Source of the DNA: Naegleria gruberi
Lineage: Eukaryota
Direction: 5' to 3' (one strand)
Assembly: GCA_000004985.1 (NCBI GenBank)
Contig: GG738885.1
DNA: 64,000 nt
Part shown: in pieces, positions 1 to 64,000 of the stretch
Layout: every line of letters begins with the position of its first letter
How positions within the stretch are numbered: position 1 is the stretch's first letter
The notes under the pieces: generated by a model
What the model was told of the DNA's origin: nothing
Database searches by the model: none
What the model saw: the letters and a program-made list of their open reading frames with translations, nothing else
Made by a program: the position numbers and the translations under genes

Positions 1-487
1 TCCCAAACCCAAACCCAAACCCAAACCCAAACGAAACCCAAACCCAAACCCAAACCCAAACCCAAACCCAAACCCAAACCCAAAACCCAAACCCAAACCC
101 AAACCCAAACCCAAACCCAAACCCAAACCCAAACCCAAACCCAAACCCAAACCCAAACCCAAACCCAAACCCAAACCCAAACCCAAACCCAAACCCAAAC
201 CCAAACCCAAACCCAAACCCAAACCCAAACCCAAACCCAAACCCAAACCCAAACCCAAACCCAAAACCCAAACCCAAACCCAAACCCAAACCCAAACCCA
301 ACCCAAACCCAAACCCAAACCCAAACCCAAACCCAAACCCAAACCCAAACCCAAACCCAAACCCAAACCCAAACCCAAACCCAAACCCAAACCCAAACCC
401 AAACCCAAACCCAAACCTAAAAACCCAAACCTAAAAACCCAAACCTAAAAACCCAAACCTAAAAACCCAAACCTAAAAACCTAAAAA
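1..487. repeat. Terminal telomeric repeat array (CCCAAA)n on the + strand, i.e. G-strand (TTTGGG)n running toward the left end. It becomes degenerate (CCCAAACCTAAAAA units) at the inner edge, ~420-487.
   Basis: Directly visible perfect hexamer CCCAAA repeated ~70 times from position 1, with occasional CCCAAAA/CCCAACC variants. The C-rich strand reads 5'->3' at the left edge, which is the correct polarity for a chromosome end. Confidence 0.85.
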
Positions 488-499
488 ATATTTAAGTCC

Positions 500-938
500 A
501 GACCCAATGTTTCAAAGTTCAAACCCTAGGCCAATTTATTGATTGTTATATCATTCGATTGTAAATGATGAGTAGAACAATGTATTATATTTAGTTTTTC
601 AATTTATAAAATATTAACTTTGTAAATAATGTAAGATTAAAAATTTGTAAAATGAAACCATAGGAAGAATGATAATTTCATAATCCTTTAATGAGATTAT
701 ATAGTCTATATCATCATTAACAATATTCATAATCAGTTTCATATAAAATTTCAAAAGTTCAAGTCTGTAGATATAAAAGTATTGAGTGAAAAGGGAAGTT
801 GTGAGGTACAATAGGTCAACTATAACTTTTGAGTTTCTCATCAAATCATATTAAATCCTGAGATGAAAATGTTCCATTTGATTAGTAAACATCGAATATC
901 AAATTTATTTTGACTTTCATATTTAGAGATTTCTTCCC
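500..938. repeat. Telomere-associated subtelomeric element, copy A (~440 bp)
   Basis: ~90% identical to 1420-1860 (copy B). A shared 3' part (atgaaaatgttccatttgat..agtaaacatcgaatatcaaatttatttt..atttagagatttcttccc) recurs at ~4241-4310. Confidence 0.7.
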
Positions 939-988
939 NNNNNNNNNNNNNNNNNNNNNNNNNNNNNNNNNNNNNNNNNNNNNNNNNN
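939..988. other. Assembly gap (50 N)
   Basis: Run of n. Confidence 0.99.
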
Positions 989-1415
989 AAACCCAAACCC
1001 AAACCCAAACCCAAACCCAAACCCAAACCCAAACCCAAACCCAAACCCAAACCCAAACCCAAACCCAAACCCAAACCCAAACCCAAACCCAAACCCAAAC
1101 CCAAACCCAAACCCAAACCCAAACCCAAACCCAAACCCAAACCCAAACCCAAACCCAAACCCAAACCCAAACCCAAACCCAAACCCAAACCCAAACCCAA
1201 ACCCAAACCCAAACCCAAACCCAAACCCAAACCCAAACCCAAACCCAAACCCAAACCCAAACCCAAACCCAAACCCAAACCCAAACCCAAACCCAAACCC
1301 AAACCCAAACCCAACCCAAACCCAAACCCAAACCCAAACCCAAACCCAAACCCAAACCCAAACCCAGAACTAAAAATAGAATTCTTCTAAACCCAACGTT
1401 CAAACCCAAACCAAA
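989..1415. repeat. Second (interstitial) telomere-type (CCCAAA)n tract, degenerate at the inner end
   Basis: Perfect CCCAAA hexamers 989-1366, then degenerate cccagaactaaaaataga..cccaaaccaaaatt. Confidence 0.85.
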
Positions 1416-1419
1416 ATTA

Positions 1420-1901
1420 TAAACTTATTCAAATATCATTAAATTTTATATCATTCGATAGCTAATGATGAGTAGAACAACATGTTATATTTAGTTTATC
1501 AATTTATAAAATATTAACTTTGTAAATAATGTCAGATTAAAATTTGTAAAATGAAACCATAGGAAGAATGATAATTTCAAAATCATTTAATGAGGTTATA
1601 TAGCCAATATCATCATTAACAACATTTATAATCACTTTCATATCAAATACAAAAGTTCAAGTCTGTAGATATAAAAGTATCAAGTGAAAAGGGAAGATGT
1701 GAGGTAAAAGAGGTCAACTATAACTTTTGAGTTTCTCATCAAAACATATTGAAACCTGATATGAAAATGTTCCATTTGATGAGTAAACATCGAATATCAA
1801 ATTTATTTTAACTTTCATATTTAGAGATTTCTTCCCTCAATCACCCATGGTCAATTGTATGAAAAGGTGGAAATCTTGAAAAAGGACCACCTATTGAAAC
1901 T
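1420..1901. repeat. Telomere-associated subtelomeric element, copy B. It extends further than copy A and runs into a gap.
   Basis: Alignable base-for-base with 500-938. Its tail ..aaaaaggaccacctattgaaact recurs at 4052-4072. Confidence 0.7.
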
Positions 1902-3491
1902 NNNNNNNNNNNNNNNNNNNNNNNNNNNNNNNNNNNNNNNNNNNNNNNNNNNNNNNNNNNNNNNNNNNNNNNNNNNNNNNNNNNNNNNNNNNNNNNNNNN
2001 NNNNNNNNNNNNNNNNNNNNNNNNNNNNNNNNNNNNNNNNNNNNNNNNNNNNNNNNNNNNNNNNNNNNNNNNNNNNNNNNNNNNNNNNNNNNNNNNNNNN
2101 NNNNNNNNNNNNNNNNNNNNNNNNNNNNNNNNNNNNNNNNNNNNNNNNNNNNNNNNNNNNNNNNNNNNNNNNNNNNNNNNNNNNNNNNNNNNNNNNNNNN
2201 NNNNNNNNNNNNNNNNNNNNNNNNNNNNNNNNNNNNNNNNNNNNNNNNNNNNNNNNNNNNNNNNNNNNNNNNNNNNNNNNNNNNNNNNNNNNNNNNNNNN
2301 NNNNNNNNNNNNNNNNNNNNNNNNNNNNNNNNNNNNNNNNNNNNNNNNNNNNNNNNNNNNNNNNNNNNNNNNNNNNNNNNNNNNNNNNNNNNNNNNNNNN
2401 NNNNNNNNNNNNNNNNNNNNNNNNNNNNNNNNNNNNNNNNNNNNNNNNNNNNNNNNNNNNNNNNNNNNNNNNNNNNNNNNNNNNNNNNNNNNNNNNNNNN
2501 NNNNNNNNNNNNNNNNNNNNNNNNNNNNNNNNNNNNNNNNNNNNNNNNNNNNNNNNNNNNNNNNNNNNNNNNNNNNNNNNNNNNNNNNNNNNNNNNNNNN
2601 NNNNNNNNNNNNNNNNNNNNNNNNNNNNNNNNNNNNNNNNNNNNNNNNNNNNNNNNNNNNNNNNNNNNNNNNNNNNNNNNNNNNNNNNNNNNNNNNNNNN
2701 NNNNNNNNNNNNNNNNNNNNNNNNNNNNNNNNNNNNNNNNNNNNNNNNNNNNNNNNNNNNNNNNNNNNNNNNNNNNNNNNNNNNNNNNNNNNNNNNNNNN
2801 NNNNNNNNNNNNNNNNNNNNNNNNNNNNNNNNNNNNNNNNNNNNNNNNNNNNNNNNNNNNNNNNNNNNNNNNNNNNNNNNNNNNNNNNNNNNNNNNNNNN
2901 NNNNNNNNNNNNNNNNNNNNNNNNNNNNNNNNNNNNNNNNNNNNNNNNNNNNNNNNNNNNNNNNNNNNNNNNNNNNNNNNNNNNNNNNNNNNNNNNNNNN
3001 NNNNNNNNNNNNNNNNNNNNNNNNNNNNNNNNNNNNNNNNNNNNNNNNNNNNNNNNNNNNNNNNNNNNNNNNNNNNNNNNNNNNNNNNNNNNNNNNNNNN
3101 NNNNNNNNNNNNNNNNNNNNNNNNNNNNNNNNNNNNNNNNNNNNNNNNNNNNNNNNNNNNNNNNNNNNNNNNNNNNNNNNNNNNNNNNNNNNNNNNNNNN
3201 NNNNNNNNNNNNNNNNNNNNNNNNNNNNNNNNNNNNNNNNNNNNNNNNNNNNNNNNNNNNNNNNNNNNNNNNNNNNNNNNNNNNNNNNNNNNNNNNNNNN
3301 NNNNNNNNNNNNNNNNNNNNNNNNNNNNNNNNNNNNNNNNNNNNNNNNNNNNNNNNNNNNNNNNNNNNNNNNNNNNNNNNNNNNNNNNNNNNNNNNNNNN
3401 NNNNNNNNNNNNNNNNNNNNNNNNNNNNNNNNNNNNNNNNNNNNNNNNNNNNNNNNNNNNNNNNNNNNNNNNNNNNNNNNNNNNNNNNNNN
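1902..3491. other. Assembly gap (1,590 N)
   Basis: Run of n. The flanking ORFs made of X are artefacts. Confidence 0.99.
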
Positions 3492-4051
3492 GCTGAACAA
3501 TACTAGATTGAAAGTTTCCAAATTACCATATGAATCTGGCAGTGATGATGATTTTAGTGAAAATATTGAATTTCACTAAAATATTACTATTATCAGATTT
3601 ATTTCCACAAATATTACTATTATAATGATGATAAATAACAATGATGATGGTTGGAAGTTGTTCCGATGATGGTTTACCAACTTGAATTTTTCCCAAGTGA
3701 AAATTAAATTCCAAATTTATAATCACAATCCAATAATAAAAACTACTACCAGTAATACTATTAGGATGATGTTGAGATGATGATGTGAAAGTTTGGTGGA
3801 TTCATGGGGTGAAATCACTCTGAAAATCACCAAAGTGTTCCCAATGTGTGTTTGGGCTGAAATATTTTTTCTTAATGGTGGAAAATAATGGAACGTGTAT
3901 TTGTTAGGTGTTATTAATACATACAAGGCAACACCAAGAACTTTTGTCCATCAAATAAGCACCCTACTATTTTCGCCTAGACATTTTAGGCTATTTTTTT
4001 TGGCCTAAATATTTTTTGCCTGTTTTTCAGGCGAAAAAAGTAGCCTAGAAC

Positions 4052-4395
4052 AGGACCACCTATTGAAACTTTACCAAAATGATATACATGATATATAATG
4101 ATATAGAATTCAATTTCATGTCCAAATAATCAGAAATGGTACCATGGGAAGGTAAATGTTGATATATTATGGATGACTTTAAGGATTGATAGGTCAGATC
4201 ATATCTATCAAATACTTCACTTTAACCAATAAAATAAACATGAAAATGTTCCATTTGATGAGTAGAGATAGAATATCAAGTTTATTTTAACTTTTATATT
4301 CACGATTTCAACTCTAACATGCCATCTGATAAACTATGGACACGGATGAATTTCTGGAAAATGACCACTTTATGAAACATTACCATCATGTTCCA
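4052..4395. repeat. Partial third copy / variant of the subtelomeric element
   Basis: Shares caggaccacctattgaaact, catgaaaatgttccatttgatgagta..atatcaa.tttattttaactt and a gaccac.ttatgaaac variant with copies A/B. Confidence 0.5.
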
Positions 4396-4598
4396 CATCT
4401 CAAATAATGTATATAATTCAGTTTTTAGACGTTTTGGTGAACATTCCATCTTTCAGTAAGGTAAAGAGTGATTTATCAAGGTTGACTTTGGAGGATCAGG
4501 AGGAAATCTTGAATATAGAGAACCAAATCCTCAATCAACAAAATACATATCAATCGATTGGAAATCATTAGTACATCTCGAAAATATAATTTATTTTA

Positions 4599-5417
4599 NN
4601 NNNNNNNNNNNNNNNNNNNNNNNNNNNNNNNNNNNNNNNNNNNNNNNNNNNNNNNNNNNNNNNNNNNNNNNNNNNNNNNNNNNNNNNNNNNNNNNNNNNN
4701 NNNNNNNNNNNNNNNNNNNNNNNNNNNNNNNNNNNNNNNNNNNNNNNNNNNNNNNNNNNNNNNNNNNNNNNNNNNNNNNNNNNNNNNNNNNNNNNNNNNN
4801 NNNNNNNNNNNNNNNNNNNNNNNNNNNNNNNNNNNNNNNNNNNNNNNNNNNNNNNNNNNNNNNNNNNNNNNNNNNNNNNNNNNNNNNNNNNNNNNNNNNN
4901 NNNNNNNNNNNNNNNNNNNNNNNNNNNNNNNNNNNNNNNNNNNNNNNNNNNNNNNNNNNNNNNNNNNNNNNNNNNNNNNNNNNNNNNNNNNNNNNNNNNN
5001 NNNNNNNNNNNNNNNNNNNNNNNNNNNNNNNNNNNNNNNNNNNNNNNNNNNNNNNNNNNNNNNNNNNNNNNNNNNNNNNNNNNNNNNNNNNNNNNNNNNN
5101 NNNNNNNNNNNNNNNNNNNNNNNNNNNNNNNNNNNNNNNNNNNNNNNNNNNNNNNNNNNNNNNNNNNNNNNNNNNNNNNNNNNNNNNNNNNNNNNNNNNN
5201 NNNNNNNNNNNNNNNNNNNNNNNNNNNNNNNNNNNNNNNNNNNNNNNNNNNNNNNNNNNNNNNNNNNNNNNNNNNNNNNNNNNNNNNNNNNNNNNNNNNN
5301 NNNNNNNNNNNNNNNNNNNNNNNNNNNNNNNNNNNNNNNNNNNNNNNNNNNNNNNNNNNNNNNNNNNNNNNNNNNNNNNNNNNNNNNNNNNNNNNNNNNN
5401 NNNNNNNNNNNNNNNNN
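4599..5417. other. Assembly gap (819 N)
   Basis: Run of n. Confidence 0.99.
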
Positions 5418-6855
5418 AAGAATATATATCAATTGTTCTTCTCATGTCAGTAATCAGTGAAGGTGACACTTCATCAACCTTAGTTTTCACATCTCAATAT
5501 CTAGACTGTCAATTCGACTGAAACTTGAAATATTACCTATCTAGATGATATAATGATGACTCTCCATAGTAACATGCATGTGAAATTGAATGTTGACACT
5601 TTTCATCTTGTTATATTTATAGAGATGGTATCCAACAGAGTCAGTTCATAATATTAAATATTGAAACTCATTCTATATGACATGTTTGATGTATAGAACG
5701 GTTTTTTATTGAATGTAATCAATTTGAAATAATTTGATGAAATTGACACTGTCAGGTCACCATTACAAGACAAATAGACCATAGTTTACATTCCATCTCA
5801 GTCATTTCAAAGAGTTATTGATTAACTCCACCACCATTATGTTTCTCACACGCTCTAGTACAATTAATATTTCAAGAGTGAGTTCTGTGGAAGACTCTGT
5901 AAGAAATAATACCATATATATAGTAATATCAATAAACTGAATTGAAGAGTTAATTCTTCTCATTTTCAAATAGATTATTCAATATAGAACAAATCTAGAT
6001 AGTTTCCAGATCATAAAAGTCAAGCTACTATATATGGTCTTTGATTAAATTTAAAAATAGACTGCCGTTGATTACTGGAATATTAATTCAAAGCTTGATG
6101 ATCAAGCTATTGATTGAAAATCAAACCGATTATTGAATATTGATCATTGAATTGGTGAATAATCACTCTTGATAATGATACATATTGAAGATTGATGCAA
6201 ATCAACGTGATTCAATCTACAAAGGTTGGTAGTTGCACCACTACGTGGCGAAACTACCCATTCCACGATGAATCAACATGTGATTCACTTCCATGCAACT
6301 CAATTTGACCGTTATAATCAATAAATCAATGAAATGTTACTTTATTAGCAATACCTATTCAATCTAATGAGTAGATTCACGTCCCAAACATTTGACTTCT
6401 CAAAGTCCATATTTCAAAAGTTAGTACTGACCTGACCTTTATATATCTATCAATATAAGAAATGAAACCATCAAATTTACATCATTAATAGATGATAAGA
6501 AATATAATCAATGATATGAATCTTCACTAAGTAATCTCTTAAATAACCCAAATAAATCAACTCTGAATCCTAACCAAACCCTTATTCAACATTCATTAGA
6601 AGAAGATAGATTCCCAGTGATATATTCTCTCTCTTTACAATTTATTATTTCAATATCTGACAAATTAATTGAGATAGAAGGTATTTCATCAGCTCATATC
6701 AAAATAGCTGGAGTTGAACTACCTTGAAAAAGAAGTCTGGAAATTTGGAAGAGTTGAAAGAAAATCCAGAGAAAAACTTCACGCTCTTGTTCATTCAACT
6801 CCAAAGTCTTATATTCAACAAGCACCAACTTTTCTCTTCAACTTACAACAATTTA

Positions 6856-9800
6856 TTAAACCAACATCCTCACAGAAATACTACCTTGACTTTGTGTAGA
6901 AGTTGTATTGGCTGATTCCTGATATGAATTCTTTGATGGTAGAGAAATCATTTGAGCACGAACAGTCATTTCTACATCATCTGAAGAATTATCCTTCTCC
7001 TCCTGTGGTCTAGTTTTTCTTCTTCTTCCACAACAGCAACAAACACACGAACCCCTACGATAAATAACACCAGCAACTAGTGCAATGAAGAAGCAAGTAA
7101 TCGAAATAAAACAGGTTCCACCAATGACTGTTGAAATAATAATGATATCCTGAGTGGTGAGATAGGTCGTATTGGCAGCTTGGAATGTTCTAAGGGAAGT
7201 ATTTTTCACAACAATCACATTAGAAATGAATAAATCTGAGAATACACAATTACAATCAGTAGTTGAAGTAGCATTATTATAACCAGAAATTGAACATGAG
7301 GAGTAATCATTTCCTAGATCAGATTGAACTCTAACACATGAATAGGAAGAAATATCAAAGATGCCATAATCATCTTTAGAAACACGAATGTGGAATGTAA
7401 CATTTTGTCTCAAACCAACAGCTGTTGTGTTGGATTGAATAGAGAAACTTGTACTAACTGGAGAAACAACTACTATTGTGGAATTTTCATCCTGTTGATT
7501 AATTAACTTTTGTACAATAATTGGAATGTTTTCCTTAACCACAACTGAATAAGTTGCAGAACCAAATGGATTACTATCACTAACAAGAATATCTGGCATG
7601 GTGATATTAACAATGTTTGCTTGGTATTTTCCGTCTGTTGAGGATGGTGAGCCAATCACTGATTGAGAAAGATATTTAACATATTCCTTATCTGCCTTTA
7701 CAATGGAAACACCACTGTTTAATACTACAGCACTTGCACTTACTGGTTCTCCTTTTACAATTGTGAGAGCAAGTTTTTCAGTGAGAGCAGAAATTTCTTC
7801 GTCTCTTGCAAATTGATCTTTCAGGTTTGTAATATTTTCAGAGGCATAGACTAGATTTTCAACAACTGACATGAAAGTTTGAGTTGTCTGAGGTGGAACA
7901 CCAACATTAGTTCTGAAATTTTGTTCCACAATATTCTCAAGAGCATTCACTGATTTTTCAATGACAACTTGCCCAATATTTTGCTCATTCTTTAACATGG
8001 TGTGAATAGCATAGACAATCATTGATGAGGTTGACTCTGAGATTGTTTCTTCTGAAGTAGTTTCAGTTGCATTGGCCAATATATCTAATAAAGTTGTTTG
8101 AATATTAGTAATGGTAGTGGCACTCTTCTCAGATTCAGGTAAAGTTTGTAACATTTGATTAGTTGAAACTATGGTATTAATTGTTTGTGAAATACTTTGA
8201 CTCGAATCACCATCTTTAACAAAGGATGACATGATTGTATTGGTTTGGGTTGTAACTTGCTGAACAATCTGTGTAATTGAAGTCACCACAACACGCATCA
8301 CAGTAACATGGTAATACATAATTCTGAATTCACCTGTTTGAGTATCAGTTAATTCAACGAATATTTTGACAGTTGTTGAATTACTGGTAGAGGAACTAGA
8401 TGATGGCAGTTTCATTGTTTTTTCTTGAGTGAGAGGAATATAAATCATGATGCCTGTATCAACATCAATATAACCTTGTTTGATTTGAATGGTATTTTGT
8501 TGATTTTGACAATTTTGACATGTGAGTGTGAAATCTGTTTGCATGGAAATACCTTCAGAAGGTGAAACAGTACATGGACATTTTTGTGGTTGAGCTGCCT
8601 TTGTGAAACTGTTAGAACTTTCAGTGGAGGCAATTTCAATTTCAGAGCTTTCACTCTTTTGGACATAGGAAGCCTTAAATTGAATGGCATGTGCAACTCC
8701 TTCTTCTAATTGTTTGGAGTTTACAATAATTGCACTTTGTTCATTCTTATTTACAACTTGAATGTTTTCTGAAGTTGGTGAAATAGTAGTAATTGTGGTT
8801 AAAGAATTTGAAGCATAGGATTTGCTTGTGAAACTTTCTGAAACAACACCATTGTCAATCTTCCATTGAGACTTGACAGAAACTGAAGAATCAGTTAAAT
8901 CTTGGTTTGAATGTTGAACTTCAATAGAAATTCGACCATTGCTATTGATAATTGAGTTGGAAGTTGGTTCGACTGCAATGTAAGTTACCATTGGAGGTGA
9001 ATGAACAATATTCAAAGTAATTGAGCTTGATGTTTGTCTTTCACCTTTTGTAATTGTCAAAGTCAGCTTTGGTTTTGTAAGAGTTAGTGTTGAAAAGTCT
9101 TCTTGATTGAAAATTACAATAGAGGAGTGATTCTTTGAGTATAGAGACATCTTATCAAGAATTCCATCACCACAATACCCATTAGTTTCAGAGTTAATAC
9201 ACGTCCATTTCCAAACTTCCTTTTCGTCTACATTATTTTCAGGGTCTTCACTAGAGACTTGAATAACGTTTCTCATAGATGAAGTTTCTTTTAAAGAGAG
9301 AGAAAGTGAAAGATCTGGTTGATAGGTATTAATTATAGCAAAGTCACTAATTGTAGAAGTTTGATTGGCCACAATAATGGTTACCTTAAAGACATATTTC
9401 ACTTTTCCAGAAGCAAACTTTTCAATAATCAAATTTTGATAAGAATCTTTGTGATACCTGATGGATGGTCCTTCAATTTGCTCCCAATCAACATTGATTG
9501 CTTGATCTTTCAAATAGGTTGGCAAATAGGTAACCTTCTTAATAGAAACCAACTTATCAGTTGACTTGAAAGTATTTTGCTTTTCACCAGAAATTAGCAC
9601 AGAGGCCATTTCAACATCTTGAACTTGGAATGCAATTGTTTCAATAGAACTGTATTGGGCTGATATTTGACTCTTTACCTTCAAAATCAATGTATAAACT
9701 CCCTTAATTAATGAACCTTTTTGAATCGTAATGGTTGACAGCTTATTTGATCTAATATTGTTCAAAACTGTAGATGAAATTGAGTCACCTTGAATATCCC

Positions 9801-12800
9801 AAATATATTCCAATTCCTTCTTATCTCCAGAATAACTGTTCGAACCACTAAATATTATATCTTCATAATAACTAAATAATTTCTTTGAGGATGTAACTTG
9901 GGCAACTGGTGGCTTGACTGTTTGTGAAATGATAAAGTAAATTCTAATGTAAATTTCAATAATGGTGGTAGTAATCTTTGAGAATGCATATTTGTTAACT
10001 CTAATATTACTTGATGCTGTTAAACTAAAATCATAATCGAATTGAATCTTAAAATTACCATTTGCCTTATCAGTCCAGAAACATTTTGGCTCTGTACCAA
10101 GCAATTGCAAATCATCAGCGTGAATCAATTTGGAGCATGGAACTGTATTTGCCGTGTATGAAGGTGGAGCAAATAATTTGAGGGTAACTCCATCAAATAG
10201 TTCATTAATTTGAGCGTAAATTTCATTAATATAGGTAGAGTTGAATGATCCAAAGTATGTTGCACAATCACTTCCAAAGTAGCCATTCATACAATCATTA
10301 CAAGAAATTCCATTCCAGTAGCCATTATCTCTATCTTGATAGCAAGAGCATTTACCAGTAATATCACAATTACCATGACCATTACAAGTTGTTTGACCAT
10401 TACAATATATATCACAATTTGGCCCATAGTAATTAGTCTTACACTTTTCACAAATAAATCCATCAAAATTACCTGTACAAACACAAGTATTGTTGCTTCC
10501 ACAAGATCCACCATTCAAACAAGTTGAGACGGTACAAGATCTCTCAGTACATGTTGGACCAGTGTAGGCAGGATGACATGTATTACAATCAGATCCATAA
10601 TAATGACCATTTACATCATCATTAACACATGAACAAGTATTGACATCTACACATTGACCATGTCCTGAACAAACATTAGAGCTACTCTTTGAAATAGAAT
10701 TACAATCAAATTGATCACACTTTTCACCATAGTATCCTGAATTACATATGCATCCTGCTACGCCACTTGTAGAATTGATAAAACATTTACCATGATTTGA
10801 ACAAACTCTAAAATCAGTACTTGAGTAATAATCTTCAACGCCATTATAAATACCTCTACAGAGTAAGTTTTCACAAGAATCGCCTGTAATCTTGACTCCA
10901 GAAATTGACAAGCAGGAACACTTATCAATATCTAAACAAGTACCTCTTCCTGAACAAACCTTTGCATCTGTAGAAGAAATGCCATAACAAGTTTTATCTT
11001 GACAGGCTTGACCTCCGTATCCGAACTGACATGTGCATTTTCCATCACTGGAACATTTACCCTTTCCACTGCAAACAGTTGGATCATCTTGTCTCTTTCC
11101 ATTGCAACTTGTAATATTGCATTTATATCCAAAGAATCCATTTGAGCATTTACATAAATCATTTCCAATACATTCACCATTTCCTGAACAAACTACCTTA
11201 GTTTCCAAACTGGAAATACCAAAACAGTCGAAACTCAAAGTGGTTGTAATTTCTTGCACTGTGGTGATATTTCTAATGACAAGCAAATTATCAATAGCGA
11301 GCTCAGTAAATTGGCAATTACATTTCACAGTAGAAGTTTGCTCATCATAACTTGCAGTACATTGCTTACCATTCAACGACATATCAGATTCTACACCAAC
11401 ACAAGAATATGTGTAAGTAATATTGGTTTGTGGTGGTAATAATGGTAGTTCTTCTACTGACATTTCAACGGTAACATTCTTTGAACTCAATTCATCCAAA
11501 ATTTGACTTGTAACGGTTGTCACATTTTCAACAATGGAGAAGCTTGTACTCACAGAGGACACAACTTCAACAGTGGTGGTAGTGGTAAGTGAGGTTTTAA
11601 TATTTTGAACAATTGTTGTTACAGAGCTGGAAATTGTGGAATCGACAAGCATTGCAGTATTTTCCTCTATTGTCACAGAATAGGTCATTGATGTGAAGTG
11701 ATTATCTTTAGACATAGATTCAATAGCTGGAATGCTGATATTTACAGAAACATCATTTCCAGAAGTGGAAATTGTAGAGTTTGAAAAGTCTGTCAAGTAA
11801 ACCTTGTCAACTACGACAGTTAAGGTTGATGTCTGTAAAATAACAGGATCTGCACTCACAGGTTGTTCAATTACAATGGAGGTAGCAAGATTTTTTGTAA
11901 GAGATGAAACCTTCTCCAAGCTATTGAACTGGGTATTAGTGTTTGTAATATTTTCAATGTTTGTGTAGAGAGTTTCAATAACAGTCAGGAAAGTTTTAGT
12001 CGTTTCTGTTGTTATTTCTACTTGACTCTTTGTAGCTTGTTCAATTGTATTATCCAAAATGGAAATTGATTTATCAATCACGACTGGGTCAAGATTTACT
12101 TCATTCTTTACGATTGATTGAGCAGCATAGACAACCAATGATGTAGTAGTTGCTGTGATAGTTTCAGATATTGTTTCTGTTACAGTTTCCAAAGTATTTA
12201 AAAGATTAGTTTGAATATTTGTAACTAAAGTTGAGCGCTTAGCAGCTTCAGGTAAAGTTTGCAACATTTGATTGATTGAAACTATGGTATTAACAGTTTG
12301 TGAAATACCTTGACTAGAATCACCATCTCTATTGAAATTAGAAATAATTTCACTTGTTTGATTTCTGACTTGTTGAATAACATCAGTCATTGAAGTGGCT
12401 TCAACAGTAGCAACAGTAACATTAGTGTACATCATCCTAGATTCTCCTGTCTTTGTATCAGTTAATTCAATAAACAAGGTCATGGTTTCATTTCTTTGAG
12501 TAGTCAATTGAGAATCTGTAGAAACCAATGCAGGAATTCTCATCACATTGTCTTCATTGAGTGGAACTGGAATTTTAGTATTTGTTTCCTTATCAATATA
12601 ACCTTGTGTAATTTCAATACTGTTTTGTTCGTTTTGACAATTTTGACATGTGAGTGTGAAATCAGTTTGCATGGAAACACCATTCGAAGGTGAAACAAAA
12701 CATGGACATTTTTGTGGTTGAGTTGCCTTTGCGAAATTTGTTGAACTTTCAGTTGACGCAATTTCAATTACTTCTGGAGAGCCATCAATCAAGTTGGATT

Positions 12801-15800
12801 CATTCTTTTGGATATACGAAACTTTCAATTGAATGGAGTGGTCAACTAATTCTTCTAAACCTGCTGCATTAATGATAATTGCACTTTGCTCATTCTTATT
12901 CACAACTTGAATGCTGCTGGACGCTGAGGTCACGGTAGTGGTTGTGGTAATTTGAGAAGTTGTGGTCGATTGCAATGTTGAGGTTTCACTTTGTGAAATT
13001 CCAGTTTCGTCAACTTTCCATTCAGTTTTTACAGAAATGGTAGTATCTGTCAAATCTTGTGAAGATTTTTGAACTTCAATTGAAATCTTATCATTACTAT
13101 TGACAACTTTTGTTGCTACTGGCGAAATTCCAATAATACTAAGAATTGGAGGAGGATGAACAATATTCAAAGTAATGGAACATGAAGCCTTTCTTTCTCC
13201 TTTTGTAATTGTTAAAGTCAACTTTGGTTTTGTAAGAGTTAGAATTGAAAAGTCAGTATAGTTTGCATTTACTACAGCAGCACGATTCTTAGAGTAGAGA
13301 GCTAACTTATCTGTAATACCATCACCACAATAACCATCTGTTTCAGAATTAATACACGACCATTGCCATAACTCAGTTTCGTCTGTGTTGTTTTCTGGAT
13401 CTTGATAATTGACTTGAATTGTTGATGAATAATTAGTCACACTCTTCAATGAAAGATAAAGTGAGAGTTCAGGTTGTTCAGTGTTAATTATCACATAATC
13501 ACTTGATGATAAACTTGAATTTTGTGCAGCTGTAATAGTAATCTTGAAAACGAATTTCCACTTTCCCTTTATGAAACTGTCAATGATCAAATTATTGTAA
13601 GCGTCCTTCTTGAAAGAAAGGGATGGACCTTCAAGTTGTTCCCACTCAATGCTCACAGATGAACCACTTATATAATCTGGAATGGTTGTTGTCTTTTTCA
13701 CAAGTACCAACTTTTCAGTTGACTTGTAAGTTGTTTCCTTATTTCCTGATACAGACACTGAAGGAACGGCATATCCCTGAATTTGGAAACTGAAACTTTC
13801 TTTTGAACTCACTTCATTAGTAACCTTACTTCTCACAATTAATAAAACCTTATAAACTCCAGGAAGTAAATAACCCTTATCAATCTTAATAGATGGTAAC
13901 TTGTTTGCTTGAACCTTGTTTTTAACAATTGCTGGAATGTTATTTCCTTGAATATCCCAAGTATAATCCAATTCCTTCTTATCTCCAGAATAACTGTTAG
14001 TACCACTAAATGCCAAATCCTCGGTTGTGGAATAAACTTTCTTTGTGGATTTAACTTTGGCTACTGGAGGTATTACAGTCTTGGAAAGAATAAAGAAAAC
14101 GGATATGTAATATTCATTGAGAATGGTTGTAGTCGTTGAGAAAATGTAACTATTCAATCTGAAACTGTTACTGCCAGATGACAAATCAAAATCATTATCG
14201 AAATCAAATTGAATGGTAAAGATACCATTTGCCTTATCGGTCCAGAAACATTTAGGTTCTGATCCAAATAATGAAAAATCATCTGGATGAATAAGTTTCG
14301 AACATGTGACCGTATTTGCAGTATAAGTAGACGGAGCAATCAACTTGAATGTAATTGCGTCATAGTAATCAGAAACCTGAGCATAAATATTATCAACTAG
14401 AGTTGAATTGTAAGAACCAACATAGGTCAAACACTTAGTTCCATAATAATTATTTCTACAATAGGCGCATGAAGTTCCATTCCAGTAACCATTGGAGGTA
14501 TCTACATAACATGAACACTTGCCAGCACTTGTGCAACTCCCATGACTATTACAAAATGTTTTAGGATTACAATAAATATCACAATTAGATCCGTATTGAT
14601 AGGTTTTACAACTTTCACAAAGTAGTCCAGTAAAGTTTCCAACACAATTACAAATATTATTGACACATGTTCCTCCATGTAAACAGGTGGAATTGTTGCA
14701 ATATCTTGTCAAACAATTTGCACCAGAGTATGCAGGATGACATGAGCTACATGTTGATCCAGAATAGAAACCTTTAGTGCTATTACTATAACATGAACAA
14801 CTGTTAATTCCAGTGCAAGAACCATGTCCAGAACAAACATTTGTATCATTGTTGGCTAATCCATAACAATTGAATGCTCCACAGTATGTTCCGTAATATC
14901 CTGAATTACATTGACATTTACCTTCAAGAGTTGTTGCATTAATTACACACTTTCCGTGATTTGAACAAGCTCTATAATCAGTGGTAGCGAAATAATCTTC
15001 AACACCATTGTAAACTCCTCTGCAAAGTAAGTTTTCACATGTACTTCCTGTAATCTTGACATTGGTGTTATTAAATACATAACATTGACATTTGTCAACA
15101 TCAACACAAACACCTCTTCCTGAGCAAACATTTGGATCCAAAGATGTTTTACCAAAGCATGTTTTAACTTGACAATCTTTACCTCCATATCCATAAGAGC
15201 ATTGACAATGACCATCTTCAAAACATTTTCCTTTTCCACTGCAAACAGTTGGATTATCTTGTCTCTTTCCATTGCAACTTGTAACATTACATTTAGATCC
15301 AAAGAATCCATTTGAGCATTTACATAAATCATTTCCAATACATTCACCTTTTCCTGAACAAACAACTGTATCCTCAAGGCTTGAAATACCAAAACATGTG
15401 TATTCTTCCATTTCTACTACTTCTTCAATTATGGTTGTTACATTTCTAACAACTACAAGATTTGAAATTTGGAGTTGATTAAAAATACAATTACACTTGA
15501 CACTTGAAGTTGATTCATCATATTCTGCAGTACAATTGTGTGATTCGAGTGACATATTTCCTGTGTTTACACCCATACATGAATAAGAAGAAGAGAATTC
15601 AATGAAATCTCCAGAGTCAACCAACATTTCAATTGACACATTTTGAGAACTCATCAATTGGTTTGCTACTGAACTTTCTGATGTTTCCATGATTGAGAAT
15701 GATGTAATGACAGGAGAAGCAATTTGTAATGTGGTGGTGTTTGTAATATTTGTAAGAATTTGTTGCAAAATAGTTGAAGAATATTCCTCAACAACCATAG

Positions 15801-18800
15801 AGTAAGTTATTTCAACATATTCCGTTTCCATAGTTATAAATGATGGAAGGCTGATATTCACAAGAATAGTTTTGTTTACACTTTCCATTTCTGTGGTTAT
15901 GGATGAAATGACAGAGTCTGAGAGATCGGTAAAATAAATCTTGTCAACTTGGATAGATAAAGAAGAAGTTTGTAAAACAATTGGATCAGCACTCACTGTT
16001 TGCTCCTTAACAATTGAATAAGCTAGGTTTTCAGTCACATTAACCAATTGATCATAAATATTGAGTTGTTCAAGGGTTGATGTAATATTTTCAACACTAC
16101 TTTGCAAATTCTCAACAATTGACATTACAGTTTGACTTGTTTCAGTTGAAATTTGAAGATTACTCTTCACTGCTTGATCAACTACTTCATTCAAAATAGA
16201 AATTGATTTATCAGTAACTACTGGAACAATAATTTCATCGCTCTTAATCACAGAATAAACAGCATAAACAACCATTGATGAAGTTGACTCAATTGAGGTT
16301 TCCACTCTTGTAGTTTCCACAGCACTTGCAAGTGTACTAAGAAGTTGAGTTTGAATTTTAGTAATTGTTTCAGAATCTTGATGTTGAACTTGTGGTAAAC
16401 TTTGCAACAATTGACTTGTTGAAACGATTGTATTAACAGTTTGTGAAATACTTTCAATTGGATTACCATCTTGAATGATAGCTGAAATGATTTCGGTTGT
16501 TTGATTGGAGACCTGTTGCCAAATCTCTTCGGTTGTGTTTACCACAACTGTTGTCACTGTTATATTTGTATACATGGTTCTTGATTCTCCAGATTCTGTA
16601 TCAGTCAATTCAACAAACCATTTAACAGGTGCAGCTTGTGGAGTATTTGAACTAGAGGATACCACAGCAGGGATTTTAACAGTATCCTCCTCTGAGATTG
16701 GTACTTGAATTTTGATTCCAGTTTCACTATCCACATATCCTTGGGTGATTTCGATGGTATTTTGTTCATTTTGACAATTGACACATGAAACTTTGAATTC
16801 TGTTTCCATAGAAACACCATTAGAAGGTGTAATGCTACATGGACATTTTTGTGGTTGAGTTGCCTTTGTAATTGTTGTTGAACTTTCGGTAGAAGCAATT
16901 TCAATTTCTTCTGGAATACCATTAACAATATTAGATTCATTAGTTTGAACATACGAAACTTTCAATGCAATAGTTTTTTCAGTTCCTTCATCAAACTCCC
17001 TGGCATCAATAATAATAGCGCTTTGTGTATTCTTACTAACAACTTGAACATAACTTGAAGTTGATAACATTGTTGTGGTTGTTGAAAAAGAATCTGTTGA
17101 TTCTATTCTTGTAGTTTCACTCTCAGAAACAATGGAAGTGTCAATCTTCCATTCAGTTTTAATAGAAAGTGATGAATCTGATAAATCCTGTTTTGAGTGA
17201 GAGACTTCAATGGAAAACTTCTCATCACTATTGACAACAGATTTAAAGTCTGGAGAAATGTCAATAATATTGAGAATTGGAGGTAAATGAACAATATTCA
17301 AAGTAATGGAACATGAAGCCTTTCTTTCTCCTTTTCTAATGCTTAGAGTAAAAGTTGGTTTCTGTAAAGTTGATAAGGAAAAGTCAGATTTGTCAACTAT
17401 GAAGAGAGTTGAATGGTTCTTGGAATGGAAAGACATTTTGTCTACAACACCATCTCCACAATAACCATCTGTTTCAGAATTAATACACGACCATTGCCAT
17501 AATTCAGTTTCGTCTGTGTTGTTTTCTGGATCTTGATAATTGACTTGAATTGTTGATGAATAATTAGTCACACTCTTCAATGAAAGATAAAGTGAGAGTT
17601 CAGGTTGTTCAGTGTTAATTATCACATAATCACTTGATGATAAACTTGAATTTTTTTCTGGAGTAATTGAAATTTTGAAAACATATTTAAAAGCTCCCTT
17701 AGTGAAACTTTCAATAATCAAATTATTGTAAATATCCTTCTTAAAATCAACATTCGGACCTTCAATTTGTTGCCATTCAATATTCATAGTTTCATTCTTC
17801 AAATAATCTGGAATTGTAGTTGTCTTTTTGATATGAACCGGCTTTTCAGTTGACTTTTGCCTAATTTTCTTACTTCCGTAAATACTAACTGAAGGAACTT
17901 GATATTCTAGAATTTGTAATGTGAAAATATTAATCAAACTCACTTCACTAGTTACTGTACTTCTCACAACTAGTGTCAACTTATAAATTCCCAATTTTAG
18001 CAAACCCTTATCAATCTTAATGGTTGCTTGCTTGTTGGATTTTATGAAATTTTCAACAGTAGAATTGATAGAGTTTCCCTCAATGCTCCAAGTATAATCC
18101 AGTTCTTTCCTATCTCCAGAGAAGGAGTCTGATCCACTAAATATCATATCTTCTGTTTCACTATAAATTCTTTTTGATGACTTCACATCAGCAACTGGAC
18201 TTTTTACAGTATTTGGAGGCATTAAATAAATAATAGTGTCATCTACGATGGTTCTTGTAGAAAAAGCTCCAAGTTTGTTCAATCTTCTTGTAAGTGTAGT
18301 AAATAGATTTCTGTTCACTCTAAAATGGTTTCCTATGACTGACGAAGAGTTTAGAGTAAAATCATAATCGAATTGAATCTTGAAATCACCATTTTCCTTA
18401 TCAATCCAGAAACATTTAGGTTCTGTGCCGAATAATGGTTGATCATCGATGTAAATGAGTTTTGAACATGGAACAGTGTTTGGTAAATAGGAAGGTGGAG
18501 CAAATAGCTTAAATATCACACCATCAAAGAAATCAGTAACTTGAGAATAAATTTCATTGACATAGGTAGAGTTGAATGATTCAAAATGGGCAAAACAATC
18601 GCTTCCAAAGTAACCATTTTGGCATGAGCTGCATGAGCTACCATTCCAGTAACCATTCTTGGTATCTGAGAAACAAATACATTGGCCATCGGATCCACAT
18701 TGGCCATGTCCATTACATGTTGATTGACTATTACAATAGACATTACATTGTGATCCATAACTATTGGATTTACAAGTTTCACAAATCAATCCAGTAAAGT

Positions 18801-21800
18801 TTCCAATACAATCACAACTATTATCAGTTCCACAAGACCCACCATTCATACAAGTTGAACCAGTACATGTTTTAACATTACAATTTGCACCAGTATATGC
18901 AGGATGGCAAGTGTTACAATCAGATCCAGAATAGAAACCATTAGTACTATCACTATAACATGAGCAGGTGTTAATTCCAACACAATCACCATGTCCTGAG
19001 CAAACATGTGAGTTATTCTTGGCAATTGAGTTGCAATTAAACATTTCACACTTGTCTCCGTAATATCCCGCAGCACAGGAACATCCTCCTGTTGAACAGT
19101 TACCGTGCTTTGAGCAAACTCTAAAATCATTGCTTGAATAAAAATCTTCAACGCCATTGTAAACTCCTTTGCAAAGTAAGTTTTCACATTCATCACCAGT
19201 AATCTTTACACTGATGCCATTTGATGAAAAACATTGACACGTGTCAATATCAACACAAACACCTCTTCCTGAGCAAACATTTGGATCCAAAGATGTTTTA
19301 CCAAAGCATGTTTTAACTTGACAATCTTGACCTCCATATCCATAAGAGCATTGACAATGTCCATCTTCAAAACATTTTCCCTTTCCACTGCAAACAGTTG
19401 GATTATCTTGTCTCTTTCCATTGCAACTTGTAACATTACATTTAGATCCAAAGAATCCATTTGAGCATTTACATAAATCATTTCCAATACATTCACCTTT
19501 TCCTGAACAAACTACTGTATCCTCAAGGCTTGAAATTCCAAAGCATTCATAAGTTTGGACTATAACAGCAGTATTCAATGAACAGTCTGCTCCAAAGTAT
19601 CCAGCTGTACAATTACAATTATTTAATGAAGGACAATCACCATGTCCACTACAGACCTGTGATGAATTATATTGAACTCCAGCACATGTGTGGAATTCAC
19701 ATTCAATTCCAAAATATCCGGCATTACATGTACATTTATCCACTTGAGAGCAATTACCACGATTTAAACAAGCGCCATTTAGACCTTTTCCAAAACAAAT
19801 TGGTGATGAACAATCTGCACCTGCCCAATTTTGATTACATGTACAATTGTTTGGAGAGTTACATTGACCATGTGAGGAACAAACTAGTGATGAGTTTGAA
19901 AGAATATTGAAACATTTAGGGAGAGCACACCAATCTCCTCCATACATAGCGTTGCATTGGCAAATACCACCCACACAAGTACCATTAGATGAACATACTG
20001 ATGGGTCATCCTTTGAAATGCCATTACATTTGAGTAGTTGACATTGGTTTCCTTCATAATTAGGAGAACAGGAACATGTATCAACACCAGAACATACCCC
20101 CCAGAACAAACTGATGTTTCGTTTGACAAAATTCCAAAACAGTTTGGATATTGACATTGTGAGCCTCCAAAGTTTGAGTTACATTGACATGAATCCAATC
20201 CAACACATGAACCATGGGAATTGCAAACAGATGAATTGTTTTGTAAAGTTCCATAACAAGTTGTAATTGAACAATTAGATCCATAATAATTTGAAGAGCA
20301 AGTACAAGAGTTGTAATCAACACATGAACCATGCTCAGAACAAACTGATGTTTCGTTTGACAAAATTCCAAAACAATATGGATATTGACATTGTGAGCCT
20401 CCATAGTTTGAGTTACATTGACAGGAGTCCAATCCAACACATGAACCATGGGAATTGCAAACAGATGAATAGTTTTGTAAAGTTCCATAACAAGTTGTAA
20501 TTGAACAATTAGATCCATAATAATTTGAAGAGCATGAGCACGAATTATAATCCATACAAGTACCATGTCCTGAACAAACACTAGAATTGGTTTTTGCTAC
20601 ATAGTAACAATCAAAAATTTCACAGTTAAATCCATAGTAATTTAAGGAGCATGAACAAGTATTAAATGTTGAACATGCACCATGTCCTGAACAAACCTGA
20701 CTTGAATTAGAATAGACTCCATTACATGTTGTTACTGAGCAATTGGCTCCATAATAATTCGATGAGCAGCTACAGGAATTATATGCTGTGCAAGTGCCCT
20801 GATTAGAACAACCAGTAGTAACAGAGTTTGAATATCCATTACATGTCCAAGAAGAACAATTTGAATTAGAATAACCAGTTGCACAGGTGCATGTGTTAAT
20901 GGCTGTGCAGGTACCATGGGAATTGCAAACTGAAATGTCATCAGATCTTTTGGAGTAACAATAGGGTAGATTACAATAACTTCCACCATAATTTGCATCA
21001 CACGTCATGTAAATTTTTCTGAGTTCATCACTTTCTGCAATTAACATCAAGTTGTTATCGCTGGCAAAAGTCAAACCTACAAGTGTATTGAACTTGGTAT
21101 TAGCCAGAGTTTCTCCATCATTATATGTTCCAGCACTATTACCAGCATATGACGTTATTGTACCAGTGTTAGCATTGGCAGTTGCAGGTGTGAAAAGTTT
21201 AAGAGCACCACTCTCAGTGTAGTATACATTACCGTTGTCGTTTACATAAAAGTCTTTGATGGTTACAGAAGAGGTCTTAATTAAGTTAGTTTAACTAGTT
21301 CAATAAAACTTACAGTAAAACGTGTTGCGACTGTTGAAGCAGTGAAAACTTTGAGATAAAACGTTGAACCGATTTGTTGAAAGTAATATATCTTTCCATC
21401 TGACGGTCTTATTGTAAAAGAAACTAAAAGAATTAAATGAAAAGAGAATATCAGATAACTTACATAGTGTTGCAATATTTGCTGATGATGATGCACCATC
21501 AGAAGTGGAGGCACCCCCTCCCAAAACAACTACAATCTTTCCAGTTGATGAGCTGATTTTGTAAATATAGTTGTCTGATGCAAAATAGATCTCACCATTG
21601 TAATATTGTAAATTTTTGGCATTCTAGAATAAAATTGGATATTCATTTCAAAGCAATAGAGAAAAAATACTTACAGTAATAGTACAAGCAGTTGGAGTGT
21701 TTCCATTAACACAATCTGATCCAGAAGCTGCGCCAGCTACTATTGTAACTAAACCCGTGCTCTTTGACAGTAATTTGAGAAAAAATCCAGGTGAATAATT

Positions 21801-23304
21801 ATCGACTATTATCAATTAATTTTGCATGAAAATTCGTATAATACTTACTCATATAGATATCTCCTGTTGGAGTGCATGTCATAGATAGAATGTTAGAATA
21901 TCTAGCAGTCACGTAAGAACCTCCAATATTGTCAGATCCACTTGGGGCTTTGTTGTTATATGGAAGATAAAAATATCCTGCATAATGCTTAATTGTTGAA
22001 CTTGTTAAATTGTAAAACTTAATACTGTTTGTGTCAGCCAAATAAAATCCATCACTGTATAAAGCAATTGCGCTTGGAACCAATTGAAGAGTTTTGGCAT
22101 TTCTTTCATTTAATACATTTCTATAATGTAAAAATGATGACAACGTAGTTCCAACAAGTTTCCTAATGTTGTAATTATTTTCAGCAAAGTAAAGATCACC
22201 ATTAGTCGGATTAATAGTAAAGTATTCAATGTAACCAATTATTGAGGATGATGTAACGGTTCCATCTGCTGACTCACCTCTATATCCGTTACCCAAAACC
22301 TGCTGCACAATTCCACCAGTTGTTAGCTTTCTAATGCTATAATCATATGCATTCCAATAAAGCTCATTATTATAACAATCCATCTTGGTCACAAAGTTGG
22401 TTCCATCCATTAGATAGGAAGTTCCAGAAATACCTGTACTTTTTGAAGAACCACCTCCAACCGCAGTGTTAGCATAAACTGTTCCACCACTTTCCGTCAA
22501 TTTTTGAATATAGAAATTAACGTTATCATTTACATAAGCATATAGGCCTCCATTACAATATTTAATTTGATTTGTATAACCCAATAAACCAGATTTGTAA
22601 ACACTAGCTACATTGGTATTTCCATCAATTTTTCTAATAAGCCAATTGGCTTTTCCAATGTCAAGTAACTCAAAGAATTAACACTTACAATAATCTGCAA
22701 AATAAATATTATCTGAAGGATCTACAGTTATTGATAAAGAAGAACCACTTTGAACCAAGAGAGGATTTGTAACAGTATTGTCAGAGTTTCCATATCCTGC
22801 ACTAAAAATTACCGAAACTTGATTAGTGGATGAATCCAATTTTCTAATTCTCATATTTGCATCAATCCAAATTAAGTGTGTTTTCCATCGTGTTAAGCTT
22901 TTTGGAGTATGGGTTTGAGTGGTTGTGGGATCAGTTGTGTATGTTGTTCCAGGTGTTCCACTTCCAACCTTTACATAAAATTAACCATTAAAAACTTCTA
23001 GAAAACCTACAACTGTTGAAATAATACCCGATGAAAGAGTAATCTTTCTAATTTTTGCTGTCTCGGTCGTGTACAATACTCCAGCCGTAGCATCTAAATA
23101 AATATTTCCAGGATTTATGTAAATACTTGAGATTGCTACATTGTTCAAATCACTTGACATTCCTCCAATTACCATAGATTTGTAGGTTCCTGTACATTCC
23201 ACATACGCATTATTACTAATATTCAAAATAATTATCAAAACACTAAGCAATAAGGCTATGCATGTGATTTCATTCTTTGGTGCTGTTGAATAAAAGCACC
23301 ACAT
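6856..23304 (-). CDS. Giant (~5,400 aa) secreted, single-pass membrane protein. Architecture: signal peptide; beta-propeller-like blades (LYFA[DE]..IRK[LI] motif); long arrays of tenascin-type EGF repeats (CSGHG.C...C.C..GY.G..C); three tandem ~1,385-aa super-repeats each ending in a GPS-like C.C..L motif; Ser/Thr-rich mucin-like segments; TM helix at ~7060-7140; short Cys/Arg-rich cytoplasmic tail.
   Basis: The 13.3-kb uninterrupted ORF 6856..20157 continues upstream as ORF 19884..21074 after a 1-nt frame change in a C6 run at ~20097-20102. Further upstream are six GTAAGT..AG introns of 38-51 nt, at 21276-21313, 21424-21463, 21624-21674, 21806-21848, 22650-22688 and 22969-23009. The start ATG is at 23304-23302, followed by a hydrophobic signal peptide (MWCFYSTAPKNEITCIALLLSVLIIILNIS). 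The stop is at 6856. Removing the 22650-22688 intron regenerates the blade consensus IYFADYSNWLIRKIDG. Confidence 0.75.
7100..19570. repeat. Three tandem ~4,155-bp intragenic repeat units (roughly 19570-15411, 15410-11256 and 11255-7100)
   Basis: The protein motif CFGISSLE[DT].VVCSG.GECIGNDLCKCSNGFFG.KCN.TSCNGKRQD.PTVCSGKGKC recurs at aa ~196, ~1583 and ~2968. Antisense pseudo-ORFs (MVNVLEMIYVNAQMDSLD..) recur at 11180, ~15330 and 19496, about 4.15 kb apart. Units 2 and 3 are more similar to each other than to unit 1. Confidence 0.8.
21276..23009 (-). other. Cluster of six very short spliceosomal introns in the 5' part of the giant gene
   Basis: Each starts GTAAGT (one GTAGGT) and ends in an A/T-rich AG on the minus strand; lengths are 38, 40, 51, 43, 39 and 41 nt. 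Splicing restores continuous propeller-blade reading frames. Confidence 0.65.
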
Positions 23305-24752
23305 GTTGTGTTATTTTTTTGTTAGAGAGGAACCTCACTGGTATTATGTTTGGTTGATCTGTAAACTGACCGAACAATTGTTGTTGACATTCTTGCTAAC
23401 AAGCTCCTTTTAAAAAGTTTTTTCCTCTTCAAATCATTCCGTAGTGATTGTAACACAACTATTTTACAGAACAGTGTTGATACCGTAAACAAGGACCTAC
23501 TACCAAAAAGTAAGCGAGAAAATGAATAAGGTAATAAATAAGGGTCAATGTTCTTTCAAGCAAACAGTTTTCAGGTTTTGGAATAGTTCTGCTGATGATA
23601 TGTACAGTCCAATTCCTCAATTCCGCTACTAAAAAGAAGCCACTATTGCTGCACGCGGCGAAATGTAAACCCTCTGTGTGGGTGCGATACATCTCAAATT
23701 ATTGTGGGGTTGGCTTCTAGACTCGGAGATGAATCCACTTTTTGTTGCGTTCTTTGTTGTTGTGGTCTATTAATGAATTAAATATTCCCACACAAGAAAA
23801 TCAACTTGTGTGATCCTTTACATGATGAGTTCAACTTGGAATATTTTTTAAAATTATGCTGTTTGTACCTTTTCATGAATCACTCAAAACAACATGCATG
23901 AAAAAATATTCAACATTCTTCAACTCTGTGGACATGATGATTTTCAGAGTGGTTTCACATGATGAAACTCCAACAATTTTACCATGTCATCTCAACATTA
24001 TCTATATAGTAGTAATAGTAGTAATTTTTATTGGTGGATTATCATCATGAAATTGGAAGTTATTTTTCATCAATGGAAAATCACAAGTTGGTGCTCCTTC
24101 ATCCGATCATTCATCAACCATCAGCAGTATTGTTTTCTATCAATACAATAATAGTATTTGTGGAAATTAATTTTTAGTAATTTAAATTTGGTGAAAGCTC
24201 AGAATTTTCACTAAATTCATCATCACTGCGGAATCTACTGGACAAGTTGGAAAACTGTCAATGTAGTATTGTTCGGAATGGTCAATAGTAGGTAGGAGAA
24301 CTTTCTCTTATCAATTTTGGTCAAGTTATGATAGGGATAGGTACATGTGAATTTTTAAAAGTACATGGACCATAACTCAACATGTACTTCACCAACTTGA
24401 ATCATGTCTTTAGTACTACTATTTAAATAGATGATACACATCATATTTATTATCAGATTTTCATCATGTTGTCAATTTACCAAGTTCCGATATTTGATGC
24501 TACCATAGTTGATTCATGGCCCGATTACAAATCAAACGACAATAACACAACAATTCATATTGTCTATCATATTATTAAATGTATAATTTCTAGTCTTGTA
24601 TCATAATTTGTGAAAATCATGGATATCTGATATTTTAGTGATGTGATGGAAATTGTTGACTCTAAAACATTACGAGAACATATCATTCTCGCTACACTGT
24701 TTCAACATTGATTCCTTCCATAATTTTCACTATTGGATATTTTACTTTTCTA

Positions 24753-25898
24753 TTAATCATTCTTTTGATACATGACAGCATATTCATTTTGTTTGACAGC
24801 TTCCCCAACAACCTCAGAATCATTTTCCAATGTTTTAGAGGCAAACCGAATTGCAAGACCTTGCTGTCTAACAGCACAAAGTACAACTTCTCTATCATTG
24901 GTCAAATTATAACTGGCATACTGGAGTGAAAGTCCATTTTGATTAACAGCAGTCAGCACAACCTCTCTATCTTCTAGAAATCTAATTCCAGCTCCATAAA
25001 GCGATTTTCCATTCACCTTAACAGCTTCTATCACAAAATCTCTATCGAGTCTTAGCTGTTGAGCAAACGATAATGCTGTACCATAGTTTCTGATTGCCTC
25101 TAACACAATCTCTCTATCATTTTTCAACTCGTTACTAGCCAGGCCCAGATAAGCTCCATTAATTTGTACTATTTTCAGTATAAATTCTCTATTGTTCCTC
25201 AATGATTCAGTGGCATAATGCAATGCTGTTTCATTTCTAGATTTTTCGTGTTGGTTATTGTCAATTTGGCAGGCCATCAACACAAGCTCAGCATCTCCTC
25301 TTAGATTAGTTGATAAATATTCTAGTGCTCTTCCTCCCGTTTTTCGAATAGACAATTCTGCTATTTCTCTATCATTTCTCAATTCTTCACTAGCAAACTT
25401 CAATGCCTCACTGTTGCCATAAGTGAGAGCACATTTTAATATTTCTTTATCATTTTTCAATTCATCCGAAATGTTTGCATATGTATCAGGATAATATTCC
25501 ATTAATTTCTTTACAAAATATCTATCATTCCACAATCCTAACAAATCGGCATAAACTGATGGATTTTTAGCTTCTTCCAATATAGAATCTAATATAAATC
25601 TCTTATCTTTCACAATGTCTGGCATTGAAACTGCAAAGAAATAATCAAAATTAACTCCATGCTCATTTTCAAATATTTCCATAACTTGTTTTCCTTCAGA
25701 GATAATTTCTTCATCATCATATTCCTCATCAAAATCTTCATCTTCCGAATCATCATCCTCCTGAGCCAAATATAATTTTACAAGATTTTCCAAAGTTTCC
25801 CAAATGTAGAGTTGTTTATCTTTAATGTCTCTCATCTTGTTCATGAGAAAATGTGAAAGTTGGTGATTGTACTGATCTAGAACAATGATTGTTGCCAT
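24753..25898 (-). CDS. DUF4116-repeat protein with an acidic N-terminal region
   Basis: Intronless 381-aa ORF with tandem ~30-aa repeats (..L.NDREVVL.AV.QNG.AL.YAS..L..D.E.V..AV..N) typical of DUF4116. Confidence 0.6.
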   Translation of the reverse strand: MATIIVLDQYNHQLSHFLMNKMRDIKDKQLYIWETLENLVKLYLAQEDDDSEDEDFDEEYDDEEIISEGKQVMEIFENEHGVNFDYFFAVSMPDIVKDKRFILDSILEEAKNPSVYADLLGLWNDRYFVKKLMEYYPDTYANISDELKNDKEILKCALTYGNSEALKFASEELRNDREIAELSIRKTGGRALEYLSTNLRGDAELVLMACQIDNNQHEKSRNETALHYATESLRNNREFILKIVQINGAYLGLASNELKNDREIVLEAIRNYGTALSFAQQLRLDRDFVIEAVKVNGKSLYGAGIRFLEDREVVLTAVNQNGLSLQYASYNLTNDREVVLCAVRQQGLAIRFASKTLENDSEVVGEAVKQNEYAVMYQKND

Positions 25899-25948
25899 TT
25901 TTTTTAATTTTCGTATTTAATTTTCGAATGTTGTACAATCTTGAAGAA

Positions 25949-27123
25949 TCAATGTTGGGTGATTTTAAAAACTTCAATTTCAGCAACCTGAAATGTGCTA
26001 CTTCCAGCCAAATAACTTTTAGCTTCCTCACTTCCATATTGTAATCCAATTGGTAGCTCAAAAGTATTTCCAAAATCAGAACTTGACAATACAGTTGAAA
26101 TGTCAAGGTCAACATCTCCAAATCTAGGTAAATAATTCTTACAAAGACAAATGGCATATTGTTTCTGATTTTGCTTAAAATTGAACTTTTCTAAATGATA
26201 TTTTCCACTAAAATCTTTTACAATTTTAAAAATAAATGCAGATTCATCTGAAACATATTCACCTAATAAGGAATGTGGGGATTTCCAGGATCGAGAGGTA
26301 AAGGCACCAAATATTTGATTGTGTTTTGCTGATTTGATAATTGTCAATGTTGGTCCTTGTAAGTCACATTTCGAATGAAAATGTTTCGAATGGAATCCAT
26401 CTCTAGTTCCTCTATACAATAATTGAGGAATTGCAATGCTGCAAGTATGGGAACATAATTCACTTGACACTGAACAATCACATTCGTTAATAATTATGGA
26501 AGAAACTAATCCAAAATAAACATTTGTTTTGATATTAGTGAGCGAGCATTTGTCGAAAATAATTCCACTCAAATCTTGTGATTGCAGATCAATATTATCA
26601 AATTGAATATTTGCAATATGTTTGTTTGAAAGTCCATTAAAATCAAATAAACATCTGTCAAATTTCAATCCGTTAAAATTTGACAAATCTTTCAAATTTC
26701 GTAAATCTGAATTCTTGATTGTGCAATTATTAAATGAATTATTGGTTGAGTGAAGAATAATTTTAAAATCAATTTCCTCAAATATTGATCCATTGAAATC
26801 GCATTCAATGAATTTACAATTTTGTAAAACTTTTTCCTTTGTAAAGTGAATTTGAATTTTGCATTTTGTAAATTTTGCATTTTCAAATTTAGATTTCTTT
26901 GTAATTGTGTTTGTGAAATTAACATTTTCAAAATTGGAATTTGAGAAACAAGCACTTAAAAAGTTTGAATCTGAAAAGTTGCAACCATTTGAATTACAAT
27001 TAATGAAATATGACTTGGAAAAATCTAATTTTGACAGGTTACTGTTTTGTAATTGCACTTTCTCAAATGTTGTGGAAATAAACTTGGCTTCTTCAAATTT
27101 ACATTGTTCCAAACATGTTTCCA
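25949..27123 (-). CDS. C-terminal half of a pentapeptide-repeat + TLDc-domain protein. It is probably the same gene as 27124..28457, separated by a 1-nt frameshift.
   Basis: ~230 aa of pentapeptide repeats (NFS.SNF....F..) followed by a TLDc domain (LLYRGTRDGF..HFHSKCD..GPTLTIIKS....IFGAFTS..W). Its ATG shares one base with the upstream stop (TAATG), and the upstream ORF ends inside the same pentapeptide-repeat array. Confidence 0.6.
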
Positions 27124-28457
27124 TTAAAAATGCATTAGAAAGTCAGTATTCTTCAAATTGGCGTTTGACAAGTTGCATTCACTCAATTCACAATTTTGGA
27201 AATTAGCACCTGCCAAATCACAATTACTGAAATCACATCCTCTCATCGTGCTTCCTTTAAAATTACACCCTCTTATATTCATTCCACTAAAATTACAACA
27301 ACTCAATTTTGAATTTTCCAAATTTGTTTTCTGAAGAAGGAAATTCCTCATATTCACTCCATTCAAATTCAAACTCAAATCACCTCCAGCAAACACATTT
27401 GAAAGTCTAATCAAGTCAAGTTGTGAATTGAGTAATTGTTTTTCCAAATTTGTCAATTGAAATAATTGACAGGCATCAACGAGTCCATGTTTCATTTCTT
27501 TCAAATCAATAATTCCAAATCTTAACCAATCCAAAATGTGTTTGAATACGACTGGATCACAATTAATGAAATAAACATCATCTTTGAATGATGTACAAGG
27601 TGTTTGATATAGCGGATGTTGACCTGTCAACATTTTCTTGAATAAATTGTCAGGTTCTCTCTCGTTATGAAGTAAATCACCTAAGGAGACTGTCAAGATT
27701 GTTCCACCAACATTTAAAGGAATTGGTTTGTTGCTGGATTCGAATATTTCTCTTTGCAATTTTTCCTTTTCAAACTTTTCAATTAGTTTTTGTAAATCTT
27801 GATCTTTTGATTCAAATTCTTGAACTAGTTCAGCTCTTTTAACTTGAAATTCACTATTTGTCTGATTGATCATCTGTTCATGTTCTGTCTTGAATTTATT
27901 CATCAAATCTTGATATTTCCTTTCCAATCCAATTTTCCTTTTTTGAAATTCTTCTTCCAAATTAACTTTCAATTCCTCAACTTGTTTATAAGCATCCAAC
28001 AGTGGACAATACCTTTCCTGATGATCTTTCAATTGTCCTCTCTGCACTCCACCCTTACACATCGAACATTGCACTTTCAATTCATCCAACTTGTTCAAAA
28101 TATATTTGGGAACTGCCAATGAATTCTGTTTCAAATCATTTCCTCGACAAAGTGGACATTTATCAACTTTATCGATAATGCACTTGGAACAGAACATTTG
28201 ACCACATTCAGAATGCATGATTGGATCAATGAATGGATATTTACAGATGGAACATGTTAAATCTTGATCAATATTGTGTAAATCGAGATAAAGTCATGGT
28301 TTGGTTGATTAGTTTCGGAATATTCAATTCTTGAAAATTCATCGTAATTGATTTGTTTTTCAGGGTTGGTAGATGAAATGGTTGGATTGTTGTAGTTCGA
28401 ATCTTCATAAAACGTGCGAGAAAGTTTATCATTTGACAGTTGTGGTTGTTCAGACAT
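27124..28457 (-). CDS. RING/zinc-finger + coiled-coil + BTB/POZ (T1/KCTD-type) + pentapeptide repeats: the N-terminal part of a KCTD9-like/TLDc fusion protein
   Basis: ORF 27124..28218 contains the Cys/His cluster CSICKYPF..HSECGQMFCSKC..CPLCRG, a long coiled coil, the BTB T1 signature PIPLNVGGTILTVSLGDLL..DPVVFKHILDWLRFG, then pentapeptide repeats up to the stop. An upstream in-phase-shifted ORF 28257..28457 (MSEQPQLS..) probably supplies the true N-terminus via another 1-nt frameshift near 28230-28260. Confidence 0.55.
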
Positions 28458-28702
28458 TTTTTTTATTTGACAAGGAAAATAATTCTAGAACGTGACATGA
28501 TGAACAGGTGAATAGGTTGAACAGGTTCTAAAGCAAGCTCTAATTTTAATCCAAACGTGATTTACCAAAAGTGATTTATTTTGCATAACTTTCGAATAAG
28601 AAATTAATGATTAGGGCAAAATAATTTAATTCCGATCACATTCAAATTCCGATCACTGGTGCAGCAATAAATTGTTGATTTATTTGAAAAGTCATTGGGA
28701 AG

Positions 28703-28924
28703 TCATGGCTCTTTCTCTCCACAATCAATACATAAGATGTTGGTAATCTCTTTTCCATTGATTGTTTCTGTTGATGGCATTGTACATGTTTTGGAATGGC
28801 ATAATTTTTTACAAGTCGAACATGTCACCATACCATCATGATCGTCTTTAAATTTACATCCAGAGTAGCACCATATATTTTGTGATGATGATGCACTTGG
28901 AGAGGAGGTTGGATTTCTATCCAT
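28703..28924 (-). CDS. Small (73 aa) Cys-rich protein with a PHD-like C4HC3 spacing
   Basis: C.3C.11C.2C.4H.3C.18C.2C pattern. The ORF is intronless and lies in tandem downstream of the CobW gene. Confidence 0.35.
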   Translation of the reverse strand: MDRNPTSSPSASSSQNIWCYSGCKFKDDHDGMVTCSTCKKLCHSKTCTMPSTETINGKEITNILCIDCGEKEP

Positions 28925-29087
28925 AGTATATGCTCACTTTGCATGGCAAGTACAATACATAGTACACATTTTTCCCGCCAATTTGCATTTACATGTATGA
29001 TTATCCACAAGCATGATGACATGAACAAACCACACCATGTTGCTTCTGTTTCTTCAATAGGGTGTTTTGGGCACGAGTTTCGATTTA

Positions 29088-30625
29088 AGCTTTCTTCTTT
29101 GCTTCTCTAAGGGTCTTTCCTTCCTCTTTCTTTCTTTTCTGTTTTTCTTTTTCTGCTTTTTTTTCTAGTGCTGTTACCATATAGTCGTTGCGTGTTAGTA
29201 CAAAGTTAGTTTTCACTCTGGTTTTTTCTTTGGTTTGTTTTGGTGGTTCATGTAATAAATTTCCAAATTTGGAAGGTGGTTTTTCATCTTGATTACTATT
29301 TTTGGAATGTTGAATTTTGGCAAGTGCTGACTTCTTATCAAGTGGTATAATACAAGCTTCTTTGAATCCACTAACAATATTATGATGGGNNNNNNNNNNN
29401 NNNNNNNNNNNNNNNNNNNNNNNNNNNNNNNNNNNNNNNNNNNNNNNNNNNNNNNNNNNNNNNNNNNNNTCTTATAAATGTTTCTAATGATAATAGTTCA
29501 GTTTCGTTTACCAAATCTGTCTTGTTTAGAATGATAACATTAGCAAGTTCAATCTGATCAAGTAATAAATCAACTACTCTTCTCTCATCTGTTTCACTTG
29601 CTGCCATATTTCTGGATTTAAGACTTGCCTTATTTGACTCATTTTCAATTTGACAACCTGTCATGTAATCTTTCATGAAGCTGAATGAATCAACAACGGT
29701 GACAAGAGTATCTAATTTGGTATAATCTGAAAGCATCTTTCCATGCATATCTTGAAAGAAGAAAGTTTGAGCTATTGGAAGTGGTTCAGCAATTCCAGTT
29801 GACTCAATTAAGAGATAATCAAATTTTCTTTGGTAAGCAAGTTTACCAACCTCTTGAAGGAGGTCTTCTCTAAGATTACAACAAATACATCCATTCTAAT
29901 TTGAAAATTACATATTACCCATATTAGGAAATACTTACTGACATTTCAACCATTTTCTCATCTACACGTGACAGGGAGCTTTCTTGATTTACCAACTCTG
30001 CATCAATATTTATCTCACTCATATCATTAACAATCACAGCAACCTTCAATCCTTCCTTATTTCTCAAAATATGATTAAGGAGAGTTGTCTTTCCACTTCC
30101 AAGAAATCCACTCAATACAGTGACTGGTAATTTCTTTTCAAAAGTTTCCACAACTTGATCAGATGCCTTTCCCATAATACTGAACGAATCCTTTCCTTTC
30201 TTTTCAATGAAACTTGTCAAATCTTCTTTCATGTTCATTAAGGTTTTGTGTTGAGGTTGAATTTTCAATCCCTTATCACAATGTTCAATTGCCTTCTCCA
30301 AGTTTCCAGAAACAGAATAAGCAACTGCTAATCTAAAATAAGGTTGCACCCAATTAGGTTTTAATTCAATTGCTTTTAAGGAATCTTCAATCGCCTTTGC
30401 ATATTCCTTATTTAGTATATAAGATAATGCTCTTAAATCATAAACGAATGAACTGTTACCGAATGATTTCAATGCTTTGGTGAATTCTTGAATTGCTTTT
30501 TCGTATTCCTTTTCGTTTAGAAATTTACTTCCATTTTCAATGCACAATTGACCAAAATCATGTTCTTCTTGTGTGAGTTGAGAGGTGTTACAATTGTCAT
30601 CATTACCTTGATTCAATAAAGACAT
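29088..30625 (-). CDS. TPR-repeat + CobW/COG0523-family P-loop GTPase (CobW N- and C-terminal domains)
   Basis: Exon 1 (30625..~29939) carries TPR repeats, then Walker [20 protein letters not shown] 43-nt GTAAGT..TAG intron lies at ~29896-29938. Exon 2 carries GCICC..R.DL and [15 protein letters not shown]. An 80-N gap (29390-29469) interrupts the CDS. The CobW_C-like region plus a Lys-rich tail resumes at 29389 and runs to the stop at 29085-29087. Confidence 0.65.
29390..29469. other. Assembly gap (80 N) inside the CobW gene
   Basis: Run of n. Confidence 0.99.
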
Positions 30626-31159
30626 TTTGTTAATATAATTTAATATTATTCTTGAGAAATGTTGATTTCACATTTATACTAATTTGGAAAATTGAACCTG
30701 AATCAAACGAAATTCACAACACGTTCAATTTATGAAATTTTTATCAATATATTTAACAAACCAACCGATACAAGAAGATATACTTGATATCTTGGAAATT
30801 CTCTTGTTGCTTTCCAACAACTTTAACCTAATGATTTCAAATCAAGTCAAGATAAGTCAATTACTCCATTTCACTGAAATACATACAAGGTTAGTATTTG
30901 CATTTTGTAATTTTTCAATCTTTGATTTTAATTTAATATTATCATTTTCTAATCTTTAATACGTTGTTACAGAATTGTAATTCTTGAATATTACCAAAAC
31001 CGAAAAAGGGTTATCACCATAAATTAGAGGACTTCAACTAATGTCCCACCAAAATAGTTGGTTTCGTCAAGTTTCGAATATTTTTATCATATATTTCATG
31101 GTGTTTAGTAACATAATTGAAATTCATTGTCTCTCATATTCCAATTAATAAACAAAAAA

Positions 31160-31754
31160 ATGTCAGAAGCCAATATCATTCAGCAAGTAGCAGCCGAAGC
31201 ATTCAACGAATTGTTTTACAATTTCAATTTCGACATTCCTGATTGTGTTTCTAATGAACTTTCGAATAATGACTTGAACCCAGTCTCACCAAAAGAAGGA
31301 ACATCAGCAAATGTATCAACTCTAGATGAAAGTTATATCGATCAATTAATTGATTTAGAGTTAAGAAATGTGCCTTCTTCATTAGGATTAGTTTGGAGTA
31401 AACTCTCCAATGCTAATGAATTTCTATTCGAAACAAAAGCAAGCAATTCCAGTCAGCAAACTAATAGAAATGTATCATTCACCACTCCAGCACCTATTTC
31501 TTCCAACATTTGTCCAGTAAATGACACCAACAAACATCAATCACTTTCGAATATTTCAAATACGAATCCTAATTACATTTCTTTCCACATCCCAGAATCT
31601 TCTTCTTTCCATAAAAACAAAGATCCCAAAAAGAAGGAAAATATCAAAAGAAAATTACCTGCCAAATTATCGTGTCAGATTTTCCCACAACAAATTCGAA
31701 GAAATTGAATTTAAAAAATCAAATCCAAAAGGAAAATTTATAATTTTCAAATAA
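31160..31754 (+). CDS. Unknown-family protein, paralog 1. An apparent frameshift in an A-rich run at ~31625-31650 separates it from its conserved C-terminus.
   Basis: First ATG at 31160 (the ORF track start at 31127 is a TTG). It shares IDxLIDLELRNV.SSLGLVWSKLSN with 32151..32771. The conserved ending PNYRVRFSHNKFEEI.FKKSNPK.K.IIFK is found in the +1 frame (ORF 31521..31754). Confidence 0.5.
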
Positions 31755-32150
31755 CAAACAACTGAATTTTGTTTCTCTTCTGAAAATCTCGCACTTGGAA
31801 CCGAAATCTTTTGCTTCAAATAGCTGTCAAAAGTCTAAATAATAAAGTATGTTTCAAATCAGGAATGAGCAGAAACTTGGAATCTCAAACATTCTCCAAT
31901 AAAACGTTCATACAAATTTGACAATTTTTGACATTTATAATAATTGGATAATTGGCACAGTCGGTTACATTTCTCCTAACGTTCAAATCAAATTTGCGTA
32001 GTTATGGGATTTTTCACTGATATCTAGTAGACAAATGTTTGCTTGAACATAAATGACAAGTTTCCATCTATCTTGGCAATAGATAATAATCAGCACACTG
32101 CGATTTGTTGTAAGATAATCATTTGAGTCCCCACAACATTCGAAAAAAAC

Positions 32151-32771
32151 ATGTCACATGCCAACTTGACAACATGCAATGCAAATAAGAGTAGTTTGCA
32201 TGCGCAATATTCATCGTGGTTGTGCACACCAGAGTTGAACTACTTTCTGCAAACAATTCATGATTCGTCTATTCCAAACTATTCCAATAACTTGACACAT
32301 GCATGCTCGAATCGATCTTATTCAGAGGGTATCATTATGGATGAAGCATATATTGATACTCTCATTGATCTTGAGCTGAGGAATGTTCAATCTTCATTAG
32401 GATTGGTTTGGAGTAAACTTTCCAATACATCAAACGATTTCACATTCGAAACAACATGTAACTCTGAGAATCTAACAACAACCAATATCATGATCAACAA
32501 CAACTCCACATGCCACAAATATTCCAACAAGAACAATTCTAATACAAAGAAAGAAAAACAAGAGAAGAAACATCAACCACTTTCGAATAATTCCAAACTG
32601 ACAAATAACATGTCTTTCCATCAGCCAGAATCTATAACCTTACTTGATAACAATAAGAAAATCTCAAAACAAAGGACGCCAAATTATCGTGTCAGATTTT
32701 CACATAACAAATTTGAAGAAATTAGTTTTAAAAAATCAAATCCAAAAGCGAAATATATAATTTTCAAATAA
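32151..32771 (+). CDS. Unknown-family protein, paralog 2 (intact)
   Basis: 206-aa ORF with the same two conserved blocks as paralog 1, and N-rich low complexity in between. Confidence 0.55.
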   Translation: MSHANLTTCNANKSSLHAQYSSWLCTPELNYFLQTIHDSSIPNYSNNLTHACSNRSYSEGIIMDEAYIDTLIDLELRNVQSSLGLVWSKLSNTSNDFTFETTCNSENLTTTNIMINNNSTCHKYSNKNNSNTKKEKQEKKHQPLSNNSKLTNNMSFHQPESITLLDNNKKISKQRTPNYRVRFSHNKFEEISFKKSNPKAKYIIFK

Positions 32772-32901
32772 TTATTTGATGAATGTAAATTAATTTATAG
32801 AAATCCAATTGAGTAAATATGTAAATATTTAAAATTTTATCTAAATTGAGTAAAATTTTAAAGTAAAAAAGTTTAAAAAAGTAAAAATTAGAATTTCTAT
32901 T

Positions 32902-34407
32902 TTAAATGATTATTCTCTTCTTAATGGCTTCCTTCTTTGCCAACTTTTCGAATTGAATTGTTTGTTTGAAACGATGATGAGTGTCAAGCATCAAAATGCA
33001 AATTTCAGATTCGACATCATCAAATAATGAATCAATCAAATGTTCGTTTTGAGCAGTGGCAAATAAATCCAAGTGATTCTTGACCTTATCGGTCATGTAT
33101 TTTGGCAGGTTGACAGATTTTTCACCTCTGACATCTAAATAATCTGTGTAGATTTCGAACGAAATTTCGTACTTCTTCTTTTCCACATCAAGTAAATCCT
33201 TTTCACTAAATTTCTTCTTTTTCTTCTTGTGATCTGTTGAATCAGAACCTGCATCACTACTTATTTCAGATGAAAGCTCGAACAAATATTCTTGAATGTC
33301 AAAACTCCTTTCACACAAAATTTTGTAATCTGAAATCTTTTCCAAAATTTGGAAGTTCTCAATGCTCAACTCAATCTGACAATGTTTTCTAAATAATTCT
33401 CTAGTAATTGGATGTTCCATTGTATCCATTAATAGAAATGCTCTCACTTGATTGAGTTTTCTATTAGTAGATTCATCCTTCTTGACTGATGCCACAAATG
33501 AAGTGACAATGACAGGAACTACCAATATAAGTGAAATCAAAATGACTACTAGTGAAATAGTAACCATAATGACAGTTACACTCTGACTATCCTTCTTGGT
33601 ATTATCCACATAGGAGACCATGATTTGAAATTCATCCTTATATCCATCAAGATAGGTTTGATATTGTTGTGAATTTAACAAAATCATGGCAGTTGAATAG
33701 TTTCCATTCATTGCTAGTCTGATAGCTCTTTGTTCGAGAAAGATGGCTTTGGAGGTTTCTAATTCTGCATTAGGTTTTCCCTTTAGTGCCACATTTCTAA
33801 TAGATTCTGGAACGAGTGCTTTAAAGTAAGCAGTATTGTTACTGAACTTTGACAGATAGGTATTGTACTTGGTTTGATATAATTGAGTAAGTGTTAAATT
33901 GTAATTGGAAAAGACTGAAGATCTGGCAGCTGCAATAGTTGTTTCTCTATAATAGTTAGTGTCAGAATCCAAATTATCCCACACATTGTTATATTCGTAT
34001 TGTAACACGAACGCAGCAATGATTAGACCAGCCAAAATGAGGAATGAAGTTAAATTAATAACTAGAGAACTCAAACTGAAAATTCTCAATGTTGAAAGCT
34101 GTAAAGTTCCTAAGCAAGTATTACAAGTGAGAATGACATCTGAATCTTTGCTCTTAACTGAAGAAGAACGTGGTGTTCTTATTGATGTAGTAATGGACTT
34201 GGCAGGTCCTTCTTCAGCAATATGTGAATTGGTAGTGGATGAATCATATTTTACACTTGCAAACTTTTTAGGAGGTTGCATTGGACTTGAAATTGGTGGA
34301 CTAGTTGCCAAATCGCTCGGAGAAGAACACTCTGCAGGAGAATGAAGGTTGACTTGACTGGTGCTCAACTCTTTGAGTTCTTGCAGTGAGCCACTGTTGG
34401 TGGTCAT
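32902..34407 (-). CDS. Receptor-like RGS protein: N-terminal tail, TM1, ~200-aa extracellular sensor-like domain, TM2, then a cytoplasmic RGS domain
   Basis: Two strong hydrophobic helices (LVINLTSFLILAGLIIAAFVL and VTVIMVTISLVVILISLILVVPVIV). The RGS signatures are LLMDTMEHPITRELFRKHCQIELSIENFQILEKISDYK and EIYTDYLDVRGEKSVNL..ICILMLDTHHRFKQT. Paralog of 53181..54869. Confidence 0.65.
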   Translation of the reverse strand: MTTNSGSLQELKELSTSQVNLHSPAECSSPSDLATSPPISSPMQPPKKFASVKYDSSTTNSHIAEEGPAKSITTSIRTPRSSSVKSKDSDVILTCNTCLGTLQLSTLRIFSLSSLVINLTSFLILAGLIIAAFVLQYEYNNVWDNLDSDTNYYRETTIAAARSSVFSNYNLTLTQLYQTKYNTYLSKFSNNTAYFKALVPESIRNVALKGKPNAELETSKAIFLEQRAIRLAMNGNYSTAMILLNSQQYQTYLDGYKDEFQIMVSYVDNTKKDSQSVTVIMVTISLVVILISLILVVPVIVTSFVASVKKDESTNRKLNQVRAFLLMDTMEHPITRELFRKHCQIELSIENFQILEKISDYKILCERSFDIQEYLFELSSEISSDAGSDSTDHKKKKKKFSEKDLLDVEKKKYEISFEIYTDYLDVRGEKSVNLPKYMTDKVKNHLDLFATAQNEHLIDSLFDDVESEICILMLDTHHRFKQTIQFEKLAKKEAIKKRIII

Positions 34408-34753
34408 TTATGATTATTTTTTTGAGTTGTTAAATTGATTTCAATGAAGGTAACGCATTGGTTATAAAGGCAGTCAACTTGGGAAACGTTAAACATTGTA
34501 CAGTACAAATTAAAAATTGTGCTGTAGAAAATGGTGTCGTTGATTTGGTCCTTTGGTCAAGAAATTTTCATTTGGAAAGCATGTTTCTAAAAACGGACTA
34601 TGCATTGTGCATGAATTCTATTTTGATTTGTAATTAATTCAAATGTCTTTAACCATTCATTGGCTGGTTCAGTTGCTTGGTTTCCTTTCAAGATCATTTC
34701 TTTTCCAATATATTCAATAATTAAAGTAAAGGCAGGAGTAGGCTCTATTTGTT

Positions 34754-35296
34754 TTATTCCAACCTTTTTTTAACAATTGAATTAAATTCAGAAAAGTGAT
34801 TGCAGAAGCTACTTAATTTCAGATAGAGCATGAATAAATGTCCAAGCAAACCTCCAAACCTTTCCGAGTGAATTAATTTACATGATTTTTCACTTTCTTC
34901 AATGACTTCAAATGTGTGTTCACCAGTGAAGAGAGGGAAATATTTCCAACCCATGACTCCTTTCCATCCAAACACAAAGTGTCCCTTTTGTTGTGGACTA
35001 GATACTTGCCATTTCCATAACTTGGCATTCATTACATTATCTTCAGTGAGAATGGAAACTTTGAATGGCAACATTTGAAGATGAGAAGCATAGGCAAGAT
35101 TTGGATCGGAAACCAATCTCTTTGCAAATACTTGTTCCAATTCCAATCCTTCTCCTAGAGGTTCCCATTTAACAACCATTCCCATCGGATAATGTTCTCT
35201 CTTGGTAATATATTCAAATACATCGGAAGCAGGCTTATTGATGGTAATAGTACTGCTAACAAGTTTGTTCCAAAATTCAACCTTTGCACAATTCAT
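34754..35296 (-). CDS. Hypothetical protein, possibly SRPBCC/Bet v1-like (polyketide-cyclase/AHSA1-type fold). The C-terminus may involve an unrecognised intron.
   Basis: 180-aa ORF; the assignment rests only on weak pattern resemblance. Confidence 0.3.
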   Translation of the reverse strand: MNCAKVEFWNKLVSSTITINKPASDVFEYITKREHYPMGMVVKWEPLGEGLELEQVFAKRLVSDPNLAYASHLQMLPFKVSILTEDNVMNAKLWKWQVSSPQQKGHFVFGWKGVMGWKYFPLFTGEHTFEVIEESEKSCKLIHSERFGGLLGHLFMLYLKLSSFCNHFSEFNSIVKKRLE

Positions 35297-35725
35297 TTCT
35301 CTCTACAATTTCTATGATATACTAATCAATTCAACTGATATTATTCAGTTCAACTCAATAATTTACAGTTATTTTTTCTTGATGAAAACTGCAAAGCGAG
35401 ATTCCAAGCATCTATTTATGCATTTTTTTAAGGCGCACCTTTTTGTTTTTGGCGGTATGAAGGGCGACTTGGCTAAGAGTGCGTCTCAATGTTCATTAAC
35501 AAGTGTCCTTTGCTGTAAATAATTACAGTCATGTAGTGTTAATAATACTTCAGAGTGATTGCATAAATCTACCAACAACATCATGATGGTAGATTGTGCA
35601 TTATCTTGTTATTCCATGTTTTGTTTGGATATCAACTCTTTAAAATCAAAAAGCTCAAATAGGTTCATCCGAGAATCTTCTTGTTGTGGTGTGGTGATAA
35701 CATGTAATGTGCCAAGATGATGGTT

Positions 35726-36601
35726 TTATTGATTTGTTGTCTTTACACTGGTCATCCATGTCAGAATGTATTCCATCAACTGCTGTTCTGTTAGATTTTC
35801 CAATTGTTGTGGTGGTAACGGTACCATTTCATTGTTACTTGTTGCATTCTTAGTATTTGCATTCGTTGTTGCATGTTGGTTGGATTGAAATTGTATTGGA
35901 GAAATTTGCTGGTGATGTTGCATTATCAAACTACTTGTTGGAGAAGTAACAGGACTATTATGTACATTAGGATAAAGTGCATGTTGTTGTGAAACACCAT
36001 TAGGTGGAGTGGAAGGTTTCGAAGATGGAATAACATGTTGAATGTTATTACTCAGAATTGGAGCTTGTTGTTGATGTGCATTGCTCGTTTTACACACATC
36101 AACATTGGGATCTTCACCCAGAAAGACCTTCTTCAAGAAGATTTCTCTAAATTCCTCTGGTGGCATAGATTGAAAGTAGGACTGTGTTGTCGGAGACGTA
36201 TTGTTCACATTACTCCCAATATCAACATTGTTTTCAATAACATGTTGATGAGTTGGTGAAGTATTCTGAAAAGGTACATTCGTATTGCTATATTGAACAG
36301 ACATTTTTGGTTGAAGGAATTGAAAACAATGCTGCCTATTAATTACATGATTTCCAAACTGTTGTTCCTGTTGATATTGTTGCTGTTGTTGGTAAATTAA
36401 AACATTCTTCTCATTTCCAATAATCCCATTCGAAGGTGGTATCTGAAAATTTGTATTGACCAAAGAAATTGGTGACGTGTTATTCTTATTACTCCTAGTT
36501 GTTGAAGTCCTCCCATGCCTATTATTGTTATTATTAAAAAGGGAAGGATTCGTCGCCGAATTATTAACACCTTGTTGTTGTGATGGTTGTTGTTGTGGCA
36601 T
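35726..36601 (-). CDS. Low-complexity Q/N/S/T-rich protein of unknown function
   Basis: Intronless 291-aa ORF with poly-Q/N tracts and a conserved-looking C-terminal LENLTEQQLMEYILTWM. Confidence 0.45.
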   Translation of the reverse strand: MPQQQPSQQQGVNNSATNPSLFNNNNNRHGRTSTTRSNKNNTSPISLVNTNFQIPPSNGIIGNEKNVLIYQQQQQYQQEQQFGNHVINRQHCFQFLQPKMSVQYSNTNVPFQNTSPTHQHVIENNVDIGSNVNNTSPTTQSYFQSMPPEEFREIFLKKVFLGEDPNVDVCKTSNAHQQQAPILSNNIQHVIPSSKPSTPPNGVSQQHALYPNVHNSPVTSPTSSLIMQHHQQISPIQFQSNQHATTNANTKNATSNNEMVPLPPQQLENLTEQQLMEYILTWMTSVKTTNQ

Positions 36602-38566
36602 TTGTTTTAAAAGTTTAAATCTTGATGAGCAAGTAGCTACATTTTCATATCAATAACACAGTAAAGGAAGTGAAGGAAACATGCAATGATCCAAATTGCG
36701 AAATCGTTCAATGACTTCCAAACGAAGAATTATTCAAAAGAAGAAACTTGTCCAATTGACCATGTCCTTGCTGAATTCCCCAGATATCATTAATTCGTAA
36801 AATAGATTCTGACATGATAACGAGTTCGAATAATTGTGGTGCCAATAACCATGTTCATTGCGTTACTATTCCTCAAAAGTAATATTAAACGACCGAACTT
36901 GCCTAAACGAAACCTAAAGAATCCAACCATCTAAAGAACAATCATTACATTTGAACTGACCATCAAATAAAAAGGAATATCACATTATCTAGATAGTGTA
37001 TGCGAATTGTAAGCAAAATCATGTCAGGCGTTGTTATCACCACAATTAAATCCTACATTAAGTGCGAGTATTGTATACAACCAGCATGTTGTTGTTGTTA
37101 TTCATCATCATCGTTAAATATCATTATGTGAGAAATTTCCAAGTTGTTGTACTTGATATTGGCATGTTCATCAGAAGAGATCTTGTTGTTGAAGATTCCA
37201 AATAAAGGGTCTCTATAATGTAATGTCAGAAATTAACCGAAAATAATTTTGTTGTGGGTTAATGATCATGTAATTGCTGATGAAGTTATTGTTGATGAAG
37301 ATGTGCTCCAACACACACAAATTACATATAATCTCACCACATGGACAATCTAAATCAATGAATGTGATTTTAGCTAAAATACCAACACATAAACATGATG
37401 TAATTTCGCAATAATTATCTGACGCCATATGTGAAGGAACATGGGAGGAAACACCAACCACAAACAAATGTTATTTCCACCACAAAACCACATCTATTTC
37501 TCTTCGGAAGCAGGCACATCAAACAATTAAAGGAGTAAATAGTCTAACATCATAATATTATACTGAGTAAACAATTCTTTTCGCAAATGGCAACAAACTT
37601 GTTGGAGATGTATTTTTCTGCTCTCCAACAACAAAGTTAATATAAAGTTGTTTCAACCCAAGCATACAAAATCATACAAATATTACATATAATTTTCATC
37701 GTGCTTATCATCATCAACCATATTATTATTGTATATTATTATTTTTTGTATGTAAACAATAACGAATGATCACATAATACAACCACACATCCATCTACAC
37801 AAAAAAACCACATAGGAATTCATACAACATTGCAAAAACCATTACTTCAAGTATGGTCATATCATCATTATCATCACTGTGGTTAACTCTCTCATGGGTA
37901 TCCACTACTCATCTCTCCAGAAGAACAAAAAAGATAACTTGCTATCATTGATGACGTAATTTTTTGTTATTTACTCAGCAAATTGAATTTCCGTTGCTAG
38001 AGAGATCCTCTTCCTGTGAGAAAACAGTGGTGAAGTTCAAATTTGGGTACGTGACCGGTTTGGGAAATTTTATTAATGTGAGATTTTGAAAGAGGGTTTG
38101 AATTTCCAAGGTATTATTCGTGGTGGGTAAAGTGGAATGTGAACCTGATTTCATCTGTTGATGAACTACAGTTGTTGTAGTTGTGATGTAAATATTGAAA
38201 ATGTCAGTGCTCAAGTTTATTTTACAGAGCTCTTGTCAATGGTTGTAAAGGAATGTCCAAAACTTGAACATCTCCAAATCATAACTTGTGTTTTCATTCC
38301 TCCTAACTGCAGATTTTAATCATAAAAACTCTAATTTTTTAATTAAATGTCTTTTGACAGCATCAACTTAAAAAGGGCAATTAATGTTCCAAATTTGTCT
38401 ATCTTTACAGCTTGTTATTGATTGGGACATATAGAAGTCTGTTTTCGTTATATAACATTTATAGGAGAGATCTCTTGGTATACGAATATTGAATATTCAG
38501 TTTCTCTTTTTCTTGAAGAACTGCTTTCAAAAGAATATTAAGAAGAAAAAAATAGAAAAAAACAAG

Positions 38567-39013
38567 ATGAGCATTCAGTGTAGACTTCAGAAAGGTCAAC
38601 AAGATTCGAATATTATTCAAGATGACACATTAATGCAAATTTTTAACCAAACTAAACATAACAAAAAGAAGATTATCAAACAGAACGAACAACAATTCGT
38701 ATGGAAACGATTCAATACATTATTCATTGATTATTTTCAAGAACCAAAAACAAAACGAAAGACATCTGACATTAGCAAACAAGAAATTTTAAAAGTATTA
38801 CATCTTACTCAAAGACAGGCATGTAAACAACTTGGATGTACATTATCCACAATGAAAAGAAGATTTTACGAATTGAAATCTGATCTTGGTTTGAAATGTT
38901 GGCCACAGAATTATAATGAAATTTGTAACTTGCCAATATTTCCAAAAATTTATCCATTGAGTTTGAGTTTTATCTTGAATGCTTCAAATGACGAAACGAG
39001 TAAATCTGAATGA
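38567..39013 (+). CDS. Minimal RWP-RK domain protein (RKD/MID-like), paralog 1
   Basis: ISKQEILKVLHLTQRQACKQLGCTLSTMKRRFYELKSDLGLKCWPQ matches the RWP-RK consensus (L..yF.....AAK.LGV..T.LKR.CR..GI.RWP.RK), with a divergent K[CS]WPQ core. First ATG at 38567 (track start 38489 is TTG). Confidence 0.6.
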   Translation: MSIQCRLQKGQQDSNIIQDDTLMQIFNQTKHNKKKIIKQNEQQFVWKRFNTLFIDYFQEPKTKRKTSDISKQEILKVLHLTQRQACKQLGCTLSTMKRRFYELKSDLGLKCWPQNYNEICNLPIFPKIYPLSLSFILNASNDETSKSE

Positions 39014-39825
39014 ATGATTCAGGATTATCAACTTGACCAAAAATCAGTCACATGCCAATCCATCAAAAAAAACCAACTTGCTAACAATAATCATCAATAA
39101 AATGTAAATAAACACAATCTTAACTCTTTCCAAAATATAAAAATTTAATTTTTTTCATTAATAAATCCAAAAAACAACAATTAAGCACACAACCAATCTC
39201 ATAGACAAAAATACAGAACTATTTGACTCACTATTTAAAATTGGACATGCAAGTTTGGTTGTTCCACTAAAACTATATAAAATTAAAGAACCTCTTTCTG
39301 ATTCACCAACAAATTTCAAAGTTGGTTTTTCAGGACAGTAAAAGAAGGAGTGTCAACTGTATGTGTATTGATCTTGCTAATAATTCATCCACTAATAATT
39401 GGAAGAATTGGAGAAACTCATACCCTGGACTCTTCATTATTTCCAATAAGAAACTCTTCGAGTATCATCAGACGTAAAATTGACTTGTTTTTTTAGTTTG
39501 AAATCTGTTGATTAAGTGAGCGATATTTGGCCCTAGTTCCAACTTAGTACGAAATCAAATCACTATCATTTCGAATAGGGTAATTTCGAATAACCTATAG
39601 GAAATGTGATTCATTGCATCTATGACTATCATGTAAATCTCTCTATTACTTAAAAATACAACAAAATTAGCATAATAGATTTTGTATTGTGGTTGATGGC
39701 ATTTCAAAGCACATCAGTTTGACATTTGGATGTAATTGTTACCTCTCTGTAGATGTCATTGCACCTAGTTGCAATAACTGTTCTGAATATTCTGAATATT
39801 TTTATGAATAATAAAAACAAACAAA

Positions 39826-40236
39826 ATGAGCTCTGTAAATAATTCCACCATGATTAGAGACACTTTGACAATGCAAATATTTGGCTCAGCAAAATCCACG
39901 AAAAAGGGCAAAATTCAATCAGCTTCTGACTGTCAATTTGTTTGGAAGAGAGTTGACACAAACTTTGGTGTATTTTTCTTGGAGAAAGATCTCGAATTTA
40001 GGTCAAAAAGAAAGACAACTGACATTAGCAAACAAGAGCTCATTAAAGTTTTACATCTTTCTCAAAGACAAGCTGCCAAATCATTGAATTGTACATTATC
40101 AACATTGAAGAGAAGATTTTATAATTTGAAAGAAGAATTTGGAATGTCAACATGGCCAAAGACATTTAAGGAAATAAGTCACCTGCCAATTTATCAGAAA
40201 ATGTATCCAATGTCTTTGAATTTCATCCTCAATTAA
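39826..40236 (+). CDS. Minimal RWP-RK domain protein, paralog 2
   Basis: ISKQELIKVLHLSQRQAAKSLNCTLSTLKRRFYNLKEEFGMSTWPK..HLPIYQKMYPMSLNFILN. Confidence 0.6.
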   Translation: MSSVNNSTMIRDTLTMQIFGSAKSTKKGKIQSASDCQFVWKRVDTNFGVFFLEKDLEFRSKRKTTDISKQELIKVLHLSQRQAAKSLNCTLSTLKRRFYNLKEEFGMSTWPKTFKEISHLPIYQKMYPMSLNFILN

Positions 40237-41069
40237 CTGAAAATATTCCAACATACATGCTTGCAGTAACTTATCATGTGCAAGAGATGAAAATTATCAA
40301 CCTACGTTGACAAGTAGACGAAACTTTATTTGCCAGAAATTGGACAAACTTTAGATTTAAAATTCCATGAAATGTAATTAAATGTAATTAATGAATAAAT
40401 TGTTGGACGAACGAAACAAATGTATTGAACACATGCCCTTGTTAGTTGTTTTCTCACTAACTATTCGAAAAGCGTCAACCAAGATATATTGAGCTCCATA
40501 AATTTCACCTCTTTGATACATCAATACTAATACAGAGATTATATTTACTATTAGTGGATCTATCCTCCTCAATGTCTAGTTCATGTAGTATTGTTGAATA
40601 TTCATTAGCACAGATAGTTGTCCTGTTCTTCACTACTGAGTAGAATGCAAGATTAAAGTGTTTGTACATGTACTAATGGTATTTCGTCTATCGTTATTGG
40701 AAACATGAAGTTTAAACATAAATCATGAAATAGGCAAGAGGAATTACATACCTCCCTTTCCAATCTCCTTTTACATCATGAGAGGCTTTTATAAAAACCT
40801 CCTTTCTAATTCGATTTTGATTCGAACAACTTGTTAGAAACTGATTTGGAGTAAACTTGCAATTTTGTATGAAATTTGGCAAAGGCCGAGGATTGAGCCA
40901 ACAAAGCTACTGGAATATTGTTGTTCCTGCTGTTCTCAAAATGTCAACATCTTTACCTAGTTGACATTTAAGGAAAAACGACAAGAGACATATTTTTAAT
41001 AAGGAAACTATTATGACCAGAAGAAAGAATGGAAAGTTATCATTCTGTTCATTTAACAACCATTAAAAA

Positions 41070-41546
41070 ATGAACAGACAAGCTACCGGCATTACCAAAC
41101 AATCCAAACGAAACAATAGTTCACTTTCGAATAACCGATTCCATACAACGCATGTTTCGTCATCCACTTTTCCCAACACCCAAACAACCTCTCCACTCTC
41201 CAACACCATTTCCTCCTCCCAAATCATCTGGAAACAAGTCAACTCTCCCTCTGGAAAATACTTTAAAGAAAGCGCGCCAAAAGATTACCGAAAGTCCAAA
41301 ACCATTTCACAAGACGAAATGATTCGTGTATTGCATTTATCCCAAATTCACGCCTCAAAAATCCTGAATTGCAGTTTATCGACATTGAAGAGAAGATTCT
41401 ACGAATTGAAAAACAATTTTGGGCTCAAGTCGTGGCCTCAATATTTTAGAGAGGTGAGACATTTGCCGATTTTTAAGCAAATGTATCCGATGAGTTTGAC
41501 ATTTATTTTGAATGTTGATGAGGAAAAGGTGGTGAATGAGGAATAG
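41070..41546 (+). CDS. Minimal RWP-RK domain protein, paralog 3
   Basis: ISQDEMIRVLHLSQIHASKILNCSLSTLKRRFYELKNNFGLKSWPQYFREVRHLPIFKQMYPMSLTFILN. Confidence 0.6.
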   Translation: MNRQATGITKQSKRNNSSLSNNRFHTTHVSSSTFPNTQTTSPLSNTISSSQIIWKQVNSPSGKYFKESAPKDYRKSKTISQDEMIRVLHLSQIHASKILNCSLSTLKRRFYELKNNFGLKSWPQYFREVRHLPIFKQMYPMSLTFILNVDEEKVVNEE

Positions 41547-41972
41547 TTGAGATTAGGTTTAGAATAGAGATAGTTCTGTAATTTTTGAAGAATATGGAAG
41601 ATAGATGAGAGAATATTTGTAAAATAATTTATTAATAAATCAATTGAAAACTGTAGATTTACAATTGTTGTGTTGCCAAATAATTCAAATAAAGCAATGA
41701 AGGTTTCGGAAAGTCAACCGAAACTATGTGAGAAAGTCCATCAATTAAGAAAACTCTTTACAAAACAAATATTGAGATGGAATGCATTCCCTACCCATTC
41801 TGCAAATCAAGGTTACGAAAACACAATATTCTGCAATCAACATCCATTCAAAGATCTGAGAATTTCTTAAAAGGAAAGATTCTCTGATTGACGGCTGCCA
41901 ACAGTCACAGAAATCAATAAAAGCAATTAAATTGGGTCCATCTCTCGCTTTTTAAAATCCAACCATCAGTTT

Positions 41973-43486
41973 TTGATATCTCATTCAATAACATTAAAAA
42001 AAATGGTCAACCATCTCATAATCTTGTCACTTGCCATTCTACTATTCATTTCCTCAATTTCCTGCCACATGGAAATGAAACTTCCCTCCCCACGTAAAAC
42101 ACTTCCAACAGGTGGCACCGATTACGATATGAGTTCTCCCCTAGGAGCTCAGAAACCATTTCCATGTGGTGGCAAAACCTCACTCTCCTCAATTACCACC
42201 TGGAATGCAGGTGAAACTGTTACAATCAATATCGAAGGTGGTGCCCCTCATGGTGGTGGACATTGTCAGTTTGCAATCTCTCCTCGAAGTGATCAGAAGA
42301 GGTGGATTGTTTTGGCTGATAATTTGGGAAGATGTCCATTGGATAAGAATTATTCATTCAAATTGCCAGGTGAGGTTCCAAGTGGAGATTATGTGTTTGC
42401 TTGGACTTGGATTAATGCTGTTGGAAATAGAGAGTAAGTAGTAATGGAATAGTTTGGTTTCTAATATTTTTAAGATATTACATGAATTGTGCTGATGTGA
42501 GAATTAACAATGGAGGAACTAAATTTGAAGGTAAACAACTCCTAGTAGCCAACATTCCAGATCCAAATCTTTCAGGATCATCCGTTTATTTCATTGGAGA
42601 AATTGGTGAATTCCCAAATAATCCAACTTTTGCAACTGACAAATTTCCACAAAGACCTGCTCTGACATTGACAGCAAGTGGAATTCAAGGAGGTGGAGGC
42701 GGAGGAGGCACAAATCCAACCAACCCAACCAATCCTACAAATCCTGGAATGAACAGCACTTGTAATTATTTCCTTGTTTCAGGAGATACCTTAAATGCAA
42801 TTGCTTCCAGATTTGGAACTACCTTATCTGTTATATATTCATTGAATCCAACAATTACTGATCCTACCAAGTTGCAAGTTGGTGATAAAGTTGTGTATCC
42901 ATGTTCTGGTCAATCTAGCGGTGGTTCTGGAAATACAGGTGGTGGCAGTTCAGGAAATGGAAATGGCTCTGGAACTACCAATACTTTTGGCTGTGTCTAC
43001 TCATGGACAATCATCTCAAAATTCAATGATACTAAATTAGGATTCATTGGAAAATTAAATGTCCAAACAAGTCTCGCACAGACAAACTGGAATATTGCAT
43101 GGACATTCCAAAAAGGAGGAATTTCTGCATTCAAATTGAGTAGCCAAACTTTGACATCTTCTGCACTTTCTCAGGTTGCTATTAAGGGAGAAACTCAAAT
43201 TGAAGCAAATAAGGTCATGTCCATTACGGTTTTCGGGGTTGGCGGAGTTTCAGATTCAGAAGCATTGTTTGTGAATAATGAGAGATGTACCAAGTCATCG
43301 AGTGCTGATTTTGAACAAACTAGTAATTCAGCTCCGGTGTTGGATTGCAAGTCAACTCCGACAAATTGTAAAGATTCATGTTTGGAACAGTATAATCAAT
43401 ATTGTGCTAGCTCTGGAATTGTAATTTGGAGGGGAATGAGTGCAATTATGACTGGATTGTTGATGATTTATTTGTTTGTATTGTAA
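41973..43486 (+). CDS. Secreted, probably GPI-anchored AA11-type lytic polysaccharide monooxygenase, followed by a LysM domain and a CBM2-like module
   Basis: Signal peptide ..SSISC, then mature N-terminal His (HMEMKLPSPR). HGGGHCQF and WTWINAVGNRE|YYMNCADV are spliced across a 41-nt GTAAGT..AG intron at 42434-42474, matching the AA11 hallmarks HGGG.CQ and WFNRIGNREMYMNCA. A Gly/TNP linker follows, then a LysM-like segment (CNYFLVSGDTLNAIASRFGTTLSVIYSLNPTI..LQVGDKVVYPC), a G/S linker, a W-rich ~100-aa module, and a hydrophobic C-terminus after ASSG. Confidence 0.7.
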
Positions 43487-43774
43487 ATATAAAGATTCTT
43501 ATTGGAATAGTTTAGAATAGTCATGTTTCTTTTATGAAATGGAGATTTTTAGGTGAAGAGATGGCATGGAAAAGGAAATAGTTGAAATTTAACCAAAGTG
43601 TCATATTAATACTGAAATTGTTTAATTATGAATAATAGTTGACAGATTGACATTTAAGGATGCATCAAGGAATGTCATGAATTTTAAAAAAGGTATTTAA
43701 AATATTATACGAAACCTTACCTCACTTTTTAATGTTAGACAGAACACATTTCAAAGAAACCTAAACGAAAAACA

Positions 43775-44230
43775 ATGAACAGAAACCAAGCCACTTCAAC
43801 ACTTCCAAATACAACTTATCAGAAAGCAGACGAAACTTTAGATTCCCAAGTTATGATGAATGTCTTTAAAAAGAACAATAAACAAAATACACCCACCATG
43901 CAACAATACAACCAAATAATTTGGAAACGAATTGATACTCCAGTTGGTTCCTTTTTCAAAGAAGCTCCACTTTCGAATAGATCCAAACGAAAGACACAAC
44001 AAATCAGCAAAAAAGAAATGCTACAAGTGTTGCATCTTCCTCAAAATCAAGCAAGTAAATTACTCGATTGCAGTTTATCCACATTGAAGAGAAGATTCTA
44101 CGAATTGAAAGACGATTTTGGACTAAAGTCTTGGCCTCAATGTTTTGCAGAAGTGAGGCATTTGCCAATATTTCGTCAAATTTATCCAATGAGTTTAGAT
44201 TTCATATTGAATACCCATGAAAAAATGTAG
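43775..44230 (+). CDS. Minimal RWP-RK domain protein, paralog 4
   Basis: ISKKEMLQVLHLPQNQASKLLDCSLSTLKRRFYELKDDFGLKSWPQCFAEVRHLPIFRQIYPMSLDFILN. Confidence 0.6.
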   Translation: MNRNQATSTLPNTTYQKADETLDSQVMMNVFKKNNKQNTPTMQQYNQIIWKRIDTPVGSFFKEAPLSNRSKRKTQQISKKEMLQVLHLPQNQASKLLDCSLSTLKRRFYELKDDFGLKSWPQCFAEVRHLPIFRQIYPMSLDFILNTHEKM

Positions 44231-44426
44231 AATTATTGTGGAAATTACCAAAATTAAATCTTTCCTTTTCTAGCTTTTAAAGTCATACTATTTGCACCTC
44301 AAAAGTTGGAATGTCTATCAAAATCATAACATTACCTATACCATGTTTGAAGCCAAATACAAACTTTTATTTAACACTTTTGGTTTCAAATGTACATGGA
44401 GTTTGAGCTCAAACTATACGAAATAA

Positions 44427-44763
44427 TTACAAATTATTACGGTGACAATGTTGCAAACATGAAATCTTGTAATCCCCAGTACTTCCAGCACAATACTTTG
44501 AACAATCAGATCCTTGTGAATCACTCAATGAAGAAATCAAATCAAGCAACTTTTTACTTGCCTTCTTCTTCAACTTTCTAATACTTGGGAACAATTTCTT
44601 GACGATTTGACTATCAGAGGAATTAGGATACATTCTACGAATAATATCTCTCAAAAGAGAAACAGAGTTGGATGATTTTTCTTGTTGTTGTTGTTGAGCA
44701 CTAACAGCACAGGCAAGCAAGAAAACCAAAGCAAGGACAATACAGAAAGAAATCTTATTCATA
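44427..44763 (-). CDS. Small secreted protein (~112 aa) with a signal peptide and a C-terminal Cys motif
   Basis: First ATG at 44763 gives MNKISFCIVLALVFLLACAVSAQQQQQ.. (the track start further upstream is a non-ATG codon). C-terminal CSKYCAGSTGDYKISCLQHC. Confidence 0.4.
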
Positions 44764-45108
44764 TTGTTTAATTTTTTCAGAATGTTTAGAATAGAAATGA
44801 AATAGTTGTTGAAATTTAAAGGAAAATCACTATTCAACGTGCAAATTGGAAAAGAAATGTGTGTTTCAAGAGTGTACCGGTATTCTCTCATGTTCTGTTG
44901 TATTCTGGTAATATTGTCTTGATAATTGGTAAGATTACAATCAACATTGTAAATGAGTTTAATTAAACTGGTATGGATCTATCTTGTGTAGACGAAACTT
45001 TCCAATTGAGGGACAATGTTGGACCCAGTAACAGAAAGCTTATCACACAAATTATCACTCTCTAATTATCATGATAATACTTGAGTAAAAATAATTTGAT
45101 TTGAACAT

Positions 45109-46278
45109 TTATTGCTCAAAATCTGTCAGAACCTTAAAGTGAAGTAGGAAACTATCAACCTTTCCCTCCAACTCATCATAATAGTATTGATATGATAGGA
45201 ATGGGCATGGTGAATTCTTTTCACCACTCGAATAAATCTTCTTCAATGTTTTGATAAATAGATCAGATTCATATTTGATGTGTTTTCTGAATTGATTATC
45301 TTCATTAATTAAAGGAGTTTGATGTATTTTGAATTTGAATGCATCTTCATGAATTCTTTCGTCTAATAATTTACAAATACTCGTCAGTAATTTCTCACTA
45401 GTAATAAATCGATGACAATCCACAAAATTAATGGATTTTACATTATATTTCAATAATCCGACACATCTTTCCATCTCCTCTCGATTCAAATTACGTTGTC
45501 CCTCCTTTTTCAATGTAATTTTGTAACATGGAAGTACTAACTTATTTGGCTTTTCATCCCAATGTAAATAATCTTCAGATTCATTTAAATGATTTACATT
45601 CTTTGCCAAGCAATTGGCACAATTTGCAGTTTCACTTAAAATACTATTCAAAGCAACACATCCTTTCGAAAAGGCAACTAAATTCAGTTGAACATGTTGC
45701 TGATTTTCCCCAACATTTCTGCCAAATCCTTCATTCGGAAATAAATTATCCAAAATCTCGAATAGAACAGCATTTGCATTTCCCTTCACATAGAAATTCT
45801 CATATTCATAAATAAAACTCGATAAATCCAAAGTATTTGGTTGAATAATCACTAATCCACTCGTTTCTGGATACTTTCTATACAATATATCTAATACATG
45901 TTCATAATAAACCTCCATCACTCTTCCATTTTCATCATCATCAAAGCTTGACTCGAATGGATAATCCACCTGCAAATATTTCATAAAATCATTCAATCTC
46001 AATTGAATATCCCCAGGAAAAAAGATTGTATACTCCTTCTTTCCATTATTTCCATCATTCTTTTCATGATCAACAACAATATTAGTACTAATATTATTTA
46101 ATATTGAAATTTCTTCTATCCGATCATCACTACTAATCAATTTTAAATTATTGGCGGGAATCCATGAGGGAGAAAAGTAATGAACAATTTGTTGTCGATT
46201 TTCAGAGAGTTTTAATATTTTGGTTCGTATGAAGGAACCTGCTTTGCCAAAGAGAAACGTTGCAGGTGCTTTAGACAT
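45109..46278 (-). CDS. C2orf69/UPF0565-family protein homolog
   Basis: 389-aa intronless ORF with the FFPGDIQ and LVAFSKGCVALNSIL blocks that characterise UPF0565. Confidence 0.55.
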   Translation of the reverse strand: MSKAPATFLFGKAGSFIRTKILKLSENRQQIVHYFSPSWIPANNLKLISSDDRIEEISILNNISTNIVVDHEKNDGNNGKKEYTIFFPGDIQLRLNDFMKYLQVDYPFESSFDDDENGRVMEVYYEHVLDILYRKYPETSGLVIIQPNTLDLSSFIYEYENFYVKGNANAVLFEILDNLFPNEGFGRNVGENQQHVQLNLVAFSKGCVALNSILSETANCANCLAKNVNHLNESEDYLHWDEKPNKLVLPCYKITLKKEGQRNLNREEMERCVGLLKYNVKSINFVDCHRFITSEKLLTSICKLLDERIHEDAFKFKIHQTPLINEDNQFRKHIKYESDLFIKTLKKIYSSGEKNSPCPFLSYQYYYDELEGKVDSFLLHFKVLTDFEQ

Positions 46279-46446
46279 TTTTTTATATTAATATTTAAAT
46301 TCAATATTTAAATTCAATATTATTAATATTCCCGAACAAGAGAAATTAATAGAAAATATTCATGGAGTCCAACTCCCAGACAAAACTCCTTCAAAATTCT
46401 TGTTCCGAATATTTAATATATTTAAAATATTATTAAAAAAATTACA

Positions 46447-48159
46447 ATGAGCAAACGAGATTTAAAACCATTATCAAAATCATTGTTTAGTTTTCTTAAG
46501 AATCAAGATAGTGATGAGGAAGAAACGGATACTTTTTCTAGAATACAACCCTATGTAAATAATCATCAATATGAAACTGTTGATTTTACGGATAGGAGGA
46601 ATGAATTCTATAGATTGATGAGGAAGGGAATTATTGCTAGAATGGAGGAAAATTATGTTGAAGCTTGTAAATATTTAGATTTGGCTTTGGAGTTGGAACC
46701 CGATAATTATGAAGTTTATTTGGAGAAGAGTATTTGCCTGAGTTTATTTCATAGGTTTGTTATTTGTTTTACTCCAACAATTCTCATGTACATTATTGTT
46801 GAATTATTCAATAATATTACATCATCAAATTTATTATCATAATGATCGGAACATTTGCTTTTTGAACATCAAACAAATAATAATATTATTATAAATATAT
46901 TCAATGATTGATTCCATCATGCACATATTAAACTCATCATCATTTTCTAATTGTCTAATAATAATAATAACATTATTAGAACACTTTCATCAATAAGAGT
47001 ATTAGTACATGGTCTCAATCACTCAAAAAGAAGTTATTGGTTCAATGACAATGAAAGGGAATTGGAACGTGAATATTTCGGATGTCTTTTCAGAGGATTA
47101 ATAGAGGAAGTGAATGATCAACAGGAGGCTAGCTTGAAACTCTACGATCAAGCTTGCAAGCTTTATCCGACTGGATTTTATGCCTTGTTTTCATATGCTT
47201 ATGCTCTGGGTTCTATCTCTCTCAATCCGAGCACAACATTGGCACCAAATGTCAGAGAAAATTACATGAATCAAGCTTGTGAATATTTCAAAAAGGCTCT
47301 CACCTCTATTAGAAATTCTCCACTCCACTCTAAATTTCATACCTATTATATATGCATTCTGTATACAAATATTGCTTGGGTCATTAGAGAGAATAATCAA
47401 ATTGATGATGAGGCACTTGATTACTATTCTGAGGCCATTAAATTGAATGGCAAACATTTGAGATCCTATCTCTCTAGAGCCAGTTTATACTCTAAAAAGA
47501 GAGAAAATGGAAAATCTATTTCTGATTTTACAGCATGTATTGAAATTAAGGAAAAACAAACACCAAGATGGATTGGAATTGTGGACAAGATGAAAGTCTT
47601 CTTCAAAGATATGGAACAAGATTCACATATTATTTTCACAACCATCTATTTGTTCATGTCTAGACACTTGGTTGAGATTTTCACCATGAAATATATTGAT
47701 AATTTTCAAGTTGACACTCCAGAAACTACCATTACAACAAGTGGCACGTTGCTAAATAAGCAACAAACAAAGGATTATGAGAAGAGGTTGAGTGATCTCT
47801 ATGAAGAACGAGGAATTCAATTTTTAGATGATAACAAGATTGAGGAAGCACTACTTGATTTCACTGCAGCCAAAATCATTTGTCCATTCAGAGCTCACCC
47901 GTACATTTTCACGTACTTTATTGGAATTAATGTTATTGACAGATCAAAATGCTTTTCAATTTTGGAGAATTATTTGGAATTCATGGAATGTGAATCAAAT
48001 ATAAGAGGAGTGATTAGTGAAGAATCATTAAGCCAATTCGACATGTCTACTCTATACAAACACATTTCTCAACTCTACGAAGAACAAAACCAATCAAAAC
48101 AAGCCAAATCATCTCGCCTCAAGGAAAAACAATTACTTAATTATTCTAGAATTTGCTAA
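46447..48159 (+). CDS. TPR-like repeat protein (two exons: 46447..46754 and 46980..48159)
   Basis: Exon 1 ends ..SLFH-AG|GTTTGT. A 225-nt AT-rich intron ends ..cattattag. The junction AG+A restores the frame into ORF 46951..48159 (RTLSSIRVLVHG..). TPR-like helical repeats run throughout. Confidence 0.5.
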
Positions 48160-48386
48160 CAATCCTAATGGATCCATAATGATATAATAGATAGCAGTAG
48201 TGTGAAATATTGGTATTAGATTGAAACGAGTTAAAATCTCTTCCAAAAACAATAATGGTATATGCAGAAGAACCTCACCAAGAACTCAACAGTCTAAATA
48301 AGGCAAATAGACATGATCTCTGTAATGTATGAAAAGGCACCATTATACACAACAAACTCGCACAAGAACATAAAAAAATAGCCACA

Positions 48387-49496
48387 ATGTGTATAGTGCC
48401 AACAACCTCATTCAGCGAATTTAAAAGTATTGGAGAGGAAGAAGTAACGTCCAACAATGTATTAAGGATGAAAAGCTCTTCTTTAAAGTGCGAGCACTCC
48501 TTAATACGCAATCAGAGCTTACCAACAATAAGCATTCGACCAATCAAGCCACGACAAGTCCTCAACAACATGTTCCACCTCTTTATTGAGATGATTGTTT
48601 ACTTGATGAATGCAATGTACATGGCCACAGTATTTGATGTTGATGAATTGTTCCTCCCGATACAAAAGCAAATAGAAAGCAATCACTTTACCTCATCGTC
48701 ATTATCAATGGATAAGAAACATGCTAAGGAAAATTCTGAAATACCAACAACGAGAGAACTTCCCTTTGAAAGATTAACACAATCAGTTTCTTCTCTCCTT
48801 TCTCCGCCACGATCTCCAGTCAATAAGCAACATGATGCAAAATTATCTCCCAATAAGAGAAATTCTTCCTTCACCGACTTGTTTGCTCAATCTTCTCCTA
48901 GTCCATATTCCAATTTGATTGTCCTGAATGCACACTATGAGCAAATGATTATGGACATTAAGCAGACAAGCAATGTTCCCACCAATAACATGCCAACAAC
49001 AATTTCCACACCAATGAATTATGTACATAATAATGGGAAAGAAACAACAAGGAAAGAAAAGATTAAACAAACACCACTCACAACATGTGATTTCTTGATT
49101 CCAACCATTCAAATTGATTGTCCACCTGTTGAAGAACAGGAAATTTCGAATGTTACTCCACCAGAAACCATTTCTCTATTTGAATCTCCACAAGAACTCA
49201 ACCAAGCAAGAAGGAGGTCCAATTCGTTTTTTCCAGTTCAACCACCAGAGAAAACATTAACTCTAAATGGAACTAATGTAGATCAGCATGAAAATCCCAT
49301 TTTCATTGTAATTCCACCTGTTGAAGCTAGTAGTAATAACAATTCGAATGATTGCTTTGTTTCGAATAATGTGAATAGTGCATTATCAACATTCACAAAA
49401 CCAACCATTACGAGAAAGAAAAATTCCTTTACAAACTTGCTAAAACCAAACTTTCCTCAACCAACAATCTGTAAATTAGCTACACTGCACAACTAA
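48387..49496 (+). CDS. S/T/N/P-rich low-complexity protein of unknown function
   Basis: 369-aa intronless ORF with start ATG at 48387. I did not recognise any domain. Confidence 0.4.
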   Translation: MCIVPTTSFSEFKSIGEEEVTSNNVLRMKSSSLKCEHSLIRNQSLPTISIRPIKPRQVLNNMFHLFIEMIVYLMNAMYMATVFDVDELFLPIQKQIESNHFTSSSLSMDKKHAKENSEIPTTRELPFERLTQSVSSLLSPPRSPVNKQHDAKLSPNKRNSSFTDLFAQSSPSPYSNLIVLNAHYEQMIMDIKQTSNVPTNNMPTTISTPMNYVHNNGKETTRKEKIKQTPLTTCDFLIPTIQIDCPPVEEQEISNVTPPETISLFESPQELNQARRRSNSFFPVQPPEKTLTLNGTNVDQHENPIFIVIPPVEASSNNNSNDCFVSNNVNSALSTFTKPTITRKKNSFTNLLKPNFPQPTICKLATLHN

Positions 49497-49791
49497 TAAA
49501 CTAATTTGCCAAGGTTTAGGATATTCACACGAGCATGATTCCAATATTATTCAAAAGAAAGTGATTTCCAAAACAATTTGTTGGACATTACATGTTGCTT
49601 GTATCAGTTTTGTTTGGCAATCGCTCTGTGTCGGTCAGTTTACCACCATGCGCCACATCAATGTCAATTGTCAACACTGACGACACTTAACAATTCCACA
49701 AGCTGAAAAAAAACAACTTCCAACACTCCTTTTCAAAACACATTGTTGAACTAAAACTTACAAAACCAATTGATAGCCACCAACACCCATC

Positions 49792-51666
49792 ATGGTTTCA
49801 ACTAGCAAGAAGAAGAACTCTTCTTCAAACACTTCCCTACCAAATAGTCCAGCCATTTCCATCACTTCAGTTGAAAGCAATGACATGAACAATTCACCAT
49901 CTTCTCTTCCTTCCTCTCCTTCGAATTCTTCCAATTTTTTCTCTTCTTCACCGAACAGCAAATCACCTGGTAGAAGACTTCACTTTTTTCCCGCCAAATC
50001 TCCTAAAAAAAAATCTACAACTTCCATCTCTACTGATTCACTTCATGCTGCAAGTAATACTAATCATGGTTGTGATGCGATAGGTGATTATACCTTTTCG
50101 TATGAGGCTGTGCTAGATGATGAGGAGACGAGACAGTGTTTATTGGAATATATGAGGACGATTAGATGTGAGGAAAGTTTGTTGTTTTTAGATCAGGTGA
50201 ATTCATTTCATAGAAAAAGATCAACTGCGAATAGGTGGAGTATGATACAGTCAATATTTGAACAATTCTTTTGTGAGCACTCGAAATATGAATTGAATTT
50301 ACCACAGAGAGTTAAGGATATGATGATTCACACCTATTCGGACGTTGTTGAGGAAATTGCTCATAGGAAGAGAATGAATCTTGATGAGGATACTAATAGT
50401 AGTAGTAATTCCAGATCATCATTGGAACAAGCAAATCAGCCACCACCACAACAACAAGTAAAACAAAACAAGAACAAGAATAATAATGAAAAGAGTAATA
50501 ATAATAATAGAAATTCTAAGGATGATTTGGATGTTTCACTAGGTTCTTTGGATTACATAGATTTGAGTGATTGTGAGGAGGCCCTAAAGAAGGCAGAGAG
50601 TTACATCCTCATCAACTTGAAAGAATATGTCTTTCCAAAGTTTGTCGGCTCTGATCACTTTCAAGGATTCATCTCAACAAAGAGCAAGACCTTTATTAAT
50701 ACTATTGGTACGGTGAAGGCCTTATCTCATTCGTGCTTTGTTGAATCATTGATGGACATGAGGAGGTGTGAAATTAATGTAGATCAAGTGAGAATGATCA
50801 AGAAACATGTCTTTGATACCAGATATTGGGATTGTATCTATCAGAAGGAAACAAGCTATGGTTTTATTTCTTCAAAAAAGTACATTCTTGGTGAGGACGA
50901 TCACGCTAAGGGTGTTTACTTTGCCAAGTGTGAAGTGATCTTTCCTTACTCTGCTGACCAAATTATGAATATCATGACCAATACAAAGAATAGAATTGAA
51001 CACGACAAGAATTTGGAAGATATCAAGAGAATTGGTTATAGAAACAAGTCTGGAACTACAAATTTTAATCCAAATCTGGTACATTCCAGTGATGAAGATG
51101 AGGATACACTCTCTTCCACTAGCTCTGCAATGTCTGACCTTCACGATACTGCATCTTCCAGATCTCATACATCAAATCATTCACATCAACAAACAAATCA
51201 TCATTCGCCAATATCAGGAAAAACCAAATTGGCCACCACATTAACACATGAACGATACAAGCTTGGTTGGCCAATCAAGTCTAGATATTATTTGCTCGCT
51301 CAGAGTATGGTACATGATACAACAGATAACATGTACATTATTGCAAAAAAGTCTTGCAGAATTCCAAATTATGATCCAGATGAAGGAACAAATATTGAAG
51401 CCATCAATATTGGTTGTTGGATGTTTCAACCTTTACTAGATGAAAATCAAAAGCCATGTTGTAAATACATTCAATTTGTTGGAACAGATTTGAGAGGAAA
51501 CATTCCAACATTTATCATTGAAAAGATTGTTAGAAAGAGAACTAGTAACTTTTACAAATCCACCATGAAAATGATCAAAGCTTGCGAAGAAGAGTCCACA
51601 ACAAGACCATTCGATTCAAGTGGTTATTTCGATACTCTAGATGAGAATGGCAGCATGGCTCTCTAA
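49792..51666 (+). CDS. RGS-domain + START (StAR-related lipid-transfer) domain protein
   Basis: An N-terminal S-rich region precedes an RGS-like segment (FSYEAVLDDEETRQCLLEYMRTIRCEESLLFLDQVNSF..MIQSIFEQFF). The C-terminal ~220 aa carry a START pattern (..GVYFAKCEVIFPYSADQIMNIMTNTKNRIEHD..RYKLGWPIKSRYYLLAQSMVHDTTDNMYIIAKKS..KYIQFVGTDLRGNIPTFIIEKIV). Confidence 0.55.
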   Translation: MVSTSKKKNSSSNTSLPNSPAISITSVESNDMNNSPSSLPSSPSNSSNFFSSSPNSKSPGRRLHFFPAKSPKKKSTTSISTDSLHAASNTNHGCDAIGDYTFSYEAVLDDEETRQCLLEYMRTIRCEESLLFLDQVNSFHRKRSTANRWSMIQSIFEQFFCEHSKYELNLPQRVKDMMIHTYSDVVEEIAHRKRMNLDEDTNSSSNSRSSLEQANQPPPQQQVKQNKNKNNNEKSNNNNRNSKDDLDVSLGSLDYIDLSDCEEALKKAESYILINLKEYVFPKFVGSDHFQGFISTKSKTFINTIGTVKALSHSCFVESLMDMRRCEINVDQVRMIKKHVFDTRYWDCIYQKETSYGFISSKKYILGEDDHAKGVYFAKCEVIFPYSADQIMNIMTNTKNRIEHDKNLEDIKRIGYRNKSGTTNFNPNLVHSSDEDEDTLSSTSSAMSDLHDTASSRSHTSNHSHQQTNHHSPISGKTKLATTLTHERYKLGWPIKSRYYLLAQSMVHDTTDNMYIIAKKSCRIPNYDPDEGTNIEAINIGCWMFQPLLDENQKPCCKYIQFVGTDLRGNIPTFIIEKIVRKRTSNFYKSTMKMIKACEEESTTRPFDSSGYFDTLDENGSMAL

Positions 51667-51858
51667 TTACAAATTACAATATAATAATATTTGAAGTAAA
51701 TCAAATAATAATAATTTGTCAGTTGCATTCCTGAAACTTATTCAACGAAATTTAATCTTTTGCAAATGGTAACTTGGTTTTATAATTGATGAAAACTGAC
51801 AAGGCCCATTTTAGAACATTTTCCATCACAATTTCATCAAACAATAATAATTTAAAAA

Positions 51859-52725
51859 ATGAAACAAGGCAGTCAAGCCGACAAATCATCACAACTCTTG
51901 TCAAAAACAAAGGATTATATCGACAAGACATTTGACACAAATTATTCACGTGATTGGAATGCCAATCAAGTGGTTTCCTGGATTAAATTAATAGGATTGG
52001 ACTCGTTCGCCAAATCCTTCTCCAAAATTAAAAATCTAAACGGTGATTATCTCTACAAGAATATTCTACAATCGGAAGAAGCCAATTTGGCATTAAATTT
52101 TAAATTTATTACCAAGTTTGGAAGTATTAGAAAATTATTTTTAAATTCTCAACAATTGAAGAATAATTTGTATCATTTGAATGCGGAAATGGTCATGAGC
52201 GAGGTGATTAAGAATCCAAATGTGCTTTCTCCCAAGAGTTTGAGTATTTTCTCTAAAAAAGAAGAAAGTTCTCTAAGTTCAGGTGGAAGTTTCGATTCAC
52301 TCTTCAAGAGTATGAGTGAAAGTAGTTTATTTGAAGACGATACCATGGATTTGATAACTACTAGTTATGGAAAAACAAGTGGGAGGAGTGAAAATTGTTT
52401 ACAAAATGTAACCAGTGATTCGTATATTGATTTTAAGGCCTTACCTTCAATTGATATTGCTTATTATTTAAAGAGGAAACGAATTTTAACATCAAAGGAA
52501 CATTTATCAATTGTTTTGCAACATGCCATTGATGGACAAGTTTTCCTCTCAATGAAAACTCGATTGGATTGGATTCAATTGTTTGTTTTTCATTATAAGG
52601 AATATTATCTGAGCCCTGAGGAGGTTGATATTGAGGCATATTATGTGAAAAATTGTAAATCAAATCTTGCTTGGCCAAATTCAGAACAAATTGAAGCTCT
52701 GAAAAATATTGTCACTTCACAGTGA
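51859..52725 (+). CDS. SAM (sterile alpha motif) domain protein
   Basis: WNANQVVSWIKLIGLDSFAKSFSKIKNLNGDYLYKNIL fits the SAM consensus; the rest is unassigned. Confidence 0.5.
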   Translation: MKQGSQADKSSQLLSKTKDYIDKTFDTNYSRDWNANQVVSWIKLIGLDSFAKSFSKIKNLNGDYLYKNILQSEEANLALNFKFITKFGSIRKLFLNSQQLKNNLYHLNAEMVMSEVIKNPNVLSPKSLSIFSKKEESSLSSGGSFDSLFKSMSESSLFEDDTMDLITTSYGKTSGRSENCLQNVTSDSYIDFKALPSIDIAYYLKRKRILTSKEHLSIVLQHAIDGQVFLSMKTRLDWIQLFVFHYKEYYLSPEEVDIEAYYVKNCKSNLAWPNSEQIEALKNIVTSQ

Positions 52726-52870
52726 GCTAGATGTCAATAATTTTGTTAAATTGATATCAAATGAAATCAAATGAAATGTAAATAATATATAAGAATTTAA
52801 ATATCTTTCAATATTATCATGGCTGATTAGTTTGTCCCAGCGGAAAGTGAACGAATCAAAGTGGAAAAAA

Positions 52871-53167
52871 ATGACTTCGGAAAAACCTTTCAGACTTCAC
52901 ATCTGTACCACGATTTTCATTGTCTTTCTCATCTTTTTCTTCCCACCTCTAGCAGTCTTCTACATGCTAATTATTTTCCCCATGTTTCATTCAGAGTTTC
53001 GTCAAAAATTACGAAACTTGGGAACTTTTTGGTCGGAGCAAGATCCAAGTCATCCATGCGTGCATGTCATGATTTGTCTGTTGGGAACTTGTTTGTGTTA
53101 TGTTCCTGGATTATTATACTGTTTTTATATTACTTTTGCATTCTTGATTCACACAGAAGGAAAATAA
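52871..53167 (+). CDS. Pmp3/UPF0057-family small proteolipid with an unusually long inter-helix loop
   Basis: FFFPPLAVF and ICLLGTCLCYVPGLLYCFYI match the Pmp3/RCI2 consensus (LPP.AVF ... ICLLLT.LGYIPG.IYA.Y). First ATG at 52871 (track start 52832 is TTG). Confidence 0.45.
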   Translation: MTSEKPFRLHICTTIFIVFLIFFFPPLAVFYMLIIFPMFHSEFRQKLRNLGTFWSEQDPSHPCVHVMICLLGTCLCYVPGLLYCFYITFAFLIHTEGK

Positions 53168-53180
53168 ATGTTTCGAATAT

Positions 53181-54869
53181 TTATTTATTGGAAGGAACTT
53201 TGAGAGAATCAAGATTAAGACCTGATTTACTGTCTTGAGCCTTCTTACTCTTTCTCACAGTTGGAAGTTTAATCTTGAGTGATTCCTTCTTTGTCTTTTT
53301 CTGGAATTCAACTGTTTGCTTGAATCGGTGATGGGTGTCAAGCATCAAAATACAAACTTCTCCTTCCACTGGATCGAAAATCATATCACTAAGATGTTCA
53401 TTCTCTCCTGATGCAAACAAATCTAATTGAGTTTTGACCTTGTCAGCTGCATGTTTGTTGATGTTGACAGATTTGTCACCATTGACATCTAGGAAATCAG
53501 TAAAGATTTCAAAAGCAACTTCGTACTTTTTCTTTTCAATTTCAATTAAATCTCTTTCAGTATAACCCTTTTTCTTCTTCTTTTTACCTTGGCTGTCACT
53601 ACTCATTGAAGTTGATGTTGAACCAGTGTCAGAAATGGCATCTGAAAAGGCGACAGTTAGCTCTTGATCATCATACAAGAATACTTGAATTTCAAATGAT
53701 TTCTCACATAAAATCTTGTAATCTGTAATCTTGTCAAGTAACAAGTAATTTTCCAAGCTCATTTCTTGTTTACAATATTCTTTGAATAATTTTCTAAGTT
53801 TGTTATCTCTCATGGTGTCCATAAGCATGTAGGCGTTTGCTTTCTTCAATCTCTTATTGTTGGCATTGTCAGAATTCATGGAAAAGGCAAGTGACATGAT
53901 GACTACTGGAATAACAATGACAATTGACACACAGACAATAATTAATTGCAAAGTGGTCATGGTAGTTGAGAAATCTCTATAGCTAACCTCCAAAGCCTTA
54001 AAATAATCAACAGAAGGCTTGAATTCCACTTCATACCAAGGTAAATAATCTTGATAGGTGTCAGAGCCAATTAAATTCATGGCAGCTGTAAAGTTTCCAG
54101 CTTTGACCATACTAATAGCTTGTCTCTCAACACTCATAGCCTTCACTGTCTTCATATCATAAATTGTTATATTATGTTTGACAGAATATCTCAATTCATT
54201 TGGCATGTATGCCAACATGTTATTAATTTCAGTATTGAACTTGGTTGAGTAATTTCCATAGAGATTGGCATAGCCAAGAGCAACTGTCTTGTTGTTATTG
54301 GCATAGACTGCTGAACGACATGTGTAAACCATCATGTCTCTATAATAGGAAGTGTCAAGATCCATATTTGAAATTGATGTCAATAAATTATTGCTGCCAA
54401 CGTAGCCAACAATAATGACAGTGAGTAATGCGATGAAACCAAGTAGATTAGCAGTTAAACTAGTCAAATTGACAAGCTTGAAGGATGACAGCTTGAGGGT
54501 AGTTCCACAACACATTCTGATGGCAAATAAAGAATTTGACGAGTGACTTGTCCTAGATCCAGTTCCAGATTTCTTATGGGAAGCAACAGAACTCTTCTTT
54601 TTAGACTCTTTAATGATGGTAGAAGCTGCTGGCTCTGTTGCAAAATTTGCTTTTGGTTTTGGACTGGTTGGAGTTGTTGGCGTTTGACATTTTTCCTTGA
54701 CAAGATGATCCATAGAATGACTCGAGCTAGAAAAGGATGAAGAAGCATCACCTGCTGTAAAATTTGTTGGAGTCAAGTAATAATCACAATTATGAACGTC
54801 TATTCCATTCAATTCTTCGATTGCTTTTTGCATGGAACTGTCAGCTGACACTGAAGTTGATTCTTGCAT
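53181..54869 (-). CDS. Receptor-like RGS protein, paralog 2 (TM1, sensor-like ectodomain, TM2, RGS)
   Basis: Same architecture as 32902..34407: TM helices LLGFIALLTVIIVGYV and LQLIIVCVSIVIVIPVVIMSLAF, and RGS blocks YMLMDTMRDNKLRKLFKEYCKQEMSLENYLLLDKITDYK..EIFTDFLDVNGDKSVNI..VCILMLDTHHRFKQT. Confidence 0.65.
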   Translation of the reverse strand: MQESTSVSADSSMQKAIEELNGIDVHNCDYYLTPTNFTAGDASSSFSSSSHSMDHLVKEKCQTPTTPTSPKPKANFATEPAASTIIKESKKKSSVASHKKSGTGSRTSHSSNSLFAIRMCCGTTLKLSSFKLVNLTSLTANLLGFIALLTVIIVGYVGSNNLLTSISNMDLDTSYYRDMMVYTCRSAVYANNNKTVALGYANLYGNYSTKFNTEINNMLAYMPNELRYSVKHNITIYDMKTVKAMSVERQAISMVKAGNFTAAMNLIGSDTYQDYLPWYEVEFKPSVDYFKALEVSYRDFSTTMTTLQLIIVCVSIVIVIPVVIMSLAFSMNSDNANNKRLKKANAYMLMDTMRDNKLRKLFKEYCKQEMSLENYLLLDKITDYKILCEKSFEIQVFLYDDQELTVAFSDAISDTGSTSTSMSSDSQGKKKKKKGYTERDLIEIEKKKYEVAFEIFTDFLDVNGDKSVNINKHAADKVKTQLDLFASGENEHLSDMIFDPVEGEVCILMLDTHHRFKQTVEFQKKTKKESLKIKLPTVRKSKKAQDSKSGLNLDSLKVPSNK

Positions 54870-55880
54870 GATTGAGTTGTAGATTTGTTTTTTTTGTATG
54901 AGTTAGAGTTAAAAGACTGTATAGATGATGTATATTTAATGTTATTTAATTGTGATCTGTGACTGATGTCAAGATGTTCAATTAGTCGAATAATGAAGTA
55001 AAATGGTCATTGTAAGTTTAATCTGGATATCTTTGTAATGTCCGTTGAATAGGTTGATGTTCAATAATGGATCGTATGATCAGAAATGAAATCTTTATTT
55101 CTATTTTTGGTTTTAGACACTTTCGAATAATGAAATTGTTGCTCCGCTTTTTCATGGAGAAGGAATATTCGAAAGAGTGTTTGTACTCAAGTCTCTTTTT
55201 ATTGTATTTTGGATTTATTTGAGGTATTTTTTATTGTAAAGTGATATCTAGGGTTTCGAATATTTCAGTTGTGTTGAACACTATCGAATAGTTTAGTGAG
55301 GACAACGACCCATTTCGTCTGAATGCTTCATTTGTATTTAAGTGGCAAAATCAAAGTGCATCAAAACAATTGACAGCTGTAGAGGTATTTCTGTAAAGTA
55401 TTTGATTAGTGGCATATTTCTATTTTGTATGAACCAACAGCAATGCGAATAATCCACCAAATTCCAAAAATTGAATAGAAAATTACTGATTTTAATGTAG
55501 TGAGCAAATAAAATCAGTAGATTCTTCATTAAAATACAAATATTAATGTGAACTTGCGCTTTACGAAACTAGAAGAATGTCAGAAAGGCAAAGAGATGTT
55601 GTAAATAATTTTCAGGAAATTAACAATGAAGAATGAAAATATATTGAGAATTGTTACCCAAACTCGACAGTTTGTTACAACTTTTTAGAATAATCTCTAC
55701 TAAATTTCTAAATATGGAATTTTAATTATTAAAATTGGTGCAAGAGTCCAAAATCTCTTTGAAAAAATTCAATATTGAAAGAAATGGAAATTATAGAGTT
55801 AAGAATTATCAATTTTTCGATTAGATTTTAACCTTGTATGTCAGATTTTTGGCAGGTGACTTTGAAAAAAAACAACTGAC

Positions 55881-56129
55881 ATGCCACTTCGTGAAATCCT
55901 CAAAATTTTGATGGAAGATTTCATCCACTCGATGCTGATTTCCACCATTGTTGTGGACATCTTTGGTTCGAGTAACCAAAGCGAATCCTTTCAAATGCCA
56001 AACCATTACTCAATTCCAAATTGTGACATTTCCCATATTGAGAAATGTATTAATCCGTCCATTGTTATCGTTAATTTACATTTTCATCAGACGATCTTTG
56101 ATATCAAGTACTATAAACTTAAAAGTTAG
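55881..56129 (+). CDS. Small (82 aa) ORF, member of a two-copy local family
   Basis: Its protein-level paralog is at 63084..63338. The two share ST.I.D.F ... [IL]PN.DI..IEK...PS.VIVNLHFHQTIFDIKY, and nucleotide divergence is mostly synonymous-like. Confidence 0.35.
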   Translation: MPLREILKILMEDFIHSMLISTIVVDIFGSSNQSESFQMPNHYSIPNCDISHIEKCINPSIVIVNLHFHQTIFDIKYYKLKS

Positions 56130-56445
56130 GAAAGATTCTCAAAGAGTTTCGAAAACATTTGGTGAGTTTCCATTAGAGTTCAACAGTAAGGTAAATGATC
56201 AATTGCCATATATGAAGGAGAGACTTTGGAATTATAAAAACTCCAGGCTGTTGTAATTTTTTCTTCCAGATTGCAAATCTTATCTTTGGTAATGTTCTTG
56301 TTTCGTCCAATCAACAAGAAAATAACCCTAAGAGTGGATGTAGTTGGTGGTGTAGCCGGTAGCCGGTTACAGCCGGATGGTAGTGCGGGTAGTCGGAAGC
56401 TGTTGAATACACCTTCAAAGCCAAAAATTAATAAAAGTTCTATTT

Positions 56446-59013
56446 TTAAAATTTAACTTTATGGAAATTCATGAAAAACGAGTATTGGTTGAACATTTCT
56501 TTGCCAGCAATATTATGAATCAAACATTTACCAATTATTTGATTTAGTGCAACATAGCCTGTTGTTACATGAATGTTTGAATCAATTAATCTATATCCAA
56601 TAATTGGATGAACCGAAGAGAGACACTTTTTGATGTTGGTGAAATATACTCTTTGCTCTTTAACCTCAACAAATTGACCAACAAGTAAGGAACCATCCTT
56701 TGCCTTAAATAAAATAAATTCTTTGTTTTGTACAATTGGAATCCATTTCTTGTTTTCAGATTGATTTCTTACCCAAGGATAATTGATGTTAATTTGTTTT
56801 TGAAGTTTTTCAAAATTCGCTCCTCGTTGTTCTAAATTTTTGTGATTGGAAGAGTCATTAAATTGTTTGAAAACTTTGTGTTTCAATTCAAAAAGCAATG
56901 CCCAGAAGAACCTGGCATTTCCCCACTTCAAACAATCTTCAAAAATATGAGAATTCCAATGAAAATTAGGATTTGTAAAATTACCATTACCATATAGGGA
57001 AATGACTTGTTTCCTGAAATTGAAATGTTTCAATTTTGCAATTTCAATATTTGAAGGTGAAACCAAATCTTGAATCAAAGAAAGTACGTATTCTACGTGA
57101 TTTGACCAACATATTATATGTTTCTTCTTCAAACTGAATGAAACATCACAGTGATTCTTATTATTAATAAGAAAATCATACATAATTGGGCAACTAAAAA
57201 CCACGAATTCCAAAAAATGATCTGCTGAACAATCATTGTAATCTTTTGCAATCATTTTCAAAGGTTTACCATGATTGTTTGTATACTTGTCCATAACAGA
57301 CTGAAAATCACTTAAAATGTTGGTGTAATTGAAATATTTGAAAAATTTTTTAAGGTGTCTCCTTAAATCACCTTGAATAGAACCATGCATTAATTCAACA
57401 GTTGAATTTTCAAAAATATCACAATCCTTAATTTGTAAAAACGGACACTTCATTTGAGTATTGTTACTTTGTCGAACTTTTTCTTTTACCTGTTTGGATT
57501 TTTTGGACTTGGAATCAATCTGCATATCTTTGATTTGAATATCAGCGACTGTAATAAACTTGTAGCCATTACATGAGGTACCAATTGATAATTTTTGTTG
57601 CATTTCAATTGCTTCAGTAACAGTTCTTAAAGGATAGACTAAAGGTGTTGAAATGTCATTAGGACATTTACAATAATCTCCTTTTGGGCATTTACATTTA
57701 GAACATGTATAGCTTTCAAGAAATAATGATAGCCATCTTTGTACAGAATCCCAAATCCAAGGACCTATTAGAATTCGAATCTTTTCAATTGAATCAGTGT
57801 AAGAGTTATAAACATCAATTGATTTTCCATTAATTTCATTCAACTCTTCAACTAGTTTTGTTGCTAATTTGAATTGGGAAATATTTGTTTTTGAATTTCC
57901 TAGTAATGAAATTGATTCCATATTCGAAGTAAGAAAGCTTCGATTAAAATTCAATAAGGTGAAATATAATCCTGCTGTTTTGTCTGTACCTGTTCTATGT
58001 TTTCTAAATTCATCAATATAATACATAATGACAATTGGTGTTTCGTCTGATGAACATTTCTTTTTCAATTCTTGAAATCCTTTTGATGCGTATGGTTCAT
58101 AATCGAATAATGGTTCTTTTGTTAAATCCTCTGGCTTATTACCATTATGTATCTTTTTTGCAATAAAAGGATCTGCATATAAATATTTGATACAATTTAC
58201 AACACCATAGTATACATATTGGTCCTGTTCAGTATCATTTTCATCAATTATTGGTTGTTGAGTTTTGAAATATTTACATCTGGTTTGAATTTGATCGTAT
58301 GAAAGACATTCTTGACCACATAATTTCAGTATTTCAGTTGTATAATTGTATTGTTCTTTTGTAAACTGTTTGGATTTCAACATCATGAAACTATGCCATT
58401 CTAATTCATTAGCGAATGGAGCAAACTTATTTGAAGGATCAGTTACTTTGTATGGGTTGTTGACAGAAAAATTTTCTAAAACTAAATCTTCAATATCTTC
58501 ATAAGGATTGACATCTTTCAAATTGATATCAGTATCATTTTGAATTTGTGAGATTTTCCACTTAATATCTGTTAGCTCTGTATTTTTATCAATTGGTGTC
58601 CATGTTGATTCAAAACCTCCACACTCCAATGTATGATGTTTAAAATTGATATGATCAACATATTCCTCCATTGTGGTGTAATGTTTATCACAACACACTT
58701 TTGGAAACTTGATGGAATGTTCTTTTGTAATATGTTTCAACAACGTTTCAGATTTGACACAACTATAATCACATAAACAACATCCAAGTTTTTCCTTAGT
58801 AAAATTTTTACACTCAGAGTTTTCACAGTTACATTTAATTTGAATCTTGAATTTTGCACTTGAAATTGGTTGGTAAAATACTGTGTGTAAAGATTTCTTG
58901 CAAGAATCACAGCGTCTTTCAAAATAGATACCTTGTTCCTTGTTATTTTGTAAAGACATTTTTTTTCGTCTAAAAACTGGCTTTCGACTGAAAATTCGAA
59001 TCAAAAAAAACAC
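56446..59013 (-). CDS. Transposase, CACTA/En-Spm Tnp2-like (Transposase_21/KDZ-type), 855 aa
   Basis: N-terminal Cys-rich region with C.C...C (CLCDYSC) resembles the transposase-associated domain. Central VELMHGSIQGDLRRHL resembles the D.MH.EKN block of Tnp2. The downstream AKDYNDCSADHFLEFVVFSCP resembles the ..SHDCHV.. block. The ORF is intronless. Confidence 0.5.
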   Translation of the reverse strand: MFFLIRIFSRKPVFRRKKMSLQNNKEQGIYFERRCDSCKKSLHTVFYQPISSAKFKIQIKCNCENSECKNFTKEKLGCCLCDYSCVKSETLLKHITKEHSIKFPKVCCDKHYTTMEEYVDHINFKHHTLECGGFESTWTPIDKNTELTDIKWKISQIQNDTDINLKDVNPYEDIEDLVLENFSVNNPYKVTDPSNKFAPFANELEWHSFMMLKSKQFTKEQYNYTTEILKLCGQECLSYDQIQTRCKYFKTQQPIIDENDTEQDQYVYYGVVNCIKYLYADPFIAKKIHNGNKPEDLTKEPLFDYEPYASKGFQELKKKCSSDETPIVIMYYIDEFRKHRTGTDKTAGLYFTLLNFNRSFLTSNMESISLLGNSKTNISQFKLATKLVEELNEINGKSIDVYNSYTDSIEKIRILIGPWIWDSVQRWLSLFLESYTCSKCKCPKGDYCKCPNDISTPLVYPLRTVTEAIEMQQKLSIGTSCNGYKFITVADIQIKDMQIDSKSKKSKQVKEKVRQSNNTQMKCPFLQIKDCDIFENSTVELMHGSIQGDLRRHLKKFFKYFNYTNILSDFQSVMDKYTNNHGKPLKMIAKDYNDCSADHFLEFVVFSCPIMYDFLINNKNHCDVSFSLKKKHIICWSNHVEYVLSLIQDLVSPSNIEIAKLKHFNFRKQVISLYGNGNFTNPNFHWNSHIFEDCLKWGNARFFWALLFELKHKVFKQFNDSSNHKNLEQRGANFEKLQKQININYPWVRNQSENKKWIPIVQNKEFILFKAKDGSLLVGQFVEVKEQRVYFTNIKKCLSSVHPIIGYRLIDSNIHVTTGYVALNQIIGKCLIHNIAGKEMFNQYSFFMNFHKVKF

Positions 59014-59087
59014 AATAAATGCCAGGTAAGTACTTCCACATCAACCTTGTAACTTTTCCATCAACTGCCAATTTTACATCATTTCAG

Positions 59088-59599
59088 CATCATCACCATC
59101 AGTAAAAGTAAGTAGTTTAGCACCATTTATTCAACATAAATTATTCTAATAACAAAGAAGAAGACTAAATTAACCATAACATGTTTACCAGAAGCCACAT
59201 ATGAAAAGTTGGCTGACTGTTATCCCAAGGCTGCAGTGGGATGGAAGGATACTCAACGAGCGTAAGTAAGCAAATTGTTAGTTATTTATTTGATTTTATA
59301 TAGACTAAAAAGAGAAGTTATGCAATGTATTCGAATTTACTGTAAGCGAAAAGGGATTCCCCAAAATGATACTGCCATGAGTTCATGTAAAGATTGTCTG
59401 CAATTAACTTTTGGTGAAACATTGTTCAGAAAACATGTTAATGGATTGTCAACGGATACATATAAATACGTGCAAAGTATGTAAGTGAAGTTTATCCTTA
59501 AATTATTTATTAATTATTTTCCAACAATTAATTAGAGCTATTGTTATGTCAGTAAGATATTCAGCAATCTGTGGAGTTCTTTTAAAAGAAAGAGTCTAA
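59088..59599 (+). CDS. Small spliced gene of unknown function (at least 3 introns). Its 5' end is unresolved.
   Basis: Exons at ~59088-59107, 59192-59261, 59304-59480 and 59536-59599 are joined by GTAAGT..AG introns of 84, 42 and 55 nt. The encoded protein reads ..KATYEKLADCYPKAAVGWKDTQRALKREVMQCIRIYCKRKGIPQNDTAMSSCKDCLQLTFGETLFRKHVNGLSTDTYKYVQSIAIVMSV.. A putative first exon (ATG 59019 plus a 62-nt intron) does not fit the phase. Confidence 0.4.
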
Positions 59600-60938
59600 T
59601 AGAATTAAAGAAAAAAGAGAAGCCAAAAAGAAAGAAGAATTCCAATGTAGAAGTTTCTAATATAGAAGGGGTTCCATCCTCAATTCAAGCAACAGCTATT
59701 CAACCTTCTACCTCTTCACCAACAAGAGAACATGTCAGAGCCAACAATGGTCAATTCTCTTCATTGCAGAGCTATGTTGCAGAAGATGAACAAGTTGTTT
59801 TTTTAACACTTGTTAAAGATTGGATCAAAAAACCTGACACAAGAGCAACACAACCTTCAGCAGACGCAATTAATTTGCTTGATATGGAATCAGATGGTGC
59901 AGATCTTTATTCAGATAATGGTCAATCAGACTCAGAAGAAGCACAACAATTGTAAATAAATAAATCAGTTTTACTCAAATTATGAAAATTGTAATGGTCA
60001 ACAGAGTAAATTAAGGGAAACTTTCAGTCAAATACCAACACACTAAAAGCCGCATAGAAACTGAATGTTCACCGAATAGTCACTGAATGTTTACCATATA
60101 ATAACTGAATGGTTACTGAATATTTATTGAATAGTTACCCACCAATTTCATTCCTTTACCCAACAATCAACCGACTACCAACCAACTAACACTGAACTAA
60201 AACGGTCAGGAGAGTATGGGCTGATATTCGATTAATTTCTGGAAAATCGTTCAGTTGTTTTCGGAAACAAGTTGGGGAAAATTAGGGTTGTAGTCGGTGA
60301 TAGTAGGGTTGTGGATGGGGTTTAGACGGAACATAGCCAACTAAAAACCAACTATAACACTGTCTATTACCCAAGTACTCCACTCTTAGGACAAGGATAC
60401 GCCACAACAATGCATCCTTGAATAATAATAGTAGCATGCTCATTATTGGAATAACAGGTGTGGATTCGGAATAGTGGATTTTGCTTGAATTCTTCAGAGG
60501 TAAATTACAAGAAATTCTCTGGGGATGAATCGTTATAATTTAACCAATTCGTTGAATTGCTGATCTTAACATTAAATAATCTGTATGGAATGGATCCACT
60601 AATCTCTTGTTGCATCACCATTTGAATCTCCATAGGAAATGGTTAAAATCTCTTCATCATTAAGAGAGTCGTTATATTTTTTTTAAGGCGCGAAATTCTT
60701 TTTCGCAAGTTGTATAATTCTGGAATGTTTCTAGTTGATGTACACAAATCATTGTACTATCCATGGAAGGAGACCTTGGAAATGACGAGTATAAGATAAG
60801 CTGTAGTGACACAATCAGGATGTGCTCAATACTCTCCATAGAATAACTAACAGCATGGTTTCATGAAATGGAATGTGGACTACACTTGCAATATGCTGGT
60901 CATCAACTGCATCACGTCTTGTGTTGGGGTGCTTCGCT

Positions 60939-61543
60939 TTAAGTGTTTATTAAGGTAAGGTTCATTTTACGACTTTGCCATTTAGAAGCGGTAATGCCAA
61001 GATCAACAGCATAGGACAAGATACGGAGTGCCATATTCTTTTGAATTGTTTTTAGAGTTCCACCTTCATCGACCTTAAACTTCTTCTCATTTTCATCACT
61101 GGTGCTGACCATTGGAAAAACAACTCCATTCTTGAATGTTGAGGTAATTAATTTCTGGATTTCTTCAAATTCTGGACTCTCTGAAAGCCCTGCTAACAAC
61201 TGACCTTCATCTTTAACTGTTTCGAAGGTGGATCCCTTCCAATTCAAGATAACTCCTTCAAAACCCAAATAACGACTGGAATAATTGTCAAATTTGGTTA
61301 TCACAAACATTATTCTAATTGAATGAAGTTCAACACATTGTCGATTTTTCCAGCCAAAATTTTCTTGAATTCTTCAATTGATTTGACATGGGCAACATCT
61401 ATTGTAAAGATAACCAACTGAATTCTATTCTCTTCATCGTGATTGTTTGGAATAGTTTCACTTCCGAGAAATTGTTTTTTTGGATCAATAAGGCCCCTGA
61501 ATAAGTGTTCAAAATAATTCTTGGCAGGTTCTTTTTGAATCAC
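60939..61543 (-). CDS. Hypothetical protein encoded by two abutting ORFs (61543..61310 and 61310..60939) in different frames
   Basis: The upstream stop and the downstream ATG overlap as TAATG at 61310. The combined ~200-aa product has no family I recognise. Confidence 0.35.
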
Positions 61544-61790
61544 ACCATTTGTTTTTAAGGTGTTGATGAATCACGTTTCGGATTTCTTTGTAATGAATCA
61601 CGTTCAGAATTTTGGAATGGATCACGTTTCGAATCTAATTGAAAGTAACATGACAACAAGCTTGTTTCAAACAAGAAAACAAAAAATGGGATCAACAACA
61701 TCTACCCTCTATTACTATGCAGAAAACGATGATTTCGATCGTATTCAAAAGAAATCTCTAACAGTTATTATTATGATGCATCTGGTATTT

Positions 61791-61840
61791 NNNNNNNNNN
61801 NNNNNNNNNNNNNNNNNNNNNNNNNNNNNNNNNNNNNNNN
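61791..61840. other. Assembly gap (50 N)
   Basis: Run of n. Confidence 0.99.
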
Positions 61841-63083
61841 GGAATTAGGTATACGTGGAAAGAAGACATGTTAAAGGAATTCTTGAAAAAGGATGAAACT
61901 AGTTGATGTTTCTTCTTGCACTGATAGGATTCTTTGCTTTGGTGATTTCTTTATTGATTTCTGCAGAATCAAATGCTCCAAATCCAGAAACAAAAGTTGA
62001 CAATGAAATCCATAAGAATAACACAAGCCAGATTACAATCACGTTTGCCACTAAAGATATAGATTGGATAAACTGTCAATCATGAAACAAAGACTGAAAC
62101 CAGCCCTTCAAATAATAGCCCTTCCACAGATTTGAATCTTCCAAGTAATGGTAAAGAAGAATTAAATCAACAAGACAATTGCCCTGAAATCTCCAATGAA
62201 AGTAATCCTCCTTTAGATAATGGCCCTTCCACCAATTTGAACCAAATAAGCACTAACCAAGTTTCGAATCAACAAGAAATAATCGGTAATAGAGAAGGGA
62301 GAGAGATGGCCATAAAATTATTATAGAACAAATCTCTTGTCCAAATAAAAATTATGACATGGTGCTCAAGTTTTGAAAAATTGTCACTTTTACAATGTGA
62401 AATTAAAATCTCATAAAATTGAGCAAGTGACATGGCTCCACGAAATGAAGAGTATCATTATATCACCAAGAGAACATTTCAGGGAATTTTTTACAAATTT
62501 AAATAATTTGTAAGAAAGGTAAGATTCGAATTTGTTGAACAAACAAATAAATAATTAAATTATTATTGTTCGTGCCATGAATTGCACTTTCGCATACATC
62601 ACAGTGTTGGAACCATTCGTAAATGGCTCGTAATGGACATGTAGATACCTTTTTTGTTATCTGAAACATTGTTTTCGTATGGATAGCAAATATCTCATAG
62701 TTCATTTGCCATTTATATGCTAAGCGAGCTTTTTGGATAGTGCGAGGACTCTGGTGATTGCAAGGGAGATTTCAAGGATACAAACTTTCGAATAATACTA
62801 TTGGAAAGGATCATAATTAGAATGTTTTTTTGTTTCAATCAAAAATGATTAACTGACAAAGATTTGATATTAACATTCGAGGTTGACAACAAGAATGCAA
62901 TTCATTCAATATTTGATATAATTGTTAATAGTATTCGTTTGGGAGATTGTCGAATATTAATATTCGAAACTCCATGTTTAAGCAAGGTCCAAAAATGCTT
63001 GGTATTGAAATTAAATACAAACAACTTTACCCCATTTGTCCTATGCGAATCCTTCAATCAATTGAAAAAAAAGAAACCACATC

Positions 63084-63338
63084 ATGCTTCTCCACAATCT
63101 ATTCGAAACTCTTATAACTAATCTTCTACTCTCCATTTACATGTCAACCATAATAGACTTGGATTTTATAGAAGAAGCCCACGAGTATACAATATCAAAT
63201 TTTTCAAATATTGGTAATTACTCTTTACCTAATGGTGACATTTTCCAAATTGAGAAATTAAGTGATCCTTCCATGGTTATTGTAAACTTGCATTTCCATC
63301 AGACGATATTTGATATCAAATATTTTCAAATGCTGTGA
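63084..63338 (+). CDS. Small (84 aa) ORF, paralog of 55881..56129
   Basis: Shared C-terminal block VIVNLHFHQTIFDIKY; start ATG at 63084. Confidence 0.35.
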   Translation: MLLHNLFETLITNLLLSIYMSTIIDLDFIEEAHEYTISNFSNIGNYSLPNGDIFQIEKLSDPSMVIVNLHFHQTIFDIKYFQML

Positions 63339-63557
63339 GAACAAGTAGTGGATGCAACCAAGGATTTTTTGAATATTACAATGTAAATAACGAACGGTAT
63401 TTTTCAAGATGAGGAAAGTACAATAACAAACCTTCAAAATAAATCAAATTCTAACAAATGTCGAACAATAAGTTTTTATCCAAAATACATCAAGTTCTCT
63501 ACTTGAGATTAAGGAACGAGATCGTTCATTACGAAAATTCATATTCAGAACAATGTA

Positions 63558-63630
63558 GCCCGTCTAGCTCAGTCGGTAGAGCGCAAGGCTCTTAACCTTG
63601 TGGTCGTGGGTTCGACCCCCACGGTGGGCG
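63558..63630 (+). tRNA. tRNA-Lys (anticodon CUU), 73 nt, no intron
   Basis: Manual cloverleaf. Acceptor GCCCGTC/GGTGGGC with G-U pairs; D-arm GCTC-AGTCGGTA-GAGC; anticodon stem CAAGG/CCTTG with loop CTCTTAA (anticodon CTT); variable loop TGGTC; T-arm GTGGG-TTCGACC-CCCAC; discriminator G. Confidence 0.9.
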
Positions 63631-63766
63631 TTTCATATTTTAATATTTTTCGATTCATTTTCCTCCACCTTAATTCATATTTTAGGTCGACTCTCATTTT
63701 ATTATTTTAGTTTGTATCTCATTTGGCATTTAAGCAAACAGAAAGATTTATTGTTGATTTGATTTA

Positions 63767-64000
63767 CAATTTGTTGGAATTTTTTTCAACATATTCCTTA
63801 ACATGTTCTCTTGGTGTGAAATAAAGTGGATACTTTTCAGAATCAATATATAATAAGGATTGATCCAATGATGATGGTGGCATTTCATTTCCATTATCGT
63901 GAGATAATTTGAAATGTCTAATTGCATTGATAATTGCAAAATGAATTTCAGTAAGAGCAATTCTTGATCCTGGACATTTTCTAGCACCAACTCCAAATCT
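63767..64000 (-). CDS. Cytochrome P450, C-terminal fragment (the gene continues beyond the window end)
   Basis: The minus-strand frame reads RFGVGARKCPGSRIALTEIHFAIINAIRHF.., matching the heme-binding signature FG.G.R.C.G. Stop TAA at 63764-63766. The track ORF 63748..63996 is in a different, spurious frame. Confidence 0.6.

What the first reader, a model, noticed from the sequence alone, without database searches (positions are those of the whole stretch)
56325..60391. Candidate ~4.1-kb CACTA/Tnp2-like DNA transposon with two genes, 12-bp imperfect TIRs and GC-rich subterminal repeats
The 855-aa ORF has the hallmarks of En/Spm Tnp2-type (Transposase_21/KDZ-like) transposases: an N-terminal C.C..C zinc module, an LMH block and an HDCH-like block. 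Divergently on the other strand lies a small multi-intron gene, as in two-gene CACTA elements (TnpD plus TnpA). The candidate ends are CCCTAAGAGTGG at 56325 and its inverse TCCTAAGAGTGG at 60391, reading inward. Both are followed within 100 bp by unusually GC-rich short direct-repeat-like motifs (gtagccgg / gtagtcgg / gtagtgcgg). Those motifs could be transposase-binding subterminal repeats. If real, this is a potentially autonomous element near the telomere. The TIR match is short, so a chance match remains possible.
Basis: partly seen in the sequence, partly recalled or inferred. Interest (0 to 1): 0.5.

Follow-up and report, generated by a model that had tools for sequence, protein, structure and literature searches.

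The report
Intact two-gene DNA transposon in Naegleria
This stretch of a Naegleria gruberi chromosome end is a complete, apparently intact 4.1-kb cut-and-paste DNA transposon of the CACTA/RAG1-related (CMC) group; it is a divergent but ordinary member of a known class of mobile elements.

Summary

- **Element:** window 56327-60390 (4,064 bp) is a class II transposon. It has perfect 12-bp terminal inverted repeats (CCTAAGAGTGGA) and is flanked by a 2-bp target-site duplication (AC/AC).
- **Subterminal repeats:** GTAGYCGG motifs occur only at its two ends within the 64 kb.
- **Transposase:** the 837-aa ORF has no direct Pfam hit. Its family profile matches Transposase_21-positive proteins (hhalign 99.9%, E 3.5e-37). 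Its AlphaFold model matches only RAG1/RAGL/Transib. It keeps D316, D404, E691, C419-x2-C422 and H667-x3-H671.
- **Relatives:**
  - A related 4.39-kb element in N. lovaniensis has at least 6 near-identical copies. All end in CCTAGGAGCAGA and all have 2-bp duplications.
  - A closer N. lovaniensis relic ends in CCTAGGAGTGG.
  - A Willaertia copy ends in CCTAAGAGAGT / CTTAGGAGTGG with AT/AT flanks.
  - A sequencing-run contig ends in CTTAGCAGATA with TT/TT flanks.
- **Second gene:** a divergently transcribed small spliced gene sits beside the transposase in all six element lineages examined. Its function is unknown.
- **Corrections:** the termini are not CACTA, the duplication is 2 bp rather than 3 bp, and the element is not KDZ-like.
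- **Novelty:** "CMC-EnSpm" repeats were already reported for N. lovaniensis, so this is a new member of a known kind. Only one copy is seen in N. gruberi, and current activity is unproven.

The parts
56325..56326 (.). Left copy of the 2-bp target-site duplication (AC)
   Evidence: Sequence. The same dinucleotide follows the right end. Related elements show 2-bp duplications in 6/6 N. lovaniensis copies, in W. magna (AT/AT) and in L011 (TT/TT).
56327..56338 (+). Left terminal inverted repeat CCTAAGAGTGGA (on the 3' side of the transposase gene)
   Evidence: It is homologous to the terminus CCTAGGAGTGG of the N. lovaniensis relic L003 and to CCTAGGAGCAGA of the multicopy family.
56339..56396 (+). 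Left subterminal GC-rich repeats. Six GTAGYYGG-like units (GTAGTTGG, GTAGCCGG x2, CAGCCGG, GTAGTGCGG, GTAGTCGG), all in one orientation. Candidate protein-binding sites.
   Evidence: GTAGYCGG is found only at the two element ends in 64 kb (5 observed against 0.12 expected). The region is 58% GC.
56446..58959 (-). Transposase gene: 837 aa from the ATG at 58959, stop at 56446-56448. It has N-terminal Cys/His zinc-finger-like modules (aa ~25-110), an RNase-H-like DDE core (D316, D404, E691) with C419-x2-C422 and H667-x3-H671, and a C-terminal beta domain (aa ~748-823).
58960..59018 (.). 59-bp intergenic spacer between the two divergent start codons. Presumed to hold the start of a bidirectional promoter and the 5' UTRs (inferred).
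   Evidence: Coordinates. The same head-to-head arrangement is seen in relatives.
59019..59955 (+). Second gene with 5 exons: 59019-59025, 59088-59107, 59158-59261, 59304-59480, and 59553 (or 59565)-59955. It encodes a 236- or 232-aa protein with a K/R-rich stretch and an acidic C-terminus. Function unknown.
   Evidence: One search gives the splice model, with four GTAAGT donors and the frame kept throughout. Searches show it annotated as NAEGRDRAFT_79192. It has a homologue in W. magna (BLASTP E 3e-12). No Pfam hit.
60054..60150 (+). Right subterminal array of 11/22-nt periodic ACTGAATxxTTAC-like repeats
   Evidence: family D1: 6 copies at spacings of 22, 22, 11, 11, 11.
60171..60354 (.). Right subterminal GTAGYYGG motifs: 60171-78(-), 60182-88(-), 60290-97(+), 60337-43(-), 60348-54(-)
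   Evidence: TAGTTGG occurs 1+3 times at the ends and 0 times inside the element.
60379..60390 (-). Right terminal inverted repeat (TCCACTCTTAGG on the + strand, which is CCTAAGAGTGGA on the - strand)
60391..60392 (.). Right copy of the 2-bp target-site duplication (AC)

Best explanation
Window 56327-60390 is a complete 4,064-bp cut-and-paste (class II) DNA transposon. It belongs to the CMC/CMCT clade (EnSpm/CACTA-Mirage-Chapaev, with Plavaka and Transib/RAG1 as outer relatives) and is inserted in the Naegleria gruberi genome.

**Shown.**
- It has 12-bp perfect terminal inverted repeats, a flanking 2-bp duplication, and subterminal short repeats shared by both ends.
- It carries an 837-aa transposase gene and a divergently transcribed 5-exon gene.
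- The transposase is homologous to Tnp2-type transposases and has a RAG1/Transib-like predicted fold.
- Related elements with homologous ends are multicopy and make 2-bp duplications.

**Inferred.**
- The transposase binds the ends, probably through its N-terminal zinc-finger region and perhaps with the small protein on the GTAGYCGG repeats.
- It cuts at the CCTAAG termini using D316, D404 and E691 in an RNase-H-like active site. That site would be braced by a Cys2His2 zinc site (C419, C422, H667, H671), as in RAG1.
- It reinserts with a 2-bp staggered cut.

The intact ORFs, catalytic residues, repeats and duplication suggest the copy is competent or only recently immobilised. Whether it still moves is unknown.
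For: **Organism.** N. gruberi.

**Ends.**

**Homology.**
- 70 relatives were found by exhaustive HMMER.
- Distant ones pass the Pfam gathering thresholds: P0054, P0064, P0065 and P0066 for Transposase_21, and P0030 for Plavaka.
- The family profile matches the Transposase_21 group at Prob 99.94%, E 3.5e-37, covering window residues 247-719.

**Motifs.** D316, D404, C419/C422, H667/H671 and E691 were verified. [quoted passage not shown]

**Structure.**
- AlphaFold2 gave pLDDT 79.4 and pTM 0.73.
- D316 lies on a strand, D404 just after a strand, and E691 on a helix.
- The top 19 PDB matches are all RAG1, BbRAGL or HzTransib (E 7e-11 to 4e-5).

**Mobility of the family.**
- Six N. lovaniensis copies are 99.6-99.9% identical and sit in six different gene neighbourhoods. 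Each is bounded by CCTAGGAGCAGA...TCTGCTCCTAGG and a 2-bp duplication (AT, AA, TT, TT, AA, TT). All have an intact 870-aa ORF.
- L011 has TIR CTTAGCAGATA with TT/TT flanks.
- W. magna has CCTAAGAGAGT / CTTAGGAGTGG with AT/AT flanks.
- The N. lovaniensis relic L003 ends in CCTAGGAGTGG.
- The flanks are not syntenic between species.

**Two-gene layout.** Conserved in the window, L002, the P0006 contig, the N. lovaniensis family, L010 and L011.
Against: - Only one copy is visible. There is none elsewhere in the window, and no other protein above about 50% identity turned up in the two database searches.
- The full N. gruberi genome could not be searched, so there is no empty site or second copy to fix the boundaries directly.
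- The terminal repeat alone is within chance, and a matching 2-bp flank has roughly a 1/16 chance.
- There is no direct Pfam hit for the ORF or for any Naegleria relative.
- One relative (L002) has clear 18-nt terminal repeats but no matching 2-bp flanks.
- The small proteins of the two sub-lineages are not demonstrably homologous (hhalign E 0.15).
- There are no expression or excision data.
Confidence: 0.88

Rival explanations
1. It is a transposon by descent but no longer mobile. It would be either a fixed, immobilised single-copy relic or a gene pair on its way to domestication for a host function.
For: - No second copy was found in the window or among the proteins searched.
- The same two genes are present in the reference proteome on one 530-kb contig with only about 0.8% amino-acid differences. 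That fits a stable locus.
- The closest relatives in N. lovaniensis (L003, frameshifted) and W. magna (L001, internally deleted) are decayed. This lineage therefore seems to be dying out rather than expanding.
Against: - The terminal repeats are perfect 12/12 and the 2-bp flank is intact.
- Both ORFs are intact and all seven catalytic or zinc-site residues are retained.
- Domesticated transposases normally lose their repeats.
- There is no synteny with the other species' copies, so the insertion is lineage-specific rather than ancient and conserved.
- A sister family is clearly recently active in the same genus.
Confidence: 0.35
2. There is no element. Two ordinary host genes happen to be flanked by a chance 12-nt inverted repeat.
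For: - Perfect 11-nt inverted repeats between 600-nt flanks occur in 14-26% of controls.
- The ORF has no direct Pfam transposase hit.
Against: - The repeat sequence is homologous to the ends of related elements in three other genomes, including a family with at least six copies and target-site duplications.
- GTAGYCGG is confined to both ends.
- The ORF is a DDE transposase by profile and by fold.
Confidence: 0.02
3. It is a KDZ (Kyakuja-Dileera-Zisupton) type element, as the reader's "KDZ-like" label allows.
For: None found.
Against: - No KDZ Pfam family hit appeared in the ORF or in 51 relatives.
- Relatives hit Transposase_21, DUF4218 and Plavaka instead.
- Zisupton makes 8-bp duplications, and Plavaka/EnSpm are unrelated to KDZ (PMC12730594).
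- The duplication here is 2 bp.
Confidence: 0.02

Closest known systems
EnSpm/CACTA elements (Pfam Transposase_21 + DUF4218 transposases; maize En/Spm TnpD/TnpA)
   Same: - The DDE core is homologous across the region spanning D1, D2, C(2)C, the D-x-M-H block, H(3)H and the FE(R/K) block.
- It has short terminal inverted repeats plus clusters of short subterminal repeats at both ends.
- It has a second element-encoded protein.
   Different: - Termini are CCTAAG...CTTAGG rather than CACTA...TAGTG.
- Neither the Transposase_21 nor the Transpos_assoc Pfam model detects the protein.
- The N-terminus carries C2H2-like fingers.
- The second gene is on the opposite strand, spliced, and shows no similarity to TnpA.
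- In maize, both products come from one transcript (my knowledge).
Plavaka (fungal CMCT lineage, Pfam PF18759)
   Same: - One relative (P0030, E 2e-13 to the window ORF) passes the Plavaka gathering threshold.
- PlavakaA also makes 2-bp duplications (PMC12730594).
   Different: - Plavaka termini are TGT..ACA or CATCA..TGATG (PMC12730594).
- The window ORF and all Naegleria relatives give no Plavaka hit.
- Plavaka is fungal.
Transib / RAG1 / ProtoRAG (BbRAGL)
   Same: - These are the best and only significant structural matches: about 630 aligned columns and TM up to 0.60 normalised to the target.
- The order of elements is the same: D, D, C(2)C, H(3-4)H, E.
- The E lies 20 residues after the second His, the same spacing as RAG1 H942 to E962 (RAG1 numbering from my memory).
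   Different: - No detectable sequence similarity exists: the profile against PDB sequences gives no hit.
- Transib makes 5-bp duplications (my knowledge).
- The ProtoRAG partner gene is a RAG2-like kelch propeller, whereas here it is an unrelated small protein.
4.39-kb multicopy element of Naegleria lovaniensis (defined here); probably the "CMC-EnSpm" repeats listed in the N. lovaniensis genome paper (PMC6125883, Table 3: 38 pieces, 69.8 kb)
   Same: - It has the same layout: a transposase of about 870 aa with N-terminal Cys/His modules, a divergent small spliced gene, CCTAGG-type termini and a 2-bp duplication.
- It occurs in the same genus.
   Different: - Amino-acid identity is only about 26% (E 1e-28 through P0011).
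- The small proteins are not demonstrably homologous.
- That family has at least 6 near-identical copies, whereas the window element is single-copy.
- Equating it with the published CMC-EnSpm entry is my inference from matching total length, not a test.

Membership tests
CMC / CMCT clade of DDE transposons (EnSpm-Mirage-Chapaev, plus Plavaka, Transib and others) | DDE catalytic triad in an RNase-H-like fold | tested here: met
   D316, D404 and E691 align with the conserved D, D and E of Transposase_21-positive proteins. In the AlphaFold2 model D316 is on strand 307-319, D404 follows strand 390-403, and E691 is on helix 688-702.
CMC / CMCT clade of DDE transposons (EnSpm-Mirage-Chapaev, plus Plavaka, Transib and others) | [quoted passage not shown] | tested here: met
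   C419-S-K-C422 and H667-W-N-S-H671. Both are conserved in the family alignment.
CMC / CMCT clade of DDE transposons (EnSpm-Mirage-Chapaev, plus Plavaka, Transib and others) | Sequence homology to recognised members | tested here: met
   hhalign of the family profile against proteins that pass the Transposase_21 gathering score: Prob 99.94%, E 3.5e-37, 410 columns.
CMC / CMCT clade of DDE transposons (EnSpm-Mirage-Chapaev, plus Plavaka, Transib and others) | Target-site duplication of 2-5 bp | tested here: met
   AC/AC in the window. 2 bp in 6/6 N. lovaniensis copies, in L011 and in W. magna. Not seen in L002.
CMC / CMCT clade of DDE transposons (EnSpm-Mirage-Chapaev, plus Plavaka, Transib and others) | 5'-CA...TG-3' termini (stated as "in most cases", so not strictly defining) | tested here: not met
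   Termini are 5'-CCTAAG...CTTAGG-3'. Relatives have CCTAGG or CTTAG.
Canonical CACTA / En-Spm | CACTA terminal pentanucleotide | tested here: not met
   The element starts with CCTAAGAGTGGA.
Canonical CACTA / En-Spm | 3-bp target-site duplication | tested here: not met
   The three flanking bases differ (AAC against ACA). Only 2 bp match. The relatives' flanks match over 2 bp; the 3-bp case was checked and ruled out for copy L004 (AAT against ATG).
Canonical CACTA / En-Spm | Direct match to Pfam Transposase_21 (PF02992) or Transpos_assoc (PF13963) above threshold | tested here: not met
   hmmscan at E<=1 returns only a noise zf_ZIC hit. There is none in the Naegleria relatives either.
Canonical CACTA / En-Spm | TnpA-like second protein | tested here: not met
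   The small protein has no Pfam hit at E<=1. It is encoded on the opposite strand.
Canonical CACTA / En-Spm | Clusters of short subterminal repeats at both ends | tested here: met
   GTAGYCGG and TAGTTGG are confined to both ends.
KDZ (Kyakuja-Dileera-Zisupton) | KDZ transposase domain; 8-bp duplication for Zisupton | tested here: not met
   No KDZ family was found among the Pfam hits of the ORF or of 51 relatives. The duplication is 2 bp.
Plavaka | Pfam PF18759 match; termini TGT..ACA or CATCA..TGATG | tested here: not met
   There is no hit on the window ORF. Only the relative P0030 matches. The termini differ.
Transib / RAG1 | RAG1-like core fold | tested here: met
   Foldseek against PDB gives RAG1, BbRAGL and HzTransib as the top 19 hits.
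Transib / RAG1 | Detectable sequence similarity; 5-bp duplication | tested here: not met
   The profile against PDB sequences gives no hit at E<=10. The duplication is 2 bp.
Autonomous (currently active) element | Multiple near-identical copies, insertion polymorphism or demonstrated excision | not testable with these tools
   The N. gruberi genome could not be searched, and reference loci were not retrievable. Only the intactness of ORFs, repeats and duplication is shown.

The most novel reading that the evidence does not exclude
The heterolobosean elements and their environmental relatives could form a distinct, so far unnamed deep lineage of the CMCT clade. This group comprises the window element, the N. 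lovaniensis family, the Willaertia copy and the contigs L002, L010 and L011.

The lineage would be defined by three features:
- 5'-CYTARG termini;
- 2-bp duplications;
- an obligatory, divergently transcribed small accessory gene.

Being invisible to the Pfam EnSpm and Plavaka models yet RAG1-like in fold, it could be a useful outgroup for working out how two-component RAG-like transposition systems arose. Its accessory protein could be a new kind of transposition cofactor that reads the subterminal repeats.
Probability: 0.3. Interest if true: 0.45.

Novelty: new member of a known kind. Interest (0 to 1): 0.3.

Why it matters
**Practical value.**
- It corrects the annotation of three N. gruberi gene models. 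Two "predicted proteins" (P0004 and P0001) are halves of one transposase, and NAEGRDRAFT_79192 is the element's second gene.
- It gives exact boundaries, duplication length and catalytic residues for a transposon family that standard domain models miss in Naegleria and Willaertia.

**Scientific value.**
- It adds a protist branch with a RAG1/Transib-like fold, and a conserved partner gene of unknown function, to the CMC group.
- An intact single-copy element, together with a recently active sister family in N. lovaniensis, could serve as raw material for a genetic tool in Naegleria.

None of this overturns current understanding.

Tried and rejected
- **Direct Pfam scans.** I scanned the ORF, its N- and C-terminal parts, the small protein, the Naegleria relatives and the neighbouring ORFs. 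No informative hits resulted.
- **PDB sequence searches.** phmmer and profile searches gave only zinc-finger noise or nothing.
- **Word-index protein searches.** These found only the self hits, and the profile version also failed to return the paralogues.
- **N. gruberi reference loci.** Retrieval of P0071, P0002 and P0001 failed because the proteins are not on record. Within-species copies and empty sites therefore could not be examined.
- **Second copy in the window.** Neither blastn nor tblastn found another copy or a miniature derivative.
- **Empty-site test.** I tried the paralogous flank at 63217-63322. The similarity stops about 200 bp before the insertion point, so it is uninformative.
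- **Synteny.** The window flanks are not syntenic with the N. lovaniensis or W. magna loci.
- **Loss of the catalytic Glu.** I first suspected the HGS block (family consensus H-V-E) meant a lost catalytic Glu. I rejected this for three reasons: that position is variable across the family, Transposase_21 proteins have DPMHNLF there, and the CMCT rule places the catalytic E after H(3)H, at E691, which is intact.
- **Small-protein homology.** Homology between the two small-protein sub-lineages was not significant (BLASTP, hhalign).
- **Small-protein structure.** The prediction was unusable (pLDDT 37).
- **AlphaFold-database fold search.** The library was unavailable.
- **L010 inverted repeat.** The 13-nt inverted repeat there does not resemble the family termini and was treated as chance.

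Full report
**Source and setting**

The 837-aa ORF is 99% identical to a "predicted protein" of Naegleria gruberi. The window starts with (CCCAAA)n telomere-type arrays at 1-480 and again at about 989-1366. The finding lies about 55 kb from that end. Background G+C is 33%.

**Checking the observation**

They are the only matches in the window.

Read more closely, the inverted repeat is a perfect 12-mer, CCTAAGAGTGGA, at 56327-56338 and 60379-60390.

A repeat of this size is not evidence by itself. A perfect 11-nt inverted repeat between two 600-nt flanks turns up in 14% of shuffles and in 26% of equally spaced real-sequence controls from the same window.

The GC-rich motifs are a different matter. 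GTAGYCGG occurs five times in 64 kb against 0.12 expected. All five lie in the two ends: three at 56352-56396 and two at 60171-60297. The related TAGTTGG occurs once at the left end, three times at the right end, and never inside the element. The right end also carries an 11/22-nt periodic array at 60054-60150.

The long ORF runs 56446-59013 on the minus strand, with the first ATG at 58959.

Fifty-nine bases upstream, on the other strand, a gene starts at 59019. It has four GTAAGT...AG introns of 42-84 nt that each restore the frame. It ends at 59955 and encodes 232 or 236 aa, depending on which of two in-frame acceptors is used. The reference genome annotates a shorter model of it, NAEGRDRAFT_79192.

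**What the large protein is**

Nothing but a sub-threshold zinc-finger hit appears at E<=1. The word-index search found only the protein itself.

An exhaustive HMMER scan of 1.84 billion representatives found 70 relatives. They include:
- two N. gruberi paralogues at 35% identity;
- N. lovaniensis and Willaertia magna proteins at 44-46% identity;
- full-length proteins of about 830-930 aa on short environmental contigs.

The closer relatives are also invisible to Pfam. Among the more distant ones, four pass the gathering score of Transposase_21, several hit DUF4218, and one passes Plavaka.

A profile of the family, with the window ORF as first sequence, aligns with the Transposase_21-positive proteins over 410 columns. 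This covers window residues 247-719, at probability 99.94% and E 3.5e-37.

The conserved blocks are collinear:

| Window block | Transposase_21 group consensus (x = no majority residue) |
|---|---|
| YYID316EF | LNxDWFQP |
| IWD404SVQR | DIPAxRK |
| C419SKC422 | GCSKC |
| VELMH | VDPMH |
| NFH667WNSH671 | NMHLHGH |
| LFE691LKH | SFERxN |

Sources.

This is the signature given for the EnSpm-Mirage-Chapaev-Transib-Plavaka assemblage: C(2)C and H(3-4)H between the second Asp and the final Glu (PMC12730594).

I first suspected that the family's H-x-E position, which is Ser in the window ORF, meant a lost catalytic residue. That position is variable in the family, and Transposase_21 proteins lack a Glu there. 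The real third acidic residue is E691, which is intact.

An AlphaFold2 model built on the family alignment is confident (pLDDT 79.4, pTM 0.73). It places D316 on a strand, D404 at the end of a strand and E691 on a helix.

Against the PDB, its 19 significant matches are all RAG1, amphioxus RAG1-like or Transib transposase (E 7e-11 to 4e-5). By sequence the family profile finds nothing in the PDB.

The protein is therefore a divergent CMC-type DDE transposase. It has an N-terminal Cys/His finger region and a small C-terminal beta domain.

**Are the proposed ends real transposon ends?**

No second copy exists in the window. N. gruberi reference loci could not be fetched. I therefore used relatives.

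*N. lovaniensis multicopy family.* The protein P0079 is encoded identically on six contigs.
- The six loci share a 4,392-bp block at 99.6-99.9% identity and nothing outside it. The neighbouring genes differ each time.
- Every copy begins CCTAGGAGCAGA and ends TCTGCTCCTAGG.
- Each is flanked by a duplicated dinucleotide: AT, AA, TT, TT, AA, TT.
- All six keep an intact 870-aa ORF.
- This is a recently mobile family with 2-bp target-site duplications and termini that begin like those of the window element.

*N. lovaniensis relic L003.* This is the closer relative (44% identity, frameshifted). About 185 bp past the end of its transposase it terminates in CCTAGGAGTGG, followed inward by a GC-rich stretch. 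That matches the window's terminus at 10 of 11 positions.

*Willaertia magna.* A decayed copy is bounded by CCTAAGAGAGT and, on the other strand, CTTAGGAGTGG, with AT on both sides.

*Contig L011.* This sequencing-run contig carries an element from position 3 to 4552 with CTTAGCAGATA repeats and TT/TT flanks.

*Contig L002.* This metagenome contig has 18-nt repeats beginning CCTAGGAAGG and CCATGG-type subterminal repeats. Its flanking dinucleotides do not match, and it is the one exception.

The window's AC/AC flank fits the 2-bp rule. Window flanks share no similarity with the flanks in the other two species, so these are independent insertions. Each element has its own short motif shared by both ends and absent inside.

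**The second gene**

A small gene or set of small ORFs lies head-to-head with the transposase gene in every relative for which upstream DNA or gene calls were available:
- L002;
- the P0006 contig;
- the N. lovaniensis multicopy family;
- L010;
- L011.

Spliced models give 176-190 aa proteins that start with Met-Pro. They contain a basic stretch and an acidic C-terminal part.

The window protein is clearly homologous to a W. magna gene (E 3e-12). The N. lovaniensis and L002 proteins are homologous to each other (E 8e-10). The two pairs are not significantly similar to one another.

None of the small proteins has a Pfam match. A single-sequence structure prediction was useless. Position and architecture are therefore conserved, while common descent across the whole family, and function, are not established. 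A role in recognising the subterminal repeats, by analogy with maize TnpA, is my inference only.

**Mechanism**

*Shown:*
- the element's anatomy;
- the transposase's homology and fold;
- the retained catalytic and zinc-site residues;
- the 2-bp duplications made by relatives.

*Inferred:*
- the transposase, perhaps with the small protein, binds the repeats;
- it cleaves at the CCTAAG termini through the D316/D404/E691 site;
- it integrates with a 2-bp stagger.

Whether this copy still moves is open. It is intact in every respect I could test, but it is the only copy seen, and its nearest relatives in two other species are decayed.

**Comparison with known families and novelty**

It works like, and is homologous to, CMC-clade transposons.
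- It is not a canonical CACTA element: it has the wrong termini, a 2-bp duplication, no direct Transposase_21 or Transpos_assoc hit, and no TnpA-like protein.
- It is not Plavaka by termini or by direct profile.
- It is not Transib by sequence or duplication length.
- It is not KDZ.

The N. lovaniensis genome paper already lists "CMC-EnSpm" repeats (38 pieces, 69.8 kb; PMC6125883). That total would fit about 16 copies of 4.4 kb. The class has therefore been recognised automatically in this genus. I could not check Repbase.

I rate the element a new member of a known kind. There is a modest chance that the heterolobosean and environmental group deserves recognition as a separate CMCT lineage.

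Noticed in passing
window 1-1900: There are two (CCCAAA)n telomere-type arrays, at 1-480 and about 989-1366. Each is followed by about 400 bp of subtelomeric sequence, and the two stretches are 91.5% identical (538-938 against 1438-1836). N-gaps separate them. This is either a tandem subtelomeric duplication or a scaffolding artefact. TTTGGG appears to be the telomere unit of this organism.
   Followed up: partly
window 56005-56110 and 63217-63322: An 81%-identical 106-bp segment encodes the C-terminal part of two short ORFs (...VIVNLHFHQTIFDIKY...). One lies just left of the element and the other 7 kb to the right. This is a small repeated gene family or a segmental duplication. The similarity stops about 200 bp before the insertion site.
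   Followed up: partly
L001 (Willaertia magna JBEGDK010000091.1) 2495-12836: The probable W. magna copy spans 10.3 kb between its two terminal repeats. Between the small gene (3438-4174) and the deleted transposase remnant (10001-12550) it holds a Kelch-propeller gene, an RCC1-like gene and a myosin-head fragment. An aldo-keto-reductase fragment lies within the remnant's internal deletion (11785-12141). This could be gene capture by the element or later insertions. Each terminal repeat alone is within chance.
   Followed up: partly
window 56446-58959 (-), residues ~748-823 of the ORF: The C-terminal all-beta domain of the transposase model gives weak Sm/Lsm-like small-barrel matches (E 0.01-0.1). 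This domain is conserved in the family alignment. Its role is unknown.
   Followed up: no
window 56446-59955: The reference annotation splits the uninterrupted 837-aa ORF into two models: P0004 (177 aa, N-terminal 113 aa plus unrelated tail) and P0001 (645 aa, residues 193-837). The window differs from P0001 at five residues (D286N, S304P, M593I, K721R, R770K) and from P0087 at one residue, apart from P0087's extra SYCYVS segment, which comes from a different splice model. The window therefore represents another haplotype, strain or assembly.
   Followed up: partly
L004-L009 (N. lovaniensis), locus coordinates 5617-8229: The annotated 742-aa protein of the multicopy element omits 128 in-frame N-terminal residues that carry the Cys/His modules. 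The full ORF is 870 aa and is intact in all six copies. The element's small gene is annotated in only two of the six loci.
   Followed up: yes
N. gruberi proteins P0071 (XP_002668659, 842 aa) and P0002 (XP_002680973, 485 aa): A second lineage of the same transposase family, 35% identical to the window ORF, is present in N. gruberi on at least two contigs, with copies more than 90% identical to each other. Their loci could not be retrieved.
   Followed up: partly
window ~61560-61874: An N-gap interrupts an ORF (a run of X in the translation) just right of the element. The flanking annotation there is unreliable.
   Followed up: no
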